A DNA stretch of 61,489 bases, from IMG/VR virus record IMGVR_UViG_3300025070_000030, positions 1-61,489 of that record, one strand, 5' to 3'. The position numbers and the translations under genes are program-made. A model generated the notes under the pieces. That model was not told the origin of the DNA. It made no database searches and saw only the letters and a list, made by a program, of their open reading frames with translations. How positions within the stretch are numbered: the first letter of the stretch is position 1; every line of letters begins with the position of its first letter. This DNA comes from a virus (taxonomy: Duplodnaviria > Caudoviricetes). This document shows positions 1-61,489 of this stretch, in pieces.

Positions 1-70
1 TGATTGCGTGTATTTTGTAGTCAATCTCTCCTGAGCCTATGGCAAAGGCCATTACAAGCATCCACTGCAT
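1..70 (-). CDS. Small membrane/secreted protein, truncated by window edge (MQWMLVMAFAIGSGEIDYKIHAI...)
   Basis: ATG overlaps the TAA of 70..273; resembles the N-terminus of 33025..33207. Confidence 0.5.
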   Translation of the reverse strand, partial: MQWMLVMAFAIGSGEIDYKIHAI

Positions 71-273
71 TACTTTTCATGCCCCAGCCAAACGGCAAAA
101 GCGCCTGTCATAGCGCCCGTTACGACGCTAACCAGCGCTGCCTGTTGGCTTGTTGGCTCCGGTATAAGCATGAACCACTCCACTACCCGCCAAGCCGATA
201 TTGACATCATAATCATCATCAAGCGGGGTAGTATCTTCCACTTGAGAAAGCGCTCCATTGTTAACTCTGCCAC
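70..273 (-). CDS. Two-TM holin-like membrane protein (homologue of 14910..15116)
   Basis: Two hydrophobic helices; nearly the same protein sequence as 14910..15116 in the lysis cluster. Confidence 0.7.
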   Translation of the reverse strand: MAELTMERFLKWKILPRLMMIMMSISAWRVVEWFMLIPEPTSQQAALVSVVTGAMTGAFAVWLGHEK

Positions 274-324
274 GGTTTATCCTCGCTTGCTCTTCAGTTG
301 TCCTCTGATGTAAGGCCCACATCT

Positions 325-744
325 TCACTTCAGCCTACCTTGCACAATCTGCACCGCCCTGTCCCAAGTGTCTTGTTCAAAAGACGGCGAATTGGCGTAA
401 CACAGCGGACGCCTTTGGCTGTACTGGCGCACCTGTTCGGCGGCGTAATACGCAACCCTTCGGTCATCCAGAAAACAGTGTGCCACAATGTCTATCTCCT
501 CTGTGTTTGGCAGTGTCTTTTTCTTTGAGCCGCTGCCGTTTTGAAAGTGGTAGTTGGGCCTCCTGCCATCTTTGTCCGCCGATATCTTGCTAGTCTTTAC
601 ACTTACGCGCAAGAAAAACGAACCATCAAAAGCCAGTACGTCTATCCTATCTTGGGGTGTGTGGACTACCTTCCAGTCACCCTCTAGCTGTAGGATTGAT
701 GAACAGACTATAAACTCCCCAGCAAGTCCGGTCTTTGTGGACAA
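325..744 (-). CDS. PD-(D/E)XK-family endonuclease
   Basis: Motif pattern GLAGE...RIDVL...VSVKTS...IDIVA. Confidence 0.6.
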   Translation of the reverse strand: MSTKTGLAGEFIVCSSILQLEGDWKVVHTPQDRIDVLAFDGSFFLRVSVKTSKISADKDGRRPNYHFQNGSGSKKKTLPNTEEIDIVAHCFLDDRRVAYYAAEQVRQYSQRRPLCYANSPSFEQDTWDRAVQIVQGRLK

Positions 745-745
745 T

Positions 746-1207
746 CTACTTCAAGCTCTTCAAGAACGTAACAAGATAAAACAGTAGCGCAGCGCCTGCT
801 ATTACTATCAAAGGCACCACAGTCCACATTATTAGTCTGTCACGCATCTTCGCCCTGTGTTCAAGCTCCTCTTTCTGCAATGCACGTTGCTTAGCTATCT
901 CAGCCTGAAGCCGCTCCCACTGCCCAGGTTTTCCATAAAGGTTAAAGATTGAACGCATCTCTTTGCGCATATTGTCCAGCTCTTCTTTACGGAAGAACTC
1001 GTCGATGCCAGCCTGTTCAGCGCCAGTCATCTTGGAAAAGATGCTGTTCTTTTTTCTGGTAGCGCCGAAGTTCAGCTCGGCCTCTGCCTTAGCATACTTG
1101 GCAATAGGACCGCCAAGAGATGATAGGTCACGGCCTGCCTTGATAGCACTGGATATAGCGCCACTAGCTGCGCTGACTGCACTAAAAGCCGTGATAGGGT
1201 CAATCAT
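746..1207 (-). CDS. Membrane-anchored hypothetical protein, homologue of the N-terminal part of 12931..13626
   Basis: MIDPITAFSA...GRDL start, coiled-coil region and C-terminal TM helix. Confidence 0.75.
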   Translation of the reverse strand: MIDPITAFSAVSAASGAISSAIKAGRDLSSLGGPIAKYAKAEAELNFGATRKKNSIFSKMTGAEQAGIDEFFRKEELDNMRKEMRSIFNLYGKPGQWERLQAEIAKQRALQKEELEHRAKMRDRLIMWTVVPLIVIAGAALLFYLVTFLKSLK

Positions 1208-1389
1208 CAGTACACCTTCATAGTCTTGCTAACGGCTTCGGGGATGCAGTACGCAGTAATCTTCTTGCCTTGGGCGTGTAGCTTCTTTGCAAAGAAAGTA
1301 CACTCCTCAATGTTTCTAAAGCGCATGACCTCTGGCACCCGCTTGGTATCTACAAAAACATACAGCGCAAAAGCAACAATCGTTTCCAC
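1207..1389 (-). CDS. Small two-Cys protein (homologue of 13626..13817)
   Basis: FRNIEEC...ITAYCIP...KVY; stop overlaps the next start. Confidence 0.7.
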   Translation of the reverse strand: METIVAFALYVFVDTKRVPEVMRFRNIEECTFFAKKLHAQGKKITAYCIPEAVSKTMKVY

Positions 1390-1390
1390 A

Positions 1391-1561
1391 TCAGTTGCTC
1401 ATTACCAAATTAAGTAAAAGCACAATCGTCGTGCCAGCAGTGCCAATCATAATATGTTCAATGCGCTTGATGCGTAGGATAGTTTCACGCCACCGCTCCG
1501 CACATACCGCTTCATGAGTGTCGATTTGAGCTTGCACAGATGTTGCTGTAGGCTTTGCCAT
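1391..1561 (-). CDS. Small coiled-coil/TM protein, XhlA-like (56 aa, not in ORF track)
   Basis: Translated by hand: MAKPTATSVQAQIDTHEAVCAERWRETILRIKRIEHIMIGTAGTTIVLLLNLVMSN; HE..CA motif and position shared with 54686..54892. Confidence 0.7.
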   Translation of the reverse strand: MAKPTATSVQAQIDTHEAVCAERWRETILRIKRIEHIMIGTAGTTIVLLLNLVMSN

Positions 1562-1806
1562 TAGCTTGCTGTGTACCCGTTGCCAGCCGTGATAGCAGCG
1601 TTCACTGCTGTCATGTCCTCATCTGTCCAGTAGTCTTTAGCTACCATCAGTTCCAGATGCTCGACGTTGCGGTCTACGCAACCCTGACGTTCTTCTGCAT
1701 CATCGTCTGCCATTGCATTACCTGCAATCACGTCTGTGATGAGTTGCACGGAATGACCCATAGCGGTGTAGTGCTTTGCGATTTGTTCTGCTGTAAGTTC
1801 GTCCAT
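1561..1806 (-). CDS. Small acidic tail-fibre-associated protein (paralogue of 4124..4369)
   Basis: 81 aa, highly similar to 4124..4369; directly follows an S74-type fibre gene. Confidence 0.75.
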   Translation of the reverse strand: MDELTAEQIAKHYTAMGHSVQLITDVIAGNAMADDDAEERQGCVDRNVEHLELMVAKDYWTDEDMTAVNAAITAGNGYTAS

Positions 1807-2373
1807 TTTAATCTCCTAATCTGGATTCTAACTCAGCCACCTTTGCTGAGAGTTCTTTGATTGAATTGAGCATGTGCCAAAACAATTCATCGCTATCCAC
1901 AGTCTTAACGCCTGTGCTTTCAGTCTTTACGCATCTGGGTGCAACTGCTTCTAGTTCTTGCGCGATGACGCCAAGCTGTGTTCCTGAACGCTCTATTGCG
2001 TCAGATGCTTGAAGTTCTGTAATTTCATCTGCTGTTCGATACTCAAAGTTACGAACCTGCACTTGGTTGATAATCGACAGCCCGTCATTGTTATCAACAA
2101 TGTTTTTCTTCAGTCGTTCATCTGATGTGGTTGACCAAGACGATGAGTTGTTACCTTGATACACGCCACCACCACTAGGGCTGATAAAGCCTGTGGAGTT
2201 GCCTTTACCAACAATGTTAGCAGTACCAATAACAATTTGGTTTTGACCGTCAACACCACTTGGCTCACAGTCGATGCCCATAATTATGTTGTAATCGCCT
2301 GTCGTAATAGATTCTCCAGCAAGATAGCCTACTAAAACATTGTGACCACCATCAGTAATAGAATTACCAGCAT
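1590..2373. repeat. Imperfect direct repeat of about 4153..4936 (fibre C-terminus plus small gene)
   Basis: Offset 2563; mostly synonymous differences visible. Confidence 0.85.
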
Positions 2374-4105
2374 TAACGCCTATTGCAGTATTTTGTGCGC
2401 CAGTGGTGCTGTTGTACAGGCTATTCATACCCACAGAGGTGTTATTGTTTCCAGTGGTGTTAGACACCATTGCACCCTGACCGATAGCTGTGTTGTAAGA
2501 CCCAGAAGTGTTGTTTGTTAAAGACTGGTGTCCTACAGAGGAGTTCTGTGCGCCAGTGGTGTTTGCATCTAGCGCAGCACTGCCAACAGCAGTGTTGTAG
2601 GATGCGGTGGTGTTTGCGCCAAGTGCGTTAAGCCCCATCGCTGTGTTGTCAGATGCCGTAGTATTAGCATCCAGAGCCTGATGACCGACAGCCGTATTGT
2701 TAGAACCTGTGGTGTTCGCATATAAAGTTGTTTTACCGCAAGCAGTGTTGTTTGCTCCTGTTGTTGAAAGCATTAATGACGCATCACCGACAGCGGTATT
2801 GTTCGCAGCAGTAGTGTTAGCTGATAAGGCAAGTCTACCGACTGCCACGTTGTTCCCACCAGTGGTGTTCGCGTCTAAAGCATAAGCACCCACCGCCGTA
2901 TTTTCTGCGCCAGTGGTGTTTGCGGTTAGTGCGCCATAACCAACGGCAGTGTTGCCAGAAGCTGTGGTATTCGCCTCTAAGGCTTCTCGCCCGATGCCAG
3001 TGTTAAACTCGCCAGTTGTGTTTGCAGACAGTGCAAGAATACCAAACGCACTGTTATATATTGCTGTTGTGTTTGCATCTAGTGCTTGGTAGCCAACAGC
3101 AGTAACTAGCCCCGTGGTGTTTGCTGTACCAGCCTGATATCCTACTGCTGTGCTTCCTGCGCCAGTGGTGTTTACGGCGAGTGCCTGATGACCCACAGCA
3201 GTATTGTTGCTTGCCGTTGTAGCAGTGGTGCCTTTCAGTGCTTGATAACCTACAGAAGTGTTGCTTGTGCCAGTTGTGGTGTAGTATCCCGCCTCATAGC
3301 CAAAGCCAGTGTTAACGCCAGTAGTTGTGCTATTTAGGGCAGTGTGACCCATAGCTGTGTTACCGTTGGCTGTTGTAATTGCACCACCCGCATTTGTACC
3401 AACGAGATTATTATAACTACCTGTCGTAATAGCATCACCAGCTAATGTTCCAATAGCGGAGTTTTGCACTCCAGTCGTAGCTGTGAACAATGCGTTCTGA
3501 CCTACGGCAACATTCAACCCGCCTGTGGTAAGGTTCGTTCCAGCAAAAGAACCGATGGCAGTATTCTGTCCAGCAGAAGTATTATCTGTCAAAGCAGAGG
3601 CACCTACAGCAGTATTGTTGCTCCCGGAAAGAGAACCATCATCAAGTGCAGTGTCACCCAATGCCACGTTGTTTGAGCCTGTTGGGTAGTTACCGTCTAG
3701 CTTGATTGTACCGCCGTCTGTAGAAAAGTTACCAGCGTTGGTGATGCCATCTGTCGTGGCTTCGCCGTCAATGTCTATAGTGCCAGTGACAGTCAGATTA
3801 CCACCCACACTGAAGTCGCTGTTCACATTACCACTGAACACACTAAACACGTCATACACTACAATCTCAACTACATCGCTTGCAGTCAATGCCGACAAGC
3901 CAGCAATGGTGTTCGCTGTGCTTGTGTTGTAGTCCGTACCAGCTACTAGGGTCACACCATTCAAGTTCACGTCAACATAGTTGCCGTCAGTGAATGTCAG
4001 GGTGCCACCTGTCAGCGCACCGCTGATTGATGTCTCACCGCCTGATGCAGTGAAGTAGTAACGATTACGTACACCCTGTGATGGTGATTTGCCTAAGTAA
4101 GCCAT
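1808..4105 (-). CDS. Tail fibre variant A: 14-aa repeats plus C-terminal peptidase S74 intramolecular chaperone
   Basis: NTAVG..AL.ANTT repeats; SDERLKKNI chaperone motif; terminal coiled coil. Confidence 0.85.
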   Translation of the reverse strand: MAYLGKSPSQGVRNRYYFTASGGETSISGALTGGTLTFTDGNYVDVNLNGVTLVAGTDYNTSTANTIAGLSALTASDVVEIVVYDVFSVFSGNVNSDFSVGGNLTVTGTIDIDGEATTDGITNAGNFSTDGGTIKLDGNYPTGSNNVALGDTALDDGSLSGSNNTAVGASALTDNTSAGQNTAIGSFAGTNLTTGGLNVAVGQNALFTATTGVQNSAIGTLAGDAITTGSYNNLVGTNAGGAITTANGNTAMGHTALNSTTTGVNTGFGYEAGYYTTTGTSNTSVGYQALKGTTATTASNNTAVGHQALAVNTTGAGSTAVGYQAGTANTTGLVTAVGYQALDANTTAIYNSAFGILALSANTTGEFNTGIGREALEANTTASGNTAVGYGALTANTTGAENTAVGAYALDANTTGGNNVAVGRLALSANTTAANNTAVGDASLMLSTTGANNTACGKTTLYANTTGSNNTAVGHQALDANTTASDNTAMGLNALGANTTASYNTAVGSAALDANTTGAQNSSVGHQSLTNNTSGSYNTAIGQGAMVSNTTGNNNTSVGMNSLYNSTTGAQNTAIGVNAGNSITDGGHNVLVGYLAGESITTGDYNIIMGIDCEPSGVDGQNQIVIGTANIVGKGNSTGFISPSGGGVYQGNNSSSWSTTSDERLKKNIVDNNDGLSIINQVQVRNFEYRTADEITELQASDAIERSGTQLGVIAQELEAVAPRCVKTESTGVKTVDSDELFWHMLNSIKELSAKVAELESRLGD

Positions 4106-4123
4106 TAACGGTTCTCCGGTTTA

Positions 4124-4369
4124 TTATTCGGCAGTGTAGTCTTGACCTGCTGTGATTGCAGCGTTGACTGCTGTCATGTTCTCATCTGTCCAGTAGTCTT
4201 TAGCTACCATCAGTTGCAGATGCTCAACATTGCGGTCTACGCAACCCTGACGCTCCTCTGCATCATCGTCTGCCATTGCATCACCTGCAATAACGTCTGT
4301 GATGAGTTGCACGGAATGACCCATAGCGGTGTAATTCTGTGCGATTTGTTCTGTTGTAAGTTCGTCCAT
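4124..4369 (-). CDS. Small acidic tail-fibre-associated protein
   Basis: 81 aa, GGAG RBS, between two fibre genes. Confidence 0.75.
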   Translation of the reverse strand: MDELTTEQIAQNYTAMGHSVQLITDVIAGDAMADDDAEERQGCVDRNVEHLQLMVAKDYWTDENMTAVNAAITAGQDYTAE

Positions 4370-4370
4370 T

Positions 4371-6455
4371 TTAATCTCCTAATTTGGATTCTAACTCAGC
4401 TACTTTTGCTGAGAGTTCTTTGATTGAATTGAGCATGTGCCAAAACAATTCATCGCTATCCACAGTCTTAACGCCTGTGCTTTCTGTCTTTACGCATCTG
4501 GGTGCAACTGTTTCTAGTTCTTGTGCGATGACGCCAAGCTGCGTTCCTGAACGCTCTATTGCGTCAGATGCTTGAAGTTCTGTAATTTCATCTGCTGTGC
4601 GGTACTCAAAGTTACGAACCTGCACTTGGTTGATAATCGACAGCCCTTCATTGTTATCGACAATGTTTTTCTTTAGTCGCTCATCCGATGTAGTTGACCA
4701 AGACGATGAGTTGTTACCTTGATATACGCCGCCGCCACTAGGGCTGATAAAACCTGTGGCGTTGCCTTTACCTACAATGTTTGCAGTGCCGATAACAATT
4801 TGATTTTGACCATCAGCACTACTAGGCTCACAGTCAATCCCCATAATCATGTTGTAATCGCCTGTCGTAAGAGATTCGCCAGCAAAGTAACCTAACAAAA
4901 CATTGTGAGAGCCATCTGTAATAGAGTTACCAGCATTTTGTCCTATTACCGTATTTTGACCTCCAGTCGTACATACTTCTAATGATGCGTGACCAACAGA
5001 AACATTATTATTAGCCGTTGATAAAAGAAATGAACTTGCTTTGCCAATTGCTGTATTATTTGCACCCGTTGTAAGGCTAATCATAGCCGCGTCACCAATC
5101 GCCGTATTGTTAGATGGCGTGGTCAGTGAGCCTAGAGCATGTCTACCCACAGCAACATTGTTGGTTCCAACAGTGCAAGCGTCCAAAGCCGCAAAGCCAA
5201 CTGCCACATTTTCTGCGCCTGTGGTGTTTTCTGTCAGCGCGGCAACACCTACAGCAGTATTACTTGAACCCGTTGTATTTTTCTGTAACGCCCCACCATT
5301 TGTTTCATCATTGCCCCCGACAGCTACGTTTGAGTTGCCTGTGGTGTTTTCGCGTAAAGCATAAGAGCCAATCGCTGTAACGTGACCCGTTGTATTTGCC
5401 GACCCAGCCTGATAGCCAATTGCGGTATTGCGTGAGGCAGTGGTGTTTGCATCTAAGGCAAATGCACCAACAGATGTGTTCTGATTGCCAGTGGTGTTTG
5501 CAACTAATACTTGATACCCTAAAGCAGTGTTATTGCTTGCGGTAGTATTTGCCGCTAATGCCCCTTGACCTGCCGCTAAATTATTATTTCCTGTTGTGTT
5601 CGCAGTTAGTGCGCTTTCCCCCAATCCTGTGTTTCTGCTGCCCGTTGTATTTGTATCAACTGCACTTTTTCCTAACGCAACATTGCTTGTGCCAGTGGTG
5701 TTTTCGGCTAGAGAGTTATACCCAACAGCCGTATTGTTAGATGCGGTGGTGTTTTGTTTTAGCGCAAAGGAACCCAATCCCACATTCTGTGCGCCTGTAG
5801 TAGTAACGTACAGAGAACGATACCCCATACCTACATTGTTTCCATCACCAGTAGTAGTCGTGGTGAGTGCGTCTTTACCAACCGCTGTGTTGTTTGACGC
5901 TGTTGTATTATTGCCTAAAGCACTATGACCCATTGCAATGTTGTTACTGCCTGTCGTGTTTGATTGCAAGGCGTATGGGCCAACAGCAGCGTTGCTTGTG
6001 CCAGTGGTGTTTGCGGTCAGTGCATCATAACCAACAGCCGTATTGTTATTTGCTGTTGTATTGCTATCAAGCGCACCGTATCCACAGGCAGTGTTGTTCG
6101 CTCCCGTGGTTGTGGACTCTAAAGTTAAAGAACCAACACCCGTGTTTGAAAAGCCTGTTGTAAGAGATGTCAGAGAGTTGTAACCAACAGCTACATTAAA
6201 ATCGTTTCCGCTATCTGTAACATTATAGGTAGTCATAGCGTTTGCACCGATGGCAGTGTTTCTGCCGCCAGTGGTATTACTGTCTAATGCAGTATCTCCT
6301 AGTGCAACATTCTGTGTGCCAACAGGGTGATTGCCGTCCAGCTTAACCGTGCCGCTATCCTGCGAGATGTTACCGCCAATAGTTATATTGTCTACAGTAA
6401 CGGTGCCACTGAAGTCCTTATCGGCTGCATCTGCTAAGTCTCTTGCTCTAGTCAT
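4371..6455 (-). CDS. Tail fibre with 14-aa repeats and peptidase S74 chaperone
   Basis: MTRARDLAD start, NTAVG repeats, SDERLKKNI motif. Confidence 0.85.
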   Translation of the reverse strand: MTRARDLADAADKDFSGTVTVDNITIGGNISQDSGTVKLDGNHPVGTQNVALGDTALDSNTTGGRNTAIGANAMTTYNVTDSGNDFNVAVGYNSLTSLTTGFSNTGVGSLTLESTTTGANNTACGYGALDSNTTANNNTAVGYDALTANTTGTSNAAVGPYALQSNTTGSNNIAMGHSALGNNTTASNNTAVGKDALTTTTTGDGNNVGMGYRSLYVTTTGAQNVGLGSFALKQNTTASNNTAVGYNSLAENTTGTSNVALGKSAVDTNTTGSRNTGLGESALTANTTGNNNLAAGQGALAANTTASNNTALGYQVLVANTTGNQNTSVGAFALDANTTASRNTAIGYQAGSANTTGHVTAIGSYALRENTTGNSNVAVGGNDETNGGALQKNTTGSSNTAVGVAALTENTTGAENVAVGFAALDACTVGTNNVAVGRHALGSLTTPSNNTAIGDAAMISLTTGANNTAIGKASSFLLSTANNNVSVGHASLEVCTTGGQNTVIGQNAGNSITDGSHNVLLGYFAGESLTTGDYNMIMGIDCEPSSADGQNQIVIGTANIVGKGNATGFISPSGGGVYQGNNSSSWSTTSDERLKKNIVDNNEGLSIINQVQVRNFEYRTADEITELQASDAIERSGTQLGVIAQELETVAPRCVKTESTGVKTVDSDELFWHMLNSIKELSAKVAELESKLGD

Positions 6456-8011
6456 TCTCCGGCCTCCAACGTGGCTATACGAATTTCGAGTTCCTGAATG
6501 GTTGCCACAAGCAACGGAACCAGCTTCGATTGGTCGATGCCCTGATAGTCCGGCACAGAGCGCGTACCCATTTCTGCGGGTGTTACCTCATTGCCATCAT
6601 CGTCAAGAACCGCTGGTGTGACTTCGTATTGCTCTTCACACATAGCGTCTTTAGTTCCACTGACACTCTCCGGCACAACGGCCTGTGCCTCATGCGCTAA
6701 AAACCCGTCAACCGTTGTGTCTGCGTCAGAAATGAAGTTGAAGCGCACAGGATTGAGTTGTTTCAGCCTGTCGGTTGCGTTGGTGAGTGGCGTAACCGCT
6801 TCCTTTAGGCGATAGTCTGAGGATGTATTGTAGGCTGTTGAAGCGCCGTTGGTCTGTATTGACCCGACATTTGCGCCATTGCGTCTAAAGATGACTTGGG
6901 TATGTGTGTTTCCACTCGTGTCTGTGCTGTTCATCATCAGACCCGGACCATTATTTGAATTGTATTGGTGCGAAATATCCTCGCCTTGAATTGCACTGGT
7001 CGTGCCTTTACACATGCGCCCATCACTTTGGATGCGGAGGCGCTCCGTATTGCCAGTGCCGAATATAATTCTACCACTTTCACAATTATTCAGAATTGCA
7101 TCAGTGCCAATCAGCGCAAACTGTGCGCCACGATTAGAACCACTGGCTGGGTCTGAAAGTTTTAAATACGCGCCACTATCATCGTGGATATGTAGCACCC
7201 GTGAAGCACCAGCTACACTTACCCCAGCCAGTGAAGAGTCAATGGTTGGGTCATTCGTACCCATACCAATGCCCTTTGTTGCGCCTTCAACAACAAAAGA
7301 GTTGGCATCGCCAAGAGACTCAACACGGAAGTCTAGGTCTAATGAACTTTCGTTAAATACAGTTTCAGTAGCACCAAACTTAACGCTTTGCTCAACACTA
7401 CCGCCTTTTATCGTGCTTATATTTAGTGAGGAAGATTCATTGCCGTGAGCATTGTTGGTAATTATACTTTGAATATTTGCATATTGCTGGTCGTTGCCAG
7501 CGCCATCTTCACCGTGAAACAAAAGTTGACCTATTAGGTCGTTATCAGCAGGAGATGCACTGTTTCTGTAAAACTTTAATACTGGACCTTGAGTTGCATC
7601 CGCATCTGTAGACACAAGTGTGAGTTGCGGGTCGTTGTCGGCAGTGGTGATTGTGCAGCCGTCAGTTGCGGTGAACCCGCCCGTCACAGAAACACCAGAT
7701 GAGGTGGTTTCTAACTTTGGCACGTTGTTGAAGTTCAACTCAACTTTACCGTCCGACACACACTGTATCATTGTCTCGCCAGTGTACTTTTGAAGCGAAA
7801 TGTTATTGCCCCTGATTAGAAACGTGCCGTTAGCATATGTCTCATCAATATAGGCGTTTGTACCATCGTGGTACATTTCAAGTTTTCCAGAAGAAAAAGA
7901 AACCTTGTCACTGTCGCCAAAGTTAGCGTTGCCGTTGAACTCAGCATCACCAGTAACAGTCAGTTCGTCTGCCGTGTTAAATCTTGATATACCTGCGCCG
8001 ATATAACCCAT
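6452..8011 (-). CDS. Tail fibre with peptidase S74 chaperone
   Basis: GIGMGTNDP and TERLRI fibre motifs; SDYRLKE...GFLAHE...IDQSKLVPLL. Confidence 0.85.
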   Translation of the reverse strand: MGYIGAGISRFNTADELTVTGDAEFNGNANFGDSDKVSFSSGKLEMYHDGTNAYIDETYANGTFLIRGNNISLQKYTGETMIQCVSDGKVELNFNNVPKLETTSSGVSVTGGFTATDGCTITTADNDPQLTLVSTDADATQGPVLKFYRNSASPADNDLIGQLLFHGEDGAGNDQQYANIQSIITNNAHGNESSSLNISTIKGGSVEQSVKFGATETVFNESSLDLDFRVESLGDANSFVVEGATKGIGMGTNDPTIDSSLAGVSVAGASRVLHIHDDSGAYLKLSDPASGSNRGAQFALIGTDAILNNCESGRIIFGTGNTERLRIQSDGRMCKGTTSAIQGEDISHQYNSNNGPGLMMNSTDTSGNTHTQVIFRRNGANVGSIQTNGASTAYNTSSDYRLKEAVTPLTNATDRLKQLNPVRFNFISDADTTVDGFLAHEAQAVVPESVSGTKDAMCEEQYEVTPAVLDDDGNEVTPAEMGTRSVPDYQGIDQSKLVPLLVATIQELEIRIATLEAGE

Positions 8012-8020
8012 GATTATTCC

Positions 8021-8350
8021 TTACGTAATTTCAAGAATAGACAAAGCAACGTCTGCGCTAGATGCGACATTTGACGTAACTTTCAAGACATCACTTGCGT
8101 TCATAACTACTTTCTGTTCACCGCCCACAACAACAAGGCTGCTACCCACAGGAATAGGTGCATCCTTTACAATGTAGATATTGTCACCGTCATTGTTCTC
8201 AAGCTGTACATCTACCTCAATCTGTGAGGTGTGAATGTTTGCAATCGACATGCCAATGATTGTTGTTTCGGTAGAACCAGCACCAGTATGAACCGTGGCA
8301 GCGGAAGTGCCTACTCCAGTGTCTGTCACCAGTTTAAATGAGTTTGCCAT
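8021..8350 (-). CDS. Small beta-rich virion/tail protein
   Basis: First gene behind a consensus promoter; MANSFK...SILEIT; similar style to 12301..12660. Confidence 0.65.
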   Translation of the reverse strand: MANSFKLVTDTGVGTSAATVHTGAGSTETTIIGMSIANIHTSQIEVDVQLENNDGDNIYIVKDAPIPVGSSLVVVGGEQKVVMNASDVLKVTSNVASSADVALSILEIT

Positions 8351-8370
8351 TGGTATCCCTCTTCGGATAT

Positions 8371-8399
8371 ATTATAGATTGTTTTGCGTAGTTTGTCAA
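8371..8399 (-). promoter_or_regulatory. Perfect sigma70 promoter for the fibre cassette
   Basis: TTGACA-17 nt-TATAAT on the minus strand. Confidence 0.85.
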
Positions 8400-10102
8400 C
8401 CCAAAGCAATCGCCATTGCTACGGCTGCGTTGTTCGCTTCTGTTACCGCAAAGGCTGTGGTGGCGATAGTTGTGTTGCTAGTCCCGGCAGACTGCGTTGT
8501 GCCTGTAACTGTGCTAGACAAAGAGCCGCCATTGATAGTTGGGCTGGTCAGGGTTTTGTTGGTCAGAGTCTGAGTGCCCGCTAGTGTTGTTACTGTGCTG
8601 TCGATAGCAAATGTAACAGTGTTACTGGACCCGCTGGTATCAATGCCGGTTCCTCCAGTAAAAGTCATAGTCTCGCTGTCAAGGTCAATAGACAACGCTC
8701 CACCACTATCCGCTTGGAAATCCAAATCAGATGCGGTGACCTGTGCGTCTACGTATGTCTTGATAGCTTTTGCAGAAGCAAGGGTGGTATCGGTGCCCGC
8801 TACGGATGACAGGTCAGTATCCAGAACACCAGACTTTAGGTTGTCCACTTCAATGTTGCTAACGGTGTTGTTGTCAGCATCAATGGTCTTGTTTGTAAGG
8901 GTGTCTGATGTTGCGCGACCTACAAGGGTATCTGTATCAGTAGGCAGGGTAATCGTCCCTGAGTTGCTAATGCTGCTAATTACAGGAGTTGTAAGGGTCT
9001 TGTTAGTAAGAGTCTGCGAACCTGCCAGTGTTGTAACGGTTGAGTCAATGGCAAAAGTAACGGCGTTACCTGAACCGCTTGTGTCGATTCCTGTACCACC
9101 AGTAAAGGTCATCGTTTCACTGTCGAGGTCAATCGACAACGCCCCGCCACTATCGGCTTGGAAGTCAAGGTCTTGTGCAGTTACTTGGCTGTCAACGTAC
9201 GCCTTGATAGACTGCTGCGTAGCCAGATGACTTGCGCTGTCTGATGACATATCATCTTCATCTTTGATAGACGTGCCAGATATGCTGCCGTTAAGAACTG
9301 CAGAAGTAAGAGTTTTGTTTGTTAGCGTGTCTGTAGTAGCACGTCCTACAAGTGTGTCTGTGCTAGTCGGCAGCGTAATCGTTCCGGAGTTGCTGATTGT
9401 AGCAATCACTGGAGCGGTCAAAGTTTTGTTGGTTAGAGTTTGCGAACCTGCAAGGGTTGTTACAGTAGAATCAATAGCAAAAGTAACGGCATTGCCGGAG
9501 CCGCTAGTGTCAATACCGGTACCACCAGTGAATGTGAGTGTTTCGCTGTCCAAGTCGATAGAGAGTGCGCCACCGGAATCCGCTTGGAAGTCAAGGTCTT
9601 CTGCTGTGAGTTGTGTATCGACGTAGGCTTTGATGGACTGTTGTGTGGCAAGCGCAGTAGCACTGTTAGACGACATGTTGTCTTCGTCTAGGATGTCCGT
9701 GACGGTTGTAGTCGGCATCGCAATGCTGTCTACATTTGCAACGCCGTCAATATACAGGTCTTTGAACTGCTTGCTAGACGCACCCAAGTCAATATCGTTA
9801 TTAGTTGTCGGCTCAACTACGCCGTCTTTGATAACAAGTTGTTCTACAGATGAACTAGATACGTCAATTGAAAATTCGATCTGATTGTTGGGGTTGTCGA
9901 TAACGACTTTGTTGAGTGGCGTGGTCTCTCCCGGATCACCAATGAGTCCAATGACCGGACCCTCGCCTGCCGTGCCATCGTGCTTGTGACCAGTAGTATT
10001 AACAAACGAAGCTAAAAGCTGGTTAAATTCGTCATTGGAATCTGCTGCATCAATAACGTCGCCATCAACGTAGGTTGACTGCCGTGCGGAATATCCTGCC
10101 AT
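8396..10102 (-). CDS. Proximal tail fibre with three long internal repeats
   Basis: GHKHDG motif; 3x DLDFQADSGGALSIDLDSET...TLTNKTLT; C-terminal AVAMAIALG. Confidence 0.8.
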   Translation of the reverse strand: MAGYSARQSTYVDGDVIDAADSNDEFNQLLASFVNTTGHKHDGTAGEGPVIGLIGDPGETTPLNKVVIDNPNNQIEFSIDVSSSSVEQLVIKDGVVEPTTNNDIDLGASSKQFKDLYIDGVANVDSIAMPTTTVTDILDEDNMSSNSATALATQQSIKAYVDTQLTAEDLDFQADSGGALSIDLDSETLTFTGGTGIDTSGSGNAVTFAIDSTVTTLAGSQTLTNKTLTAPVIATISNSGTITLPTSTDTLVGRATTDTLTNKTLTSAVLNGSISGTSIKDEDDMSSDSASHLATQQSIKAYVDSQVTAQDLDFQADSGGALSIDLDSETMTFTGGTGIDTSGSGNAVTFAIDSTVTTLAGSQTLTNKTLTTPVISSISNSGTITLPTDTDTLVGRATSDTLTNKTIDADNNTVSNIEVDNLKSGVLDTDLSSVAGTDTTLASAKAIKTYVDAQVTASDLDFQADSGGALSIDLDSETMTFTGGTGIDTSGSSNTVTFAIDSTVTTLAGTQTLTNKTLTSPTINGGSLSSTVTGTTQSAGTSNTTIATTAFAVTEANNAAVAMAIALG

Positions 10103-11635
10103 TTAACGTCTCCCTCCCGGAGTAAATTCTAATTGATAGCCCTTGATTGAAAAGGGTGCGAGACCGCTACGGTCATCTACACGCACACCCACTGTAAATC
10201 CGCCGCCCTCTACAGACTGACGTACCAGAGGTGCGCCTGACGATCCATACACCGCAGTGCCATACTTACTGATTGGATCACCGTAGATGGCTGCACTACC
10301 GCCCGTAGCCAAAGCGTACTGAGCAGGCTGTGGCACGTCGGAAGAGTTAAAATCATATCTGATCCTGAAGTTAGAATCGACAGTGCCTTCGTTTTCGTAG
10401 TTCCAGATAATTCGCTGCATCAACTTGCGAATACCTGCATCTCCCATGTTCAAGTCAGGAGAACGATATCGTGCGGGTATATTAGTGCCATCAAAGCTGT
10501 TGCCATCATCGTGCTTGTACACGTATCCGTCGTGACCGCCGTGAACGATTGTTTCGGTGTTATCTATGAAGCCGGAAGCCATGCAGGCGGGTTTGATGCC
10601 CTGCAAGTCAGCGTACTCAAACCCCATGCCGCCGCCTTCTGCTGCCTGTTTCATTACGGCAGCTACGCCATTTGCTCCCGTCTCTACGGTAGCGTCCGCA
10701 GCAAAAAAAAGGCGGTACTGACTCTTGTTACGAATAACAGTAGAAGAAATTCTGTCGAGGCTGATATTAGTGAGCAGGAGTCTGTCCTGTATCTGCTTCG
10801 ATACGGTACCAAGTTCTACGTCTCCGATGCGGGCCGTACCAGCAAGAGTGCGAAGCCCGTCCGGAGCGAGATATATGATGTCACCACCAAGTTCTTGAAT
10901 GCTGTGCTGGCTTACGCAACCGATTCTGCGAGTTACGGGCTGCAGTTGAAAGTCAGCAATGGACGTGCCGGTAAGTTGATGAATTTGATCTTCACAAAAA
11001 ATAAACAACGAGTTACGAAAAGTAACTAGCTGTACGACTGCACTGTCTACCTTGATAGACCCTGCGCCGTTTGCTGCAGAAAAATCTGTTTCGCTAAAGG
11101 GTGCAGAAAACACGATCTCTTGGGGGTTAGATGACATGCCCGCAAAGAACATGTGATTCTTGTGTAAGGCTACCGTAGAGGGATCAGCAGGTGCGCCAGT
11201 AGTGTTTACAGCAGTAACGGAACTGTTATTAAATATAGCAGCGTTATTAACGCCGTCTACATAGATTATCTTTTCAGTGTTGTCAAAATTGTACGTAACA
11301 AAACTGTATCTTTCTGCATTGGTACGGCCTGTCTGAATAGCAGTCCACGATCCAGTCGTGCCACCCTTAAATACCTTTTCTCCCCGCGCAGCAATAATGT
11401 TGCCCTTGTATATTGCTACACCAAGAACCTTTTCTGTGGATGCGCTTGTCTGGGGTACAATATTGGAATTGTACTTAGAAAAACCATTAATACGACGGTA
11501 ACCACCCGAAATATCTGGCTCAAAATTGATAAGTTCAAGGGCCGCACCGGGAGGCATGGAAAACGAGTCCCTGTTGAGAATGAGTCCACCATTTAGCTTT
11601 ACAACAAAGGGACTTAATAGAGAAGTATCTGGCAT
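10103..11635 (-). CDS. Tail nozzle / tubular protein B-like
   Basis: Beta-rich 510 aa directly downstream of the adaptor gene; podovirus synteny. Confidence 0.7.
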   Translation of the reverse strand: MPDTSLLSPFVVKLNGGLILNRDSFSMPPGAALELINFEPDISGGYRRINGFSKYNSNIVPQTSASTEKVLGVAIYKGNIIAARGEKVFKGGTTGSWTAIQTGRTNAERYSFVTYNFDNTEKIIYVDGVNNAAIFNNSSVTAVNTTGAPADPSTVALHKNHMFFAGMSSNPQEIVFSAPFSETDFSAANGAGSIKVDSAVVQLVTFRNSLFIFCEDQIHQLTGTSIADFQLQPVTRRIGCVSQHSIQELGGDIIYLAPDGLRTLAGTARIGDVELGTVSKQIQDRLLLTNISLDRISSTVIRNKSQYRLFFAADATVETGANGVAAVMKQAAEGGGMGFEYADLQGIKPACMASGFIDNTETIVHGGHDGYVYKHDDGNSFDGTNIPARYRSPDLNMGDAGIRKLMQRIIWNYENEGTVDSNFRIRYDFNSSDVPQPAQYALATGGSAAIYGDPISKYGTAVYGSSGAPLVRQSVEGGGFTVGVRVDDRSGLAPFSIKGYQLEFTPGGRR

Positions 11636-12297
11636 TAGACGGCTCTCATGTAGTCCTTGCGATTAATCAGTTCGATACGCATACGAGACAATCCTTCTGT
11701 GTAATCTCGCAATGCAAGCTGTGAGAATTGTACGTCGGATCGTAGCATGTGTGCGTAGTACCTAGCGCGATTTACAATAACGTCGTGAAATCTTTCTGGA
11801 ATAGTAGGCGTGTCTGTGTTTGCGGACATGTCGGTGACTGTCTTATAGTAGTAGTACCTAACGGTGTAGGTGGACACGTCTGGTACAGGAGACAATCCTA
11901 GCTTTTGGTCAGGCGTTTTATAAATAAACTCCGGCAGGGCACGTGAACCCGTGTCAGGATTTGTATCGGCCTCATTGTGTCGATCTAAATACTCATTAAA
12001 TGAAAGATACCTTAGTTTTTTTTCTGCTGTTGATGCGGATTCTTGTACAGTAAAGCTGTCATAATTAACAGTCTTCGCATCTGATTCTCTGGCGTACTCT
12101 GCTGTTCCTGCAGTAGTTGTGAAAGATTGGCTAACAACGGTAAACGGCCACTCGACTTCAGAGTTGATAATGTCACGTTGAGCCTTGTTGATAAAATCAG
12201 AAACAGATGTTTGTATACCCCTAGTCGAAGCCACGTTAGTGATTTCAACCTCGTTGATCTCTCGAAGAACAGCATTGCAGAGTTGGAGATAGTTCAT
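11635..12297 (-). CDS. Tail adaptor / tubular protein A-like
   Basis: MNYLQLCNAVLREINE...WPF...P.PD..Y...DTPTIPERFH pattern. Confidence 0.75.
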   Translation of the reverse strand: MNYLQLCNAVLREINEVEITNVASTRGIQTSVSDFINKAQRDIINSEVEWPFTVVSQSFTTTAGTAEYARESDAKTVNYDSFTVQESASTAEKKLRYLSFNEYLDRHNEADTNPDTGSRALPEFIYKTPDQKLGLSPVPDVSTYTVRYYYYKTVTDMSANTDTPTIPERFHDVIVNRARYYAHMLRSDVQFSQLALRDYTEGLSRMRIELINRKDYMRAV

Positions 12298-12300
12298 GTC

Positions 12301-12660
12301 TTACCTGTGAGGTTCATAAAATTCTTCGGCAGCAACGACGACTGTCAAAGTGTCAGCAGTACCTGCAGCTACGATAATCTTGTCACCCGCGTGGCAGTAG
12401 AGAGGTTTGTCTACTGTAAAAAGTGATTCAGAACCCTTGCCTGTCACTGCGTGGGACGAAAACAATGTGTATGTAGTCGAAGTATTAGCTTCGTGAAACT
12501 TTAGAGTGTAGTTACGATTACTAGAATCGCTGTTGGTTATCAGGACGTGTTCAATGTGAGACGAAAAGTTTGCCGGAACAACGTAGCAATCCGTATCATT
12601 CGTATTTGTCAACGCTTTTGCTTGGGTAACAAACTTGGAGCCTCCATTTAATACTGGCAT
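12301..12660 (-). CDS. Small virion structural protein
   Basis: Beta-rich 119 aa in the tail operon. Confidence 0.6.
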   Translation of the reverse strand: MPVLNGGSKFVTQAKALTNTNDTDCYVVPANFSSHIEHVLITNSDSSNRNYTLKFHEANTSTTYTLFSSHAVTGKGSESLFTVDKPLYCHAGDKIIVAAGTADTLTVVVAAEEFYEPHR

Positions 12661-12672
12661 ATCTAGTACCCG

Positions 12673-12879
12673 TTAAGTTTCGCTATGAAGAACTTCAAGC
12701 GCATCCAGCTTGTCTTGAGCATCTGCCCAGTTTGCGACTGCCTTGTCCATTTCCTCAAGCAACTGCGGATGTTCACCGATAGCCGCCGGATTGTTTGTGT
12801 AATTTGCGTATACAAATAGCGCATCTTTTTTTTGAGCCTCGTACTTGTGCTTCAGGGCTTCGTAGGCAAGTCGTTTCAT
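12673..12879 (-). CDS. Hypothetical protein (likely start MKRLAY)
   Basis: GGGAGA RBS before the second Met; NPAAIGEHP motif. Confidence 0.65.
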   Translation of the reverse strand: MKRLAYEALKHKYEAQKKDALFVYANYTNNPAAIGEHPQLLEEMDKAVANWADAQDKLDALEVLHSET

Positions 12880-12898
12880 GTCTGTCTCCCTGTTAGTC

Positions 12899-12927
12899 AT
12901 TATACACCTATTTATTTAAATTAGCAA
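12899..12927 (-). promoter_or_regulatory. Sigma70-type promoter
   Basis: TTGCTA-17 nt-TATAAT, with TG just upstream of the -10. Confidence 0.75.
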
Positions 12928-12930
12928 GAA

Positions 12931-13626
12931 TTATTTTCTTGACTTTTCGATTGCTTCGAATGTTTCGCGCATTGTGGGAGGTTTTTCGTTTTTGGGGTCG
13001 TACTTGCACTGTATCTCTTTGGGAAAGAATTCGTGAAAGTCTATCCAGACTTGATCTACGGTGTTGTTGGCTCCGTGATATATACAGACTCGTTGGTTGT
13101 CTATCTTAGTGCAGCCCTTGAGCCTACAGGTTACATACTCTGGGTCTGCAGCGTTAGCAACTGTGCCTTTGAGAAACAAAACAAAACCGAAAAGAAGACC
13201 TATACCAAAAGTAACCATGACTATCCATGCTACAATCTCTACAAACTTGTGCCTACGTTGCCGTTGTTTGTATAATGTTTCTTGGCGTTGCTTGCGAATC
13301 TGGCCTTCCATGCGAACAAGTTCGTCCCACTTGGACTTACCCATCGTCATGCCAATCCAGTTTTGTAACTCTCTGCGCTGGCTTTCTGCCTTTTGTTTGG
13401 CAGCAAACGTCTCCATCGCTTCTTGTTCTACAGACTTACCGGCAAACAGCTTTTTAAAGATAGGAGGGTTTTTTGCCTCTTTCTCCAGCATGTCCAAATC
13501 AGACATGGCACCCATCCAGCGGGACAGATCAGAGGCCATTGCCTCAATATCACGTCCTACTTGAAAGCCCTTTTTGATTGCACCGAATGCAGCCGATGCG
13601 GTAGCCATCGCGCTAATGGGGTCCAT
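12931..13626 (-). CDS. Membrane protein with C-terminal Cys-rich domain (start MDPISAM)
   Basis: ATG overlaps the stop of the upstream gene; TM helix then a four-Cys domain. Confidence 0.75.
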   Translation of the reverse strand: MDPISAMATASAAFGAIKKGFQVGRDIEAMASDLSRWMGAMSDLDMLEKEAKNPPIFKKLFAGKSVEQEAMETFAAKQKAESQRRELQNWIGMTMGKSKWDELVRMEGQIRKQRQETLYKQRQRRHKFVEIVAWIVMVTFGIGLLFGFVLFLKGTVANAADPEYVTCRLKGCTKIDNQRVCIYHGANNTVDQVWIDFHEFFPKEIQCKYDPKNEKPPTMRETFEAIEKSRK

Positions 13627-13817
13627 CAGTATACCTTTACGTTGCCGTCTGTTATGAACTTCGGCACACAATATGCCGTTATTAGGTTGCCTTGTTTGTG
13701 TAGGGTTTGTGCGTACCAAACGCACTCTCGTAGGTCTTTGAAGTGCATGTCCTTGCTGACCAGCTTCTTGTCATCTCCTACGCCTACGAAAACAAAAAGA
13801 AGAAAAACATGTACCAT
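13626..13817 (-). CDS. Small two-Cys protein
   Basis: FKDLREC...ITAYCVP; homologue of 1207..1389. Confidence 0.7.
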   Translation of the reverse strand: MVHVFLLFVFVGVGDDKKLVSKDMHFKDLRECVWYAQTLHKQGNLITAYCVPKFITDGNVKVY

Positions 13818-13821
13818 TGAT

Positions 13822-14025
13822 TTAGGTAAAAGCTACAGGCTTACCCTTTTTCATAAGTTCTATAGCCTTTTTGGAGGGACGATCTGGACGAGTTATGCCT
13901 TTTCTACGAGTTGGGTACGGTCCACGTCTGTTTTTAATACCCTGCTGCATATCATGCCGTATGCTTCCCTGATCATAGCTTAAAGTTTTTTCAGCACTTT
14001 CTTCTGCAGGTCTACCTCTAGCCAT
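13822..14025 (-). CDS. Small basic protein (likely start MARGRP)
   Basis: GGAG RBS before the ATG at 14025. Confidence 0.6.
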   Translation of the reverse strand: MARGRPAEESAEKTLSYDQGSIRHDMQQGIKNRRGPYPTRRKGITRPDRPSKKAIELMKKGKPVAFT

Positions 14026-14269
14026 ACGTTTTTTCTCCACTGCCATGTGCCTTACGAGGCTGCGACTTAGAATACACCTTACCACCCATAGCCTGTTTTC
14101 TACGCATACCGTCAAACATACCCGCACCCTCAAATTGATGGAGAGAGTCAATCAGCACGTCTCTGTCAAGAACTTTACCATCCTTGTCTTTACCCGAAAA
14201 ACCTACGCTACGTGCAATAGAGAGTAGTTCACGGGTACTCATTTTTTCAAAAAATTCTAAAGACATCAA
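14018..14269 (-). CDS. Hypothetical protein
   Basis: ATGA overlap with the lysozyme stop; ends QAMGG...PRKAHGSGEK. Confidence 0.65.
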   Translation of the reverse strand: MMSLEFFEKMSTRELLSIARSVGFSGKDKDGKVLDRDVLIDSLHQFEGAGMFDGMRRKQAMGGKVYSKSQPRKAHGSGEKTYG

Positions 14270-14751
14270 AACTCTCCTGACTTCATTGCATCAGACAACT
14301 TCTTGGCCCGCGACTTTACTTGACGTGCCCAGCGGGAGTCCATCATCTCAATGCTGGCAGCATCAAAGTTGTTCTCGTGTATTGCATTCCACATCTTCTT
14401 GAACTTGCAGAGACGAGGCACACCCATGTTAAATGCCATGTCCATCAAGATAAGCTGGCGTACAGCATCTAAATCTTTGACGCAGGGATGTACCTGACAC
14501 AACTCGTTCTCTACAATCTTGATGTCGTTCATGGCAAGGTAACGTGCGTCTGCCTCACTAATACCGTTGGTGTACACGATGGCCATGTTAGGGATGTCCA
14601 TGTATTCCAGTTCTTCTGGGCTGATACCTCTGTCTTTGAGGTTGCGACCTATACCTATAGTCTCTATGCCCAAACTGTCTTCGTACACGGTAAGCACCAT
14701 GCCCTCGTGTTCGATTAGTTTGTCCAAGAAGTGTGATGCGTTGTACTTCAT
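14266..14751 (-). CDS. Endolysin, T4-lysozyme-like (GH24)
   Basis: HEG....YEDSLG.ETIGIG (E-D-T triad), MAFNMG, SRWARQVKSRA. Confidence 0.9.
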   Translation of the reverse strand: MKYNASHFLDKLIEHEGMVLTVYEDSLGIETIGIGRNLKDRGISPEELEYMDIPNMAIVYTNGISEADARYLAMNDIKIVENELCQVHPCVKDLDAVRQLILMDMAFNMGVPRLCKFKKMWNAIHENNFDAASIEMMDSRWARQVKSRAKKLSDAMKSGEF

Positions 14752-14900
14752 TTTTTGTGTACCTTTTGTACGTCAAAAGACGCACGGGTTGATGCGCCTT
14801 TGTGTGGCTTGTATCCACCGGGAGGGTTTTTCATAAGTTTAAAAGTCTTACCGGATTTCATCCAGTGAAAGCCCTTTGGGGCTGGTACTGACTTCTTCAT
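14748..14900 (-). CDS. Small basic protein (50 aa, not in ORF track)
   Basis: MKKSVPAPKGFHWMKSGKTFKLMKNPPGGYKPHKGAS...; AGGAG RBS; ATGA coupling to the lysozyme. Confidence 0.7.
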   Translation of the reverse strand: MKKSVPAPKGFHWMKSGKTFKLMKNPPGGYKPHKGASTRASFDVQKVHKK

Positions 14901-14909
14901 TATTATCTC

Positions 14910-15116
14910 CTAATGCTTTTCATGTCCCAACCACACCGCAAATGCACCGGTCATGGCCCCCGTGACTACACTTACTAGACCTGCTTGTGCGTTTGTCGGA
15001 TCGGGCAGAGTCATAAACCACTCCACTACTCTCCACGCTGATACAGACATCATTAGCATCATCAAGCGGGGTAGTATCTTCCACTTGAGAAACCGTTCCA
15101 TTGTGACTTCGGCCAT
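14910..15116 (-). CDS. Two-TM holin-like membrane protein
   Basis: Two hydrophobic helices in the lysis cluster. Confidence 0.65.
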   Translation of the reverse strand: MAEVTMERFLKWKILPRLMMLMMSVSAWRVVEWFMTLPDPTNAQAGLVSVVTGAMTGAFAVWLGHEKH

Positions 15117-15242
15117 GTTGCATTCCTTACTTGCACAGGTCTTCGTATTTAGTCGAGTGCAATCTGTGCCGCGACAAGTCTCCTACGTAGTCAGGAGTAA
15201 TCACGTGCTTAAATACGGCGTTTAAAATCTTTTTTATCAAGG

Positions 15243-15632
15243 TCATTTTTTTCCAAAGAATTTTGTTGCGCTGCGGACTCCAAAGCTTGCAGCAACAATA
15301 ACGCCCAAGCTGTACTGGTACCATTCAGGCATTTGCTCCAGTTGTTGAAATCCATGTGATACGACATCTTCCATTCCGGGTATAAAGGCTAGTATTAGTG
15401 GTACAGAAAACAAGATGACTAGCCATTCATCTTTCCACGAGTTTTGGGCACCCTTGATTGCTTCTAAATCCCAGTCAATCTCACCCGTCGCCTTTTTTTC
15501 CATAATAGCCGCTTCAGCTTTGGACGTTGCGACCTTCGCCATAGTCTTTGCTTTTTTTGTTTCAACCGTTCCTTCAAGCCACGTACCTGCTAGTTGTGTG
15601 ATTGGTCCGATAAGTAGGTTTAGCATTTCCAC
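15243..15632 (-). CDS. Holin (3TM, GTA-holin-like)
   Basis: SWKDEW...PEWYQY...ASFGVRS pattern; upstream of the endolysin. Confidence 0.7.
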   Translation of the reverse strand: MEMLNLLIGPITQLAGTWLEGTVETKKAKTMAKVATSKAEAAIMEKKATGEIDWDLEAIKGAQNSWKDEWLVILFSVPLILAFIPGMEDVVSHGFQQLEQMPEWYQYSLGVIVAASFGVRSATKFFGKK

Positions 15633-15904
15633 CTCTTTCGTGCTTGACGCAAACGGCTGTTAGGATTCTTTGCAGCTTTGGGAAACTTTTTCATCTGCCC
15701 AGCAGAGCGGGCACAAAATGACTTACGCCGCTTGGCTGCTTTACTTCCGGGTTTTACTTTGCCGGTAACCGCTGTCTTTAGTTTGCTGCCGGGATTCTTG
15801 CGTCGATACGCTTTTACCCCGGCCTCTGTCATACCTGCGCCCTTCTTTGTAGGACGAAAGTTCTTTTTGTTGCGGGCTGGCATTTTATCAGGCTTTCTTG
15901 CCAC
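15620..15904 (-). CDS. Small basic protein
   Basis: GAGMT..G..AYRRKNPGSKL...RRKSFCARS...RWKC. Confidence 0.7.
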   Translation of the reverse strand: MARKPDKMPARNKKNFRPTKKGAGMTEAGVKAYRRKNPGSKLKTAVTGKVKPGSKAAKRRKSFCARSAGQMKKFPKAAKNPNSRLRQARKRWKC

Positions 15905-16136
15905 TGGCCTTTTTCCTTTTTCTACCTGAAGCCGTTACAGACCAGTTCACTCTGCGTGGTCCGGTCTTCTTTGATGCTTCTTTTTTTGTAATGCGCTTTG
16001 CAACTTTGGCTGGTCTACAGGCAGGATAGGGACGCTTCTTCTTTTCAGAACCAGAACGACCACACTTCTTGCCGGTCTTTACATCCCGCCAGTCCTCTTT
16101 GAACCACTTTGTTAAACCGCCCTTTGGTTTAGCCAT
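15888..16136 (-). CDS. Small basic protein (likely start MAKPKGG)
   Basis: GLTKWFKEDW...CGR...YPACRP. Confidence 0.7.
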   Translation of the reverse strand: MAKPKGGLTKWFKEDWRDVKTGKKCGRSGSEKKKRPYPACRPAKVAKRITKKEASKKTGPRRVNWSVTASGRKRKKASGKKA

Positions 16137-16138
16137 AC

Positions 16139-16315
16139 CTAGTACGTTCCACCACGCTTCTTGTATGTACGAACAAGCCAAGCATTTGCATATGCTGACG
16201 GGTAAACATCGAACTTACGCTTTGCTTCTGCTTTCACACGAGCGTACAACGCTTTGTTTTTAGGTGTTGCGCCCTTTGATTTCTTCTTTGGTTTAGCTGG
16301 TGCCTTAGGTGCCAT
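16139..16315 (-). CDS. Small basic protein (58 aa, not in ORF track)
   Basis: MAPKAPAKPKKKSKGATPKNKALYARVKAEAKRKFDVYPSAYANAWLVRTYKKRGGTY; GGGGGA RBS. Confidence 0.7.
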   Translation of the reverse strand: MAPKAPAKPKKKSKGATPKNKALYARVKAEAKRKFDVYPSAYANAWLVRTYKKRGGTY

Positions 16316-16341
16316 GGGTATATCCCCCGCAAAGGTTATTG

Positions 16342-16370
16342 CTTATAACATAAATTGAGTAAAGAGTCAA
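16342..16370 (-). promoter_or_regulatory. Sigma70-type promoter for the lysis cluster
   Basis: TTGACT-17 nt-TATAAG. Confidence 0.7.
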
Positions 16371-16392
16371 GGGGGCAAGTTGCCCTGCCCCC
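16361..16392 (-). terminator. Intrinsic terminator after the capsid genes
   Basis: GGGGGCAG-loop-TTGCCCCC hairpin followed by TTGACTCTTT. Confidence 0.75.
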
Positions 16393-16402
16393 AAGAGTAT
16401 TA

Positions 16403-16870
16403 TTATGTTCCTGTAGAAACTGTAGCAGATTCTACGGGGTTCTGCGACACGTCACATACAACAGCGTGTACACGGAAACGCAGTGCAGTTGTTCCAGATG
16501 ATCCGGAATCAAGCACAGTAACTTGAACAGAGTCAGCAGAAGTGACCATGTTGGTCGCCGCAGCCTTCAGGTTGAACTGAAGGAGTGCAGCAGCGTTACT
16601 TGCGCCACCGTCAACGAATGCGTCAACGTCAGCGCTGGTGCCTACGTCAAGCGTCACGGAGGCGTTGCCCGAAGCCTCAAGGACTTCCAGACAACCACCG
16701 ATTACCATTGTATCTGCAGGCAGATCAATCATCTTGACGATATCAGCCCCAGCAAGGGACGTGTTATCAACCGCGTCGTAAACCGGAGAGGTGATAACAT
16801 ACGGGCGAGGCAGGTTAGCCGGATGACCAACGGTTCCTCCACCGGTAATGGTACGATCATAAGTAGCCAT
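16403..16870 (-). CDS. Capsid decoration/cement protein
   Basis: Beta-rich 155 aa directly after the MCP and before the terminator. Confidence 0.65.
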   Translation of the reverse strand: MATYDRTITGGGTVGHPANLPRPYVITSPVYDAVDNTSLAGADIVKMIDLPADTMVIGGCLEVLEASGNASVTLDVGTSADVDAFVDGGASNAAALLQFNLKAAATNMVTSADSVQVTVLDSGSSGTTALRFRVHAVVCDVSQNPVESATVSTGT

Positions 16871-16884
16871 TTATATATCTCCCC

Positions 16885-17862
16885 TTACGCAAAGTCGATG
16901 ACGCCGCGAACGACAGCTTCTGGGCGCAGAACTTTGCGACCAAAAACGTGCAGACCACGAATAACGTCAGAGAACGACTCAGTTGAACGAACCACTTCGG
17001 TCTTAGCAATGTGCGAAGCAGTGGAGGTGGACGACATGTGACCAGCGAGAATTACATTCTCAGAGGCGTCAGTTGCCACACCAGACAGAGTTACCTGATC
17101 GGTACCTGCTGTTGAGTTAAGCGCAGTAGACTTGTAACAGCGGAAACCAGCAAGGGTACCCGGAATAGCAAGACCGTTACGCAGTGGAGAAGTAGCGTCA
17201 CCAGTTACCTGAACTTCAGCCATCTTGTTTCCGGCTTGGAACATCTTCTCGTAGAAGATTGGTGGTGCTACAAACCAACGATTCTCTTCTGGCACAGACT
17301 GATCGTCCAGTGTACGTGCCATCAGCAGCATCAGGTTGATGCCAGCATCGTCAGTTTCTACGTTGATAGGAGCGGATGCAGTACCCAACGCACTGTTTGT
17401 AGTGGTAAGACCACCTGACAGTGAAGCGTCGTCAGCACCAGCGATACCTGCGCCATCAGAGATAGCTTGCAGGACGTTTGCATCGTACTTACGCTTCAGA
17501 GCAAATGCACCTGATGAGGTAGCAAGTGCTTCAAAGTTTACGTGCGAATGCCGCTCTTCGATGTCGTCAATCTTAAACGCGAAAGCGTTTGCGTTATCGA
17601 CAACCATCGTGATTTGATCGTCAGCCAAGTCTTGTGCGTTTACGACGGAACCCCGTGTATACGAACTGACTGTGACTGTTGGTTCTTTGATGATGCGAAC
17701 CGTGTCGCCAAAGTTTTCAATTTCGCCCGCGTAGTCGGTGTTTGTAATATCTTCTACAACCGAAGCACGACGGAAGAACTTGAGAACCTTTTGGCTAAAG
17801 ATTTCCGGTGCGAAGTTACCGGAAGGCAGGTTACCATAACCTGCAGCAGTACCAAATGCCAT
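16885..17862 (-). CDS. Major capsid protein
   Basis: NLPSGNF.PEIFS.KV...ITNTDYAGEIENFGDTVRI...RGLHVFGRKVLRPEA. Confidence 0.9.
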   Translation of the reverse strand: MAFGTAAGYGNLPSGNFAPEIFSQKVLKFFRRASVVEDITNTDYAGEIENFGDTVRIIKEPTVTVSSYTRGSVVNAQDLADDQITMVVDNANAFAFKIDDIEERHSHVNFEALATSSGAFALKRKYDANVLQAISDGAGIAGADDASLSGGLTTTNSALGTASAPINVETDDAGINLMLLMARTLDDQSVPEENRWFVAPPIFYEKMFQAGNKMAEVQVTGDATSPLRNGLAIPGTLAGFRCYKSTALNSTAGTDQVTLSGVATDASENVILAGHMSSTSTASHIAKTEVVRSTESFSDVIRGLHVFGRKVLRPEAVVRGVIDFA

Positions 17863-17891
17863 TGGTTCTTTTCCTTCCCTCTGTTTGAGGA

Positions 17892-18785
17892 TTAGTTGTT
17901 AAGGTCGATCCGTCCCTCTTGACGTGCAGTGTCTAATTCGCTTTCCAGCTTTTCAAACTCCCACGGCTTGAGACTACGGATTTCAGAAGCTTTCCAAATT
18001 TTACCTTCTGTTTTAGTTGTAGCCACTTCTCTCGCGGAGGTTTTAGTGACTGCATCTGCTGCAGAAGCCCGTTTGGTTTTCTTCTTTGCCGATACGCCAG
18101 TATCAGCTTTGTAGAGGTCTATGACCCGTGCCGCCCATTTAGCATCCGTATTGTTTTTGTAGATGCCATCAGAAATAGATTCAGGCTGCTCTTCAAGCCA
18201 AGAAAGAAACTTTTCATCCACTTTGATTTCGTCGAAATCGGGATGGTGAGAAACAAGCTGCTGATACGCATTCTTTTTCTCTAGGTCTTTTTCTCGCTCT
18301 TTGATCGTTCCCAGTTCCTCGCGGAGTTGGGATACCTGTGATTCTGTTTGGAGCGAAGAAACGGTTTGTACGACATCAAACACTTCTGGATATTGAGACT
18401 TGAATTGTTCCAGTTCTTCCATCGTCTTTGGCATTGCTACGTTGTTTGGCATCTCTACCTCCCGCCGTTCCAGCGACTGCCTAAGTTCGTTGATTTCACC
18501 TTTGAACTCATTGACCTTAGTATCGTAGTGTCGTTTGAGATCGTCGTATCGTTTCTTGTAATCGTGTTCCGCTTCTTTTTTGTTTGAAACAAAACTGTCT
18601 GCACTTTCGGGAGTAGCCTCTTCGGGGTCCGCTTCTTGTGCTTCTACAGTCTCTTCCGCTTCGTTGTCTTCATCGTCATCTTTGTAGACATCTTCGCGGT
18701 GCTTTCCACGATATAACGAATCATTGTTGATTGTTCCGAATGAGTCGTTTGGTTTGTTGGCACGGTGGCCTCTTGGTTTTGCCAT
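17892..18785 (-). CDS. Capsid scaffolding protein
   Basis: Acidic coiled coil, YKKRYDDL, HPDF, C-terminal ARQEGRI; directly upstream of the MCP. Confidence 0.8.
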   Translation of the reverse strand: MAKPRGHRANKPNDSFGTINNDSLYRGKHREDVYKDDDEDNEAEETVEAQEADPEEATPESADSFVSNKKEAEHDYKKRYDDLKRHYDTKVNEFKGEINELRQSLERREVEMPNNVAMPKTMEELEQFKSQYPEVFDVVQTVSSLQTESQVSQLREELGTIKEREKDLEKKNAYQQLVSHHPDFDEIKVDEKFLSWLEEQPESISDGIYKNNTDAKWAARVIDLYKADTGVSAKKKTKRASAADAVTKTSAREVATTKTEGKIWKASEIRSLKPWEFEKLESELDTARQEGRIDLNN

Positions 18786-18802
18786 TTTATTACCTCTTGT
18801 TA

Positions 18803-18870
18803 GCGGGGCTACTTTGGCTTGTAGGTAGCCGCTTCGGTTGAGTCGGGGCCGTTGTTAGCGGGTAGCCGAC
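18803..18870 (-). promoter_or_regulatory. Tandem structured RNA hairpins in the scaffold-gene leader
   Basis: Two hairpins with different stems but the same CUAC/CC internal loop. Confidence 0.6.
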
Positions 18871-18877
18871 GAATTCT

Positions 18878-21400
18878 CTAATTTATTTCTTTACTACGAA
18901 ATTCTTCTCTATATCTAGCTGCTACTCTTTCTGCTAGTCGTTCATCACTCTTTGCTATTCTTTCAAGCACTTCATTTTTGCGCTGTTTATCTACAGCATC
19001 GTCAAATTTTTGTGAGGGATATTTTATGGGTTCAGCAGCTTTTAATTCTGGGTATTTTTTATACATAGCTTGTTGTATAACGGGTTCTGCATTATCCTGT
19101 AAGTACCGCCTAAATTGTGATAAGTAACCATCCCTAGTCATATTTGCAGTTTTTTCGTCTGTAGGAAACATGCCCCCCACTACTTTGAAAGCAATGTCTT
19201 TAGCTCTTAATTCTTCTCTAAGATCACTCTCTTCGTAGCCGAATGAATTTCCTATGTTAGCAAATTTTTCTGCATCAAGGTGTGCTATTTCTTCTGCTAG
19301 TACAAACAAATTAAATAGCGTCGGAGTCAAAGGCACGTTGATGTTGCTAGACCCTGCATAAAAATCTCCAAGTATGGGATTAGTTTTGTTTAGTCTAGCC
19401 ACTTCATTTGCGTATTCTAGATCGGCACCGCTGTAGTAATCGGAATCAACACTTAATTTAAAATCTTTATCTCGCATAACTTGAGCATCAGTAAATGTTT
19501 GAGCGTTCGTAAGCAACTCGTTCATCTTTCGATGCACTTCATCAGCTATAATCTTGTCTTCGTATTCGTCTACCTCACCGCCATCAGCTAACTTTTTTCT
19601 AGTGAGGAATCCACCCCCTGCTGCGCCCACAGGCTGCTGACCATTCTCTTTAATACGCTTAGACGTTTCTTTTTTACCGCGATTGTTGATCTTCTCTAGG
19701 CGGTCATAGCCAATAATCTTGGCGATAGCTGGCGGGACAATGACTTCTCCACGTGACACAGCTATGTCTATCTGTTCTTTTGACGGGGCACCCTTGCCTT
19801 GTTTACCTAGCTTTTTGTACGCAGTTTGTAGCATACGTGCTATGTCGTCCTCGCCCGCAAACTCTACGGCTGCTGCGTTGATAACAAACGTGCCGTCATC
19901 GACGCTCATAGGCTTGTCATCGGCCACTGTAGCAGCTTCAGATACCTGTGATGGCGGACGCTCTACAAAGCCCGCTGGTGCGGCTCGTGCGACCCCTCCG
20001 GGTGCATAGCCAACACGGCCACCCAGTGCGCGGTAGCCCCCACTACCGCCGACATTAGAGCCGCCCATGCCGCCATAGGAGCCACCGCTACCACCGGGAG
20101 CAGTGCCGCCGCCAGTAGCACCACTTTGTGTACCACCACTTTGTGTACCACCACTTTTTTCTTCGCTTTTAGAATCTTCTTTAGGTGGACCTGAAAAGTC
20201 AGACATTCCAAAATCGCCTGATACGTTACCTTTATCTGGCCCTTCATTAGCTAACACAGAAGCGGGATCAACACCGGGTTTTTGTTTCTTTTCTGAAGAG
20301 GCGTCACCTAACTTACTCTTCAAAAAATCAGACGAAAACTTTTTTGCCTCTTCCAAGTGCTTGTTGTAATCACCCAACGCTACATTACTTGTTTTATGAA
20401 ATATACCAGTTTTAAACTGCTTCATGTGTTCGTTGAGGGCTTGTTTTAGCTGTTGAGATAAGTCCCTTTTTCCTGCAGTAGCGGCACTAATTTGACTTGC
20501 GGTATATCCCATCTCCGTCATTAAATCAGTAGTGAACCTGTTTCGTGCTTTTGTGGCTTGAGTTGCACTAACATTTTGACTAGACCCATCAGACCCCACA
20601 ACAGTACCGTATGCGTCAACGGCAACGCCACTGGCTGTGGCTAGTGCTTTGTGACCGGTGTTGATGTATGTACCAACTGCATCAGGGCGAGAGTTGGCTA
20701 TTTCTTTCATCATGCCCGGAAGGAACCCCTTACTCATGTGTTCCAAGCCAGCCATTTGTCTTTGAGTGCCACTAAACACTCCAGAAAAAATTGTTTCTCC
20801 CGGCTTGCGGTAAACCAGTTGACCGTTTAGTTCAAACATGGAACCGCCACTGCCGCCTGTTGCGGCGATTGAGTCGGCTGTTTCTTTTTGTTTTTTGCGG
20901 TTCATTTCCGCCATAGCAGACAGGGCAGGTCCACCAAGCGGTCCAAGTCCCATCATAGTTCCTACAGCACTTCCAACAGCACCCTCTGGGGTTTTGTACA
21001 TGTCAGCGACGGCTTTACCAAACCCGCTAAGAGACTTATCTTTTTTTGCACCGTCTTGTATTGCTTTGCTAGGATCAACGTAGTCGTTTATGACTTCATT
21101 AAAGTCTTTTGTTTTAAAATCAAATGAACTTTCACCGCCCAGTGTGACCCCTGCGCCAAAGACAGTCGGTCTGTCTTCGTCGCTTCCTACGGGTGCAAGG
21201 ACGTTTGCCTGCACGTCCTGATCGTCGTCATCGTCGTCGTCATCGTCGTCAATAACCACGGGGTCAGTGATTGTTGGCATGTTGTAAAAATCAATGAACC
21301 GCGACTGGTACTCGTCTTGAGTCAACTCAGGAGCCGGATCAAAATACGGAGTGCCGCTAGTCACGGTAGTGGTGCCCGTTGTTGTGTCGTTTTCAGCCAT
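18878..21400 (-). CDS. Large internal virion protein with possible C-terminal zincin-like domain
   Basis: Between portal and scaffold; Gly-rich linkers, GEVIV motif, LAEEIAH...EELRA. Confidence 0.6.
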   Translation of the reverse strand: MAENDTTTGTTTVTSGTPYFDPAPELTQDEYQSRFIDFYNMPTITDPVVIDDDDDDDDDDQDVQANVLAPVGSDEDRPTVFGAGVTLGGESSFDFKTKDFNEVINDYVDPSKAIQDGAKKDKSLSGFGKAVADMYKTPEGAVGSAVGTMMGLGPLGGPALSAMAEMNRKKQKETADSIAATGGSGGSMFELNGQLVYRKPGETIFSGVFSGTQRQMAGLEHMSKGFLPGMMKEIANSRPDAVGTYINTGHKALATASGVAVDAYGTVVGSDGSSQNVSATQATKARNRFTTDLMTEMGYTASQISAATAGKRDLSQQLKQALNEHMKQFKTGIFHKTSNVALGDYNKHLEEAKKFSSDFLKSKLGDASSEKKQKPGVDPASVLANEGPDKGNVSGDFGMSDFSGPPKEDSKSEEKSGGTQSGGTQSGATGGGTAPGGSGGSYGGMGGSNVGGSGGYRALGGRVGYAPGGVARAAPAGFVERPPSQVSEAATVADDKPMSVDDGTFVINAAAVEFAGEDDIARMLQTAYKKLGKQGKGAPSKEQIDIAVSRGEVIVPPAIAKIIGYDRLEKINNRGKKETSKRIKENGQQPVGAAGGGFLTRKKLADGGEVDEYEDKIIADEVHRKMNELLTNAQTFTDAQVMRDKDFKLSVDSDYYSGADLEYANEVARLNKTNPILGDFYAGSSNINVPLTPTLFNLFVLAEEIAHLDAEKFANIGNSFGYEESDLREELRAKDIAFKVVGGMFPTDEKTANMTRDGYLSQFRRYLQDNAEPVIQQAMYKKYPELKAAEPIKYPSQKFDDAVDKQRKNEVLERIAKSDERLAERVAARYREEFRSKEIN

Positions 21401-21617
21401 TGTTTTTTACTACTGCCTCGTAGCTATCCTTCAGTTGAAGGAGGGTTTCCAGTAAAGCCAGCTTCCCCTGCAACTGGCGCAGTTCCGACTCCGATTGTGC
21501 CGTTACCACGGCCCGAATCGTCAAGTCCTTGAGGTCCGCTAGGTACTCCCGGAGCGGCTCCCATTCCTTGCTGTTGAGCATCGGGGCCAGCTTGCGGGCT
21601 TGGTCCTTGTTGAGCAT
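21393..21617 (-). CDS. Small portal-adjacent protein (overlaps the portal 3' end)
   Basis: W...YL...LRQLQGK helical pattern; coupled to 18878..21400. Confidence 0.6.
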   Translation of the reverse strand: MLNKDQARKLAPMLNSKEWEPLREYLADLKDLTIRAVVTAQSESELRQLQGKLALLETLLQLKDSYEAVVKNNG

Positions 21618-23544
21618 TTTGCATCATTCCTTGTAACATCTGTGCGTATACTTGCGCTTCGTTTTGATCGTTGACTAGGCTGTCAGGATCAATGTCCTGT
21701 GAGATAGCCAGTTCACGCATCAAGTTTGGTATCTTTACGAACGGAGCAAGCATGGGGTTAGCTACAGTCTGTAGCAACGAGGTAAGACGCTGTGTGCGGA
21801 CTTCTTTTTGCATGACGGCTGCAACGCCACGCGGTTTGATTTCTAGGTCGCCTGTGATGTCCTCAATGTTTTCACCAAACTGCATGTTCCACTGAAAGAA
21901 CGCTTCACCGATTGGCTTGAGGAGATGGTCGTCAATGTTTTTAATGACGGTCTTCATGGACAGTCCAGCGGAACCCATCAGCATGGACAGACCTGCAGCG
22001 GTACGTCCTGTTCCCGTGACTCCTGTTTGACCGTGAGTGATGGATGGTATGCCCGTCTCTTCGTCAGCAAGCTGCCGTGATATCTGATACATCTGAATGT
22101 TTTCACCGGCTGTGTTTGGAAACTTGAGTCCGTTGACAGCGGTGCCAGTGACTCCAGACTGACGGCGGAATATCTTGCCGGGAAAGATGTCCATGTTTTG
22201 TCCGGGAACAAGGGACGCTTCGTCCACGTCAAATACAAGGTTGCCAGCGAGGGCAAGATTGTCGATTGCCATACGAACGTGACCATTCATCAGCATCTGT
22301 GCGTCTTCCATGTTTTCCGCAACGCCAACACCCCAGATTTGATAGGGGTTGATTTCAAACGGAAACGACTGGTAGGGTATACGTGCCGGTGTGAATGGAT
22401 TCAGCACACAACGAAGGATCATTGTACCACACACCCAGATGTTGACCTGCATTTGGTCAAACTCTGACATGTTCTCTGCGCCCTCAAAGCCTACTTCTTT
22501 TGCAAACTTAGAGTCAAGGACGCCCCAATACTCAAGAACTTCGTATCTGTTTTCAGAAATGTGTGGTTCTGTTTCGTCTTCACGAATGGTGTCTTCGTAG
22601 TATTTATCTTCGTAGTTTGGTCCTTTTGCAAGGCACTCTTCGATTGCTTGGGCGTCAAAGTGTGGGCGCATGACAAGGCTGCGTAGCTGCTGCCGGTTCA
22701 TACGGTGCCGTTCGATGACGTACTCGCAGTCTTCTACAGACGTGGCGGAGGGATCAGGGTGAAAGTCCCAACACGAAACGTGTTCAATGCGGGGCACAGT
22801 GCGTTCGTACGGGGTGTACTCCCGCTCACCCTCTTCGTTAGTTGTCCACTTGTGTACCCGCTTGTAAAAGTTAAACGGGCCTTTGATCACTCCCGTACCA
22901 AACAGTGCTGACTCAAAGATAGCTTTGCGAAACTCACTGACGGCGTTGGTGTCAAGCAACTGATCGTGGATACACTTTTCCATCTTTCGTGCTTGTTCTT
23001 TTGCAGGTTCAAACTGTGGTTCACCCACACGAGACTTGCCCGCAAGGATCATGTCACCAAAGTCTTTACCGTACGATCCCAGTTTATGTGGATCATCCGC
23101 CCTCATGGCACCGGGTGCTAAGTCACGGCCATCTCCCGGAAACCCGTATGGATCACTTGGTTGTTGGTCTAGTTCGTCAGCGGGGGTACGCATGTGAGCA
23201 AACTCTTCAATGCCTTCTGGCATCGGAGTTGACTCCACGACAAGTGGGAACTTTTTGTTGGCAAACAAGATGTCGATAATTTGCCCGTACGCAGCAAGGA
23301 CTTTTGTTTTGGTGATCTTGATGAACACCTTTGATCTCTCGCTGTCGCGGTACTGCGTTGTACTGTCGTAGATTCCACGAAAGTTTTTGTACGCTTGCAG
23401 CCATCGCTGTTCGTTTGAAAACCGTCCGTTCTCTGCGTCGTCAAACCGTGCCCGTATGTGACCCGCAAGTCCGGGCATCTGCTCGTCAGGATTGGTTATC
23501 GGAATCGCTCGTTCTTCTTCCGGTTCTAGAAAATTATCGGACAT
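21424..23544 (-). CDS. Portal protein
   Basis: 706 aa; FGTGVIKGP, WDFHPDP, TAAGLSML; position between terminase and scaffold. Confidence 0.85.
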   Translation of the reverse strand: MSDNFLEPEEERAIPITNPDEQMPGLAGHIRARFDDAENGRFSNEQRWLQAYKNFRGIYDSTTQYRDSERSKVFIKITKTKVLAAYGQIIDILFANKKFPLVVESTPMPEGIEEFAHMRTPADELDQQPSDPYGFPGDGRDLAPGAMRADDPHKLGSYGKDFGDMILAGKSRVGEPQFEPAKEQARKMEKCIHDQLLDTNAVSEFRKAIFESALFGTGVIKGPFNFYKRVHKWTTNEEGEREYTPYERTVPRIEHVSCWDFHPDPSATSVEDCEYVIERHRMNRQQLRSLVMRPHFDAQAIEECLAKGPNYEDKYYEDTIREDETEPHISENRYEVLEYWGVLDSKFAKEVGFEGAENMSEFDQMQVNIWVCGTMILRCVLNPFTPARIPYQSFPFEINPYQIWGVGVAENMEDAQMLMNGHVRMAIDNLALAGNLVFDVDEASLVPGQNMDIFPGKIFRRQSGVTGTAVNGLKFPNTAGENIQMYQISRQLADEETGIPSITHGQTGVTGTGRTAAGLSMLMGSAGLSMKTVIKNIDDHLLKPIGEAFFQWNMQFGENIEDITGDLEIKPRGVAAVMQKEVRTQRLTSLLQTVANPMLAPFVKIPNLMRELAISQDIDPDSLVNDQNEAQVYAQMLQGMMQNAQQGPSPQAGPDAQQQGMGAAPGVPSGPQGLDDSGRGNGTIGVGTAPVAGEAGFTGNPPSTEG

Positions 23545-23553
23545 GTCGCTTCC

Positions 23554-23772
23554 TTAGTAGTCGCGTTCGTCTGCCATTTTAAAAAGTGAAGCTTCTACCG
23601 TAGCTTTTGTTTGCTTCTTTGGCATTGCTTCGATCATTGGGCCTGTCTGTACACGAGTGTCGAATTCCAAACCTTCGCGGTACAGTTGTGATGCGCCTTC
23701 GTCTTTATCAACGCTGGTCTTATCTGCGTTCATAATGTACGATGCACCGTAGTTGTAGTTATTACCGGGCAT
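23554..23772 (-). CDS. Hypothetical small protein
   Basis: GGGGAG RBS; tight gene packing. Confidence 0.65.
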   Translation of the reverse strand: MPGNNYNYGASYIMNADKTSVDKDEGASQLYREGLEFDTRVQTGPMIEAMPKKQTKATVEASLFKMADERDY

Positions 23773-23801
23773 AGGTTTCTCTCCCCTATGGTTGTGGAAG
23801 C

Positions 23802-25640
23802 TTAGATAGTAATGCGAGGGTCAGCTTCTTTTTCCCTCTTTGGAACAAACCCCTGCTCGTCGTCGGGTATATTTCCAAATTCATCTCCAAAGTCGTACTG
23901 GCGGTCTTGCGCCTCTTGCATCATGGAGGGTATTTTCATATCTTGTTTTTCGCGGGAAAGTGCGCCAGTTGCCATTTCGACTACTACTCCTGCGCCGCCT
24001 CCCATTCTTGGCAAAAAGTCGGTTGTTTCTTGGCCTAATTTTTCAGCCACAAACTCCTCGCCTTTTCTTTGTGCAACATCGTAGGGGTCTTCTGCATCAC
24101 CAACAAATGTCTTTTCTATAACGGCTGCACTCAAGTCGGCAACAGGTCCGGGAACAACTTTCAAGGCTGCAAGACTTGCAAGGGAACCAGATTTGAGCGT
24201 AGAACTAAGCTTGTCCCACAATCCAAGTCTTTTTAATTTTTCTATAGTTTCGTCGCTGATGTTGCCTTCGGGTGTGTCGCCTGTTTGATCAAGCTTAGAT
24301 GCACGAACATCTGCCCGTATTTCTTTCTCGCGCATGCGGCGTAGTTCATCGGCTTTTACTTTTTCTATGTCAACTTCTGCTGCCCTAGCTATTTCTTCTG
24401 GGGTTACAGAAGCCTTTGCCTTTATTTCTTTGGCTTGCGCCTCTGCAACAGCAGCCCCTGCAGCAGCCCGTCTTGCTTTTTCTTCTTCAATTATTGTAAG
24501 CTTCTGATCTTCTATCAGTGCCGCCCTGTCCTCATCAGACAGAAGGTCTATATTGATATTCTTAGGCGTTGTGCCGAAATCTCCCACTGCAAAACTGGAT
24601 GGATTTTCAAGAAGTTTAGGAATATCTGTTGACGGCGCAAGACCTGCATAGTTTTTACGAAGAATGCTGTCATTGACATGCCCCATTACTCCCTGTACAA
24701 GTGCCTCTGGAATGTTGTATTGATCCAACATAATTTTAGGAACAATAGAGCGTATGGCAGAGGGGGTAGTAACTGGCTTTTCAGAAAGCTGTATTCCGTC
24801 TGGACCTTCAACTTTTATTTCTGCAAGAGGTAGTAACTCTGAATACTGTTCAAGACGAGGGGTAATATGCTTGGCAAACGCATCGTCAAAATTTGCAGTG
24901 CTAGTATCAAATAAAAATTCAGACTTAGTTGAGTCTAGATTTCTTTTAAGTAGTTGACCCGTTGGCGAATCTAAATCAAAAGTTAGAGGAGGGCGTCCCT
25001 TTTTATCAGTTTTTGTTACTTTTTTACCGGCTACTGTTATTGTGTTGTTTGAAACAGTAACGTCAGATTTCTTTAGACCTTGTAATTGAGAAGGTCTGTG
25101 AGATGTTGTCGCATGATACTTTGCAAGATCGGCGGTGGCTTGCCCGTACTCTGCTTGAATAAGGGGCACAGCTTCAGCGTACATCTTGGCAAAGTCTTCC
25201 ATTGGAAGAAGACCACGCATGGGACGCTCACCCGCCATGCCTGTGCGTTGAGTTCCAGCTACAGTCCCCGTGCCCGTAAGCTGTGGGTACATGGCTACTT
25301 CAATATCGCTGCCCGGAACTTTCTCCATTACACCGGAGATTGCATACTTACTAAACAAATCTTTTATGTTGTTTTCTAACGCTTGAAGGTTAGGCGCACG
25401 ATTTGATTTGTCTGGGCTATTTTCTTTAGTAAAAAGTGTTAAAACCTTATCGTCTTTAAGGTCTTTGTAGGGCATGGTAATATCCAAGCCCATTACCTTA
25501 AAGCCTGAAGTAAGTGTGCCTATTCTTTTTTTGGCGTTGGGGCTGGTTGTCGGACGTGATCTAGCAAAGCTGATAGCTTCTTCCACGGTAGCGGTGCCAG
25601 CCTTCATCTTTTCTACAAACTCTATTTCAGTGAGTGCCAT
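23802..25640 (-). CDS. Tyrosine-recombinase-fold protein with long helical C-terminal extension
   Basis: TSHRPSQL..LK..DV (box I R), TKT (K), TPSAIRS (box II R), MGH and KNY in canonical order. Confidence 0.7.
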   Translation of the reverse strand: MALTEIEFVEKMKAGTATVEEAISFARSRPTTSPNAKKRIGTLTSGFKVMGLDITMPYKDLKDDKVLTLFTKENSPDKSNRAPNLQALENNIKDLFSKYAISGVMEKVPGSDIEVAMYPQLTGTGTVAGTQRTGMAGERPMRGLLPMEDFAKMYAEAVPLIQAEYGQATADLAKYHATTSHRPSQLQGLKKSDVTVSNNTITVAGKKVTKTDKKGRPPLTFDLDSPTGQLLKRNLDSTKSEFLFDTSTANFDDAFAKHITPRLEQYSELLPLAEIKVEGPDGIQLSEKPVTTPSAIRSIVPKIMLDQYNIPEALVQGVMGHVNDSILRKNYAGLAPSTDIPKLLENPSSFAVGDFGTTPKNINIDLLSDEDRAALIEDQKLTIIEEEKARRAAAGAAVAEAQAKEIKAKASVTPEEIARAAEVDIEKVKADELRRMREKEIRADVRASKLDQTGDTPEGNISDETIEKLKRLGLWDKLSSTLKSGSLASLAALKVVPGPVADLSAAVIEKTFVGDAEDPYDVAQRKGEEFVAEKLGQETTDFLPRMGGGAGVVVEMATGALSREKQDMKIPSMMQEAQDRQYDFGDEFGNIPDDEQGFVPKREKEADPRITI

Positions 25641-25643
25641 AGG

Positions 25644-27314
25644 TTAGTATCCGAATACTTCGTCTTGAACTTGGTGGACGTGGTTCTTGATTGCACCCAG
25701 TTGTTGGTGTATGGAAGCGTAGCCACTCATGCGTGTCATCATTCCGTAGCGCAACGCATCGTATGCGTGATCCTCTGCCTTTGTATCTACATCTTCGCTG
25801 TTTGTTTTGGAGAGCGGTATGCCAGCAATCTGTTTGACTATGTTGCTGCACGTAGAAAAGAAGCGGATGCGTGGTTCCTCTGTGTACGGATTGTCAGCTA
25901 GGCGGCGGTGTATTTCCATTTTGCCTTGAATGCGGTTGCGGTCTGCTGGTGTCCAGCGAACACCCTGTCGCATCATTACCTCTGCAATCGAAGGTCCAAA
26001 ACCTGTCTTGTTCCAGCAAGACGAGTCAAGGACCGTGTAGTGTGGTAATGGGTCTAGTTGTTCTGCTGCTAGTATTCTATCAGCTAATTGTTCTGCTGTC
26101 AAGTGTTTTTCGTATAATTCTCTGTAAATCCAAATGTTGTCGTCCCAGTCGATTGCACCCCACAGAACACACGAGGGTGCAGCGTACCCGTAGTCAGCCA
26201 TCCGTATGCGCGGCCAGTTGGTTGGCAGTTCGAACGGTTCAACGACGTGCTTGGTGCGGCTGAACTCTGGGAAGGCCGCTCCCTCTGCCACGTCCCAATC
26301 CCCTTCAAGAAGTCGCTTTCGTTCAACATCCGGGAGCGATCTGAGCATGGCCTCATACTGGCCGTCTGCCATCAGATGGGGATTGTCAGTCAACCGTGCC
26401 GGTACAAACTTACGAAAGAACAGCGGCTGACCTGCCTTTTCGTGGCCGGGGGGCCACACAAAGTCTTTTTTTGTCTCTATATCGAACGCAGGAAAAGGTT
26501 TGTTTTCTGGAGTTCCGTCGATGTAGGTTTTCTTGACCCACCAACCACCCACTCCTCCGGGGTTGGCAGTGCAGCGCATGTACAGGTGTTGCTGGAGTTC
26601 AGGATCAGTAGTACGAAGGCGAGAACGCAGGTAATCCCAGACGTAGGGTGTAGGATATTGGGTAATCTCATCAATGCCTATCCAGTTGAACGCTTGTCCC
26701 TGAAAGCGAGTTACGTCTTTGTCTTTGTCTAGGTAGGTGAACCAGATTGTTGCTCCGGAGGGAAAGTGCCACGTTGACTTGGACTCACGAAACTTTGCAC
26801 CGGGAAAAGCTTTTGTGTATAGCTGGCGTGACTTGTCGATCAGTTCGGTTAGTTCGTCCAGAGTGCGACGAAGCAGTAGACCGCGATGGTTGCTATTGTG
26901 ACAAAAGCGTAACGGGTCTGCAAGAAGCGCGAAACTTTTTCCACCACCGGCTGCACCACCGTATAGTACGTCGCGTTCACCAGCAGACAAAAACTCTTCT
27001 TGAGGCCCAGCGTTGGGCTGGAATACAATCTCACTGTCCTTGACCAACTCTGAAACGGCACTAGGCAGTTCAGACAAATCTCCTTGATCAACGACTTTAG
27101 TTTCCGTACCAACAAGTGCCTTTTCTACCTTTGTTATCTTTGCTTCAAGATTGCGGGCGTATCTGCGTTTGTCTTCGGCTGCTTTTGTTGTTTTGGCTGC
27201 GCGACGTTTGGCCCCGTTCAGTTTCTTTTGGGCAGCACGACGGGCACGTTCCTTTACGGACAGGTTGTACGAGGCTTTGGGTGCGTTGGGGTCTTTCTTA
27301 GGGCGTCCTGCCAC
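25644..27314 (-). CDS. terL: Terminase large subunit
   Basis: YGGAAGGGKS Walker A, IGIDE Walker B, TANPGG, C-terminal DHAYDALRY. Confidence 0.95.
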   Translation of the reverse strand: MAGRPKKDPNAPKASYNLSVKERARRAAQKKLNGAKRRAAKTTKAAEDKRRYARNLEAKITKVEKALVGTETKVVDQGDLSELPSAVSELVKDSEIVFQPNAGPQEEFLSAGERDVLYGGAAGGGKSFALLADPLRFCHNSNHRGLLLRRTLDELTELIDKSRQLYTKAFPGAKFRESKSTWHFPSGATIWFTYLDKDKDVTRFQGQAFNWIGIDEITQYPTPYVWDYLRSRLRTTDPELQQHLYMRCTANPGGVGGWWVKKTYIDGTPENKPFPAFDIETKKDFVWPPGHEKAGQPLFFRKFVPARLTDNPHLMADGQYEAMLRSLPDVERKRLLEGDWDVAEGAAFPEFSRTKHVVEPFELPTNWPRIRMADYGYAAPSCVLWGAIDWDDNIWIYRELYEKHLTAEQLADRILAAEQLDPLPHYTVLDSSCWNKTGFGPSIAEVMMRQGVRWTPADRNRIQGKMEIHRRLADNPYTEEPRIRFFSTCSNIVKQIAGIPLSKTNSEDVDTKAEDHAYDALRYGMMTRMSGYASIHQQLGAIKNHVHQVQDEVFGY

Positions 27315-27316
27315 GT

Positions 27317-27520
27317 CTATTCTTTCTCTGCTGAACCTTCTGCAGAACGTCCCTTTGCATTGGGGTTAGCTTCGTTCCACATACGCATACCTTCAGTTAC
27401 TTTATCTTTGTCTCCACCGTAAACGCGATTCAAATGGTTGTATGCTTCACGCTTGGTCATTTCGGTAAAGTCAGTTGTCAAGTCTTTTGCGGCTCTAACC
27501 ACGTCTTTAAAAAATTCCAT
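27317..27520 (-). CDS. Hypothetical small protein
   Basis: Coupled between the terminase genes; ends KGRSAEGSAEKE. Confidence 0.65.
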   Translation of the reverse strand: MEFFKDVVRAAKDLTTDFTEMTKREAYNHLNRVYGGDKDKVTEGMRMWNEANPNAKGRSAEGSAEKE

Positions 27521-27930
27521 CAGTCTGTTCCTTCTATCACTACTTCTTTTTTGGGCGGAAGGAGGACTACACCGTGAACCGCCGTTACGTTGTGGTTGAT
27601 TTGTTCCGCTTGTTTGACTCCTACGCGGTTCAGGAGGCTTTCGGCAGCTTTGAGACGTAGATCATCACCTCTTTCGGGGGCGGGATTGTCTATTGTCGCT
27701 ACAAGTCTGTTGGCTGCTTTGAATGCGTTCATAGATAGCACGTCTTTTGTGCGTTCTACTATCTCATCTGCCAATGTTTTGCGTAACCACGACGCACTAC
27801 CCACAGAATACCCTGCATCTGTGGCTGCAGCGGTGATATTTCCGCCGTTTTCAAACAGTATGTCAAGAAAAAGGGACTGTTGGGTGGTTAGTTCCCGTTT
27901 TTTGGCGGGTTGTTGGGGCATCAGGTTCAT
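27520..27930 (-). CDS. Probable terminase small subunit (start MNLMPQQ)
   Basis: LT.QQ..FL....GNI..AA..AGYS HTH; LKAAESLLNRVG; VVLLPPK. Confidence 0.75.
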   Translation of the reverse strand: MNLMPQQPAKKRELTTQQSLFLDILFENGGNITAAATDAGYSVGSASWLRKTLADEIVERTKDVLSMNAFKAANRLVATIDNPAPERGDDLRLKAAESLLNRVGVKQAEQINHNVTAVHGVVLLPPKKEVVIEGTD

Positions 27931-27932
27931 TT

Positions 27933-28133
27933 TTACGTGGCTTCTCCAGCTTTGGTAGTGCATCGTGTGCCCGAAACAATCATAAACGGTGTTATTTCTT
28001 GTACGTTGCCTATCATCACCTCTACACGAGCCATACATTCCTCTTTTGTTTTGTATGGACCCCAGTCGTCAGTGACTACCATACATCCCTGCATGGCATT
28101 TATGTGACAAATGAGTAACATTGCTGTGTACAT
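27933..28133 (-). CDS. Small Cys-containing secreted/membrane protein
   Basis: Hydrophobic start, GPYKTKEEC, C-terminal Cys. Confidence 0.65.
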   Translation of the reverse strand: MYTAMLLICHINAMQGCMVVTDDWGPYKTKEECMARVEVMIGNVQEITPFMIVSGTRCTTKAGEAT

Positions 28134-28255
28134 GGTAATCTTTCGGGAAAATGAGGAGTGTAGACCGATTCACTGTAGCCACAATCTCGTGTGTTGTGCA
28201 AATATCGCTATGAAATCGGAGAGATGTGCTAAGTCTGAATACGACCTACGCACCT

Positions 28256-28284
28256 ATTATGGCTATGTAATACGCAAATGTCAA
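28256..28284 (-). promoter_or_regulatory. Sigma70 promoter heading the late (packaging) operon
   Basis: TTGACA-17 nt-CATAAT with an upstream A/T tract. Confidence 0.8.
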
Positions 28285-28301
28285 CAAAAAAAATTTAACG
28301 C

Positions 28302-28330
28302 TTGACAAATTGTGAATACAACAGTACAAT
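28302..28330 (+). promoter_or_regulatory. Divergent sigma70 promoter firing into non-coding DNA
   Basis: TTGACA-17 nt-TACAAT. Confidence 0.75.
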
Positions 28331-28367
28331 GGGTTTGTAACCCGCCGGGATATACCCCCCGACTACC

Positions 28368-28400
28368 CACTGACTCCTCACTGACTCCCCACTGACTCCC
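28368..28400 (+). repeat. 3x 11-bp tandem repeat CACTGACTCC(T/C)
   Basis: Read directly from the sequence. Confidence 0.9.
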
Positions 28401-28758
28401 CCAAAGCATTGTTTTTAACCATATCGGTAACTATCCCGCCATAAAATCGAGGGGGATATTGCTAGCATATGCGGGGGTACCCCAGTGGCCCATGCGCGGG
28501 TACATAAGGGGAACAAATATCTTTCCCCATCGGTGATCCCAAGGCTGCCACCTTGCCGGTCTGATCCGCCAAACATCCCCGCCACATATCCCAAGACATA
28601 ACACATCGCCACATGCGCGAGCCGCGTATATTGGTTTGCCATCTGGATTACTATGGGGGTGGCCTGTTGCGATCAAAAAGCGCAGCATTCCCCGAACACA
28701 AGCCCCGCCAGTTTATCCCGCCAATACAAGCCGCTGATCTATTTACTGGTGCCCGCGC

Positions 28759-28797
28759 AAAACAAAACCCCCGCCACCATTGTTGATGACGAGGGTT
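28759..28797 (-). terminator. Intrinsic terminator closing the early module
   Basis: AACCCTCGTCATCA/TGGTGGCGGGGGTT stem then TTGTTTT. Confidence 0.7.
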
Positions 28798-28840
28798 AAG
28801 GGAGAAAGTGCGGTATTAGCCCCCCGCACAGGGTAACCGG

Positions 28841-29089
28841 TTAATCGCTAGTTAATTCCTCATCCGCTGGCTTATTCTTGGGATTGTCCGGATGATTGTA
28901 AGCTAGACGGGTTTCCATCTCAAATTCCTGACCAATGTCCAGATGGAATTCGACTTTGAACTTGTTTCCAAATGAATCGGTGCCGTGCAGTGTGAAGCAG
29001 TCAAAATCTGCAAACTTGAGGCGCTCAGCACGCAATTTTGGGGTGATATCGTTATATTTGCTTTTTGATGCGTCGATTGATACTAGCAT
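28841..29089 (-). CDS. Hypothetical early protein (start MLVSIDA)
   Basis: AAGGGA RBS and CAACAAC leader. Confidence 0.65.
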   Translation of the reverse strand: MLVSIDASKSKYNDITPKLRAERLKFADFDCFTLHGTDSFGNKFKVEFHLDIGQEFEMETRLAYNHPDNPKNKPADEELTSD

Positions 29090-29156
29090 TGGTCGTTTCC
29101 CTTCCTTTGGGTTGTTGAGGCGGGCAGCAGCGCCCGCCCCATCGTTATGGCATGAT

Positions 29157-29606
29157 TTACGCAGACTTGGCAAGACGGTAAATCTTGATATAGCCGCCAC
29201 GATTGTTGCCGGTGTTGCGCGACTGGATATCATAACCGGCCCGTTTCAAGTGCTGCAGGTAATCATAAACGGTCTGTTTCTTCACATTGAGATGACCGGC
29301 AAGAGTAGGAACCGCAATATAACCCTGTTCCAAATAGCCAAGCATCCGCCGGTGGGATTCACACAACCCAGCATTGCGGGCCTTAGAAACAAGCCGGTTA
29401 TAGTCCAGCGATTCCCCGTGCATTCCCGTGTTCATGCCGACTGCCTGAGTCTTGCCGAATTCAGCGACGGGGAAAGTCCCGTTGCGAATGGCCCGCTGGA
29501 CCCGTGCGTGGATTTTCATGCGTTCGTCGGTCCGAATTGCCTCTTCAATATCGTTGGTCAATTCGGTGAAACGATTGATCAGATGATCAGGTAGTGTCTT
29601 TTTCAT
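29157..29606 (-). CDS. Helix-turn-helix DNA-binding protein
   Basis: VPTLAGHLNVKKQTVYDYLQHLKRAGY winged-HTH pattern. Confidence 0.7.
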   Translation of the reverse strand: MKKTLPDHLINRFTELTNDIEEAIRTDERMKIHARVQRAIRNGTFPVAEFGKTQAVGMNTGMHGESLDYNRLVSKARNAGLCESHRRMLGYLEQGYIAVPTLAGHLNVKKQTVYDYLQHLKRAGYDIQSRNTGNNRGGYIKIYRLAKSA

Positions 29607-29642
29607 TGTCGTGTTCTTTCTGCCCCGCAGGGCGTTGTTGTT

Positions 29643-29735
29643 CTACCAGTTGATGAAAATGATTAGTAGTAGAACAATGATTGCCGCGATCAAAACGCGG
29701 TAAGTCATAAACATGGCCTGTAGATATGATTCCAT
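29643..29735 (-). CDS. 30-aa single-TM peptide (not in ORF track)
   Basis: MESYLQAMFMTYRVLIAAIIVLLLIIFINW; starts 1 nt after the upstream stop. Confidence 0.55.
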   Translation of the reverse strand: MESYLQAMFMTYRVLIAAIIVLLLIIFINW

Positions 29736-29736
29736 C

Positions 29737-30756
29737 CTATGCCGCCACCCTTTCGAAAGATTGCCAAGCCGGTGAAGCCAAAACAGACCGGACCATATCC
29801 ATCCGCTGCCGCTGCACGTTGTGGGTCTGAGCGGTCTTTTTCTGACCGGCTAATTCAACCCCCTTTTCATTGGTCCACCCCTTGTCGGTGTGAGTTGACC
29901 AATCTGTGAGGGCATTGTAACCGGCCCACATAGTGCTGCCCAGTTCCTCCCGTTCTTGCTGGAACCCATGCAAAAGCCGGTTGAGCAAAGTTTCGTTTAC
30001 TTGCGAACCCTGCCCCGCTGCTGCTGCTTCGGTCTTTTTCTTGCAAATTGTACCGGCCAAAACATTGGCAAAATCATCCCGCGACATAGTGGAACCGGAC
30101 CACAATTGCATTTGGTCCCTGTTGTTCTGCCAGACTTCCAGCCCCATTGTGGCCTTGTTGATGACGGCTTCCGGTGCCAGATTGCGGGTGTGTTTCCGCC
30201 GCTGGTGGTAAGCTTTTTCCCCGCCAAACACCAAAGTATTTCGGCACAGATCACGATAGGCACCGCTGAATATTTGGAAAGCCCAAGACATATCAACAGA
30301 GTTAAATATGTCCATGCGGCATTGTACGCGGTCCCCGTTTTTGCCGACATCACTTGCGAGATCGTCAAACAACACGGTTCGGTGGGCCTTTAATCCGCCA
30401 TCATACAGACGATCAATGACCCGTACCTTATCGGTGGGCAGTTCTGAATCCCGCAACATTTCAGCCTGTTTTGCAAACAAGAGATCGTGGGGGACCAGAT
30501 TGTAAGATTTGCCGATTGGACGGGTGTCGAGTAGTTCCCCGCTGGCGGCATTGATTAAGGCTGAATAGCCATCTAGTCGTTTAGGTGTTACAATTTCTTG
30601 GATTACTTCCCCGCTAGGTGTCAAATCGGGCTTGGATAGCAAGGCATCAATCGGCACCCGCCGGACCTTTCCCCGTTCCCGAAACAATCCGATATCATCC
30701 AGCCGGTTGTGTTCAAAAACATCGTTGGTTTTTTGTGTTACAATATCTAGTGGCAT
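29737..30756 (-). CDS. DUF932-like early protein (start MPLDIV)
   Basis: NSVDMSWAF...GAYR.LC.N...KHT...W.GYNALTDWSTH. Confidence 0.7.
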   Translation of the reverse strand: MPLDIVTQKTNDVFEHNRLDDIGLFRERGKVRRVPIDALLSKPDLTPSGEVIQEIVTPKRLDGYSALINAASGELLDTRPIGKSYNLVPHDLLFAKQAEMLRDSELPTDKVRVIDRLYDGGLKAHRTVLFDDLASDVGKNGDRVQCRMDIFNSVDMSWAFQIFSGAYRDLCRNTLVFGGEKAYHQRRKHTRNLAPEAVINKATMGLEVWQNNRDQMQLWSGSTMSRDDFANVLAGTICKKKTEAAAAGQGSQVNETLLNRLLHGFQQEREELGSTMWAGYNALTDWSTHTDKGWTNEKGVELAGQKKTAQTHNVQRQRMDMVRSVLASPAWQSFERVAA

Positions 30757-31030
30757 GGTAAGTGCCCTTTCCTTTGGTTGTTGCGCTGCCGGACAATCCG
30801 ACAACAAGTGAATCATGGCACAGAATTTGCACAAGTTGAACCCCTGAGCCAAAATTAATTCAGAAAAGTTGACCGGCTGGCCCCGCGACTCGCCACCGAT
30901 CCGATCATCCCGTCACCCCGCCCCCGAAAGAAACAAAAAAAAGAACGGAAACATCCGGACAATCCCCAAGTAATCTATAGTGTCACCCCGTTTGCCATTG
31001 CATTATTTAGTGTCACTTTGTTTGCCATTG

Positions 31031-31645
31031 TCACGTGATCCCGTACCGATCCCGCCACACCCGCCAAGTGATGGCCTGTAGTTGATAGGGCATGATGTTG
31101 ATCTGTTGCGCTGCATCTTTGTAAGCATCCTGCAGCCCGCGATACTCCCGAACACCGATATTTGTCCGGTCATCGGTCAAGCCGATCCGCTCATTATAGG
31201 CAATGTTTCGTGCGTGGCCGTCGATTGTCACGTTGAATTCGCCCATTATGTCACAGAAAAAGGACGTTATCTTTTGTCCCTTGAGCATGGTTTTTGCCCC
31301 GTCATAATCAGGTTTAACCGCAAGAATGCCCCAAGCCTTATTTTTCATAGCGTGGTAAGTTGACACTTTCACCGAATCAATACCATCACCGCGAATAAAC
31401 GCACCGATTAAAGCATCCGCATTTTTGACATTACGCGCCCATTTATTGTTAGGCGACAACGCAGAAACAACCGCAACAACGATATACACCGGCACGTCAT
31501 ACTTTATGCCGATATCATATGCTGCATCGTAGGCGTTAGCGTACCATGCCATGCCACCGGCTATCTGTTCCGGTGTGGCGTCTAGATAGCAGTGGGTAAT
31601 GTTGCTGATCATTTTTGGTTGGGATAATTTTGTTGGGCGTTTCAT
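31031..31645 (-). CDS. Early protein, putative HhH DNA-glycosylase-like fold
   Basis: G..WY, SALSP..KW..N, KITSF, VTIDGHA, QLQAITW motifs. Confidence 0.5.
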   Translation of the reverse strand: MKRPTKLSQPKMISNITHCYLDATPEQIAGGMAWYANAYDAAYDIGIKYDVPVYIVVAVVSALSPNNKWARNVKNADALIGAFIRGDGIDSVKVSTYHAMKNKAWGILAVKPDYDGAKTMLKGQKITSFFCDIMGEFNVTIDGHARNIAYNERIGLTDDRTNIGVREYRGLQDAYKDAAQQINIMPYQLQAITWRVWRDRYGIT

Positions 31646-31675
31646 GGTAGATCCTTTCGCTTGTTGTGTAAAAAC

Positions 31676-31704
31676 AGACTAGGGATAATATCCGGTGTGG
31701 TCAA
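31676..31704 (-). promoter_or_regulatory. Sigma70-type promoter
   Basis: TTGACC-17 nt-TAGTCT upstream of a GAAAGGA RBS. Confidence 0.65.
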
Positions 31705-31836
31705 GCTGAATTATTCGCCCACCCGTTTTTTTAAGATAACACACGGAACACAGCACGGTCTGTTCGACGTGGATCGTGGCCGGTTCGCCGCACCGCTCAC
31801 ACACTATATCATCACCTGTTAGTGTCACCTCATTTG

Positions 31837-32034
31837 TCAGAACTTCGGAATCCATAGTGTCCCCCGATTTGTCAGTGTCACAAGGTTTGTCAGTTTGTCT
31901 CGTTTGTCTTGTGTCACAGGTTTGTCATGCCAGTCGGCGTGGTCGATTTGTCTGCGTAGTTGTTTTGTCAGTGTCGCCACGCTTGTCAGGCGTGGGTCCA
32001 CGTCATTTGTCGGATACGTTATGGGTCGATACAT
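31837..32034 (-). CDS. Hypothetical small protein overlying the TGTC motif cluster
   Basis: GAGGA RBS; 65 aa. Confidence 0.5.
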   Translation of the reverse strand: MYRPITYPTNDVDPRLTSVATLTKQLRRQIDHADWHDKPVTQDKRDKLTNLVTLTNRGTLWIPKF

Positions 32035-32079
32035 TTGTCATCCTCGCTCCGGAATAGATACGGGTGTGTATCTCTCTCA

Positions 32080-32250
32080 TCAGCTAATACCAAAGTGGAA
32101 TTCAAACTGCTGGTCACCCAAGTCGAGTTCGGCCCGTGTCTTGTTGTATATCTCTATGCAAGACTCGCCGTGCTTCTCTGTCCACTCTTCACGGGTCATC
32201 TCCAATGCGTCTTCTTGCATTTCAATGTGCCAATCGCTCATCTTACCCAT
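32080..32250 (-). CDS. Hypothetical small protein (start MGKMSDW)
   Basis: AAAGGAGA RBS. Confidence 0.6.
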   Translation of the reverse strand: MGKMSDWHIEMQEDALEMTREEWTEKHGESCIEIYNKTRAELDLGDQQFEFHFGIS

Positions 32251-32360
32251 CGTTGTCTCTCCTTTCGCAGTCACACCCCCACTCATCAAACAAAACCTCG
32301 CTCCATGTGCCGTCCTGTGTCAAGCCGCATTCGCAATTTTCTTCAGTTTCATCCATCGTC

Positions 32361-32648
32361 TCACCCATCCCCTCGCATATTAAATTGATACCCAAATCTC
32401 TCCATAAGCAATTCAAGTTCCTGTAAGTCATAGGCCGACACATACTTGATGCCGCCGTTGTCTGAGTAGAGAGCCACTTCCAGCACTTCCCTTAATTGCT
32501 TGTACAGCCCCCACGCAACTGCTGTTTGTTCCTCTGACAAGTGAGACATAGCATCCTGCCGTGCTGCTCTTTTCTTTGCACGTTCCTTTTCCCAGTGTGC
32601 TTCACGCTCTTCGTAGGTCATGTCTTTTGTTTGTTTAGCTTTTGCCAT
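32361..32648 (-). CDS. Hypothetical protein (start MAKAKQ)
   Basis: GAAGGG RBS downstream of a promoter. Confidence 0.65.
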   Translation of the reverse strand: MAKAKQTKDMTYEEREAHWEKERAKKRAARQDAMSHLSEEQTAVAWGLYKQLREVLEVALYSDNGGIKYVSAYDLQELELLMERFGYQFNMRGDG

Positions 32649-32682
32649 TTGTTTAACCCTTCCGGTTTGTTTCAATACATAA

Positions 32683-32711
32683 GCCATATCGGTAATCGGT
32701 GTGGGTGTCAA
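32683..32711 (-). promoter_or_regulatory. Sigma70-type promoter
   Basis: TTGACA-17 nt-TATGGC. Confidence 0.6.
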
Positions 32712-32714
32712 CAC

Positions 32715-32754
32715 AAAAAAGAACGGGGCCAAGAAATTAATCTCAGCCCCGCTC
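32715..32754 (-). terminator. Intrinsic terminator
   Basis: GAGCGGGGCTGAGA/TCTTGGCCCCGTTC stem followed by a T run. Confidence 0.75.
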
Positions 32755-32777
32755 CCCACAACAACGAAAGGTACCCC

Positions 32778-33035
32778 CTACGAACTACCAACCTCGTAAG
32801 GAATGCCTAGTTTTACCAGCACAGGTCTGTACCTGTCAAGCCACTTTTTGCATTCTTGTTCACTTTTTCCGACAAAGACAGTGACAAGGCGTAGATAGTC
32901 CACACGTTGTTTGCGTTTGACAAGATCACGGCTTGTCTCTCCAATACGGACGGACGACACTGGAGCAACAACCTCCCACCGCCACCGGTTGACAATCTCT
33001 ATCTCAAGAGGCTTGGTCTTCAGGTTATTTTTCAT
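32778..33035 (-). CDS. Hypothetical protein
   Basis: Overlaps the upstream gene; AGGAG RBS. Confidence 0.6.
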   Translation of the reverse strand: MKNNLKTKPLEIEIVNRWRWEVVAPVSSVRIGETSRDLVKRKQRVDYLRLVTVFVGKSEQECKKWLDRYRPVLVKLGIPYEVGSS

Positions 33036-33207
33036 CGCGCACTCCTATGGGAAAACAAACCAGCTTTTCGTTTGGGGTGACAGCATCCCAGTCACGGATG
33101 GTCTTCTCGTAGTAACACTCAGCCATGTGATTGTATTTGTCTATCACGTCTACAGTTATCTCACCATCACTGATCATCAGAAATATCAGAATCCATTTCA
33201 TCGTCAA
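33025..33207 (-). CDS. Small two-Cys membrane/secreted protein
   Basis: MKWILIFL start, YNHMAEC...LVC. Confidence 0.6.
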   Translation of the reverse strand: MTMKWILIFLMISDGEITVDVIDKYNHMAECYYEKTIRDWDAVTPNEKLVCFPIGVRDEK

Positions 33208-33382
33208 GTGCCTCCAAGTAAATGTCGATAGCTTCTCTCATCAAATCAGACACAGCTAACTGTTCCCTTGATTTCTTTTGCAGACGTTCAGAGTGTTCAG
33301 CTAGTCTGTCATACTGTTTGACTGACATTAACAGACTGTATGTTTTTGATGGTTCATCTATCTTCGCTGGTCTTGCCATCAC
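33167..33382 (-). CDS. Ribbon-helix-helix transcriptional regulator
   Basis: KTYSLLMS strand, QYDRL helix, VSDLMREAIDIYL helix. Confidence 0.65.
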   Translation of the reverse strand: MMARPAKIDEPSKTYSLLMSVKQYDRLAEHSERLQKKSREQLAVSDLMREAIDIYLEALDDEMDSDISDDQ

Positions 33383-33497
33383 GTATGTCCTTCTTAGCTT
33401 GTTTGTCTTTTAGTTTGTTACGTTTGTCTGGTATTACCTGTTTACCAAACTTTGGTAACAGTTTAGCTATAGGGTTAATTTTATTAATCTTTTTCAT
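33354..33497 (-). CDS. Small basic protein (47 aa, not in ORF track)
   Basis: MKKINKINPIAKLLPKFGKQVIPDKR... Confidence 0.55.
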   Translation of the reverse strand: MKKINKINPIAKLLPKFGKQVIPDKRNKLKDKQAKKDIRDGKTSEDR

Positions 33498-33530
33498 AAC
33501 AGGGGTTTCCCTATAGGGTGTTGTTCTTTG

Positions 33531-33604
33531 TGTGTAGCTGATTTGTCAACAGCCGTCAACAAGTTTTTTTTGTTGTTGACAAGATTTACCATGTCGGTTA
33601 GTCC
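33531..33604. promoter_or_regulatory. Divergent promoter pair between the early and replication modules
   Basis: Plus strand TTGACA-17-TAGTCC at 33576; minus strand TTGACG-17-TACACA; shared T tract. Confidence 0.6.
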
Positions 33605-33643
33605 TTGTGTCACTGTCTTTGACAAACAAAGAGGAACACAACG

Positions 33644-34444
33644 ATGAGATCACCAGCTTGGCTGACAGGATATGTTGAGTCGCTAGACTTTCCCGCACTG
33701 ACGCAGTACCGGTCTGACTGTCCTGTCTGCGGCAAGAAAAACACATTTAGCGTATCCGATGACGGATTGCAACGGCTGTGGTATTGTTTTCACGCAGACT
33801 GCAACGTGTCTGGTCGCACGGGTATCACGCTGACAAAAGATCACGCATCAAAAATGTTTAGCAAGCGCAAGGAACCGCCACCTGCTGCAGCCCAACAGTC
33901 TTTTGAAATGCCTGATACGTTTGTCAGTCTTTCTCGCAACTTAAACGCTGAACTTTATGTAAAGCGTGTACAAGCATACGATGCGTACCTTGCAGGTCGC
34001 GCAGACATACGCTATGACTTCAAGCGTAACAGAGCAGTATTTCTTGTAAAAGATGGAAACAGAGTCGTAGATGCGGCAGGAAGGTCGTTAGATGGACGGG
34101 CACCTAAATGGTATCGTTATGGCAGTAACAAACATCCCTTCGTATGTGGCAGCGGAACCCGCGCTATTCTTGTTGAAGATTGCGCTAGTGCTTGCGCTGT
34201 GTCTGAGTCCACGGTAGGAGTGGCCCTGTTGGGTACGAATCTTTTACCAGAACACATAGAAACTTTACGAAAGTTTCAAACTGTATACGTTGCGCTGGAC
34301 AAAGACGCCACCGACAAGGCGATAGACATGGTACGGACGTTGAGTCCTTACGTGTCAACGAAACTCATGGTATTAAAACACGACTTGAAAAACATGAAAA
34401 AGGACGAACGGGATGACTTCATACGATCCTACACAGATAGATAA
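33644..34444 (+). CDS. DNA primase (zinc finger plus TOPRIM)
   Basis: CPVC...CFHADC; LVED; ALDKDA. Confidence 0.85.
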   Translation: MRSPAWLTGYVESLDFPALTQYRSDCPVCGKKNTFSVSDDGLQRLWYCFHADCNVSGRTGITLTKDHASKMFSKRKEPPPAAAQQSFEMPDTFVSLSRNLNAELYVKRVQAYDAYLAGRADIRYDFKRNRAVFLVKDGNRVVDAAGRSLDGRAPKWYRYGSNKHPFVCGSGTRAILVEDCASACAVSESTVGVALLGTNLLPEHIETLRKFQTVYVALDKDATDKAIDMVRTLSPYVSTKLMVLKHDLKNMKKDERDDFIRSYTDR

Positions 34445-35642
34445 ACAGATACTTGGCTTTTGTTTGAGTACAGATTTTTTCTCAAAGGTAGCCGATATCA
34501 TTGGGCGTGATATGTTCACGAAGGAAATGCGGGATGTGTTTGACGTGATTTTTCACTCTCACACTGAATACGCAAAGGACATCACGATAGGTGAGTTGGC
34601 AGTCATGTTCAATGACCGCAATCCTGCCATGCCCGACTCGACACGGGAAAAGGCACAAGAACTAATCTTGACGCTTGATCGGGGCAATCCTGAGAACACA
34701 GAGATGCACTTGGACATGGTGCGTAACTTCTGGTTACGGGACCGTGCGCGTATCATTGGCGAAAAGGCCATTGAGATATTCACCGGAGAAAGCGAAGAGT
34801 TTGGTGAGTTACGTACGCTGATAGAGGCGGTTGAGGATGGGCGCATATCTGACAAGACTACCTACACAAAGGTAGAGGCAGACATATCGGAACTGCTAGA
34901 CAGCCACACTGGACCCAAAGATTTTCCCTTTGAGTTTGATTTGATAAATGAGCGTATTGACGGTTTGGACAGAGGTAATTTAGGTATTTTGTTTGCTCGT
35001 CCGGAGGTAGGTAAAACAACCTTTTGTTGCTTTCTCGCCGCATCGTACATCCGACAAGGATTCAAAGTTACCTACTGGGCAAACGAAGAACCGGCAGAAA
35101 AAATAAAACTACGTATCATACAGTCATACTTTGCTTTGAAGCGGGATGAGATGGTAGAACAGCGCGAATCTCTTGCATCACGGTACAACGCAGAGGTCGC
35201 ACCTTACCTAACCGTCATGGACTCTGTTGGGACTTCTATGGAAGAGGCCAATGAATACGCCAAGCTAAACAATCCTGATATCATGTTCATGGATCAGCTA
35301 GACAAGTTTCGTGTCAACGGTGAATACAATCGTGGAGATGAGCGGCTTAAAGAGACGTATGTTCTTGCCCGTGAGATAGCCAAGCGAAATGATTTGCTTG
35401 TGTGGGCTGTTAGCCAAGCAAGCAACGATGCACATGACCGTCAATTTATTGACTACTCAATGATGGACAACTCTAAAACCGGTAAGGCTGGTGAGGCTGA
35501 CATCATCATTGGCATAGGTAAGACGGGTGCCAGTGACGTTGACAACATCGTGCGTCATGTTTGTATATCCAAAAACAAACTCAACGGGTGGCACGGTACA
35601 ATCAACACGCAGATAGACATACACAGAGGGGTGTATTACTGA
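34413..35642 (+). CDS. DnaB-like SF4 replicative helicase
   Basis: ARPEVGKT Walker A, FMDQLD, VSQ, KNK.NG. Confidence 0.9.
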   Translation: MTSYDPTQIDKQILGFCLSTDFFSKVADIIGRDMFTKEMRDVFDVIFHSHTEYAKDITIGELAVMFNDRNPAMPDSTREKAQELILTLDRGNPENTEMHLDMVRNFWLRDRARIIGEKAIEIFTGESEEFGELRTLIEAVEDGRISDKTTYTKVEADISELLDSHTGPKDFPFEFDLINERIDGLDRGNLGILFARPEVGKTTFCCFLAASYIRQGFKVTYWANEEPAEKIKLRIIQSYFALKRDEMVEQRESLASRYNAEVAPYLTVMDSVGTSMEEANEYAKLNNPDIMFMDQLDKFRVNGEYNRGDERLKETYVLAREIAKRNDLLVWAVSQASNDAHDRQFIDYSMMDNSKTGKAGEADIIIGIGKTGASDVDNIVRHVCISKNKLNGWHGTINTQIDIHRGVYY

Positions 35643-35944
35643 TGACTACGGACAGATACAAGAAATACAGACGTAGGCACTGGATAAGTATGTACAAGAT
35701 CAAGAAGGGATGCTCTGTGTGTGGTTACAATGAAGACCCCGTAGCCATGCACTTTGATCACAGAGACCCAAAGACTAAAAAGAAATCAATAGCGCACATG
35801 CTAGAGTATGCAATCAAAACGCTGATAGAGGAGATAAGAAAATGCGATGTTTTATGTGCAAACTGCCACTGCATAAAAACACACAGAGAACGTGTGTTGG
35901 ACGGAAGCCGACATGAGCAACCACCAAAACGAAGAGATACTTGA
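35642..35944 (+). CDS. HNH endonuclease (start MTTDRY)
   Basis: CSVCG...FDHRDP...LCANCH...H. Confidence 0.85.
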   Translation: MTTDRYKKYRRRHWISMYKIKKGCSVCGYNEDPVAMHFDHRDPKTKKKSIAHMLEYAIKTLIEEIRKCDVLCANCHCIKTHRERVLDGSRHEQPPKRRDT

Positions 35945-36062
35945 AAACCTGTACGATGAGGAGTATCGTCGTCTTGAAACAAAGTATCCACAATTACGTT
36001 CGGATCAAGTAGCCACGTTGGCTCGTTACTTTGCAAAGAAACGATGGGAGGACATGGAGTGA
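35913..36062 (+). CDS. Hypothetical 49-aa protein (not in ORF track)
   Basis: MSNHQNEEILENLYDEEY...; TGA overlaps the GTG start of the exonuclease. Confidence 0.55.
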   Translation: MSNHQNEEILENLYDEEYRRLETKYPQLRSDQVATLARYFAKKRWEDME

Positions 36063-36640
36063 ACGTACTGACGTTTGACGTGGAGACAACCCACACACAC
36101 AAGCCGTCCGGTGGCACCACTGCCCTGCCGTACTTTGGTAATCGTTTGGTTTCAATAGGTTACAAGTGGCTGGATGAGGAGCAGGTGTTCTACGACTGTT
36201 ACTATCACGAGACTGAGCCGCCCACACACAGCGCGGCAGAAGACTTTCAAACGTCTCTTGACTACGCCGATGTAGTTGTGGGACAAAACATCAAGTTTGA
36301 TTTATCGTGGATACGCGACTGCGGATTCAGATACACAGGAGACATCTATGATACTATGGTTGCAGAGTATGTTCTATCGAAAGCGCGGCGATGGCCTCTT
36401 GGACTTGCTGCTCTTGCAAAGAAGTATGACACGGTGCAAAAAGAGAAAGACCTCGTTGAGCCGTTTATGGCGGCGGGAAAAACCTTTTTCGAAATACCGT
36501 GGGAGATAGTAAAAGAGTACGGCATAGCTGACGTTGCAGCTACAGAGCAGATTGCTCTCAAGCAACTTGAAGCCTTTGGCACTACATTTGAGGAACTATA
36601 CAATGAACGATCTACTACCGACATTGCGTCTGTCGCTTGA
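36059..36640 (+). CDS. PolA 3'-5' exonuclease domain as a separate ORF
   Basis: FDVET (ExoI), NIKFD (ExoII), YGIADV (ExoIII). Confidence 0.85.
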   Translation: MNVLTFDVETTHTHKPSGGTTALPYFGNRLVSIGYKWLDEEQVFYDCYYHETEPPTHSAAEDFQTSLDYADVVVGQNIKFDLSWIRDCGFRYTGDIYDTMVAEYVLSKARRWPLGLAALAKKYDTVQKEKDLVEPFMAAGKTFFEIPWEIVKEYGIADVAATEQIALKQLEAFGTTFEELYNERSTTDIASVA

Positions 36641-38138
36641 GATGACTGACACACTGGCCCGCATCGAACGTAACGGGCTGCGTGTCAACCTAGACACACT
36701 GGACGAAATCGAAAAGCTGTACCAAGATGAGTTTGATGCGTTGGAGTTGCGTCTCAACGACATGGCCCGTGCAGCTATGGGGGACACACCCATCAGCCTG
36801 ACCAGTCCCGATGACAGGTCAATGCTGTTGTACTCACGCAAAGTCAAAGACAAAAAGTCTTGGGCATCTATGTTCAACTTGGGCATGGAGCAGCGTGGTG
36901 CCACAATGAAACCAAAGCAACGCACTCGTATGTCCGCCAAAGACTTTCGTATTTCTGTACGAAACAACACAGACGTGGTGTTCAAAACACGGGGTGAGCA
37001 GTGTCTTGCGTGTGTCGGTACAGGCCGTGTGCGTCCCGTACGTAAAGATGGCACACCAAGCAAAGCGTTGCGTGTTTGTAAGCAGTGCAGCGGCAAGGGC
37101 GTGATCTATCGGTCTACCGGTGAGGTGGCTGGGTTCAAGATGGTTCCACGCAACGTGCGTGACGTGGCGTCTGCTGGATTCAAAACAGACAAAGACACGT
37201 TGGCTGAACGCGAACTAGAACTGTCGGGTCCAGCCCGTGAGTTTGCATCTGCGTACGTGCGGTACAACGCACTGCGTATGTATCTTGGTACGTTTGTAGA
37301 GGGAATGAAAAACAATGTTGACGATCATGGTTTCATACATCCGGAATTCATGCAGTGTGTTACGGCGACGGGTCGCCTTTCGTCTCGCAATCCTAACTTT
37401 CAGAATATGCCACGAGGTAACACGTTTGAAATACGGAAGGTTGTGGAGAGTCGTTTCCCGCAGGGTAAGATTGTGGAGGGCGACTACTCGCAGTTGGAAT
37501 TCAGAGTCGCAGGATTCTTAGCCCACGACGATCAGGCGTATGCTGACGTAGAGGCTGGCACAGACGTACACAGCTACACTGCCAGCGTAATTGGCTGTTC
37601 ACGACAAGAGGCAAAGGCACACACCTTTAAGCCCCTGTACGGTGGCACTACGGGCACAGAGGCCCAACAACGCTACTACAGGGCGTTCAAAGAGAAATAT
37701 GGTGGGGTAGCCCTCTGGCATGAAGACCTCCAGCGAGAGGCCGTTGAAAAGCGTGTAGTGACGTTACCGTCTGGAAGACAGTATGCGTTCCCCGATGCGC
37801 GGTGGACAAAGTACGGCACAGCGACACACCGTACAAACATCTGTAATTATCCTGTGCAGGGCTTTGCAACGGCTGACCTGTTGCCCGCTGCACTGGTACG
37901 TTTGGACAAATTATTTCAAGAAAACGAACTGCAATCTGTCATCTGCAATACGGTACACGACTCTATTGTGTTGGACTGTCACCCTGATGAATTTAACATT
38001 TGTATCAGGCTGATGCGTGAAGCAATGCTGTCGTTACCTGAAGAAACAAAACGCAGATACGGTGTGACTTATGACATGCCTGTCGAAATTGAGATAAAAA
38101 GCGGCGATAATTGGCTTGACTTAACTGTCGTAGAGTAG
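36603..38138 (+). CDS. polA: Family A DNA polymerase domain with DnaJ-type zinc-finger insert
   Basis: CLACVGTG and CKQCSGKG; TGRLSS; DYSQLE; RQEAKAHTF; NYPVQG; VHDS. Confidence 0.92.
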   Translation: MNDLLPTLRLSLEMTDTLARIERNGLRVNLDTLDEIEKLYQDEFDALELRLNDMARAAMGDTPISLTSPDDRSMLLYSRKVKDKKSWASMFNLGMEQRGATMKPKQRTRMSAKDFRISVRNNTDVVFKTRGEQCLACVGTGRVRPVRKDGTPSKALRVCKQCSGKGVIYRSTGEVAGFKMVPRNVRDVASAGFKTDKDTLAERELELSGPAREFASAYVRYNALRMYLGTFVEGMKNNVDDHGFIHPEFMQCVTATGRLSSRNPNFQNMPRGNTFEIRKVVESRFPQGKIVEGDYSQLEFRVAGFLAHDDQAYADVEAGTDVHSYTASVIGCSRQEAKAHTFKPLYGGTTGTEAQQRYYRAFKEKYGGVALWHEDLQREAVEKRVVTLPSGRQYAFPDARWTKYGTATHRTNICNYPVQGFATADLLPAALVRLDKLFQENELQSVICNTVHDSIVLDCHPDEFNICIRLMREAMLSLPEETKRRYGVTYDMPVEIEIKSGDNWLDLTVVE

Positions 38139-38144
38139 TAGTAT
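38116..38144 (+). promoter_or_regulatory. Sigma70-type promoter
   Basis: TTGACT-17 nt-TAGTAT, upstream of an AAGGAG RBS. Confidence 0.65.
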
Positions 38145-38183
38145 CAATTCACTAACCCTAAATGCAAAGGAGATTTACGGATC

Positions 38184-39056
38184 ATGCTTGGGAACGAACT
38201 AATGGAAATGGACAACGATCTTGATAGCATCGTGGCAGCAATGTCTAGCGATAACGTCGAGGAGATGATGAAGCTTACTGGTCAGGGCGGTGCCGTGACA
38301 GAGAAGGTAGGACTGCCTCGTCTTAACATTAACTACGATCAAGAGACAGACGATGGTCACAACCTCACACGGGGTGACTGGAAGATGTATCTTGACGGAC
38401 GCTTTATCTTTGCAAAAGAGGTAAAGCTACGTGCGCTGCTGCGTACCTACGAGTACAGTATGTGGGATGCAGAGGCAAACGAAGGCAAGGGTGGATTCTC
38501 CTGCAAGTCAGTACAGAAGACATCCTTTGGGGGAATGTTCCCCGACACGCAGGGCGGCAACAAGTGTGGTCGTCTGACTCGTGACGAAGAAGACGCACTA
38601 GATAAGGATGATCATCGTTATCTAACCTCCCGTGCGGTGGTATGCAATCAGGTAATCTACGGACGTATCAGTGGTGAATTCACTGAGGCGGACGGAACTC
38701 CTTGTATTGTCTCAGACGAGCCTGTCATTGCATACTTCAAGCGTTCTGGTTTCAAACCAATCTCTGACTTCATTCAGGGTTTGACGAAGCAGAACAAGTT
38801 GATGGCACAGACATCTATCCTTCTGCGTACAAATAAGCAAAAGAAGGGCAGCGTGACGTACTGGACGCCTATGCCAACCTTTGAAAGCACTGTGTCTATC
38901 ACAGATGCGGACAAAGAGTTGATGGGCACCTTTGCGGAAACGGTCAAGGGTCACAACGAAAATGTTATGAACGGACATCGTGAAGCATTGAAACTTATGT
39001 CAGATGATGCAGACATTGATCTGGCGGCAGACTTTGCTGATGCTGACGCTGCTTAA
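38184..39056 (+). CDS. Putative single-stranded DNA-binding protein
   Basis: Position after pol, beta-rich core, acidic tail. Confidence 0.55.
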   Translation: MLGNELMEMDNDLDSIVAAMSSDNVEEMMKLTGQGGAVTEKVGLPRLNINYDQETDDGHNLTRGDWKMYLDGRFIFAKEVKLRALLRTYEYSMWDAEANEGKGGFSCKSVQKTSFGGMFPDTQGGNKCGRLTRDEEDALDKDDHRYLTSRAVVCNQVIYGRISGEFTEADGTPCIVSDEPVIAYFKRSGFKPISDFIQGLTKQNKLMAQTSILLRTNKQKKGSVTYWTPMPTFESTVSITDADKELMGTFAETVKGHNENVMNGHREALKLMSDDADIDLAADFADADAA

Positions 39057-39933
39057 CATTCAAGACTATATGTCTAAGGCTTTGCGGGGGGAGACTAGTG
39101 TTTCCCCCGCAGGTCTTTCTGAATTTGTAAACGACACAAAGTATTCTGTGGAGCGGCAGCTTACCGACAAGCGTGGTGAGTACCGTATCCGTATGTCTGG
39201 TTTGGGACGGCCCCTGTGTCAGCAGGTGCTAGACAAGCACGGCATCAAAGAGTCGATGCAGTACAACACACTGTTTCGTTTTTTGTTTGGGGATATAACG
39301 GAAGCCATACTCATGCTGGTGATGAAAGAAGCCGGTGTGGACATCGTGGACTCTCAGCGAGAGGTTGAACTCAAGCTGGGTGGACATACTATCAAGGGAA
39401 CGCTTGACGTAATCATACGAGATGAAACCGGCACAGAGAAAGTGTGGGACATCAAGTCTGCAAGCGACTGGGCATTCAAAAACAAATTCACTGGGTTCGG
39501 TGGCTACGATGGATTAAAAGAAGACGATCCGTTTGGCTACGTGATGCAGGGTTACTTGTACTCTGCCGCCACTGGTATGCCGTTTGGTGGGTGGATTGTA
39601 GTCAACAAGTCTAGTGGTGAGGTAGCCGTGGTTGAGGCTCCTGACTGGCAAGACGAGGATCGTGCCAAATATTTGGCGGATGCAGAAGAGCGTGTCAAGT
39701 TTTTGACAGATCCAAAGGTAGAGCCATTCAGGCCGTACTCTGATGAGTTTGAAACGTACAGACGCAAGGGTGAGACTTTGCGTACTGGAAACAAGGTGTT
39801 AGCAAAAGAGTGCAACCTGTGTGGATACCGGCAGCACTGCTGGCCCGACGCACAACTACACGCCCGTGTAACATCCCAAGCCAAGTCTCCACCACAAGTC
39901 TGGTACACACGCCTCAAAACAAAGGAACTGTGA
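39040..39933 (+). CDS. PD-(D/E)XK (Cas4/RecB-like) exonuclease
   Basis: RMSGLGRP, GTLD...WDIKS, Q..LY, C..C.Y...C. Confidence 0.8.
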   Translation: MLTLLNIQDYMSKALRGETSVSPAGLSEFVNDTKYSVERQLTDKRGEYRIRMSGLGRPLCQQVLDKHGIKESMQYNTLFRFLFGDITEAILMLVMKEAGVDIVDSQREVELKLGGHTIKGTLDVIIRDETGTEKVWDIKSASDWAFKNKFTGFGGYDGLKEDDPFGYVMQGYLYSAATGMPFGGWIVVNKSSGEVAVVEAPDWQDEDRAKYLADAEERVKFLTDPKVEPFRPYSDEFETYRRKGETLRTGNKVLAKECNLCGYRQHCWPDAQLHARVTSQAKSPPQVWYTRLKTKEL

Positions 39934-39934
39934 T

Positions 39935-40315
39935 ATGCCGTACTTGTTTGTGCGTGACTACGAAGTTGAGTTGATGGAGATGAACAAAGAACTCCACCAC
40001 ATATACGTTGAAGCCCACAGGGGCGGTGGTGGTGAGCGTAAAATAGTGTACCTACGACAAAACGAACGAGGGCTTCCGCTGACGTTGCGAGATAATTACT
40101 CCAACATGGGTGACCTATCTTCCAACACAGAGAAGCGTGATATAACTACCGTTGAATCTGAACTACAGAAGATAGGAAGATTGTCTCAATCTGGAGTTAT
40201 TGTATGCGTACCACTGAACCGTTTGACAAACGAACTCACCACAGTAGAAAAACTTTCCCCAAAAGTGGCAGGGTACGTGATAAAAAGAATGGGATCAATA
40301 GGAATGCAAATATGA
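39935..40315 (+). CDS. Hypothetical protein
   Basis: Tightly packed ORF. Confidence 0.65.
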   Translation: MPYLFVRDYEVELMEMNKELHHIYVEAHRGGGGERKIVYLRQNERGLPLTLRDNYSNMGDLSSNTEKRDITTVESELQKIGRLSQSGVIVCVPLNRLTNELTTVEKLSPKVAGYVIKRMGSIGMQI

Positions 40316-40701
40316 AACGGAGTTCCGCTAGTAAGGCGGGCTTCCGTTCAAACTTTGAACTGGGCATAGCCCGCTCGTTAGGTAACAAGGCAGTGCCCTA
40401 CGAGTATGAAAACGTCAAACTAACGTACGTACCAAAGCCTCGCACATACACTCCTGACTTCTACCTTGTAGAGCAGGATATTTTTATTGAGGCAAAAGGG
40501 TACCTAGACAAATCAGATCGTGTCAAGATGCAGCTAATCAAAGAACAGCATCCTGATCTAGACATACGGTTTGTTTTCCAAAACGCACAAAACAAGATTT
40601 ACAGAGGCAGCAAAACCACGTATGCTAGGTGGGCTGAACGCTACAATTTCAGATGGGCTGAAGGTAGCATACCAGAGGAGTGGTTGAAGAATGGCGATTG
40701 A
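40312..40701 (+). CDS. T7 endonuclease I-like Holliday-junction resolvase
   Basis: FRSNFE, YTPDF, IEAKG, HPDLDIRFVF. Confidence 0.9.
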   Translation: MKRSSASKAGFRSNFELGIARSLGNKAVPYEYENVKLTYVPKPRTYTPDFYLVEQDIFIEAKGYLDKSDRVKMQLIKEQHPDLDIRFVFQNAQNKIYRGSKTTYARWAERYNFRWAEGSIPEEWLKNGD

Positions 40702-41023
40702 TGAGGGTGATTTTGAACGGGCGAGTCTGCTGCCCGATAGATGGTATGTTATCTTGCGCAAGGTGGATGAAGAAAGCTTTTCCATCTCTGCGTACGATAC
40801 CACTGCCGAAGAAGACGAAGAGTTTTACGAGGCTGGTACGGTTGTAATCAACGGCGTCATGGAGTTGCTTGAGTCTGACTTTGAGCGAGTAATGCAAGCA
40901 GGTATGGCACGGCTGGCGTTTGATCATGTCAAGGAAAGTCTGACTAAAGATGACGACGGCCCAACAGTAAAGCATGAAGAAGGAACCAACATAGTCAAGA
41001 TAGACTTTGGTAAAGTGCAATGA
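40691..41023 (+). CDS. Hypothetical acidic protein
   Basis: GAGGAG upstream; ends NIVKIDF. Confidence 0.65.
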   Translation: MAIDEGDFERASLLPDRWYVILRKVDEESFSISAYDTTAEEDEEFYEAGTVVINGVMELLESDFERVMQAGMARLAFDHVKESLTKDDDGPTVKHEEGTNIVKIDFGKVQ

Positions 41024-41355
41024 TTAAGAACAACTGGAACTTGAACAACTATCAGCGGCAAGCAAAAGAAACCGCCATATACCCTGAGAACTCCAAGATA
41101 GTTTATCCTGCGTTGGGTCTAGCGGGAGAGGCCGGTGAAGTTGCTGACAAGGTGAAGAAGACCATTCGTGACGGACGTAATGATGCGGAGTATTACCATC
41201 AAATTGCAAAAGAACTGGGTGACGTACTTTGGTATTGCGCCGTTCTTGCAGATGACTTAGGATACTCGTTACAGCAAATTGCAGAGATGAACGTGTACAA
41301 GCTGCAAGCCCGTAAGGTTATGGGTACAATAGGCGGTGACGGAGATGACCGATGA
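41020..41355 (+). CDS. mazG: MazG-like NTP pyrophosphohydrolase
   Basis: LGLAGEAGEV...KELGDVLWY. Confidence 0.85.
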   Translation: MIKNNWNLNNYQRQAKETAIYPENSKIVYPALGLAGEAGEVADKVKKTIRDGRNDAEYYHQIAKELGDVLWYCAVLADDLGYSLQQIAEMNVYKLQARKVMGTIGGDGDDR

Positions 41356-41612
41356 GACATGAAGAATATATGAAGAAAGCAGGGCAAGCCAATGATAACG
41401 TCAATCACCCGCCACACTACAATCAAGCAGGTATCGAATGCCTTGATGCAATCGCGGCGGCGACAGGCGACGGCTTCGAACACTACCTGCAAGGAAACAT
41501 CCTCAAGTATCTCTGGAGATACAGATACAAAAACGGGCTTGAAGACCTCAAGAAAGCCCAGTTCTACCTCAACAGATTAGTAAAAGAAAAAGAAGGACAA
41601 GACAATGAATAA
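41352..41612 (+). CDS. DUF3310 protein (T7 gp1.7-like nucleotide kinase family)
   Basis: VNHPPHY...ECLDAI...GNILKYLWRY..KNGLEDLKKA. Confidence 0.8.
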   Translation: MRHEEYMKKAGQANDNVNHPPHYNQAGIECLDAIAAATGDGFEHYLQGNILKYLWRYRYKNGLEDLKKAQFYLNRLVKEKEGQDNE

Positions 41613-43533
41613 TCTACTACCCACACCCTACCAAGAATTTATCCACAAGTCTCGCTATGCTCGTTGGCTAGAAGACGAGGGACGCCGTGAAAACTTTGAT
41701 GAAACAGTTGATCGGTACGTTAACTTTATGGTCAACCAAGTCAAAGGCAAGTGCAACTACGACTTGCCCGCTGCAGACGTAGAGGACTTGCGTGAGGCTA
41801 TCCTCAATCTTGAGGTGATGCCGTCTATGCGGGCTATGATGACTTCTGGGCCAGCGTTGGCACGGGACAATATCAGCGGCTACAACTGTAGCTACATTCC
41901 TGTAGACAGCCCTCGTTCGTTTGATGAGTGTATGTACATTCTTATGTGTGGCACGGGCGTGGGCTTCTCTGTTGAACGAGAGAACGTCGAAAAGCTGCCA
42001 GTTATTTCAGACAACTTTCACGAGTCTGACACTGTAATCAAAGTGGGAGACAGCAAGCCGGGGTGGGCAAAGGCATACCGCGAGTTGATTGCTCTGCTTT
42101 ACGCTGGACAAATCCCAGAGATAGACACGTCTGCTGTACGTGCTGCAGGTGAACGCCTCAAGACTATGGGTGGCCGTGCGTCTGGTCCGCAGCCCCTGCT
42201 CGACCTGTTCAACTTTACCATTGAGACATTCAAAAAGGCACACGGACGCAAGCTGTTTCCGATCGAGTGTCACGATCTTATGTGCAAAGTAGGAGAGATT
42301 GTCGTGGTGGGTGGTGTACGTCGCTCTGCCCTGATCAGCCTGTCTAATTTAAACGACGATCAAATGGCACACGCCAAGTCCGGTATGTGGTGGGAGAACG
42401 AGGGCCAACGTGCCCTAGCTAACAACTCTGTAGCGTACAAGGGTAAGCCAGAGATGGGTACCTTTATGCGTGAGTGGGTGTCGCTGTACGAATCTAAGTC
42501 CGGTGAGCGTGGTATCTTTAACCGCCAAGCTGCAGACATACAGGTGGGCCGCAACGGACGCCGTGAGCAGGGTCACATGTGGGGAACAAACCCCTGCAGC
42601 GAGATCATCCTACGTCCATACCAGTTCTGTAATTTGTCAGAGGTGGTGGTGCGCGAGTCTGACACGCTCAAGACTTTGAAGCGCAAGGTACGCTTGGCAA
42701 CCATCTTGGGAACCATGCAGTCCACACTCACTGATTTCAAATACCTGCGTAAAGTGTGGAAGGACAACACAGAAGAAGAACGTCTACTTGGTGTGTCACT
42801 GACTGGCATCATGGATCACTCCGTCCTGTCCAAAAACGTGGACAGCAAGCGTTGGCTTGAGGAGATGAAACAAGAAGCAGTGGACACAAACAAAGAGTAT
42901 GCGGAGATGTTTGGTATACCTGTGTCTGCCGCCATCACGTGTGTAAAGCCCAGCGGAACTGTGTCACAGCTTGTTGATGCAGCCAGCGGTATCCATGCCC
43001 GTCACAACGATCACTACGTGCGTACTGTGCGCGGGGACAACAAAGACCCACTTACACAGTTTTTGATGGACTCTGGCGTACCTGCAGAGCGTTGTGTGAT
43101 GAAGCCAGACTCAACTGTTGTGTTTTCTTTTCCGATGAAGTCGCCGGATGGTGCTGTCACTCGTACAGAGACTACTGCTGTTGAGCAGCTAGAACTGTGG
43201 AAAACATACGCTCTGCACTGGTGTGAACACAAACCGTCTATCACTGTCACTGTCAAAGAAGACGAGTGGATGGAAGTTGGTGCGTGGGTGTACGACAACT
43301 TTGACGTGGCATCTGGCGTGTCGTTCCTTCCGTTCTCTGATCACACGTATCAACAGGCACCATATCAAGACATAGAGCCTGATGAATATCTGGAATGGAA
43401 AGACCGTATGTCATACGTCAACATTGATTGGTCACGTCTGCAGGACTTTGAAAAGGAAGACACCACCACAGGCTCACGGGAGTTGGCATGTACTGCCGGG
43501 GTGTGTGAAGTCGTTGACTTGAATGCAGCGTAA
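41605..43533 (+). CDS. nrdJ: Class II (adenosylcobalamin-dependent) ribonucleotide reductase
   Basis: YNCS, GTNPCSEI, TCVKPSGT, C-terminal C....C; no beta-subunit gene seen. Confidence 0.88.
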   Translation: MNNLLPTPYQEFIHKSRYARWLEDEGRRENFDETVDRYVNFMVNQVKGKCNYDLPAADVEDLREAILNLEVMPSMRAMMTSGPALARDNISGYNCSYIPVDSPRSFDECMYILMCGTGVGFSVERENVEKLPVISDNFHESDTVIKVGDSKPGWAKAYRELIALLYAGQIPEIDTSAVRAAGERLKTMGGRASGPQPLLDLFNFTIETFKKAHGRKLFPIECHDLMCKVGEIVVVGGVRRSALISLSNLNDDQMAHAKSGMWWENEGQRALANNSVAYKGKPEMGTFMREWVSLYESKSGERGIFNRQAADIQVGRNGRREQGHMWGTNPCSEIILRPYQFCNLSEVVVRESDTLKTLKRKVRLATILGTMQSTLTDFKYLRKVWKDNTEEERLLGVSLTGIMDHSVLSKNVDSKRWLEEMKQEAVDTNKEYAEMFGIPVSAAITCVKPSGTVSQLVDAASGIHARHNDHYVRTVRGDNKDPLTQFLMDSGVPAERCVMKPDSTVVFSFPMKSPDGAVTRTETTAVEQLELWKTYALHWCEHKPSITVTVKEDEWMEVGAWVYDNFDVASGVSFLPFSDHTYQQAPYQDIEPDEYLEWKDRMSYVNIDWSRLQDFEKEDTTTGSRELACTAGVCEVVDLNAA

Positions 43534-43585
43534 AATACGTCACAACGTGTAAATTCTACTTATCAGTTGTAGCGTATAAGATGTA

Positions 43586-43659
43586 GGGGTGTAACTTAAA
43601 TGGCTAGAGTATCTGTATACGTTCAGAAGTGTGCGGGTTCAAATCCCGCCGCCCCGCCA
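43586..43659 (+). tRNA. Degenerate tRNA-like gene, possibly derived from tRNA-Arg(ACG)
   Basis: D arm ACTT/GAGT, T arm GCGGG-TTCAAAT-CCCGC, encoded CCA; 6-bp acceptor stem and anticodon arm 1 nt short. Confidence 0.55.
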
Positions 43660-43711
43660 ATTTTATGTTAACAAAGCGAAGGTTTCTTAACAGATGAACG
43701 CAGCCGCTGTT

Positions 43712-43744
43712 GTGTGTGAAGTGGTAGACCTTAATGCCGCCTAA
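43712..43744 (+). repeat. Recoded duplicate of the RNR 3' end (43501..43533)
   Basis: Both encode VCEVVDLNAA-stop with different synonymous codons. Confidence 0.9.
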
Positions 43745-43865
43745 ACAAAACAAACCACTTGTGTGGAAGCGGGGAGTAGACTATATTATCTACAATCCGC
43801 CACGCAAGTCGGAACAAACTGAAGAATGGAAGAAGGTAAAGGACAAAGATAATGACAGACAGTAA
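43734..43865 (+). CDS. Hypothetical 43-aa protein (not in ORF track)
   Basis: MPPKQNKPLVWKRGVDYIIYNPPRKSEQ...; overlaps the next gene. Confidence 0.5.
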   Translation: MPPKQNKPLVWKRGVDYIIYNPPRKSEQTEEWKKVKDKDNDRQ

Positions 43866-44079
43866 AGAATCTGTAATCAACATTGACGACAAAGAATACT
43901 CGCTTGATGATTTAGATGACAATCAGCGATATCTACTTATGCAAGTACAAGATGTAACAAATAACATACGCAGCTTAAACATGAAGATAGAGCAGTCACA
44001 AGCAGCACTGAATGTGTTCAGAGACACTCTTGTTAGGTCCATAAAAGAGACAGATGATACAAGTCAAGATAACTCCTAG
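43852..44079 (+). CDS. Small coiled-coil protein
   Basis: AAGGA RBS; INIDDKEY.LDDL. Confidence 0.65.
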   Translation: MTDSKESVINIDDKEYSLDDLDDNQRYLLMQVQDVTNNIRSLNMKIEQSQAALNVFRDTLVRSIKETDDTSQDNS

Positions 44080-44542
44080 TATAATTAGTCGCGCCAAAAA
44101 GAAAGCCGCCACTGTAGGTAATCTACAGGGCAGCATCACTGGTAGCTTGAGTCATGTCGTGGGTGCGATAGGCGAGATCATTGTAGCCGATGCAATGGGT
44201 GCTAACGAGTCTAACACCTACGACTACGATTTGGTGAGGGACGGGGAGCGTATTGACGTGAAAACGAAACGCTGCAACACCCGTCCCTTTCCACACTACG
44301 ATTGTTCGGTGGCTGCACACGGGACCAACCAAAACTGTGACAGTTATGTTTTTGTTCGTATTCTTACTGACACATCTCGTGCGTGGATATTAGGTTCCAT
44401 ACCAAAACAAGATTTCTACACAAAGGCAACAAAGTATAAACGGGGCGACGTAGACCCCGCAAACGGTTTTACATTCAAAGCCGATTGTTACAATCTACCT
44501 ATTAGTGAGTTATCTGATGTCCAAAAAAGCGAAGCTGTTTAA
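44054..44542 (+). CDS. Restriction-endonuclease-like (PD-(D/E)XK) protein
   Basis: GAIGE...YDYDL...IDVKTK. Confidence 0.6.
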   Translation: MIQVKITPSIISRAKKKAATVGNLQGSITGSLSHVVGAIGEIIVADAMGANESNTYDYDLVRDGERIDVKTKRCNTRPFPHYDCSVAAHGTNQNCDSYVFVRILTDTSRAWILGSIPKQDFYTKATKYKRGDVDPANGFTFKADCYNLPISELSDVQKSEAV

Positions 44543-44732
44543 CTTCGAAGTGAATCTCATGCAAGACGGTAAACTTGAACTGGTCTGCGATTGTGTCAAT
44601 CCAGAGGAGTTTGAGAAAACAATGAACAGCGGGTTGCCAGAGTATGACGGCGCACACTCAATAGCAACCCTGCTTCGTTACGTCAAATCTATGTCAGATG
44701 AGATCATAGAGAAGTCAGGCAAGTACGTTTAG
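44517..44732 (+). CDS. Hypothetical protein, last gene of the replication module
   Basis: Stop overlaps the stop of the convergent gene. Confidence 0.6.
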   Translation: MSKKAKLFNFEVNLMQDGKLELVCDCVNPEEFEKTMNSGLPEYDGAHSIATLLRYVKSMSDEIIEKSGKYV

Positions 44733-45016
44733 CTTTTGCCTTTGCCGTCTGCGGCGTAAAACGGAACCATATCACCGGCCTTGTTCTTTACCATCTTTAG
44801 CTTGCCGCCGTCAGCCATCATTGGCATCTTTGGCTTTTGCATGGTTTGATTTTGCATCATGTTTTGTTGACCTTGTGTTGCGGTCATCATGCCCCCCGCT
44901 TGAGCCTTCTTGCGGGGTTTCTTTTTGGTTGCCATTCCGCCGTACATCATTGGCTTGCGCTTTGCAGCACCGCCGTACATCATGCCTTTGCGTTGGCCGT
45001 TAGTGTAAGTTTTCAT
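44729..45016 (-). CDS. Small basic Met/Gly-rich protein, probably virion-internal
   Basis: Repeated MMYGG, AQAGG, MADGG; GGAG RBS. Confidence 0.65.
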   Translation of the reverse strand: MKTYTNGQRKGMMYGGAAKRKPMMYGGMATKKKPRKKAQAGGMMTATQGQQNMMQNQTMQKPKMPMMADGGKLKMVKNKAGDMVPFYAADGKGKS

Positions 45017-45017
45017 G

Positions 45018-48000
45018 TTATATCTCCTCCACAGGATTTAATTCTTCGATTCTTTTTCTCTGTACTTCTTCTAGTCTTCTGTCGTCTTTTGTGACGATTT
45101 CGTCTTGTGACAGTATATTCTCTTCTCCTAGAATTTGTTCCAGTGTAGGAACTTCTCCACCGTTACGAATAATGTCACTCGCTACATAGTTTTGAATTCT
45201 CAAGTTAAACAGTTTTAAATCTTTGCGTGTGATTTCTTTTGGTCTGTTTAACATTTTTGACATGATTCTTGCAGCAACCCTATCGTTCAGTGCAAAAGAA
45301 ATTAACGACTGATTACGTTGCATCATAGTACGCACACTAACTTCAGTTGCGACGTAGATAGGACTAACCATTCCTCGTGCCAAGTTAAACACACGAGAGA
45401 ACACACTCTCCACAGACATGCCTTGCAGTTCAGGATTGGCCCTGAATCCCATGCCATTACCTATAGCAAAGTCAGCCCACTCTGATATGTTTTTCATTAT
45501 CTCAAAGTGTTCATCCCCCAAGACAGATCGCATTACCTTTGCGTGTCGTGGGGTGTTTACGTAGTCAATGAGTACGGATGAGTCTGCAATAACCTGTGCG
45601 GGTTCGTTTGCTACTATTTCTGTTTTCTTGCCTGATTTTATTTCAAGCCCACGAATATACATGTAAGCCATAGCAGAACGAACTTCTTTTTCGTTCATGC
45701 CCTGCGCTACAAAGCGTTGCACATGCCTATTAATACTATCCTCATTTGCGTTTTCAAACACAGTGTCAAAGAACTGTTTGGGGTTGTTAATTAGATTGTC
45801 ATATCCCCCCATTATCTTTAAAGTGTTGGCGGTAGCATCTACCTCTTGCTGTGCTGCAGTGCGTATTGCACTTTTGTTGTTGTTTAACGCTTCTTGTGTT
45901 TCTGTGTATGTTTTCCGTGTTACAGAATCGTGCTTTAGTAACTCGTCTAATTCTACAGAGAAATCTCGTATTTCAGGTAAAGCAAGATTACGAACTTCTA
46001 ACGGCCCTTCTGCACCATTTCGTGTAACCACTGATAAAGCCTCTTGCACTTGCAGTATTCTAGCTGCACGATCAAAGTCGTAGTCTTGACCCTCTCTTAA
46101 TCTTTGTATAGCCTCTGATTTTGATATGGGTCCAGTCTTTGCCCCTATGCCTATGGGGGTAGTCGCGTCCAATGCGTTGTTTAGCATTGATTGTGCTGAA
46201 TCCGCTACTTCTTTACCAATTAAAGTTTGTAGTAAACTTTGCATTGTGTCTGCAACTGCCCTCTGTTTACCATCTGACAAATCAAAACCGTAGCCTTTAA
46301 CGGCACCATCGTTCATGTACCCTGCGCCATACCAGTACATGATCCTATCTTTTTCGTCCATGATTTCTTTTAAAATCAAACCTCTTGCGGGGCCATCTGT
46401 TTCTTCTACAGCCTTTCGGGCAAGCACCGCTATATTTTTAAACGGTGCAATCGGTTTGTCAGCGGGTATACGGTAAAAATGACGACCTTCAGTTGGGTCA
46501 GCCGACTTGACATCTTTACGTGTTCTTCCGTTGAATACTTGACCAGCGTATCTACCCTTGTCTGAAGTTTCACCTATCAGTGTTTCATGGGTTTCTCTAG
46601 CTAGTTTTGCTAACCTAAGAAGTTCTCCAGAACTATCAGAAGCAGCGTATGCCTCATCAACTGCTTCTTTAAAAGTGTCATCTAATTCAGCTATGGTTTG
46701 ATTTTTAGCGGTTGCCTGATGATCCCTAAATGCACGATAGATATTCTCTGACTCTTCTACACTGGCTTTGAAGTAGTTGATTGAATCTGCTTGACCTTCT
46801 GCTGCTTCATCCATAAGATACAGGGCTAGGTCAGTATGATTCTTTATCTTGGGGTTATTCATCACAGCAAGATCAAATAGGTAAGGCAGGTCGTCTCCAT
46901 ACTCTTCTCGCAGCCCTCTCATTGCTGCAGATTCAAATGAAGCTTTTGCACGGGCACCGTTACCGGTGTTAAAAAACGATCCTGCTTGTCCAAGAAAAAA
47001 TGTAAACGGCTGGTCTTTAAATTCGTCAGTCTTGTTCATAAGGGTTTTAGCCATCACAGACAAGTCCACAGATATGCCCCTTTCGCCAGCATACGTGGTT
47101 ACATCCCCATATGCCTGACTGACCTTTGATCTGCGAACTCCCTCAGTTATATCAAATATCTTATCGGCAAGTACGTTTGCTTGTTTAAGAACTTCAGAAC
47201 CATCCAAAGTATTTCTGAATCTTTGTAGAGCAGCAGCCTGTAGTCTGCCGTTCTCTAAAATTTTAACTGCAACTTCTGCAGTAACTCTAGCTTGTTCAAC
47301 AGGATCACGTATGTCCTTTTCTGTAAGTTCCATCTTAAAAGAGACAATTCGTTTAAGTGTGTTTTCGTCTACCTCCCCTAGTTCATTCATGTACATATCA
47401 ACAAGACCGTCAGCCTGTTGTTTTTTAAGATTCAACTTCTCAAGACCATTAGTGGCTACGTTTTGTAGTTCAACCAACATGTTTTGCAGCATGTCATTTG
47501 AGTCCATGTCAATGCCAGCCTTTGTAACAAGGCTTTGTTGTAAGGTTTTAAGCAACGTGTCCAAACCCTTGTAGTTTTCTTCTTCCGCTGCTAACGATGC
47601 CATTAACTCGTCAAACTTACCAGCATTCCTTAAATCATCTGGTGCCAACCTTCTGCCATTCCTTGCTTGAATAGCAATGAGAGGGGCTATACCCGTAGCG
47701 TGGGCTAAAGACAGGTGCAGCGTGTTCATGTTTTTAGAAATCTCTGCATCAGAAAGGATAGGAGTTCCATCTTGTGATTTTAGATTTCTCATTGTGGTTT
47801 CGGCGTTTTCCATCACTTTGTTGTAACGCTGAATGGACTGAGTAAAACGAAGCTGATACTCCGGTTTCATTTGCTTGTACACGTTTGATAGTGTTTTAAA
47901 TGCTTCTACGTTTCTATCTGTTACGGCAATATCTGCCTCACTCATAATTTTACGCAGTTCTGCCTCGTCCCCTCTTGCAATAATTCCCGGAGTTACGTAA

Positions 48001-49883
48001 GGTATAAATGCAGCGTGTTGTAAAGTTTCAGCTATGTCTTGTGTTACTCCCGATGTAATTCTTTTAGCAATATTAGCACTTCCAAACAAAGCACCCCTAA
48101 CAACGGGTGGTGCGATCAGAGGGGAGACAAACATGGTCAAAGTTTCTGCAGTCTGTTGTTCCATACCAATTTTATCCCAGCTTAAAACTTGGGGAACATA
48201 ACCTACTGCAGTAGCTATAAGAACGTCGTCAGTTACCATGCTGCGTACGTATGGATTGTTAAACGCTGCAAGGCGTCCTCTTGATCCTCCCGCTCTTAGC
48301 TTGTACGCTGTGTAGCTTCCTTGCGTTGCTTTAAGTCCGTCTTTATCCTTTTTGATCTGATCCCTTGCAGCACGTTGTGCATCCAGAGAAGACGTTCCCG
48401 ACTTAATTATGGCTTCGTTTTTCTGTATTGATGACTTGTAAGCAGCAATCTGATCATCAAAATTTTCTAGGTTACTTAGGTGTTGATTCATCTGGGTGCC
48501 ACGATCCATAGCCCCTTTTCCCTTAAAACCAAATACCCCCAACGTACCTACTCCCAGAATAAACTGCGTAAATCTATTACGGGCTATGTTAATGCCTGTT
48601 GCAGCCTTATCCTTACTTATACTTGTCCAAACATCCCAGTCAGACATTTCAACGTACCTAGATGGGTCTGCATCTCGTGCGTTGTTAACTTCTCTAGCCA
48701 TTACGTTTCCACGACGCACTGCCCTAGCTGTAAGACCTAAAGTAAGCGGCACTTGACTACTTGCAAAAACAAGGGCTTTTTCGTTAGCCGCCAATTCGTT
48801 GTACGCCATGTCCATAAGATCAGACACTAATTCAAGAGAAAGTCCTCTGTCCCTCCTGACAGCAGTGCCGTCTTCGTTAAACTCTTGTACAACGTAAGCG
48901 TTACCAACACCATTTTCTTGTTCCGCTATAGCCTCATCGTAGTCATCGTCATTGGGGTTGACAAGTCTAAATACATCTTCCCTGTGCGCTTCGTCCCACA
49001 GGTCTTCACCGTGTTCTTGTATGAACTTGGCTTTGTACCACTTGTTGAAAGTTTGTCCTGCAGATTCAAGCAGTGCGGTCTTGTTTAGAGTTCCCTCGTA
49101 CCCTTTAATAAAGTCAGCCCAACTCGCCATACCCTCGCCAAAAGTCTTTTTAAACCTTTCACCGTATGTAGTGTCCATGCCGCCTTCTGAATCAAGGAAC
49201 TCCGCAGCTTCAACGCCAGCGTACGCAGCGTTAGTAACCATCGCTAAAAACGTAGGCATACGGGCTATGTCTCCGGGTATATTTCGGAATGCTTTACCGG
49301 CTTCGTCTATTAGTTCTCCAGTTTTAAAACTATCCAGTAGTATTTGTTTGCCAAGATAGTTTACTTCTTCAGGGGTGCCCTTGAGAGGCGTGAACAATTT
49401 AGCTACATTTTGTCTGTTTTTAATAGCAGCAAGAACAGGCTCTACCAGTTCTTCGGGTAAGTCTTGTAGTTCTTGAGGCAGAACAATCTTTTCGTATTGA
49501 GGCCCAGAAAACGGAACAGCCGACGCAAAGGGGTCTACCGTCTGGCGTTGTTGCATCTTCTTGTATTGATCAAATAGTTCCGCTTCATCTAATTTACCCC
49601 TGATGCTATTTATGTAGTCGGGCGTAATAAACGTATCACCTATCTTCGGTCCAACACCTGTCTGTTGTAATTCTTGTGCAGTTGTACTGGACATTATCTG
49701 CTGAAATTTTGCCTTTACCTCTTCGTCGGACGGTCCCAGTCTTTCCCCGTACTGTCTTTGAAGGTCTTCTTGGGCAAGTTTAGCAACGTCGATTGTCCGT
49801 CCACCGTAGTCAATAGTCTGGTCAAAACCAAACATAGGCTTGGGAGAATCAACTTCATTTGTAACAGTTTCAGTGGGCTGCAT
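45018..49883 (-). CDS. Very large internal virion (ejection) protein
   Basis: 1621 aa, helical; last of a size-graded gene series as in podoviruses. Confidence 0.7.
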   Translation of the reverse strand: MQPTETVTNEVDSPKPMFGFDQTIDYGGRTIDVAKLAQEDLQRQYGERLGPSDEEVKAKFQQIMSSTTAQELQQTGVGPKIGDTFITPDYINSIRGKLDEAELFDQYKKMQQRQTVDPFASAVPFSGPQYEKIVLPQELQDLPEELVEPVLAAIKNRQNVAKLFTPLKGTPEEVNYLGKQILLDSFKTGELIDEAGKAFRNIPGDIARMPTFLAMVTNAAYAGVEAAEFLDSEGGMDTTYGERFKKTFGEGMASWADFIKGYEGTLNKTALLESAGQTFNKWYKAKFIQEHGEDLWDEAHREDVFRLVNPNDDDYDEAIAEQENGVGNAYVVQEFNEDGTAVRRDRGLSLELVSDLMDMAYNELAANEKALVFASSQVPLTLGLTARAVRRGNVMAREVNNARDADPSRYVEMSDWDVWTSISKDKAATGINIARNRFTQFILGVGTLGVFGFKGKGAMDRGTQMNQHLSNLENFDDQIAAYKSSIQKNEAIIKSGTSSLDAQRAARDQIKKDKDGLKATQGSYTAYKLRAGGSRGRLAAFNNPYVRSMVTDDVLIATAVGYVPQVLSWDKIGMEQQTAETLTMFVSPLIAPPVVRGALFGSANIAKRITSGVTQDIAETLQHAAFIPYVTPGIIARGDEAELRKIMSEADIAVTDRNVEAFKTLSNVYKQMKPEYQLRFTQSIQRYNKVMENAETTMRNLKSQDGTPILSDAEISKNMNTLHLSLAHATGIAPLIAIQARNGRRLAPDDLRNAGKFDELMASLAAEEENYKGLDTLLKTLQQSLVTKAGIDMDSNDMLQNMLVELQNVATNGLEKLNLKKQQADGLVDMYMNELGEVDENTLKRIVSFKMELTEKDIRDPVEQARVTAEVAVKILENGRLQAAALQRFRNTLDGSEVLKQANVLADKIFDITEGVRRSKVSQAYGDVTTYAGERGISVDLSVMAKTLMNKTDEFKDQPFTFFLGQAGSFFNTGNGARAKASFESAAMRGLREEYGDDLPYLFDLAVMNNPKIKNHTDLALYLMDEAAEGQADSINYFKASVEESENIYRAFRDHQATAKNQTIAELDDTFKEAVDEAYAASDSSGELLRLAKLARETHETLIGETSDKGRYAGQVFNGRTRKDVKSADPTEGRHFYRIPADKPIAPFKNIAVLARKAVEETDGPARGLILKEIMDEKDRIMYWYGAGYMNDGAVKGYGFDLSDGKQRAVADTMQSLLQTLIGKEVADSAQSMLNNALDATTPIGIGAKTGPISKSEAIQRLREGQDYDFDRAARILQVQEALSVVTRNGAEGPLEVRNLALPEIRDFSVELDELLKHDSVTRKTYTETQEALNNNKSAIRTAAQQEVDATANTLKIMGGYDNLINNPKQFFDTVFENANEDSINRHVQRFVAQGMNEKEVRSAMAYMYIRGLEIKSGKKTEIVANEPAQVIADSSVLIDYVNTPRHAKVMRSVLGDEHFEIMKNISEWADFAIGNGMGFRANPELQGMSVESVFSRVFNLARGMVSPIYVATEVSVRTMMQRNQSLISFALNDRVAARIMSKMLNRPKEITRKDLKLFNLRIQNYVASDIIRNGGEVPTLEQILGEENILSQDEIVTKDDRRLEEVQRKRIEELNPVEEI

Positions 49884-49896
49884 TACCAGTAATTCC

Positions 49897-52320
49897 TTAC
49901 TTAATCTCGCGGTAGAAGGTTCGTTGTTGTCCGTTTACTTCTTTTACAACTTTACTAAATAGGCGGGGAGTTCCGTCGCCTTTCGAAAGATTATAGAACG
50001 CAGTGTAACCTCCCGACGTAAATGGTTTGTATCGTGCAAATTTTGTGGCGGGTATCAAATCATCGTCAGGCTGTGCAACAGCAGTGGCAGCGGCAGCAGG
50101 GCTAGCGAAACTACCGCTTGTATCTGCGGGCATTTCATTAGATTGTGTTGCTGATAAATTGCCTCGTTCATCAGGAAGCAACGCACCTGCAGCATCCGTG
50201 GTGGCTGCGGCTGATTGCGAAGACGGCGGCATATTGACTGCCCCCGCGCTTCCTGACATTTGTTGTCCGGAAACTTCATCAGGCTGTGCTTCTGGAATTA
50301 CTTCTGACATAGACTGATTGTAAGCCTCCATAAAATCTTCTGGAGTTACAACAGTTGGGTTGTTATCTTCTCCGATCATGTAGTATACTCTGCTACCTGC
50401 CGGTCCCATCTGATAGTATTTCACACCATTCACTGTAATTGTAGGGGTTTCATTCACAAAATCGTCTGCAGTCATAGCTTGTCCAGATTCTTGTGTTTGA
50501 ACTTCCATACCCGCTATAGACTGCATGTACATATTTCTAGCCTTGCGGGCTTGTTTGTCTGCAGCTAAAAATCTACGATCTTCACGGTTAATTACTCCAG
50601 TAGCCATTCCGTTTGTTGTAATTCTATCAATTACTGCAAGACTTCTATCTTGGTTATCAATAGTTCGTATCACTTCCTCAATCGCTCTAAGCTGGCCTTC
50701 TCTTGTGGTGGCACCAAATCCTCTAATCTTGTTTAAGTTACGCTGGATGTCAGCATCAGACAAACGACCCTGATCGTCTTCTGCACGGGCTAGGTCGGCA
50801 GCGATAATGTAGGCTAGTGCATCAGTAGCAGATATTAATGTTCCCGGAGTCCAGTCTGCGTTGCGCTTCTTTTGATCCGCTTCAATAAAAGCATCCATAC
50901 CATTGCCTTCGTACTCATCATCTGTAAATCCAATCAAGTTGGAAATTTGATCTATCTTACCTGTTTCTCCAAATATGGAATCTACAATACGAACAATCTG
51001 CTCTAAAACAGAGTCTTTTGTAACGGGCAATTCTTCTACCAGTGCTTTGTAGCGGGCAAGTTTTGTTTTTGCACCAGTTACACCAGACAGCTTTGTTTGG
51101 AATTTGGCGTAAGTTATACCAATAAGATTTTCAAATTGCTTTTTAAAGTCTTCGCCTTTTCCTATGGTCACTTCTGGATTGATTCCTGCATCAATCATAT
51201 CTCGTTCAGAACCACTCATGGCTAGTGGTTGAAATGCCATGAACACATTTGCTTGGGAATACACGTCATCTTTGAGTGCAGGACTAGTAGCTATGTATCG
51301 TCCTTGAGCGAGTATATCTTCTCCAGTTCTTGCGTTTCCTTTTGCTGCCCCTAGTTCTGCCAAGTCAGCTACAACATTCAGACTTGTTGTAAAGTCTTCA
51401 ACAGTGTTATACTTTTGAGAGAAGTTAAATATAAACTGACCAGTATCCATGCCCTGAAGTGCAGCGGCTTCACCTACTTTGCCCCAACGAACTTCGTCCA
51501 TGCCCTCAAGGTCTGTCCACAAAAAGGGAAGCATATCGTCCTTTGTATATCTAATAGCCTCTCCATCCGGGCGTGTAGCGTCAGCAAACAACGAACCAGA
51601 GAGAGGAATCAAAGCTTCGTTCTTTAGATTGTCTGAACCCCTGTCTTCCATTATTCCTTTAGTGGCATCCCACTGCTGCTGATACTGGGCAGTTTTGCTA
51701 ATGCTAAAGAAATTGTTAAAGTAATCGTTGTATCCGGGAAGTTCTTTTACGCTTACGTTGTAAGGCATGTCACCTTTAACATTTGATGAGGCGTAACGAA
51801 GCGCACCCTTGCCCAAGTTAACCATCTTATTACGTGCTTCCATAAACAAGCCCGGATTATCTCTAAAATGGTCGTTAAATTTTTGACCGTTATTAATCCT
51901 GTAGTTGTTTAAAGCTTCATACAACATAGATGATCCACGATTGGTACCTTCGTAGTCAGAATACTTTTCGGGAACAGGGATTTTCAAACCAAAGAAATCT
52001 GTTTGATACACGTCTTCTGCAGCGGCAGTTGAAAGGGTAGAAAGAACACCGGTAAAGTCTACGTTAACACGCTCTGCAGCTTGTCCAAAAATGTTAATGC
52101 GTTCACGATCATCCATCTTGCCCTGTGCGGCTTTTATCATGTCCCCTATTTTATCAGCGTTAGCCTTGTTAAAGTTTTTGTTTCCCACAGCGGCTTCAGC
52201 AATTATAGTGTTAAGTGCATCAAGCTTTTCTTGTTCGCCCAGACGCATTGCCTTTTCTTCTTGTATGTTTCGTGTGAAACCCTGCACTAGACCAGTGGCA
52301 AGTGAAATACCAATACCCAT
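49897..52320 (-). CDS. Internal virion (ejection) protein
   Basis: 807 aa; GRLSDADI motif; synteny. Confidence 0.65.
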   Translation of the reverse strand: MGIGISLATGLVQGFTRNIQEEKAMRLGEQEKLDALNTIIAEAAVGNKNFNKANADKIGDMIKAAQGKMDDRERINIFGQAAERVNVDFTGVLSTLSTAAAEDVYQTDFFGLKIPVPEKYSDYEGTNRGSSMLYEALNNYRINNGQKFNDHFRDNPGLFMEARNKMVNLGKGALRYASSNVKGDMPYNVSVKELPGYNDYFNNFFSISKTAQYQQQWDATKGIMEDRGSDNLKNEALIPLSGSLFADATRPDGEAIRYTKDDMLPFLWTDLEGMDEVRWGKVGEAAALQGMDTGQFIFNFSQKYNTVEDFTTSLNVVADLAELGAAKGNARTGEDILAQGRYIATSPALKDDVYSQANVFMAFQPLAMSGSERDMIDAGINPEVTIGKGEDFKKQFENLIGITYAKFQTKLSGVTGAKTKLARYKALVEELPVTKDSVLEQIVRIVDSIFGETGKIDQISNLIGFTDDEYEGNGMDAFIEADQKKRNADWTPGTLISATDALAYIIAADLARAEDDQGRLSDADIQRNLNKIRGFGATTREGQLRAIEEVIRTIDNQDRSLAVIDRITTNGMATGVINREDRRFLAADKQARKARNMYMQSIAGMEVQTQESGQAMTADDFVNETPTITVNGVKYYQMGPAGSRVYYMIGEDNNPTVVTPEDFMEAYNQSMSEVIPEAQPDEVSGQQMSGSAGAVNMPPSSQSAAATTDAAGALLPDERGNLSATQSNEMPADTSGSFASPAAAATAVAQPDDDLIPATKFARYKPFTSGGYTAFYNLSKGDGTPRLFSKVVKEVNGQQRTFYREIK

Positions 52321-52323
52321 CGT

Positions 52324-52878
52324 TTACTCCTCCATCTGGCCTTGCATGTTCATAAAGTTATCTTCTGTTGGGGGTGTAGGGGCGTTGCCCTGCCGGATAC
52401 CCTTGTTCAGTGCTTCTGCTACGTATGTAAACATGGCGGGATTGTTTTCAGCCATCATGTTAAAGAACGTCTGATCATCCATCTCGTCTTCGGTCAGTGC
52501 GTCTTCGTTTTCAAACATACGGTACGGCACGTCGTTTTCTTCAGCCATGTTAGCTATGTACATGGCAAGTGGTCCCTTGATAAGCAAACCCACGTCGGGC
52601 ATAAACTGTCCGTCCTGAAAGGCTTGGAAAATGTACCCCTCCACAAGAGCCTCAACAGATGCGCCAACCATCAACAGCTTCAGCATTTCTTCACGAGTCT
52701 GTTTGATTTCAAGGGAGTCGATTGCAGAACGTAGTGCAGCTTCAGGATTAACCTCACGAGGAGGTTGACCCCACGGCCACCGTTCGTTGTCGCTTATCAA
52801 ACCGTATCCCGGAGGAGCGGTTGCAAACGGGTCTTTTGCTTCAATGCTTCCCGGTGCGGGCATCATCTCTTCAGCCAT
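52324..52878 (-). CDS. Hypothetical virion-module protein
   Basis: PPG..L......WPW.QPP pattern; RBS. Confidence 0.65.
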   Translation of the reverse strand: MAEEMMPAPGSIEAKDPFATAPPGYGLISDNERWPWGQPPREVNPEAALRSAIDSLEIKQTREEMLKLLMVGASVEALVEGYIFQAFQDGQFMPDVGLLIKGPLAMYIANMAEENDVPYRMFENEDALTEDEMDDQTFFNMMAENNPAMFTYVAEALNKGIRQGNAPTPPTEDNFMNMQGQMEE

Positions 52879-52882
52879 GCTG

Positions 52883-53278
52883 TTACACCTCTGTCATTCT
52901 TGTTTTAGGTTGTCCGCCCTTTGCCGTAAAGTTTACGTTAGCGTACTTTGAAAACATGTCTATTACTTGCTGATTGCGGGCGTTTTGTACAAGGTTCATC
53001 ATTGCGCTGTCTAAGCGGGGATCACTCTGCATCAAGCGTTGTATTGGTTGCAGTTGGGGAGTGCTTGCCGTAGCTGCACGTGATCCAGATGCTAGTTGTG
53101 ATGCTGTTCTAGGTTGTATTGGTGCTGGTGATCTGCCAAATTTTTGATTACCTTTTTTGCCAGACTCCAAAAAGGACTGTGCAAGCTGGCTTGTAGTTGC
53201 GGGGTTGACGCTTCCACTTGACATGTATTGTATGCCCGCCATAGCTGCGATTGGAAGTAAAGATGAGAGTAATTTCAT
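52883..53278 (-). CDS. Hypothetical virion-module protein
   Basis: AGGA RBS; tight packing. Confidence 0.6.
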   Translation of the reverse strand: MKLLSSLLPIAAMAGIQYMSSGSVNPATTSQLAQSFLESGKKGNQKFGRSPAPIQPRTASQLASGSRAATASTPQLQPIQRLMQSDPRLDSAMMNLVQNARNQQVIDMFSKYANVNFTAKGGQPKTRMTEV

Positions 53279-53287
53279 TTGTTTTTC

Positions 53288-54682
53288 CTACTCGTTACTA
53301 CCGGTATTTTGATTTGTTCCGCTGCCAGCCATCCAAGCAGCCACCCAGTTGCCGATACCCAGCGCAAGGTCGTTCTTTTGCTGATCGTTGTACAACTCTT
53401 TGGTATTGGCAAACTCCATAGCCATAATGCCGACTTCGTGTTGCCGCTGCATGTACGATTCCGTCTTTTGAAAGTTCCACGCTGCGTTGTCACGGTATTT
53501 TTGCCACAGATTGTTTAGTGCGTTTTGGCTGGCGTTGAATTGATTTGCTACGTTGATACGGTTTGTTTCGTTTTGAATTGCCGTAGCTGCAGTGTTGACT
53601 TGCCGTCTCCACTGTACGTTTGATTGATCCACAGCAAACTGCATGTTAGCGTTGAACTTTTCGCGGTTGTCGCGCATGGCTGCGTTGAACTGCTGTTGTG
53701 CGTTTACTTCGCCCGCGTTAAACTGTGCTGTTGCTGCTTCACGATTTTTGTTAGCAGTCTCAACCTGTGATCCCAAATTTGCAAAGAACTCTTCTACCTG
53801 CAACTCGTTCTTGGCGTTAAACTGCTGACGGGCGTTGTCCTCTGCAGCGTCTTTGAACATGGCCTGTGTCAGTGCGTTGTACGACAGGGTGGCCCCTTGC
53901 TGACGAGCATCAAGATTCTTTGTTTCAGTGGCAAGAAGCATCTGGGCATTTGTTACCGCGCCCTGCAGTCGTGCAGACAGGTTTGCTTTGTCCATGCCAG
54001 CAACTACGGCGGCGTTAGCTAAAGCTGTTTGCTGTTGATTGTTGAGGTTTTGAAGTTGGATTGTTGCGTATTTGTTTGCATCTTGACTAGCAATTACGAT
54101 ACCAGACTCCATGACAGCCTGTGTCATTGCGGCTGCAGCCATTGACGATGCACCCAATCCTCGCGCTTGCATCACACCGGCTACTTTACGAACTGCAGGT
54201 GCAGCCCACGCTGGCATAGGCTTACCCTCTTCGATGCTACCTAGCAATTCACCCAGTTGATACTGAACTGTGGCTCGTTGGTCTAGTTCTTGTGTCGCGG
54301 CTGTAGCCTGTGATCCTGCAGATACGGTGCCCTCAACCTGTGAAATATCTATCTGTGGGCGACGAGCGTCTTCTATTTGTGCCGCTGTCATGTCGGTAAC
54401 GTCGGGGGCTATCTGCGTCGTAGTGGCAACTTGTCCCAGTGTAGGATCAGTAGGAACAGTAGGAACTGGAGCAGCTAATCCCGTAATATTTGCAGTAGAT
54501 GTACCAGCCAAAGGAGTTGCAGATGTAAGTGTGGTGTCTGCGCTGGGGACTAACAACTCACCTTCTTTTACAGTGGGAGTAACTGCAGTAAGCTTGGGAA
54601 CTCCTGTGTCTTCTCCCGCAGCCATTTCTCCTACTTGATTTAGCAGGTCTGCATCACTTGAAATTTTGGTAGCATCCGCCAT
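53288..54682 (-). CDS. Internal virion protein, Gln/Asn/Ala-rich coiled coil
   Basis: RGLGASSMA motif and QFNA repeats. Confidence 0.7.
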   Translation of the reverse strand: MADATKISSDADLLNQVGEMAAGEDTGVPKLTAVTPTVKEGELLVPSADTTLTSATPLAGTSTANITGLAAPVPTVPTDPTLGQVATTTQIAPDVTDMTAAQIEDARRPQIDISQVEGTVSAGSQATAATQELDQRATVQYQLGELLGSIEEGKPMPAWAAPAVRKVAGVMQARGLGASSMAAAAMTQAVMESGIVIASQDANKYATIQLQNLNNQQQTALANAAVVAGMDKANLSARLQGAVTNAQMLLATETKNLDARQQGATLSYNALTQAMFKDAAEDNARQQFNAKNELQVEEFFANLGSQVETANKNREAATAQFNAGEVNAQQQFNAAMRDNREKFNANMQFAVDQSNVQWRRQVNTAATAIQNETNRINVANQFNASQNALNNLWQKYRDNAAWNFQKTESYMQRQHEVGIMAMEFANTKELYNDQQKNDLALGIGNWVAAWMAGSGTNQNTGSNE

Positions 54683-54685
54683 TAT

Positions 54686-54892
54686 CTATCCTAACTTCAT
54701 TACAACTGTAATAATCATAGCCACTACACCTATCGTAGACGCCATAATCAACGCCTCAAGACGCCACATGCGCTTATCCAAGTTGTCTAGCTTGCCGTTT
54801 ACCAACTCACGAAACATGGCGCACTCTTTTTCATGTGCGTCTAGTTCCATCTGTACCTTGAGTGCTGGCTCTACTTGCTGGGTCATTTTCAT
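54686..54892 (-). CDS. Small coiled-coil/TM protein, XhlA-like
   Basis: AHEKECA...RLE then a TM helix. Confidence 0.65.
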   Translation of the reverse strand: MKMTQQVEPALKVQMELDAHEKECAMFRELVNGKLDNLDKRMWRLEALIMASTIGVVAMIITVVMKLG

Positions 54893-57243
54893 TATTCAGC
54901 TTCTAGCGTGGCTATACGAGCCTTTGCAGCATTTAGTTCTGCTGAGAGTTCTTTCACGGCATTTACAAGAGGCATAATCATCATGTCTCTACTCAACGCC
55001 TGTGTACCATCTGGCTCTGTTGACCATATGCCTTGTATTCCTGCGCTGGAATCATCAAGTGCTTGTTTGACTTCCTGTGCAATAAAGCCATTCATTACAA
55101 CGTCTGTATCCATTTGATTGGTTTCGTTGTATGAGTCTGTCAGTGTTTGTGGCACTTCATTGCTTGGCTTCCACTGGAATGTGCGAGGCTGTAGACGGTT
55201 GATAAAGTCTAGGCCAAGTGTGTCATTCTGAATATTTGTTTTAAGGCGTTCATCAGATGAGTGTGTCCAAGAAGCGTTGGATGTAAACTGGTTGTAAACC
55301 CTGTTTCCATTTCTTCCAAACGTGAAGTAGTTATCTCCAACAGATGCTATGTTATTACCAATAGTAATCCTGTGTGCCGCACTGCTTAGTCCTGTATCAG
55401 CTAAGTAACCGATACAAATATTATCGTTACCAGTGGTGTGTGAGCCACCAGTTTGATGGCCTAACATAGTATTTCTTGCGCCAGTGGTAATTAGATAACC
55501 AGCCGACCTACCTACCCCTGTATTTTGTGAGCCAGTGGTGTTTGCATTAAGTGCGTTAGTGCCTACTGCCGTGTTGTCGGCAGAGGTAGTATTTGCATCA
55601 AGGGCTAGTGTACCAACAGCCGTATTGTTTGACCCTGTTGTATTGTTATCAAGGGCTTGTCCACCAACAGCGACATTATTGATTCCTGTGGTGTTCAAAC
55701 TCAAAGCAAACACGCCCACGCCAGTGTTGTAAGCCGCTGTTGTATTAGCATCTAAAACATTAGTACCAACGGCTACGTTTCCAGAACCCGTGGTGTTTGC
55801 AAGAAGTGCCGCTAGACCGACAGCCGTATTGTTACTTGCCGTGGTGTTTGAGTATAACGCTTGATATCCAACAGCAACATTGCTCCCGCCAGTAGTGTTT
55901 GTCTCCATTGCAAGACCACCCACCGCTGTGTTTATTTCGCCAGTGGTGGTTGAGTTCAAAGCAGAGTATCCAATAGCCGTGTTGTAATCCACACCGCTAT
56001 CAGTGACGTTGTATGCCGCAAGCGCGGAATGACCAACAGCGGTATTGCGCCCACCCGTGGTGTTTGAAGTCATAGCGTTGTAGCCAATCGCCACGTTTCT
56101 AACACCTGTGGTGTTTGCGTCTAGTGATGATGTTCCTACGGCTACGTTTCTGTCGCCCGTGGTGTTTGCAGCTAATGCAGCACTACCAACGGCTGTGTTG
56201 TTGCTTGCGGTTGTACATGCTTCAAGCGCACTTTTTCCAACGGCTACATTAGATGAACCTGTAGTATGTGCGCTAAGAGAACTTGTGCCTACAGAGGTAT
56301 TGTTTGCGCCAGTTGTGTTTGCGGTTAGTGCGCCATAACCAACGGCAGTGTTGCTAGAAGCTGTGGTATTCGCCTCTAAGGCTTCTCGCCCGATGCCAGT
56401 GTTAAAGTCGCCAGTGGTGTTTGCAGACAGTGCAAGAATACCAAACGCACTGTTATATATTGCTGTTGTGTTTGCATCCAGTGCTTGATAGCCGACAGCA
56501 GTAACTAGACCCGTTGTATTTGCTGCACCAGCCTGATATCCCACCGCCGTGCTGCCAGCGCCAGTGGTGTTTGCGTTGAGTGCGTTATAGCCAACGCCAG
56601 TGTTGTTAGATGCAGTGGTGTTTGCTCCTAGTGACCCTGCACCCACCGCAGTGTTTGTGCCACCAGTTGTGTTTGCATCTAAAGCAATATAACCCACACC
56701 AGTGTTTAAAGTTCCTGACGTAAGAGCAGTAACAGCCGCATGACCTACCGCAACATTTCCTGACCCATCTGTAATGCTATCAAGAGCAGTATCACCTAAT
56801 GCTGTATTGAAGTTACCTGTCGGGTAGTTACCGTCCAGCTTGATGGTGCCGCCGTCTGTAGAAAAGTTACCAGCATTGGTGATGCCATCTGTCGTGGCTG
56901 CACCATCAATGTCTACAGTGCCAGTGACAGTCAGATTGCCACCCACACTGAAGTCGCTGTTTACATTACCGCTGAACACACTAAACACGTCATACACTAC
57001 AATCTCAACTACATCGCTTGCAGTCAATGCCGACAAGCCAGCAATGGTGTTCGCTGTGCTTGTGTTGTAGTCCGTACCAGCTACTAGGGTCACACCATTC
57101 AAGTTCACGTCAACATAGTTGCCGTCAGTGAATGTCAGGGTGCCACCTGTCAGCGCACCGCTGATTGATGTCTCACCGCCTGATGCAGTGAAGTAGTAAC
57201 GATTACGTACACCCTGTGATGGTGATTTGCCTAAGTAAGCCAT
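54892..57243 (-). CDS. Tail fibre variant B with a different S74 chaperone
   Basis: Same N-terminus as 1808..4105; SDERLKTNI...GFIAQEV. Confidence 0.85.
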   Translation of the reverse strand: MAYLGKSPSQGVRNRYYFTASGGETSISGALTGGTLTFTDGNYVDVNLNGVTLVAGTDYNTSTANTIAGLSALTASDVVEIVVYDVFSVFSGNVNSDFSVGGNLTVTGTVDIDGAATTDGITNAGNFSTDGGTIKLDGNYPTGNFNTALGDTALDSITDGSGNVAVGHAAVTALTSGTLNTGVGYIALDANTTGGTNTAVGAGSLGANTTASNNTGVGYNALNANTTGAGSTAVGYQAGAANTTGLVTAVGYQALDANTTAIYNSAFGILALSANTTGDFNTGIGREALEANTTASSNTAVGYGALTANTTGANNTSVGTSSLSAHTTGSSNVAVGKSALEACTTASNNTAVGSAALAANTTGDRNVAVGTSSLDANTTGVRNVAIGYNAMTSNTTGGRNTAVGHSALAAYNVTDSGVDYNTAIGYSALNSTTTGEINTAVGGLAMETNTTGGSNVAVGYQALYSNTTASNNTAVGLAALLANTTGSGNVAVGTNVLDANTTAAYNTGVGVFALSLNTTGINNVAVGGQALDNNTTGSNNTAVGTLALDANTTSADNTAVGTNALNANTTGSQNTGVGRSAGYLITTGARNTMLGHQTGGSHTTGNDNICIGYLADTGLSSAAHRITIGNNIASVGDNYFTFGRNGNRVYNQFTSNASWTHSSDERLKTNIQNDTLGLDFINRLQPRTFQWKPSNEVPQTLTDSYNETNQMDTDVVMNGFIAQEVKQALDDSSAGIQGIWSTEPDGTQALSRDMMIMPLVNAVKELSAELNAAKARIATLEAE

Positions 57244-60200
57244 TAACGGTTCTCCGGTTTATTATTCGGCAGTGTAGTCTTGACCTGCTGTGATTGCAGC
57301 GTTGACTGCTGTCATGTTCTCATCTGTCCAGTAGTCTTTAGCTACCATCAGTTGCAGATGCTCAACATTGCGGTCTACGCAACCCTGACGCTCCTCTGCA
57401 TCATCGTCTGCCATTGCATCACCTGCAATAACGTCTGTGATGAGTTGCACGGAATGACCCATAGCGGTGTAATTCTGTGCGATTTGTTCTGTTGTAAGTT
57501 CGTCCATTTTAATCTCCTAATTTGGATTCTAACTCAGCTACTTTTGCTGAGAGTTCTTTGATTGAATTGAGCATGTGCCAAAACAATTCATCGCTATCCA
57601 CAGTCTTAACGCCTGTGCTTTCTGTCTTTACGCATCTGGGTGCAACTGTTTCTAGTTCTTGTGCGATGACGCCAAGCTGCGTTCCTGAACGCTCTATTGC
57701 GTCAGATGCTTGAAGTTCTGTAATTTCATCTGCTGTGCGGTACTCAAAGTTACGAACCTGCACTTGGTTGATAATCGACAGCCCTTCATTGTTATCGACA
57801 ATGTTTTTCTTTAGTCGCTCATCCGATGTAGTTGACCAAGACGATGAGTTGTTACCTTGATATACGCCGCCGCCACTAGGGCTGATAAAACCTGTGGCGT
57901 TGCCTTTACCTACAATGTTTGCAGTGCCGATAACAATTTGATTTTGACCATCAGCACTACTAGGCTCACAGTCAATCCCCATAATCATGTTGTAATCGCC
58001 TGTCGTAAGAGATTCGCCAGCAAAGTAACCTAACAAAACATTGTGAGAGCCATCTGTAATAGAGTTACCAGCATTTTGTCCTATTACCGTATTTTGACCT
58101 CCAGTCGTACATACTTCTAATGATGCGTGACCAACAGAAACATTATTATTAGCCGTTGATAAAAGAAATGAACTTGCTTTGCCAATTGCTGTATTATTTG
58201 CACCCGTTGTAAGGCTAATCATAGCCGCGTCACCAATCGCCGTATTGTTAGATGGCGTGGTCAGTGAGCCTAGAGCATGTCTACCCACAGCAACATTGTT
58301 GGTTCCAACAGTGCAAGCGTCCAAAGCCGCAAAGCCAACTGCCACATTTTCTGCGCCTGTGGTGTTTTCTGTCAGCGCGGCAACACCTACAGCAGTATTA
58401 CTTGAACCCGTTGTATTTTTCTGTAACGCCCCACCATTTGTTTCATCATTGCCCCCGACAGCTACGTTTGAGTTGCCTGTGGTGTTTTCGCGTAAAGCAT
58501 AAGAGCCAATCGCTGTAACGTGACCCGTTGTATTTGCCGACCCAGCCTGATAGCCAATTGCGGTATTGCGTGAGGCAGTGGTGTTTGCATCTAAGGCAAA
58601 TGCACCAACAGATGTGTTCTGATTGCCAGTGGTGTTTGCAACTAATACTTGATACCCTAAAGCAGTGTTATTGCTTGCGGTAGTATTTGCCGCTAATGCC
58701 CCTTGACCTGCCGCTAAATTATTATTTCCTGTTGTGTTCGCAGTTAGTGCGCTTTCCCCCAATCCTGTGTTTCTGCTGCCCGTTGTATTTGTATCAACTG
58801 CACTTTTTCCTAACGCAACATTGCTTGTGCCAGTGGTGTTTTCGGCTAGAGAGTTATACCCAACAGCCGTATTGTTAGATGCGGTGGTGTTTTGTTTTAG
58901 CGCAAAGGAACCCAATCCCACATTCTGTGCGCCTGTAGTAGTAACGTACAGAGAACGATACCCCATACCTACATTGTTTCCATCACCAGTAGTAGTCGTG
59001 GTGAGTGCGTCTTTACCAACCGCTGTGTTGTTTGACGCTGTTGTATTATTGCCTAAAGCACTATGACCCATTGCAATGTTGTTACTGCCTGTCGTGTTTG
59101 ATTGCAAGGCGTATGGGCCAACAGCAGCGTTGCTTGTGCCAGTGGTGTTTGCGGTCAGTGCATCATAACCAACAGCCGTATTGTTATTTGCTGTTGTATT
59201 GCTATCAAGCGCACCGTATCCACAGGCAGTGTTGTTCGCTCCCGTGGTTGTGGACTCTAAAGTTAAAGAACCAACACCCGTGTTTGAAAAGCCTGTTGTA
59301 AGAGATGTCAGAGAGTTGTAACCAACAGCTACATTAAAATCGTTTCCGCTATCTGTAACATTATAGGTAGTCATAGCGTTTGCACCGATGGCAGTGTTTC
59401 TGCCGCCAGTGGTATTACTGTCTAATGCAGTATCTCCTAGTGCAACATTCTGTGTGCCAACAGGGTGATTGCCGTCCAGCTTAACCGTGCCGCTATCCTG
59501 CGAGATGTTACCGCCAATAGTTATATTGTCTACAGTAACGGTGCCACTGAAGTCCTTATCGGCTGCATCTGCTAAGTCTCTTGCTCTAGTCATTCTCCGG
59601 CCTCCAACGTGGCTATACGAATTTCGAGTTCCTGAATGGTTGCCACAAGCAACGGAACCAGCTTCGATTGGTCGATGCCCTGATAGTCCGGCACAGAGCG
59701 CGTACCCATTTCTGCGGGTGTTACCTCATTGCCATCATCGTCAAGAACCGCTGGTGTGACTTCGTATTGCTCTTCACACATAGCGTCTTTAGTTCCACTG
59801 ACACTCTCCGGCACAACGGCCTGTGCCTCATGCGCTAAAAACCCGTCAACCGTTGTGTCTGCGTCAGAAATGAAGTTGAAGCGCACAGGATTGAGTTGTT
59901 TCAGCCTGTCGGTTGCGTTGGTGAGTGGCGTAACCGCTTCCTTTAGGCGATAGTCTGAGGATGTATTGTAGGCTGTTGAAGCGCCGTTGGTCTGTATTGA
60001 CCCGACATTTGCGCCATTGCGTCTAAAGATGACTTGGGTATGTGTGTTTCCACTCGTGTCTGTGCTGTTCATCATCAGACCCGGACCATTATTTGAATTG
60101 TATTGGTGCGAAATATCCTCGCCTTGAATTGCACTGGTCGTGCCTTTACACATGCGCCCATCACTTTGGATGCGGAGGCGCTCCGTATTGCCAGTGCCGA

Positions 60201-61489
60201 ATATAATTCTACCACTTTCACAATTATTCAGAATTGCATCAGTGCCAATCAGCGCAAACTGTGCGCCACGATTAGAACCACTGGCTGGGTCTGAAAGTTT
60301 TAAATACGCGCCACTATCATCGTGGATATGTAGCACCCGTGAAGCACCAGCTACACTTACCCCAGCCAGTGAAGAGTCAATGGTTGGGTCATTCGTACCC
60401 ATACCAATGCCCTTTGTTGCGCCTTCAACAACAAAAGAGTTGGCATCGCCAAGAGACTCAACACGGAAGTCTAGGTCTAATGAACTTTCGTTAAATACAG
60501 TTTCAGTAGCACCAAACTTAACGCTTTGCTCAACACTACCGCCTTTTATCGTGCTTATATTTAGTGAGGAAGATTCATTGCCGTGAGCATTGTTGGTAAT
60601 TATACTTTGAATATTTGCATATTGCTGGTCGTTGCCAGCGCCATCTTCACCGTGAAACAAAAGTTGACCTATTAGGTCGTTATCAGCAGGAGATGCACTG
60701 TTTCTGTAAAACTTTAATACTGGACCTTGAGTTGCATCCGCATCTGTAGACACAAGTGTGAGTTGCGGGTCGTTGTCGGCAGTGGTGATTGTGCAGCCGT
60801 CAGTTGCGGTGAACCCGCCCGTCACAGAAACACCAGATGAGGTGGTTTCTAACTTTGGCACGTTGTTGAAGTTCAACTCAACTTTACCGTCCGACACACA
60901 CTGTATCATTGTCTCGCCAGTGTACTTTTGAAGCGAAATGTTATTGCCCCTGATTAGAAACGTGCCGTTAGCATATGTCTCATCAATATAGGCGTTTGTA
61001 CCATCGTGGTACATTTCAAGTTTTCCAGAAGAAAAAGAAACCTTGTCACTGTCGCCAAAGTTAGCGTTGCCGTTGAACTCAGCATCACCAGTAACAGTCA
61101 GTTCGTCTGCCGTGTTAAATCTTGATATACCTGCGCCGATATAACCCATGATTATTCCTTACGTAATTTCAAGAATAGACAAAGCAACGTCTGCGCTAGA
61201 TGCGACATTTGACGTAACTTTCAAGACATCACTTGCGTTCATAACTACTTTCTGTTCACCGCCCACAACAACAAGGCTGCTACCCACAGGAATAGGTGCA
61301 TCCTTTACAATGTAGATATTGTCACCGTCATTGTTCTCAAGCTGTACATCTACCTCAATCTGTGAGGTGTGAATGTTTGCAATCGACATGCCAATGATTG
61401 TTGTTTCGGTAGAACCAGCACCAGTATGAACCGTGGCAGCGGAAGTGCCTACTCCAGTGTCTGTCACCAGTTTAAATGAGTTTGCCATT
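56972..61489. repeat. 4.5-kb direct repeat, copy 2 (includes gene copies 57262..57507, 57509..59593, 59590..61149, 61159..61488)
   Basis: Identical translations to 4124..8350 at offset 53138. Confidence 0.95.

What the first reader, a model, noticed from the sequence alone, without database searches (positions are those of the whole stretch)
23802..25640. Tyrosine-recombinase-fold protein embedded between terminase and portal: candidate virion-delivered recombinase
Seen: R, K, xxR, GH and Y catalytic-type motifs in the correct order (SHRPSQL, TKT, SAIRS, MGH, KNY), with the box II His replaced by Ser. A roughly 270-aa charged helical tail follows. The gene lies 3 nt after terL in the late operon, with no adjacent repressor or excisionase. 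Known: integrases normally sit in lysogeny/early modules; loss of the HxxR His also occurs in telomere resolvases and topoisomerase IB. Inference: the enzyme is packaged and injected to circularise, integrate or protect the genome before gene expression, or it resolves concatemers during packaging.
Basis: partly seen in the sequence, partly recalled or inferred. Interest (0 to 1): 0.85.

Follow-up and report, generated by a model that had tools for sequence, protein, structure and literature searches.

The report
Tailed recombinase in phage head operon
A large group of uncultured ocean phages carries, between its DNA-packaging and portal genes, a DNA cutting-and-rejoining enzyme with a long extra tail that looks built to travel with the virus particle, although that has not been shown.

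Summary
Window 23802-25640 (minus strand) encodes a 612-aa protein. Residues 1-350 fold confidently as a two-domain tyrosine recombinase, closest to Tn1549 Int, XerH, lambda Int and Cre. R182, K214, R297 and Y331 are invariant in 60 of 60 homologues, and H321 is kept in 57 of 60. The box II His is never present (Ser in 47 of 60). A 260-aa helical, then disordered, tail follows.

The window is an uncultured HMO-2011-type marine podophage of about 53.1 kb. In 80 related IMG/VR contigs the gene always sits in the terL-portal slot. Cultured relatives lack it. No canonical integrase, repressor or excisionase was found.

New here:
- Most homologues end in a short [SNG]-F-[LMIV] peptide, which also marks the C-termini of two other late proteins.
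- A sigma-70-like promoter inside terL, kept at synonymous sites, starts the transcription unit that YR heads.
- The enzyme is swapped between near-identical phages.

Packaging into the virion is plausible (about 0.35) but unproven. A Cre-like or packaging-stage role, or an oddly placed integrase, remain live. The scan noted the same gene type on other DNA (e1-6286003 and others). I found no description in the papers searched.

The parts
23802..25640 (-). YR612: 612-aa tyrosine-recombinase-fold protein with a C-terminal tail (whole gene, including stop)
   Evidence: ORF and translation. PF00589 at E 1.8e-5 and phrog_1 at E 5.8e-9. AF2 model. Foldseek hits to Tn1549 Int, XerH, lambda Int and Cre.
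25293..25640 (-). Residues 1-116: helical N-terminal domain that aligns with the core-binding domain of Int/Xer/Cre
   Evidence: Helices 5-98, pLDDT 93-98. Foldseek alignments of about 350 columns span this domain plus the catalytic domain.
25203..25292 (-). Residues 117-146: extended Gly/Arg-rich linker (MYPQL..GTQRTG.AGERPMRG), near-invariant in the family. Role unknown; DNA contact is my inference.
   Evidence: Invariant columns M117-G143 in the 28-sequence alignment. R132 is kept in 52 of 60 and R139 in 53 of 60. No secondary structure is predicted, at pLDDT 80-96.
24591..25202 (-). Residues 147-350: catalytic domain. Codons: R182 (25095-25097), K214 (24999-25001), S294 (24759-24761), R297 (24750-24752), H321 (24678-24680), Y331 (24648-24650).
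   Evidence: Residue counts in 60 homologues. HMMER alignment to XerD 5dcf/1a0p. Pfam match to residues 178-333.
23805..24590 (-). Residues 351-612: variable tail. It has long helices (369-534), a Gly/Ala/Pro-rich hydrophobic patch, then a disordered end. This window's variant ends ..DDEQGFVPKREKEADPRITI.
   Evidence: AF2 secondary structure and pLDDT. Tail hydrophobic segments in 29 of 29 homologues examined. C-terminal [SNG]F[LMIV] within the last 12 residues in 106 of 154 homologues, against 1 and 0 of 154 in control windows.
26074..26102 (-). Sigma-70-like promoter (TTGACA-17-TAGAAT, TG before the -10) inside the terL coding sequence, about 430 nt upstream of the YR start
   Evidence: 11 of 12 consensus match. 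TTGACA..TA[GA]AAT is kept in 64 of 70 related loci while neighbouring third codon positions vary; the other 6 read TTTACA. It is absent at the homologous terL site of HTVC115P and HMO-2011.
25644..27314 (-). terL (large terminase), immediately upstream; its stop lies 3 nt before the YR start
   Evidence: PF03237 and phrog_979 at E 8.5e-60. Junction sequence.
23554..23772 (-). orf72: small conserved protein between YR and portal. Its C-terminus ..EASLFKMADERDY resembles the shared peptide.
   Evidence: Found in 70 of 80 loci. C-termini listed. No Pfam or PHROG family.
21424..23544 (-). Portal protein (SU10 type). The N-terminus M-S-D-N-F-L-E-P carries a peptide of similar type.
   Evidence: PF23899 at E 1e-25. 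N-termini of 36 of 36 complete portal ORFs in related loci. Absent from the HTVC115P and HMO-2011 portals.
52324..52878 (-). p184: small late protein next to two very large late proteins (807 and 1621 aa). It ends ..PTPPTEDNFMNMQGQMEE, the same type of peptide as most YR C-termini.
   Evidence: [NSG]F[LMI] in the last 30 residues of 118 of 120 homologues. F175 is invariant. No family or fold match. Its role as an internal virion protein is inferred from position only.
18878..21400 (-). p840: large variable protein after the portal, with internal ..AGFVERPP.. and ..GGGFLTRKK.. peptides (context)
   Evidence: Translation. Motif scan of the window and loci. No family.

Best explanation
YR612 is a catalytically competent but divergent tyrosine site-specific recombinase. 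It has a core-binding domain and a catalytic domain, with R182, K214, R297, H321 and Y331 in place and Ser instead of the box II His. It is fused to a virion-protein-like tail of about 260 aa.

It is a fixed component of the head-assembly and packaging gene block in a large clade of uncultured HMO-2011-type marine podophages. It is transcribed from a conserved promoter inside terL together with orf72, portal, p840, the scaffold-like protein and the capsid protein.

My preferred mechanism is as follows. The tail, through its terminal [SNG]-F-[LMIV] peptide, brings a few copies of the enzyme into the procapsid with the other internal proteins. The enzyme then enters the cell with the DNA. There it acts on the incoming genome before any phage gene is expressed, either circularising it at a phage site or integrating it.

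Shown: the fold, the conserved active site, the conserved gene position, the tail in all full-length members, the conserved terminal peptide, the promoter conserved at synonymous sites, and allele swapping.

Inferred: catalytic activity, co-transcription, capsid loading, ejection, and the DNA substrate.
For: Fold and active site:
- The AF2 model has pLDDT above 90 over about residues 1-320.
- Foldseek against PDB gives 12 matches at E<=0.001, all tyrosine recombinases: Tn1549 Int 6emy at E 3.9e-5, XerH, lambda Int and XerA, with Cre just below.
- Foldseek against BFVD gives 20 matches at E<=0.001; those that carry a name in the table are integrases or integrase-type (DNA_BRE_C) domains.
- R182, K214, R297 and Y331 are kept in 60 of 60 homologues and H321 in 57 of 60.

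Fixed head-block position:
- terL lies upstream in 77 of 80 IMG/VR loci and portal downstream in 68 of 80. There is no counter-example; the remainder are cut by contig ends.
- The start lies 3 nt after the terL stop, and no terminator-like site was found on that strand between YR and portal.

Promoter:
- TTGACA-17-TAGAAT lies inside terL and is kept in 64 of 70 loci at synonymous sites.
- It is absent from 2 of 2 YR-less relatives. One of these (HTVC115P) has a promoter-like site directly before its portal gene.

Tail:
- All full-length homologues are about 530-780 aa, and none is a stand-alone integrase of about 350 aa.
- The tail is hypervariable, yet [SNG]F[LMIV] lies in the last 12 residues in 106 of 154 homologues. 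Control windows give 1 and 0 of 154, and shuffled tails give a mean of 1.6.
- The same type of peptide is found near the C-terminus of p184 in 118 of 120 homologues, at the orf72 C-terminus and at the portal N-terminus in 36 of 36 loci.
- It is absent from the p184 homologues examined in HTVC115P and CRP-235 and from the portals of HTVC115P and HMO-2011; all three phages lack YR in the phage collection.

No lysogeny module:
- The replication module starts with primase and helicase, with no int gene.
- No repressor or excisionase family was found.

Precedent:
- Podovirus internal virion proteins host domains destined for the cytoplasm, such as the N4 virion RNA polymerase and the H66 methylase (PMC4819975, passages read).
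Against: - No virion proteomics or expression data exist for any member, because all are metagenomic.
- The window's own YR ends in a variant (..QGFVPKREKEADPRITI) whose GFV lies 14-16 residues from the end, so it is not among the 106 of 154.
- The shared peptide is short and was defined after seeing the data. Within the window, a strict version hits 2 of 61 ORF C-termini, and 8 of 500 shuffles do as well.
- The sequences counted are related to one another.
- p184 has no family or fold match, so calling it an internal virion protein rests on position alone.
- The gene is not in the usual internal-virion-protein operon.
- The conserved promoter could equally be a private promoter for early or independent expression of the recombinase, as recalled for lambda pI inside xis.
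- Allele swapping of the enzyme part is what int-attP cassettes of temperate phages do.
- No target site was identified.
Confidence: 0.35

Rival explanations
1. Non-packaged recombinase that works on phage DNA in the infected cell. One version is Cre-like: it circularises terminally redundant genomes or resolves multimers and concatemer junctions. The other acts at the packaging stage beside terminase and portal. In both, the tail serves for oligomerisation or for tethering to the packaging machinery rather than for loading into the capsid.
For: - The two-domain Cre/Xer-like fold has no arm-binding domain.
- The gene abuts terL and lies about 2.7 kb from a repeat-rich non-coding block upstream of terS.
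- No lysogeny genes were found.
- P1 cre also lies near its pac and terminase genes (recalled, not from a call).
- An earlier follow-up on other DNA also named Cre as closest (e1-6286003).
Against: - No lox-like site was found. Only two weak inverted repeats lie in 20-34 kb.
- The strand-biased GGCGG repeats upstream of terS recur with different YR alleles, so they do not track the enzyme.
- Terminase alone resolves concatemers in related phages that lack YR.
- This reading does not explain a hypervariable tail with a conserved terminal peptide shared with other late proteins.
Confidence: 0.28
2. An ordinary integrase for lysogeny that happens to sit between terL and portal. The conserved promoter inside terL gives it expression of its own, and different alleles target different host sites.
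For: - The closest folds are integrases of phages and transposons.
- Some sources label homologues 'integrase'.
- The enzyme part is swapped between near-identical phages: 9 of 80 loci have terL at least 90% identical but YR no more than 42% identical, and in three of them the portal is also 88-92% identical. This is what int cassettes do.
- The promoter could be private to the gene.
- Other HMO-2011-type phages are temperate through a canonical int (PMC9038755, passages read).
Against: - No relative of the protein was found in one genome for each of 185,579 species, using the two family-invariant motifs. This is weak, because the whole phage clade is nearly absent from that collection: 6 short phage-only contigs were found, and none of the 3 that span terL to portal has YR.
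- No repressor, excisionase or attP-like partial tRNA was found. The one tRNA match is full length.
- No non-coding DNA flanks the gene that could hold an attP.
- Transcripts from the promoter would run on into the portal gene.
- Every family member carries a tail of 200-400 aa that integrases do not need.
- The contigs laid on the window showed no phage-host joint, although contigs cannot exclude one.
Confidence: 0.25
3. A structural or assembly protein that has kept a recombinase fold but no longer catalyses DNA strand exchange.
For: The box II His is missing in 60 of 60 homologues. The Pfam score is below the gathering cut-off. The gene sits among structural genes.
Against: The nucleophile Tyr, both Arg and the Lys are invariant in 60 of 60 sequences down to 22% identity, while the rest of the protein diverges. 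That pattern points to selection on catalysis. Loss of this His is tolerated in known enzymes of the fold (recalled).
Confidence: 0.05

Closest known systems
Tyrosine integrases and Xer recombinases (Tn1549 Int, XerH, lambda Int, XerD)
   Same: Same two-domain fold (Foldseek E 3.9e-5 to 1e-3, probability 1.00). Same order of catalytic Arg, Lys, Arg, His and Tyr, which HMMER aligns to XerD.
   Different: - Only 13-16% identity.
- Below the Pfam cut-off.
- No sequence hit in the PDB with the single protein.
- Box II His replaced by Ser or another small residue in 60 of 60 homologues.
- A near-invariant 30-residue Gly/Arg linker.
- A tail of about 260 aa.
- Encoded in the head and packaging block, with no lysogeny partners.
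Cre of phage P1 (with loxP)
   Same: Cre is among the fold matches (E 8e-3 to 3e-2). It is a stand-alone two-domain enzyme without an arm-binding domain. As recalled, cre lies near the P1 pac and terminase genes and circularises incoming terminally redundant DNA.
   Different: No lox-like site was found here. Cre is 343 aa with no tail (recalled) and is not thought to be carried in the capsid.
Podovirus internal virion proteins that carry cytoplasm-destined enzyme domains (N4 gp50 virion RNA polymerase, H66 gp60 methylase)
   Same: An enzyme that must work in the cytoplasm is joined to a long, mostly helical virion-type segment (PMC4819975, passages read; tail helices).
   Different: Those lie in the internal-virion-protein operon after the tail-tube genes, and their presence in virions is shown. 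Here the gene lies between terL and portal, and presence in virions is untested. No recombinase cargo was found in the papers I searched.
Poxvirus type IB topoisomerase (recalled as a virion-core enzyme of the same catalytic fold)
   Same: An enzyme of the tyrosine-recombinase catalytic fold that is carried inside a virus particle. The box II His position is also not His (recalled).
   Different: No topoisomerase IB chain appears among the listed Foldseek matches. The N-terminal domain here is of the recombinase core-binding type.
Telomere resolvases (TelN, TelK, ResT)
   Same: Similar overall length (about 600 aa, recalled), tyrosine-recombinase catalytic fold, and a non-His residue at the box II position (recalled).
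   Different: None is among the listed fold matches. No long palindrome lies near the gene. The extra length here is a disordered or helical tail, not folded flanking domains.
Canonical int of HMO-2011-type phages (subgroups I-III)
   Same: Same phage group and the same enzyme superfamily.
   Different: That int lies upstream of the replication module (PMC9038755; PMC8528129). This window has none there. YR612 gives no tblastn match in 50,697 phage records, which include those phages.

Membership tests
Tyrosine recombinase superfamily (Pfam PF00589 type) | Catalytic-domain fold, with a preceding core-binding domain forming a clamp | tested here: met
   AF2 pLDDT above 90 over about residues 1-320. 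Foldseek probability 1.00 to Tn1549 Int, XerH, lambda Int and Cre over about 330-380 columns.
Tyrosine recombinase superfamily (Pfam PF00589 type) | Tyr nucleophile with Arg-Lys-Arg-His/Trp partners in order | tested here: met
   R182, K214, R297 and Y331 in 60 of 60 homologues; H321 in 57 of 60. Aligned to the corresponding XerD residues by HMMER.
Tyrosine recombinase superfamily (Pfam PF00589 type) | Box II His of the HxxR motif | tested here: not met
   Never His: S 47, G 4, T 4, A 3, M 2 of 60.
Tyrosine recombinase superfamily (Pfam PF00589 type) | Score at or above the Pfam gathering cut-off | tested here: not met
   25.1 bits against 27.1. Some homologues carry a precomputed PF00589 hit.
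Temperate-phage integrase (lysogeny module) | Sits with repressor, excisionase or attP in an early or lysogeny module | tested here: not met
   The neighbours are terL, orf72 and portal. No such families were found in 28.4-33.6 kb. Flanking gaps are 3 and 29 nt.
Temperate-phage integrase (lysogeny module) | Copies found integrated in bacterial genomes | tested here: inconclusive
   No relatives were found in one genome for each of 185,579 species. However, the phage clade itself is almost absent there: 6 short phage-only contigs.
Temperate-phage integrase (lysogeny module) | Identifiable attP/attB pair | not tested
   The host is unknown and no candidate site was found. The full-length tRNA at 43585-43657 was not followed to host genomes.
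Telomere resolvase | Fold similarity to TelK, TelA or ResT, and a long palindromic target near the gene | tested here: not met
   None among the listed Foldseek rows. Only two weak 16-nt inverted repeats in 20-34 kb.
Type IB topoisomerase | Fold similarity to poxvirus or bacterial topoisomerase IB | tested here: inconclusive
Internal virion (ejected) proteins of podoviruses | Present in purified virions | not testable with these tools
   All members are metagenomic. No virion proteome of a YR-carrying phage was found in the papers searched.
Internal virion (ejected) proteins of podoviruses | Extensively helical or coiled segment | tested here: met
   Helices at 369-410, 414-452 and onward to 534. 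This criterion follows PMC4819975.
Internal virion (ejected) proteins of podoviruses | Gene lies in the operon after the tail-tube genes | tested here: not met
   The gene lies between terL and portal.

The most novel reading that the evidence does not exclude
A major group of ocean podophages loads a site-specific recombinase into its capsid through a portable C-terminal docking peptide shared with other internal head proteins, and injects it with the DNA. This would be a 'pilot recombinase' that circularises or integrates the genome before any phage gene is expressed, and whose specificity module is swapped between otherwise identical phages. It would be the first tailed phage known to deliver its own recombinase, the functional counterpart of a retrovirus carrying its integrase.
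Probability: 0.3. Interest if true: 0.9.

Novelty: new variant of a known kind. Interest (0 to 1): 0.7.

Why it matters
HMO-2011-type phages are among the most abundant virus groups in the sea. Most of their subgroups have been read as obligately lytic because no lysogeny gene was recognised (PMC9038755, passage read). Here a conserved, apparently active recombinase sits in the head gene block of a large uncultured clade, which reopens that inference.

If the enzyme travels in the particle, this would be a new way for a tailed phage to secure its genome at entry: circularisation, integration or end protection without gene expression. That would be useful in slow-growing oligotrophic hosts.

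The swappable enzyme part and the portable terminal peptide would also be of practical interest, as a compact recombinase family and as a capsid-loading tag.

If it is only an integrase in an odd place, it still changes lifestyle predictions for these phages. It also shows that Pfam-threshold screens miss it.

Tried and rejected
- Complex prediction. The capsid protein (alignment A4) was folded with YR tail residues 470-612. The verdict was 'no answer' (score 0.00), which is evidence neither way. The choice of capsid protein as receptor was a guess. Portal, scaffold and p840 were not tried because the cap is one job.
- Tail as scaffold homologue. A profile of the family hit the phage 80alpha scaffold chain 6b0x at E 2.7e-4, but with a bias of 20.5 out of 23.4 bits in a Lys/Glu/Ala-rich stretch. 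hhalign of YR against this phage's own scaffold-like protein gave probability 1%. I reject this as compositional.
- Telomere resolvase and topoisomerase IB. Neither is among the listed fold matches, and there is no palindrome near the gene.
- p184 as a T7 gp14-type protein. The AF2 model has mean pLDDT 71.5. Foldseek against the PDB gave nothing at E<=0.001. There is no Pfam or PHROG family, and the Atlas gave only unnamed viral clusters. The Atlas search with the YR tail gave no usable hit.
- Prophage search. There were no YR relatives in genome contigs. A control scan with the capsid protein found 6 short phage-only contigs. The 3 that span terL to portal have no YR.
- Contigs of four runs laid on 16000-34000.
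  - No joint to foreign DNA was listed.
  - Contigs of run X5 (possibly the source sample) bridge 23542-26098 and 26080-33540.
  - Relatives' contigs leave the window sequence at 25644 in X5 and X16. This fits the allele swap but is not independent proof.
  - Depth differences between genes are not used, as the tool warns.
- Repeat block at 28.3-28.8 kb as the recombinase's site. It holds three to four GGAGTCAGTG repeats and seven same-strand GGCGG motifs. Same-strand GGCGG clusters recur upstream of terS in relatives with very different YR alleles. So they more likely serve packaging or transcription. This remains unresolved.
- Papers. I found no paper describing this gene with these searches: 'HMO-2011-type' + 'integrase', 'HMO-2011' + 'recombinase', recombinase/terminase/portal/virion proteome, packaged/capsid/tyrosine recombinase/ejected/phage, and phrases for a virion-borne integrase. 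I read passages only of PMC9038755, PMC8528129, PMC4819975 and bioRxiv 10.1101/2019.12.14.876532. All other papers were seen as search listings only. Supplementary Table 2 of PMC9038755 (protein groups) may name this gene, but supplements were closed.
- Recalled, not taken from any call: the P1 cre/loxP/pac layout, vaccinia topoisomerase in virions, lambda pI inside xis, sizes and residues of TelN, TelK and ResT, T7 gp14-16, and P22 scaffold-dependent loading of ejection proteins.
Full report
WHAT THE WINDOW IS

The window is a phage genome that runs past its own start. ORFs 4371..6455 and 6452..8011 recur at 57509..59593 and 59590..61149, a period of 53,138 bases.

The large terminase is most similar to those of Pelagibacter phage HTVC115P (50%), Roseobacter phages of the CRP series (up to 57%) and Puniceispirillum phage HMO-2011 (53%). 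So this is an uncultured HMO-2011-type marine podophage.

On the minus strand the gene order is:
- terS 27520..28038
- a 67-aa ORF
- terL 25644..27314
- the target gene 23802..25640
- orf72 23554..23772
- an SU10-type portal 21424..23544
- an 840-aa protein
- a scaffold-like protein 17892..18785
- the capsid protein 16885..17862

Replication genes (primase, helicase, exonuclease, family A polymerase, ribonucleotide reductase) run on the plus strand from 33.6 kb.

THE OBSERVATION

The ORF is real and lies on the minus strand, with 612 aa. It starts 3 nt after the terL stop.

Pfam PF00589 matches residues 178-333 at E 1.8e-5 but scores 25.1 bits against a cut-off of 27.1. PHROG phrog_1 (integrase) matches at E 5.8e-9. 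The single sequence finds nothing in 50,697 phage records by tblastn and nothing among PDB sequences.

The protein has its own family:
- 128 proteins at E<=1e-3 in the 90%-clustered collection, among 8000 candidates scored.
- 62 cluster representatives in the exhaustive search of 1.84 billion proteins.
- All are from marine or other metagenomes, and none carries a cultured-phage name.
- Full-length members are about 530-780 aa. No stand-alone form of about 350 aa appeared in the length-unrestricted search.

FOLD AND ACTIVE SITE

An AlphaFold2 model built on 60 homologues has pLDDT above 90 for about residues 1-320. It shows a helical N-terminal domain (1-116), an extended linker (117-146) and an alpha/beta catalytic domain (147-350).

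Foldseek against the PDB gives 12 matches at E<=0.001, all tyrosine recombinases. They are Tn1549 integrase, XerH, lambda Int and an archaeal Xer, aligned over 330-380 columns and so covering both domains. Cre follows at E of about 1e-2. No telomere resolvase or type IB topoisomerase is in the list.

Against predicted viral structures there are 20 matches at E<=0.001. Those that carry a name in the table are integrases or integrase-type (DNA_BRE_C) domains.

In the 60-sequence alignment, which reaches 22% identity, R182, K214, R297 and Y331 are invariant, and H321 is kept in 57 of 60. A profile-to-PDB search aligns these residues to the Arg, Lys, HxxR, GH and Tyr of XerD.

The box II His is never present: Ser in 47, Gly in 4, Thr in 4, Ala in 3 and Met in 2 of 60. 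Invariance of the nucleophile and its partners in an otherwise fast-diverging protein argues that the enzyme is active. This is inference, not an assay.

The linker MYPQL..GTQRTG.AGERPMRG is almost invariant among the closer homologues. It has no counterpart that I know of.

A FIXED AND UNUSUAL PLACE

A pattern search of IMG/VR with the family alignment returned 80 loci.
- terL lies directly upstream on the same strand in 77 of 80. The other three loci begin at the gene.
- The portal lies downstream in 68 of 80. The other twelve end within 876 bases of the match.
- orf72 is found in 70 of 80.
- There is no counter-example.

The cultured relatives lack the gene. HMO-2011 has terL directly followed by portal, and HTVC115P has three small ORFs there.

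The published survey of this phage group places the canonical integrase upstream of the replication module in subgroups I-III. It states that subgroups IV-X have no identifiable lysogeny genes (PMC9038755, passages; likewise PMC8528129). This window has no integrase at that place. No repressor or excisionase family was found in the ORFs between 28.4 and 33.6 kb; the only hit is a generic HTH_11 protein.

A PROMOTER THAT GOES WITH THE GENE

The consensus scan found TTGACA-17-TAGAAT, with TG before the -10, on the minus strand at 26102-26074. This is inside terL, about 430 nt before the YR start.

Across 70 related loci that align there, 64 keep TTGACA..TA[GA]AAT and the other six read TTTACA. 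Neighbouring third codon positions vary freely, whereas the Leu TTG, Thr ACA and Ile ATA codons do not. This points to selection on the DNA itself.

The homologous terL sites of HTVC115P and HMO-2011 have no such element. HTVC115P has a promoter-like site directly in front of its portal gene.

No terminator-like site on that strand separates YR from orf72 and portal.

My reading is that in this clade the head-gene transcript begins in front of YR, so YR is made together with portal and scaffold. This is inferred. The same element could instead give the recombinase expression of its own.

THE TAIL AND A SHARED TERMINAL PEPTIDE

Residues 351-612 are predicted as long helices (369-534) followed by a disordered end. 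In 29 of 29 homologues examined, the tail holds a Gly/Ala/Pro-rich, moderately hydrophobic patch. Its sequence is hypervariable.

Even so, [SNG]-F-[LMIV] lies within the last 12 residues in 106 of 154 homologues longer than 500 aa. Two control windows inside the tail give 1 and 0 of 154, and shuffled tails give a mean of 1.6. The sequences are related, so these counts are not independent events. Typical ends are ..DNFLTMQP..QGFLTR..SGGFIEKRR and ..SFLYGGVVR.

The same kind of peptide appears elsewhere:
- Near the C-terminus of p184 (52324..52878..PPTEDNFMNMQGQMEE). It is present in 118 of 120 homologues, and the two exceptions look truncated.
- At the C-terminus of orf72 (..SLFKMADERDY and variants).
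- At the N-terminus of the portal (M-[AS]-D-N-F-L-[EQ]-P and variants) in 36 of 36 complete portal ORFs.

It is absent from the p184 homologues examined in HTVC115P and CRP-235 and from the portals of HTVC115P and HMO-2011. All three phages lack YR in the phage collection.

In five longer YR-carrying genomes, both YR and p184 carry peptides of this type. There are hints of matching variants, for example ..SFLTMQP with ..SFMNMK and ..MFGIQ with ..SFLGVQP. Five pairs are too few for a test.

Caveats:
- The motif is short and was defined after the fact. Within this window a strict version hits 2 of 61 ORF C-termini, and 8 of 500 shuffles do as well.
- This window's own YR ends in a variant, ..QGFVPKREKEADPRITI.
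- p184 has no family or fold match. Calling it an internal virion protein rests only on its place next to the 807-aa and 1621-aa late proteins.

SWAPPING

YR identity does not follow its neighbours. Nine of 80 loci have terL at least 90% identical to the window but YR no more than 42% identical. In three of these (L037-L039) the portal is also 88-92% identical.

Conversely, L004 and L005 have terL 99% and portal 96-100% identical, and YR 90% identical over residues 1-476, yet a different tail end.

Contigs of relatives in two runs leave the window sequence exactly at the terL stop, 25644.

So both the enzyme part and the tail end behave as exchangeable modules inside a conserved frame. An earlier follow-up in this scan reached the same conclusion on other DNA (e1-6286003).

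HOW IT MOST LIKELY WORKS

I commit to the following, at about 0.35. The protein is an active site-specific recombinase made with the head proteins. The tail and its terminal peptide load a few copies into the procapsid, together with other internal proteins that carry the same peptide. The enzyme enters the cell with the DNA and acts on the incoming genome, by circularisation at a phage site or by integration, before phage genes are expressed.

The precedent is that podovirus internal virion proteins host cytoplasm-destined domains, such as the N4 virion RNA polymerase and the H66 methylase (PMC4819975).

The rivals are:
- A non-packaged, Cre-like or packaging-stage recombinase (0.28).
- An ordinary integrase with its own promoter and swappable specificity (0.25).
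- A non-catalytic structural protein (0.05).

The search of bacterial genomes found no family member. That is weak evidence against lysogeny, because the phage clade itself is nearly absent from that collection.

NOVELTY

The enzyme belongs, by fold and active site, to a known superfamily. Its architecture, its fixed place in the head block, the family-wide loss of the box II His, the linker, the conserved terminal peptide and the intragenic promoter together make it a new variant.

I found no description of it in the papers searched. Supplements that might list it were closed.

The scan itself has flagged the same gene type on other genomes: e1-6286003, e1-6287720, e1-6309695, e1-6312665, e1-6323415 and e1-6327270.

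Noticed in passing
window 43585-43657 (+): Rfam finds a full-length tRNA (RF00005, 42.9 bits against a gathering score of 29), just after the ribonucleotide reductase gene. ARAGORN reported no tRNA in the window. The alignment suggests an anticodon loop of unusual length. The last residues of the reductase (..VCEVVDLNAA) are encoded again about 200 nt downstream.
   Followed up: partly
window 28300-28840: Non-coding block upstream of terS. It has divergent consensus sigma-70-like promoters (28284-28256 minus strand, 28302-28330 plus strand), three to four tandem GGAGTCAGTG repeats (28361-28399) and seven GGCGG motifs, all on one strand. Same-strand GGCGG clusters recur upstream of terS in several relatives with different YR alleles. 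It is a candidate pac or regulatory region.
   Followed up: partly
window 18878-21400 (-): The 840-aa protein after the portal is hypervariable apart from a segment at about residues 478-600, which is conserved in all related loci. It has an Asp run and long Gly-rich stretches, and no Pfam or PHROG family. It may correspond to the minor head or ejection proteins encoded after portals in other phages.
   Followed up: partly
window 1-8350 and 53139-61489: The window overlaps itself with a period of 53,138 bases, but ORF 1808..4105 (765 aa) and ORF 54892..57243 (783 aa) differ at their C-termini. The contig therefore joins two variants of a fibre gene rather than being a clean circle.
   Followed up: no
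P0067, P0106 and relatives (homologues of YR612): Some family members carry an extra N-terminal segment of about 140 aa (MANDDIKFVKENS...). This corresponds to the 340-430 nt 'gap' between terL and the YR match in loci such as L016, L017 and L062.
   Followed up: no
L170 (genome contigs, single-cell assembly labelled Pelagibacteraceae, 22.5-kb contig): An HMO-2011-type phage fragment (capsid protein 54% identical, terL 47%) sits in a SAR11 single-cell assembly. It has no YR in the terL-portal slot. It hints at the host range of related phages.
   Followed up: partly
window 17892-18785 (-): The scaffold-like protein has an invariant N-terminal ..RANKPNDSFGTINNDSLY.. segment, and the capsid protein starts ..LPSGNFAPEIF... 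Both contain [DN]-[SN]-F-type peptides. These could belong to the same recognition system as the YR and p184 termini, or could be coincidence.
   Followed up: no
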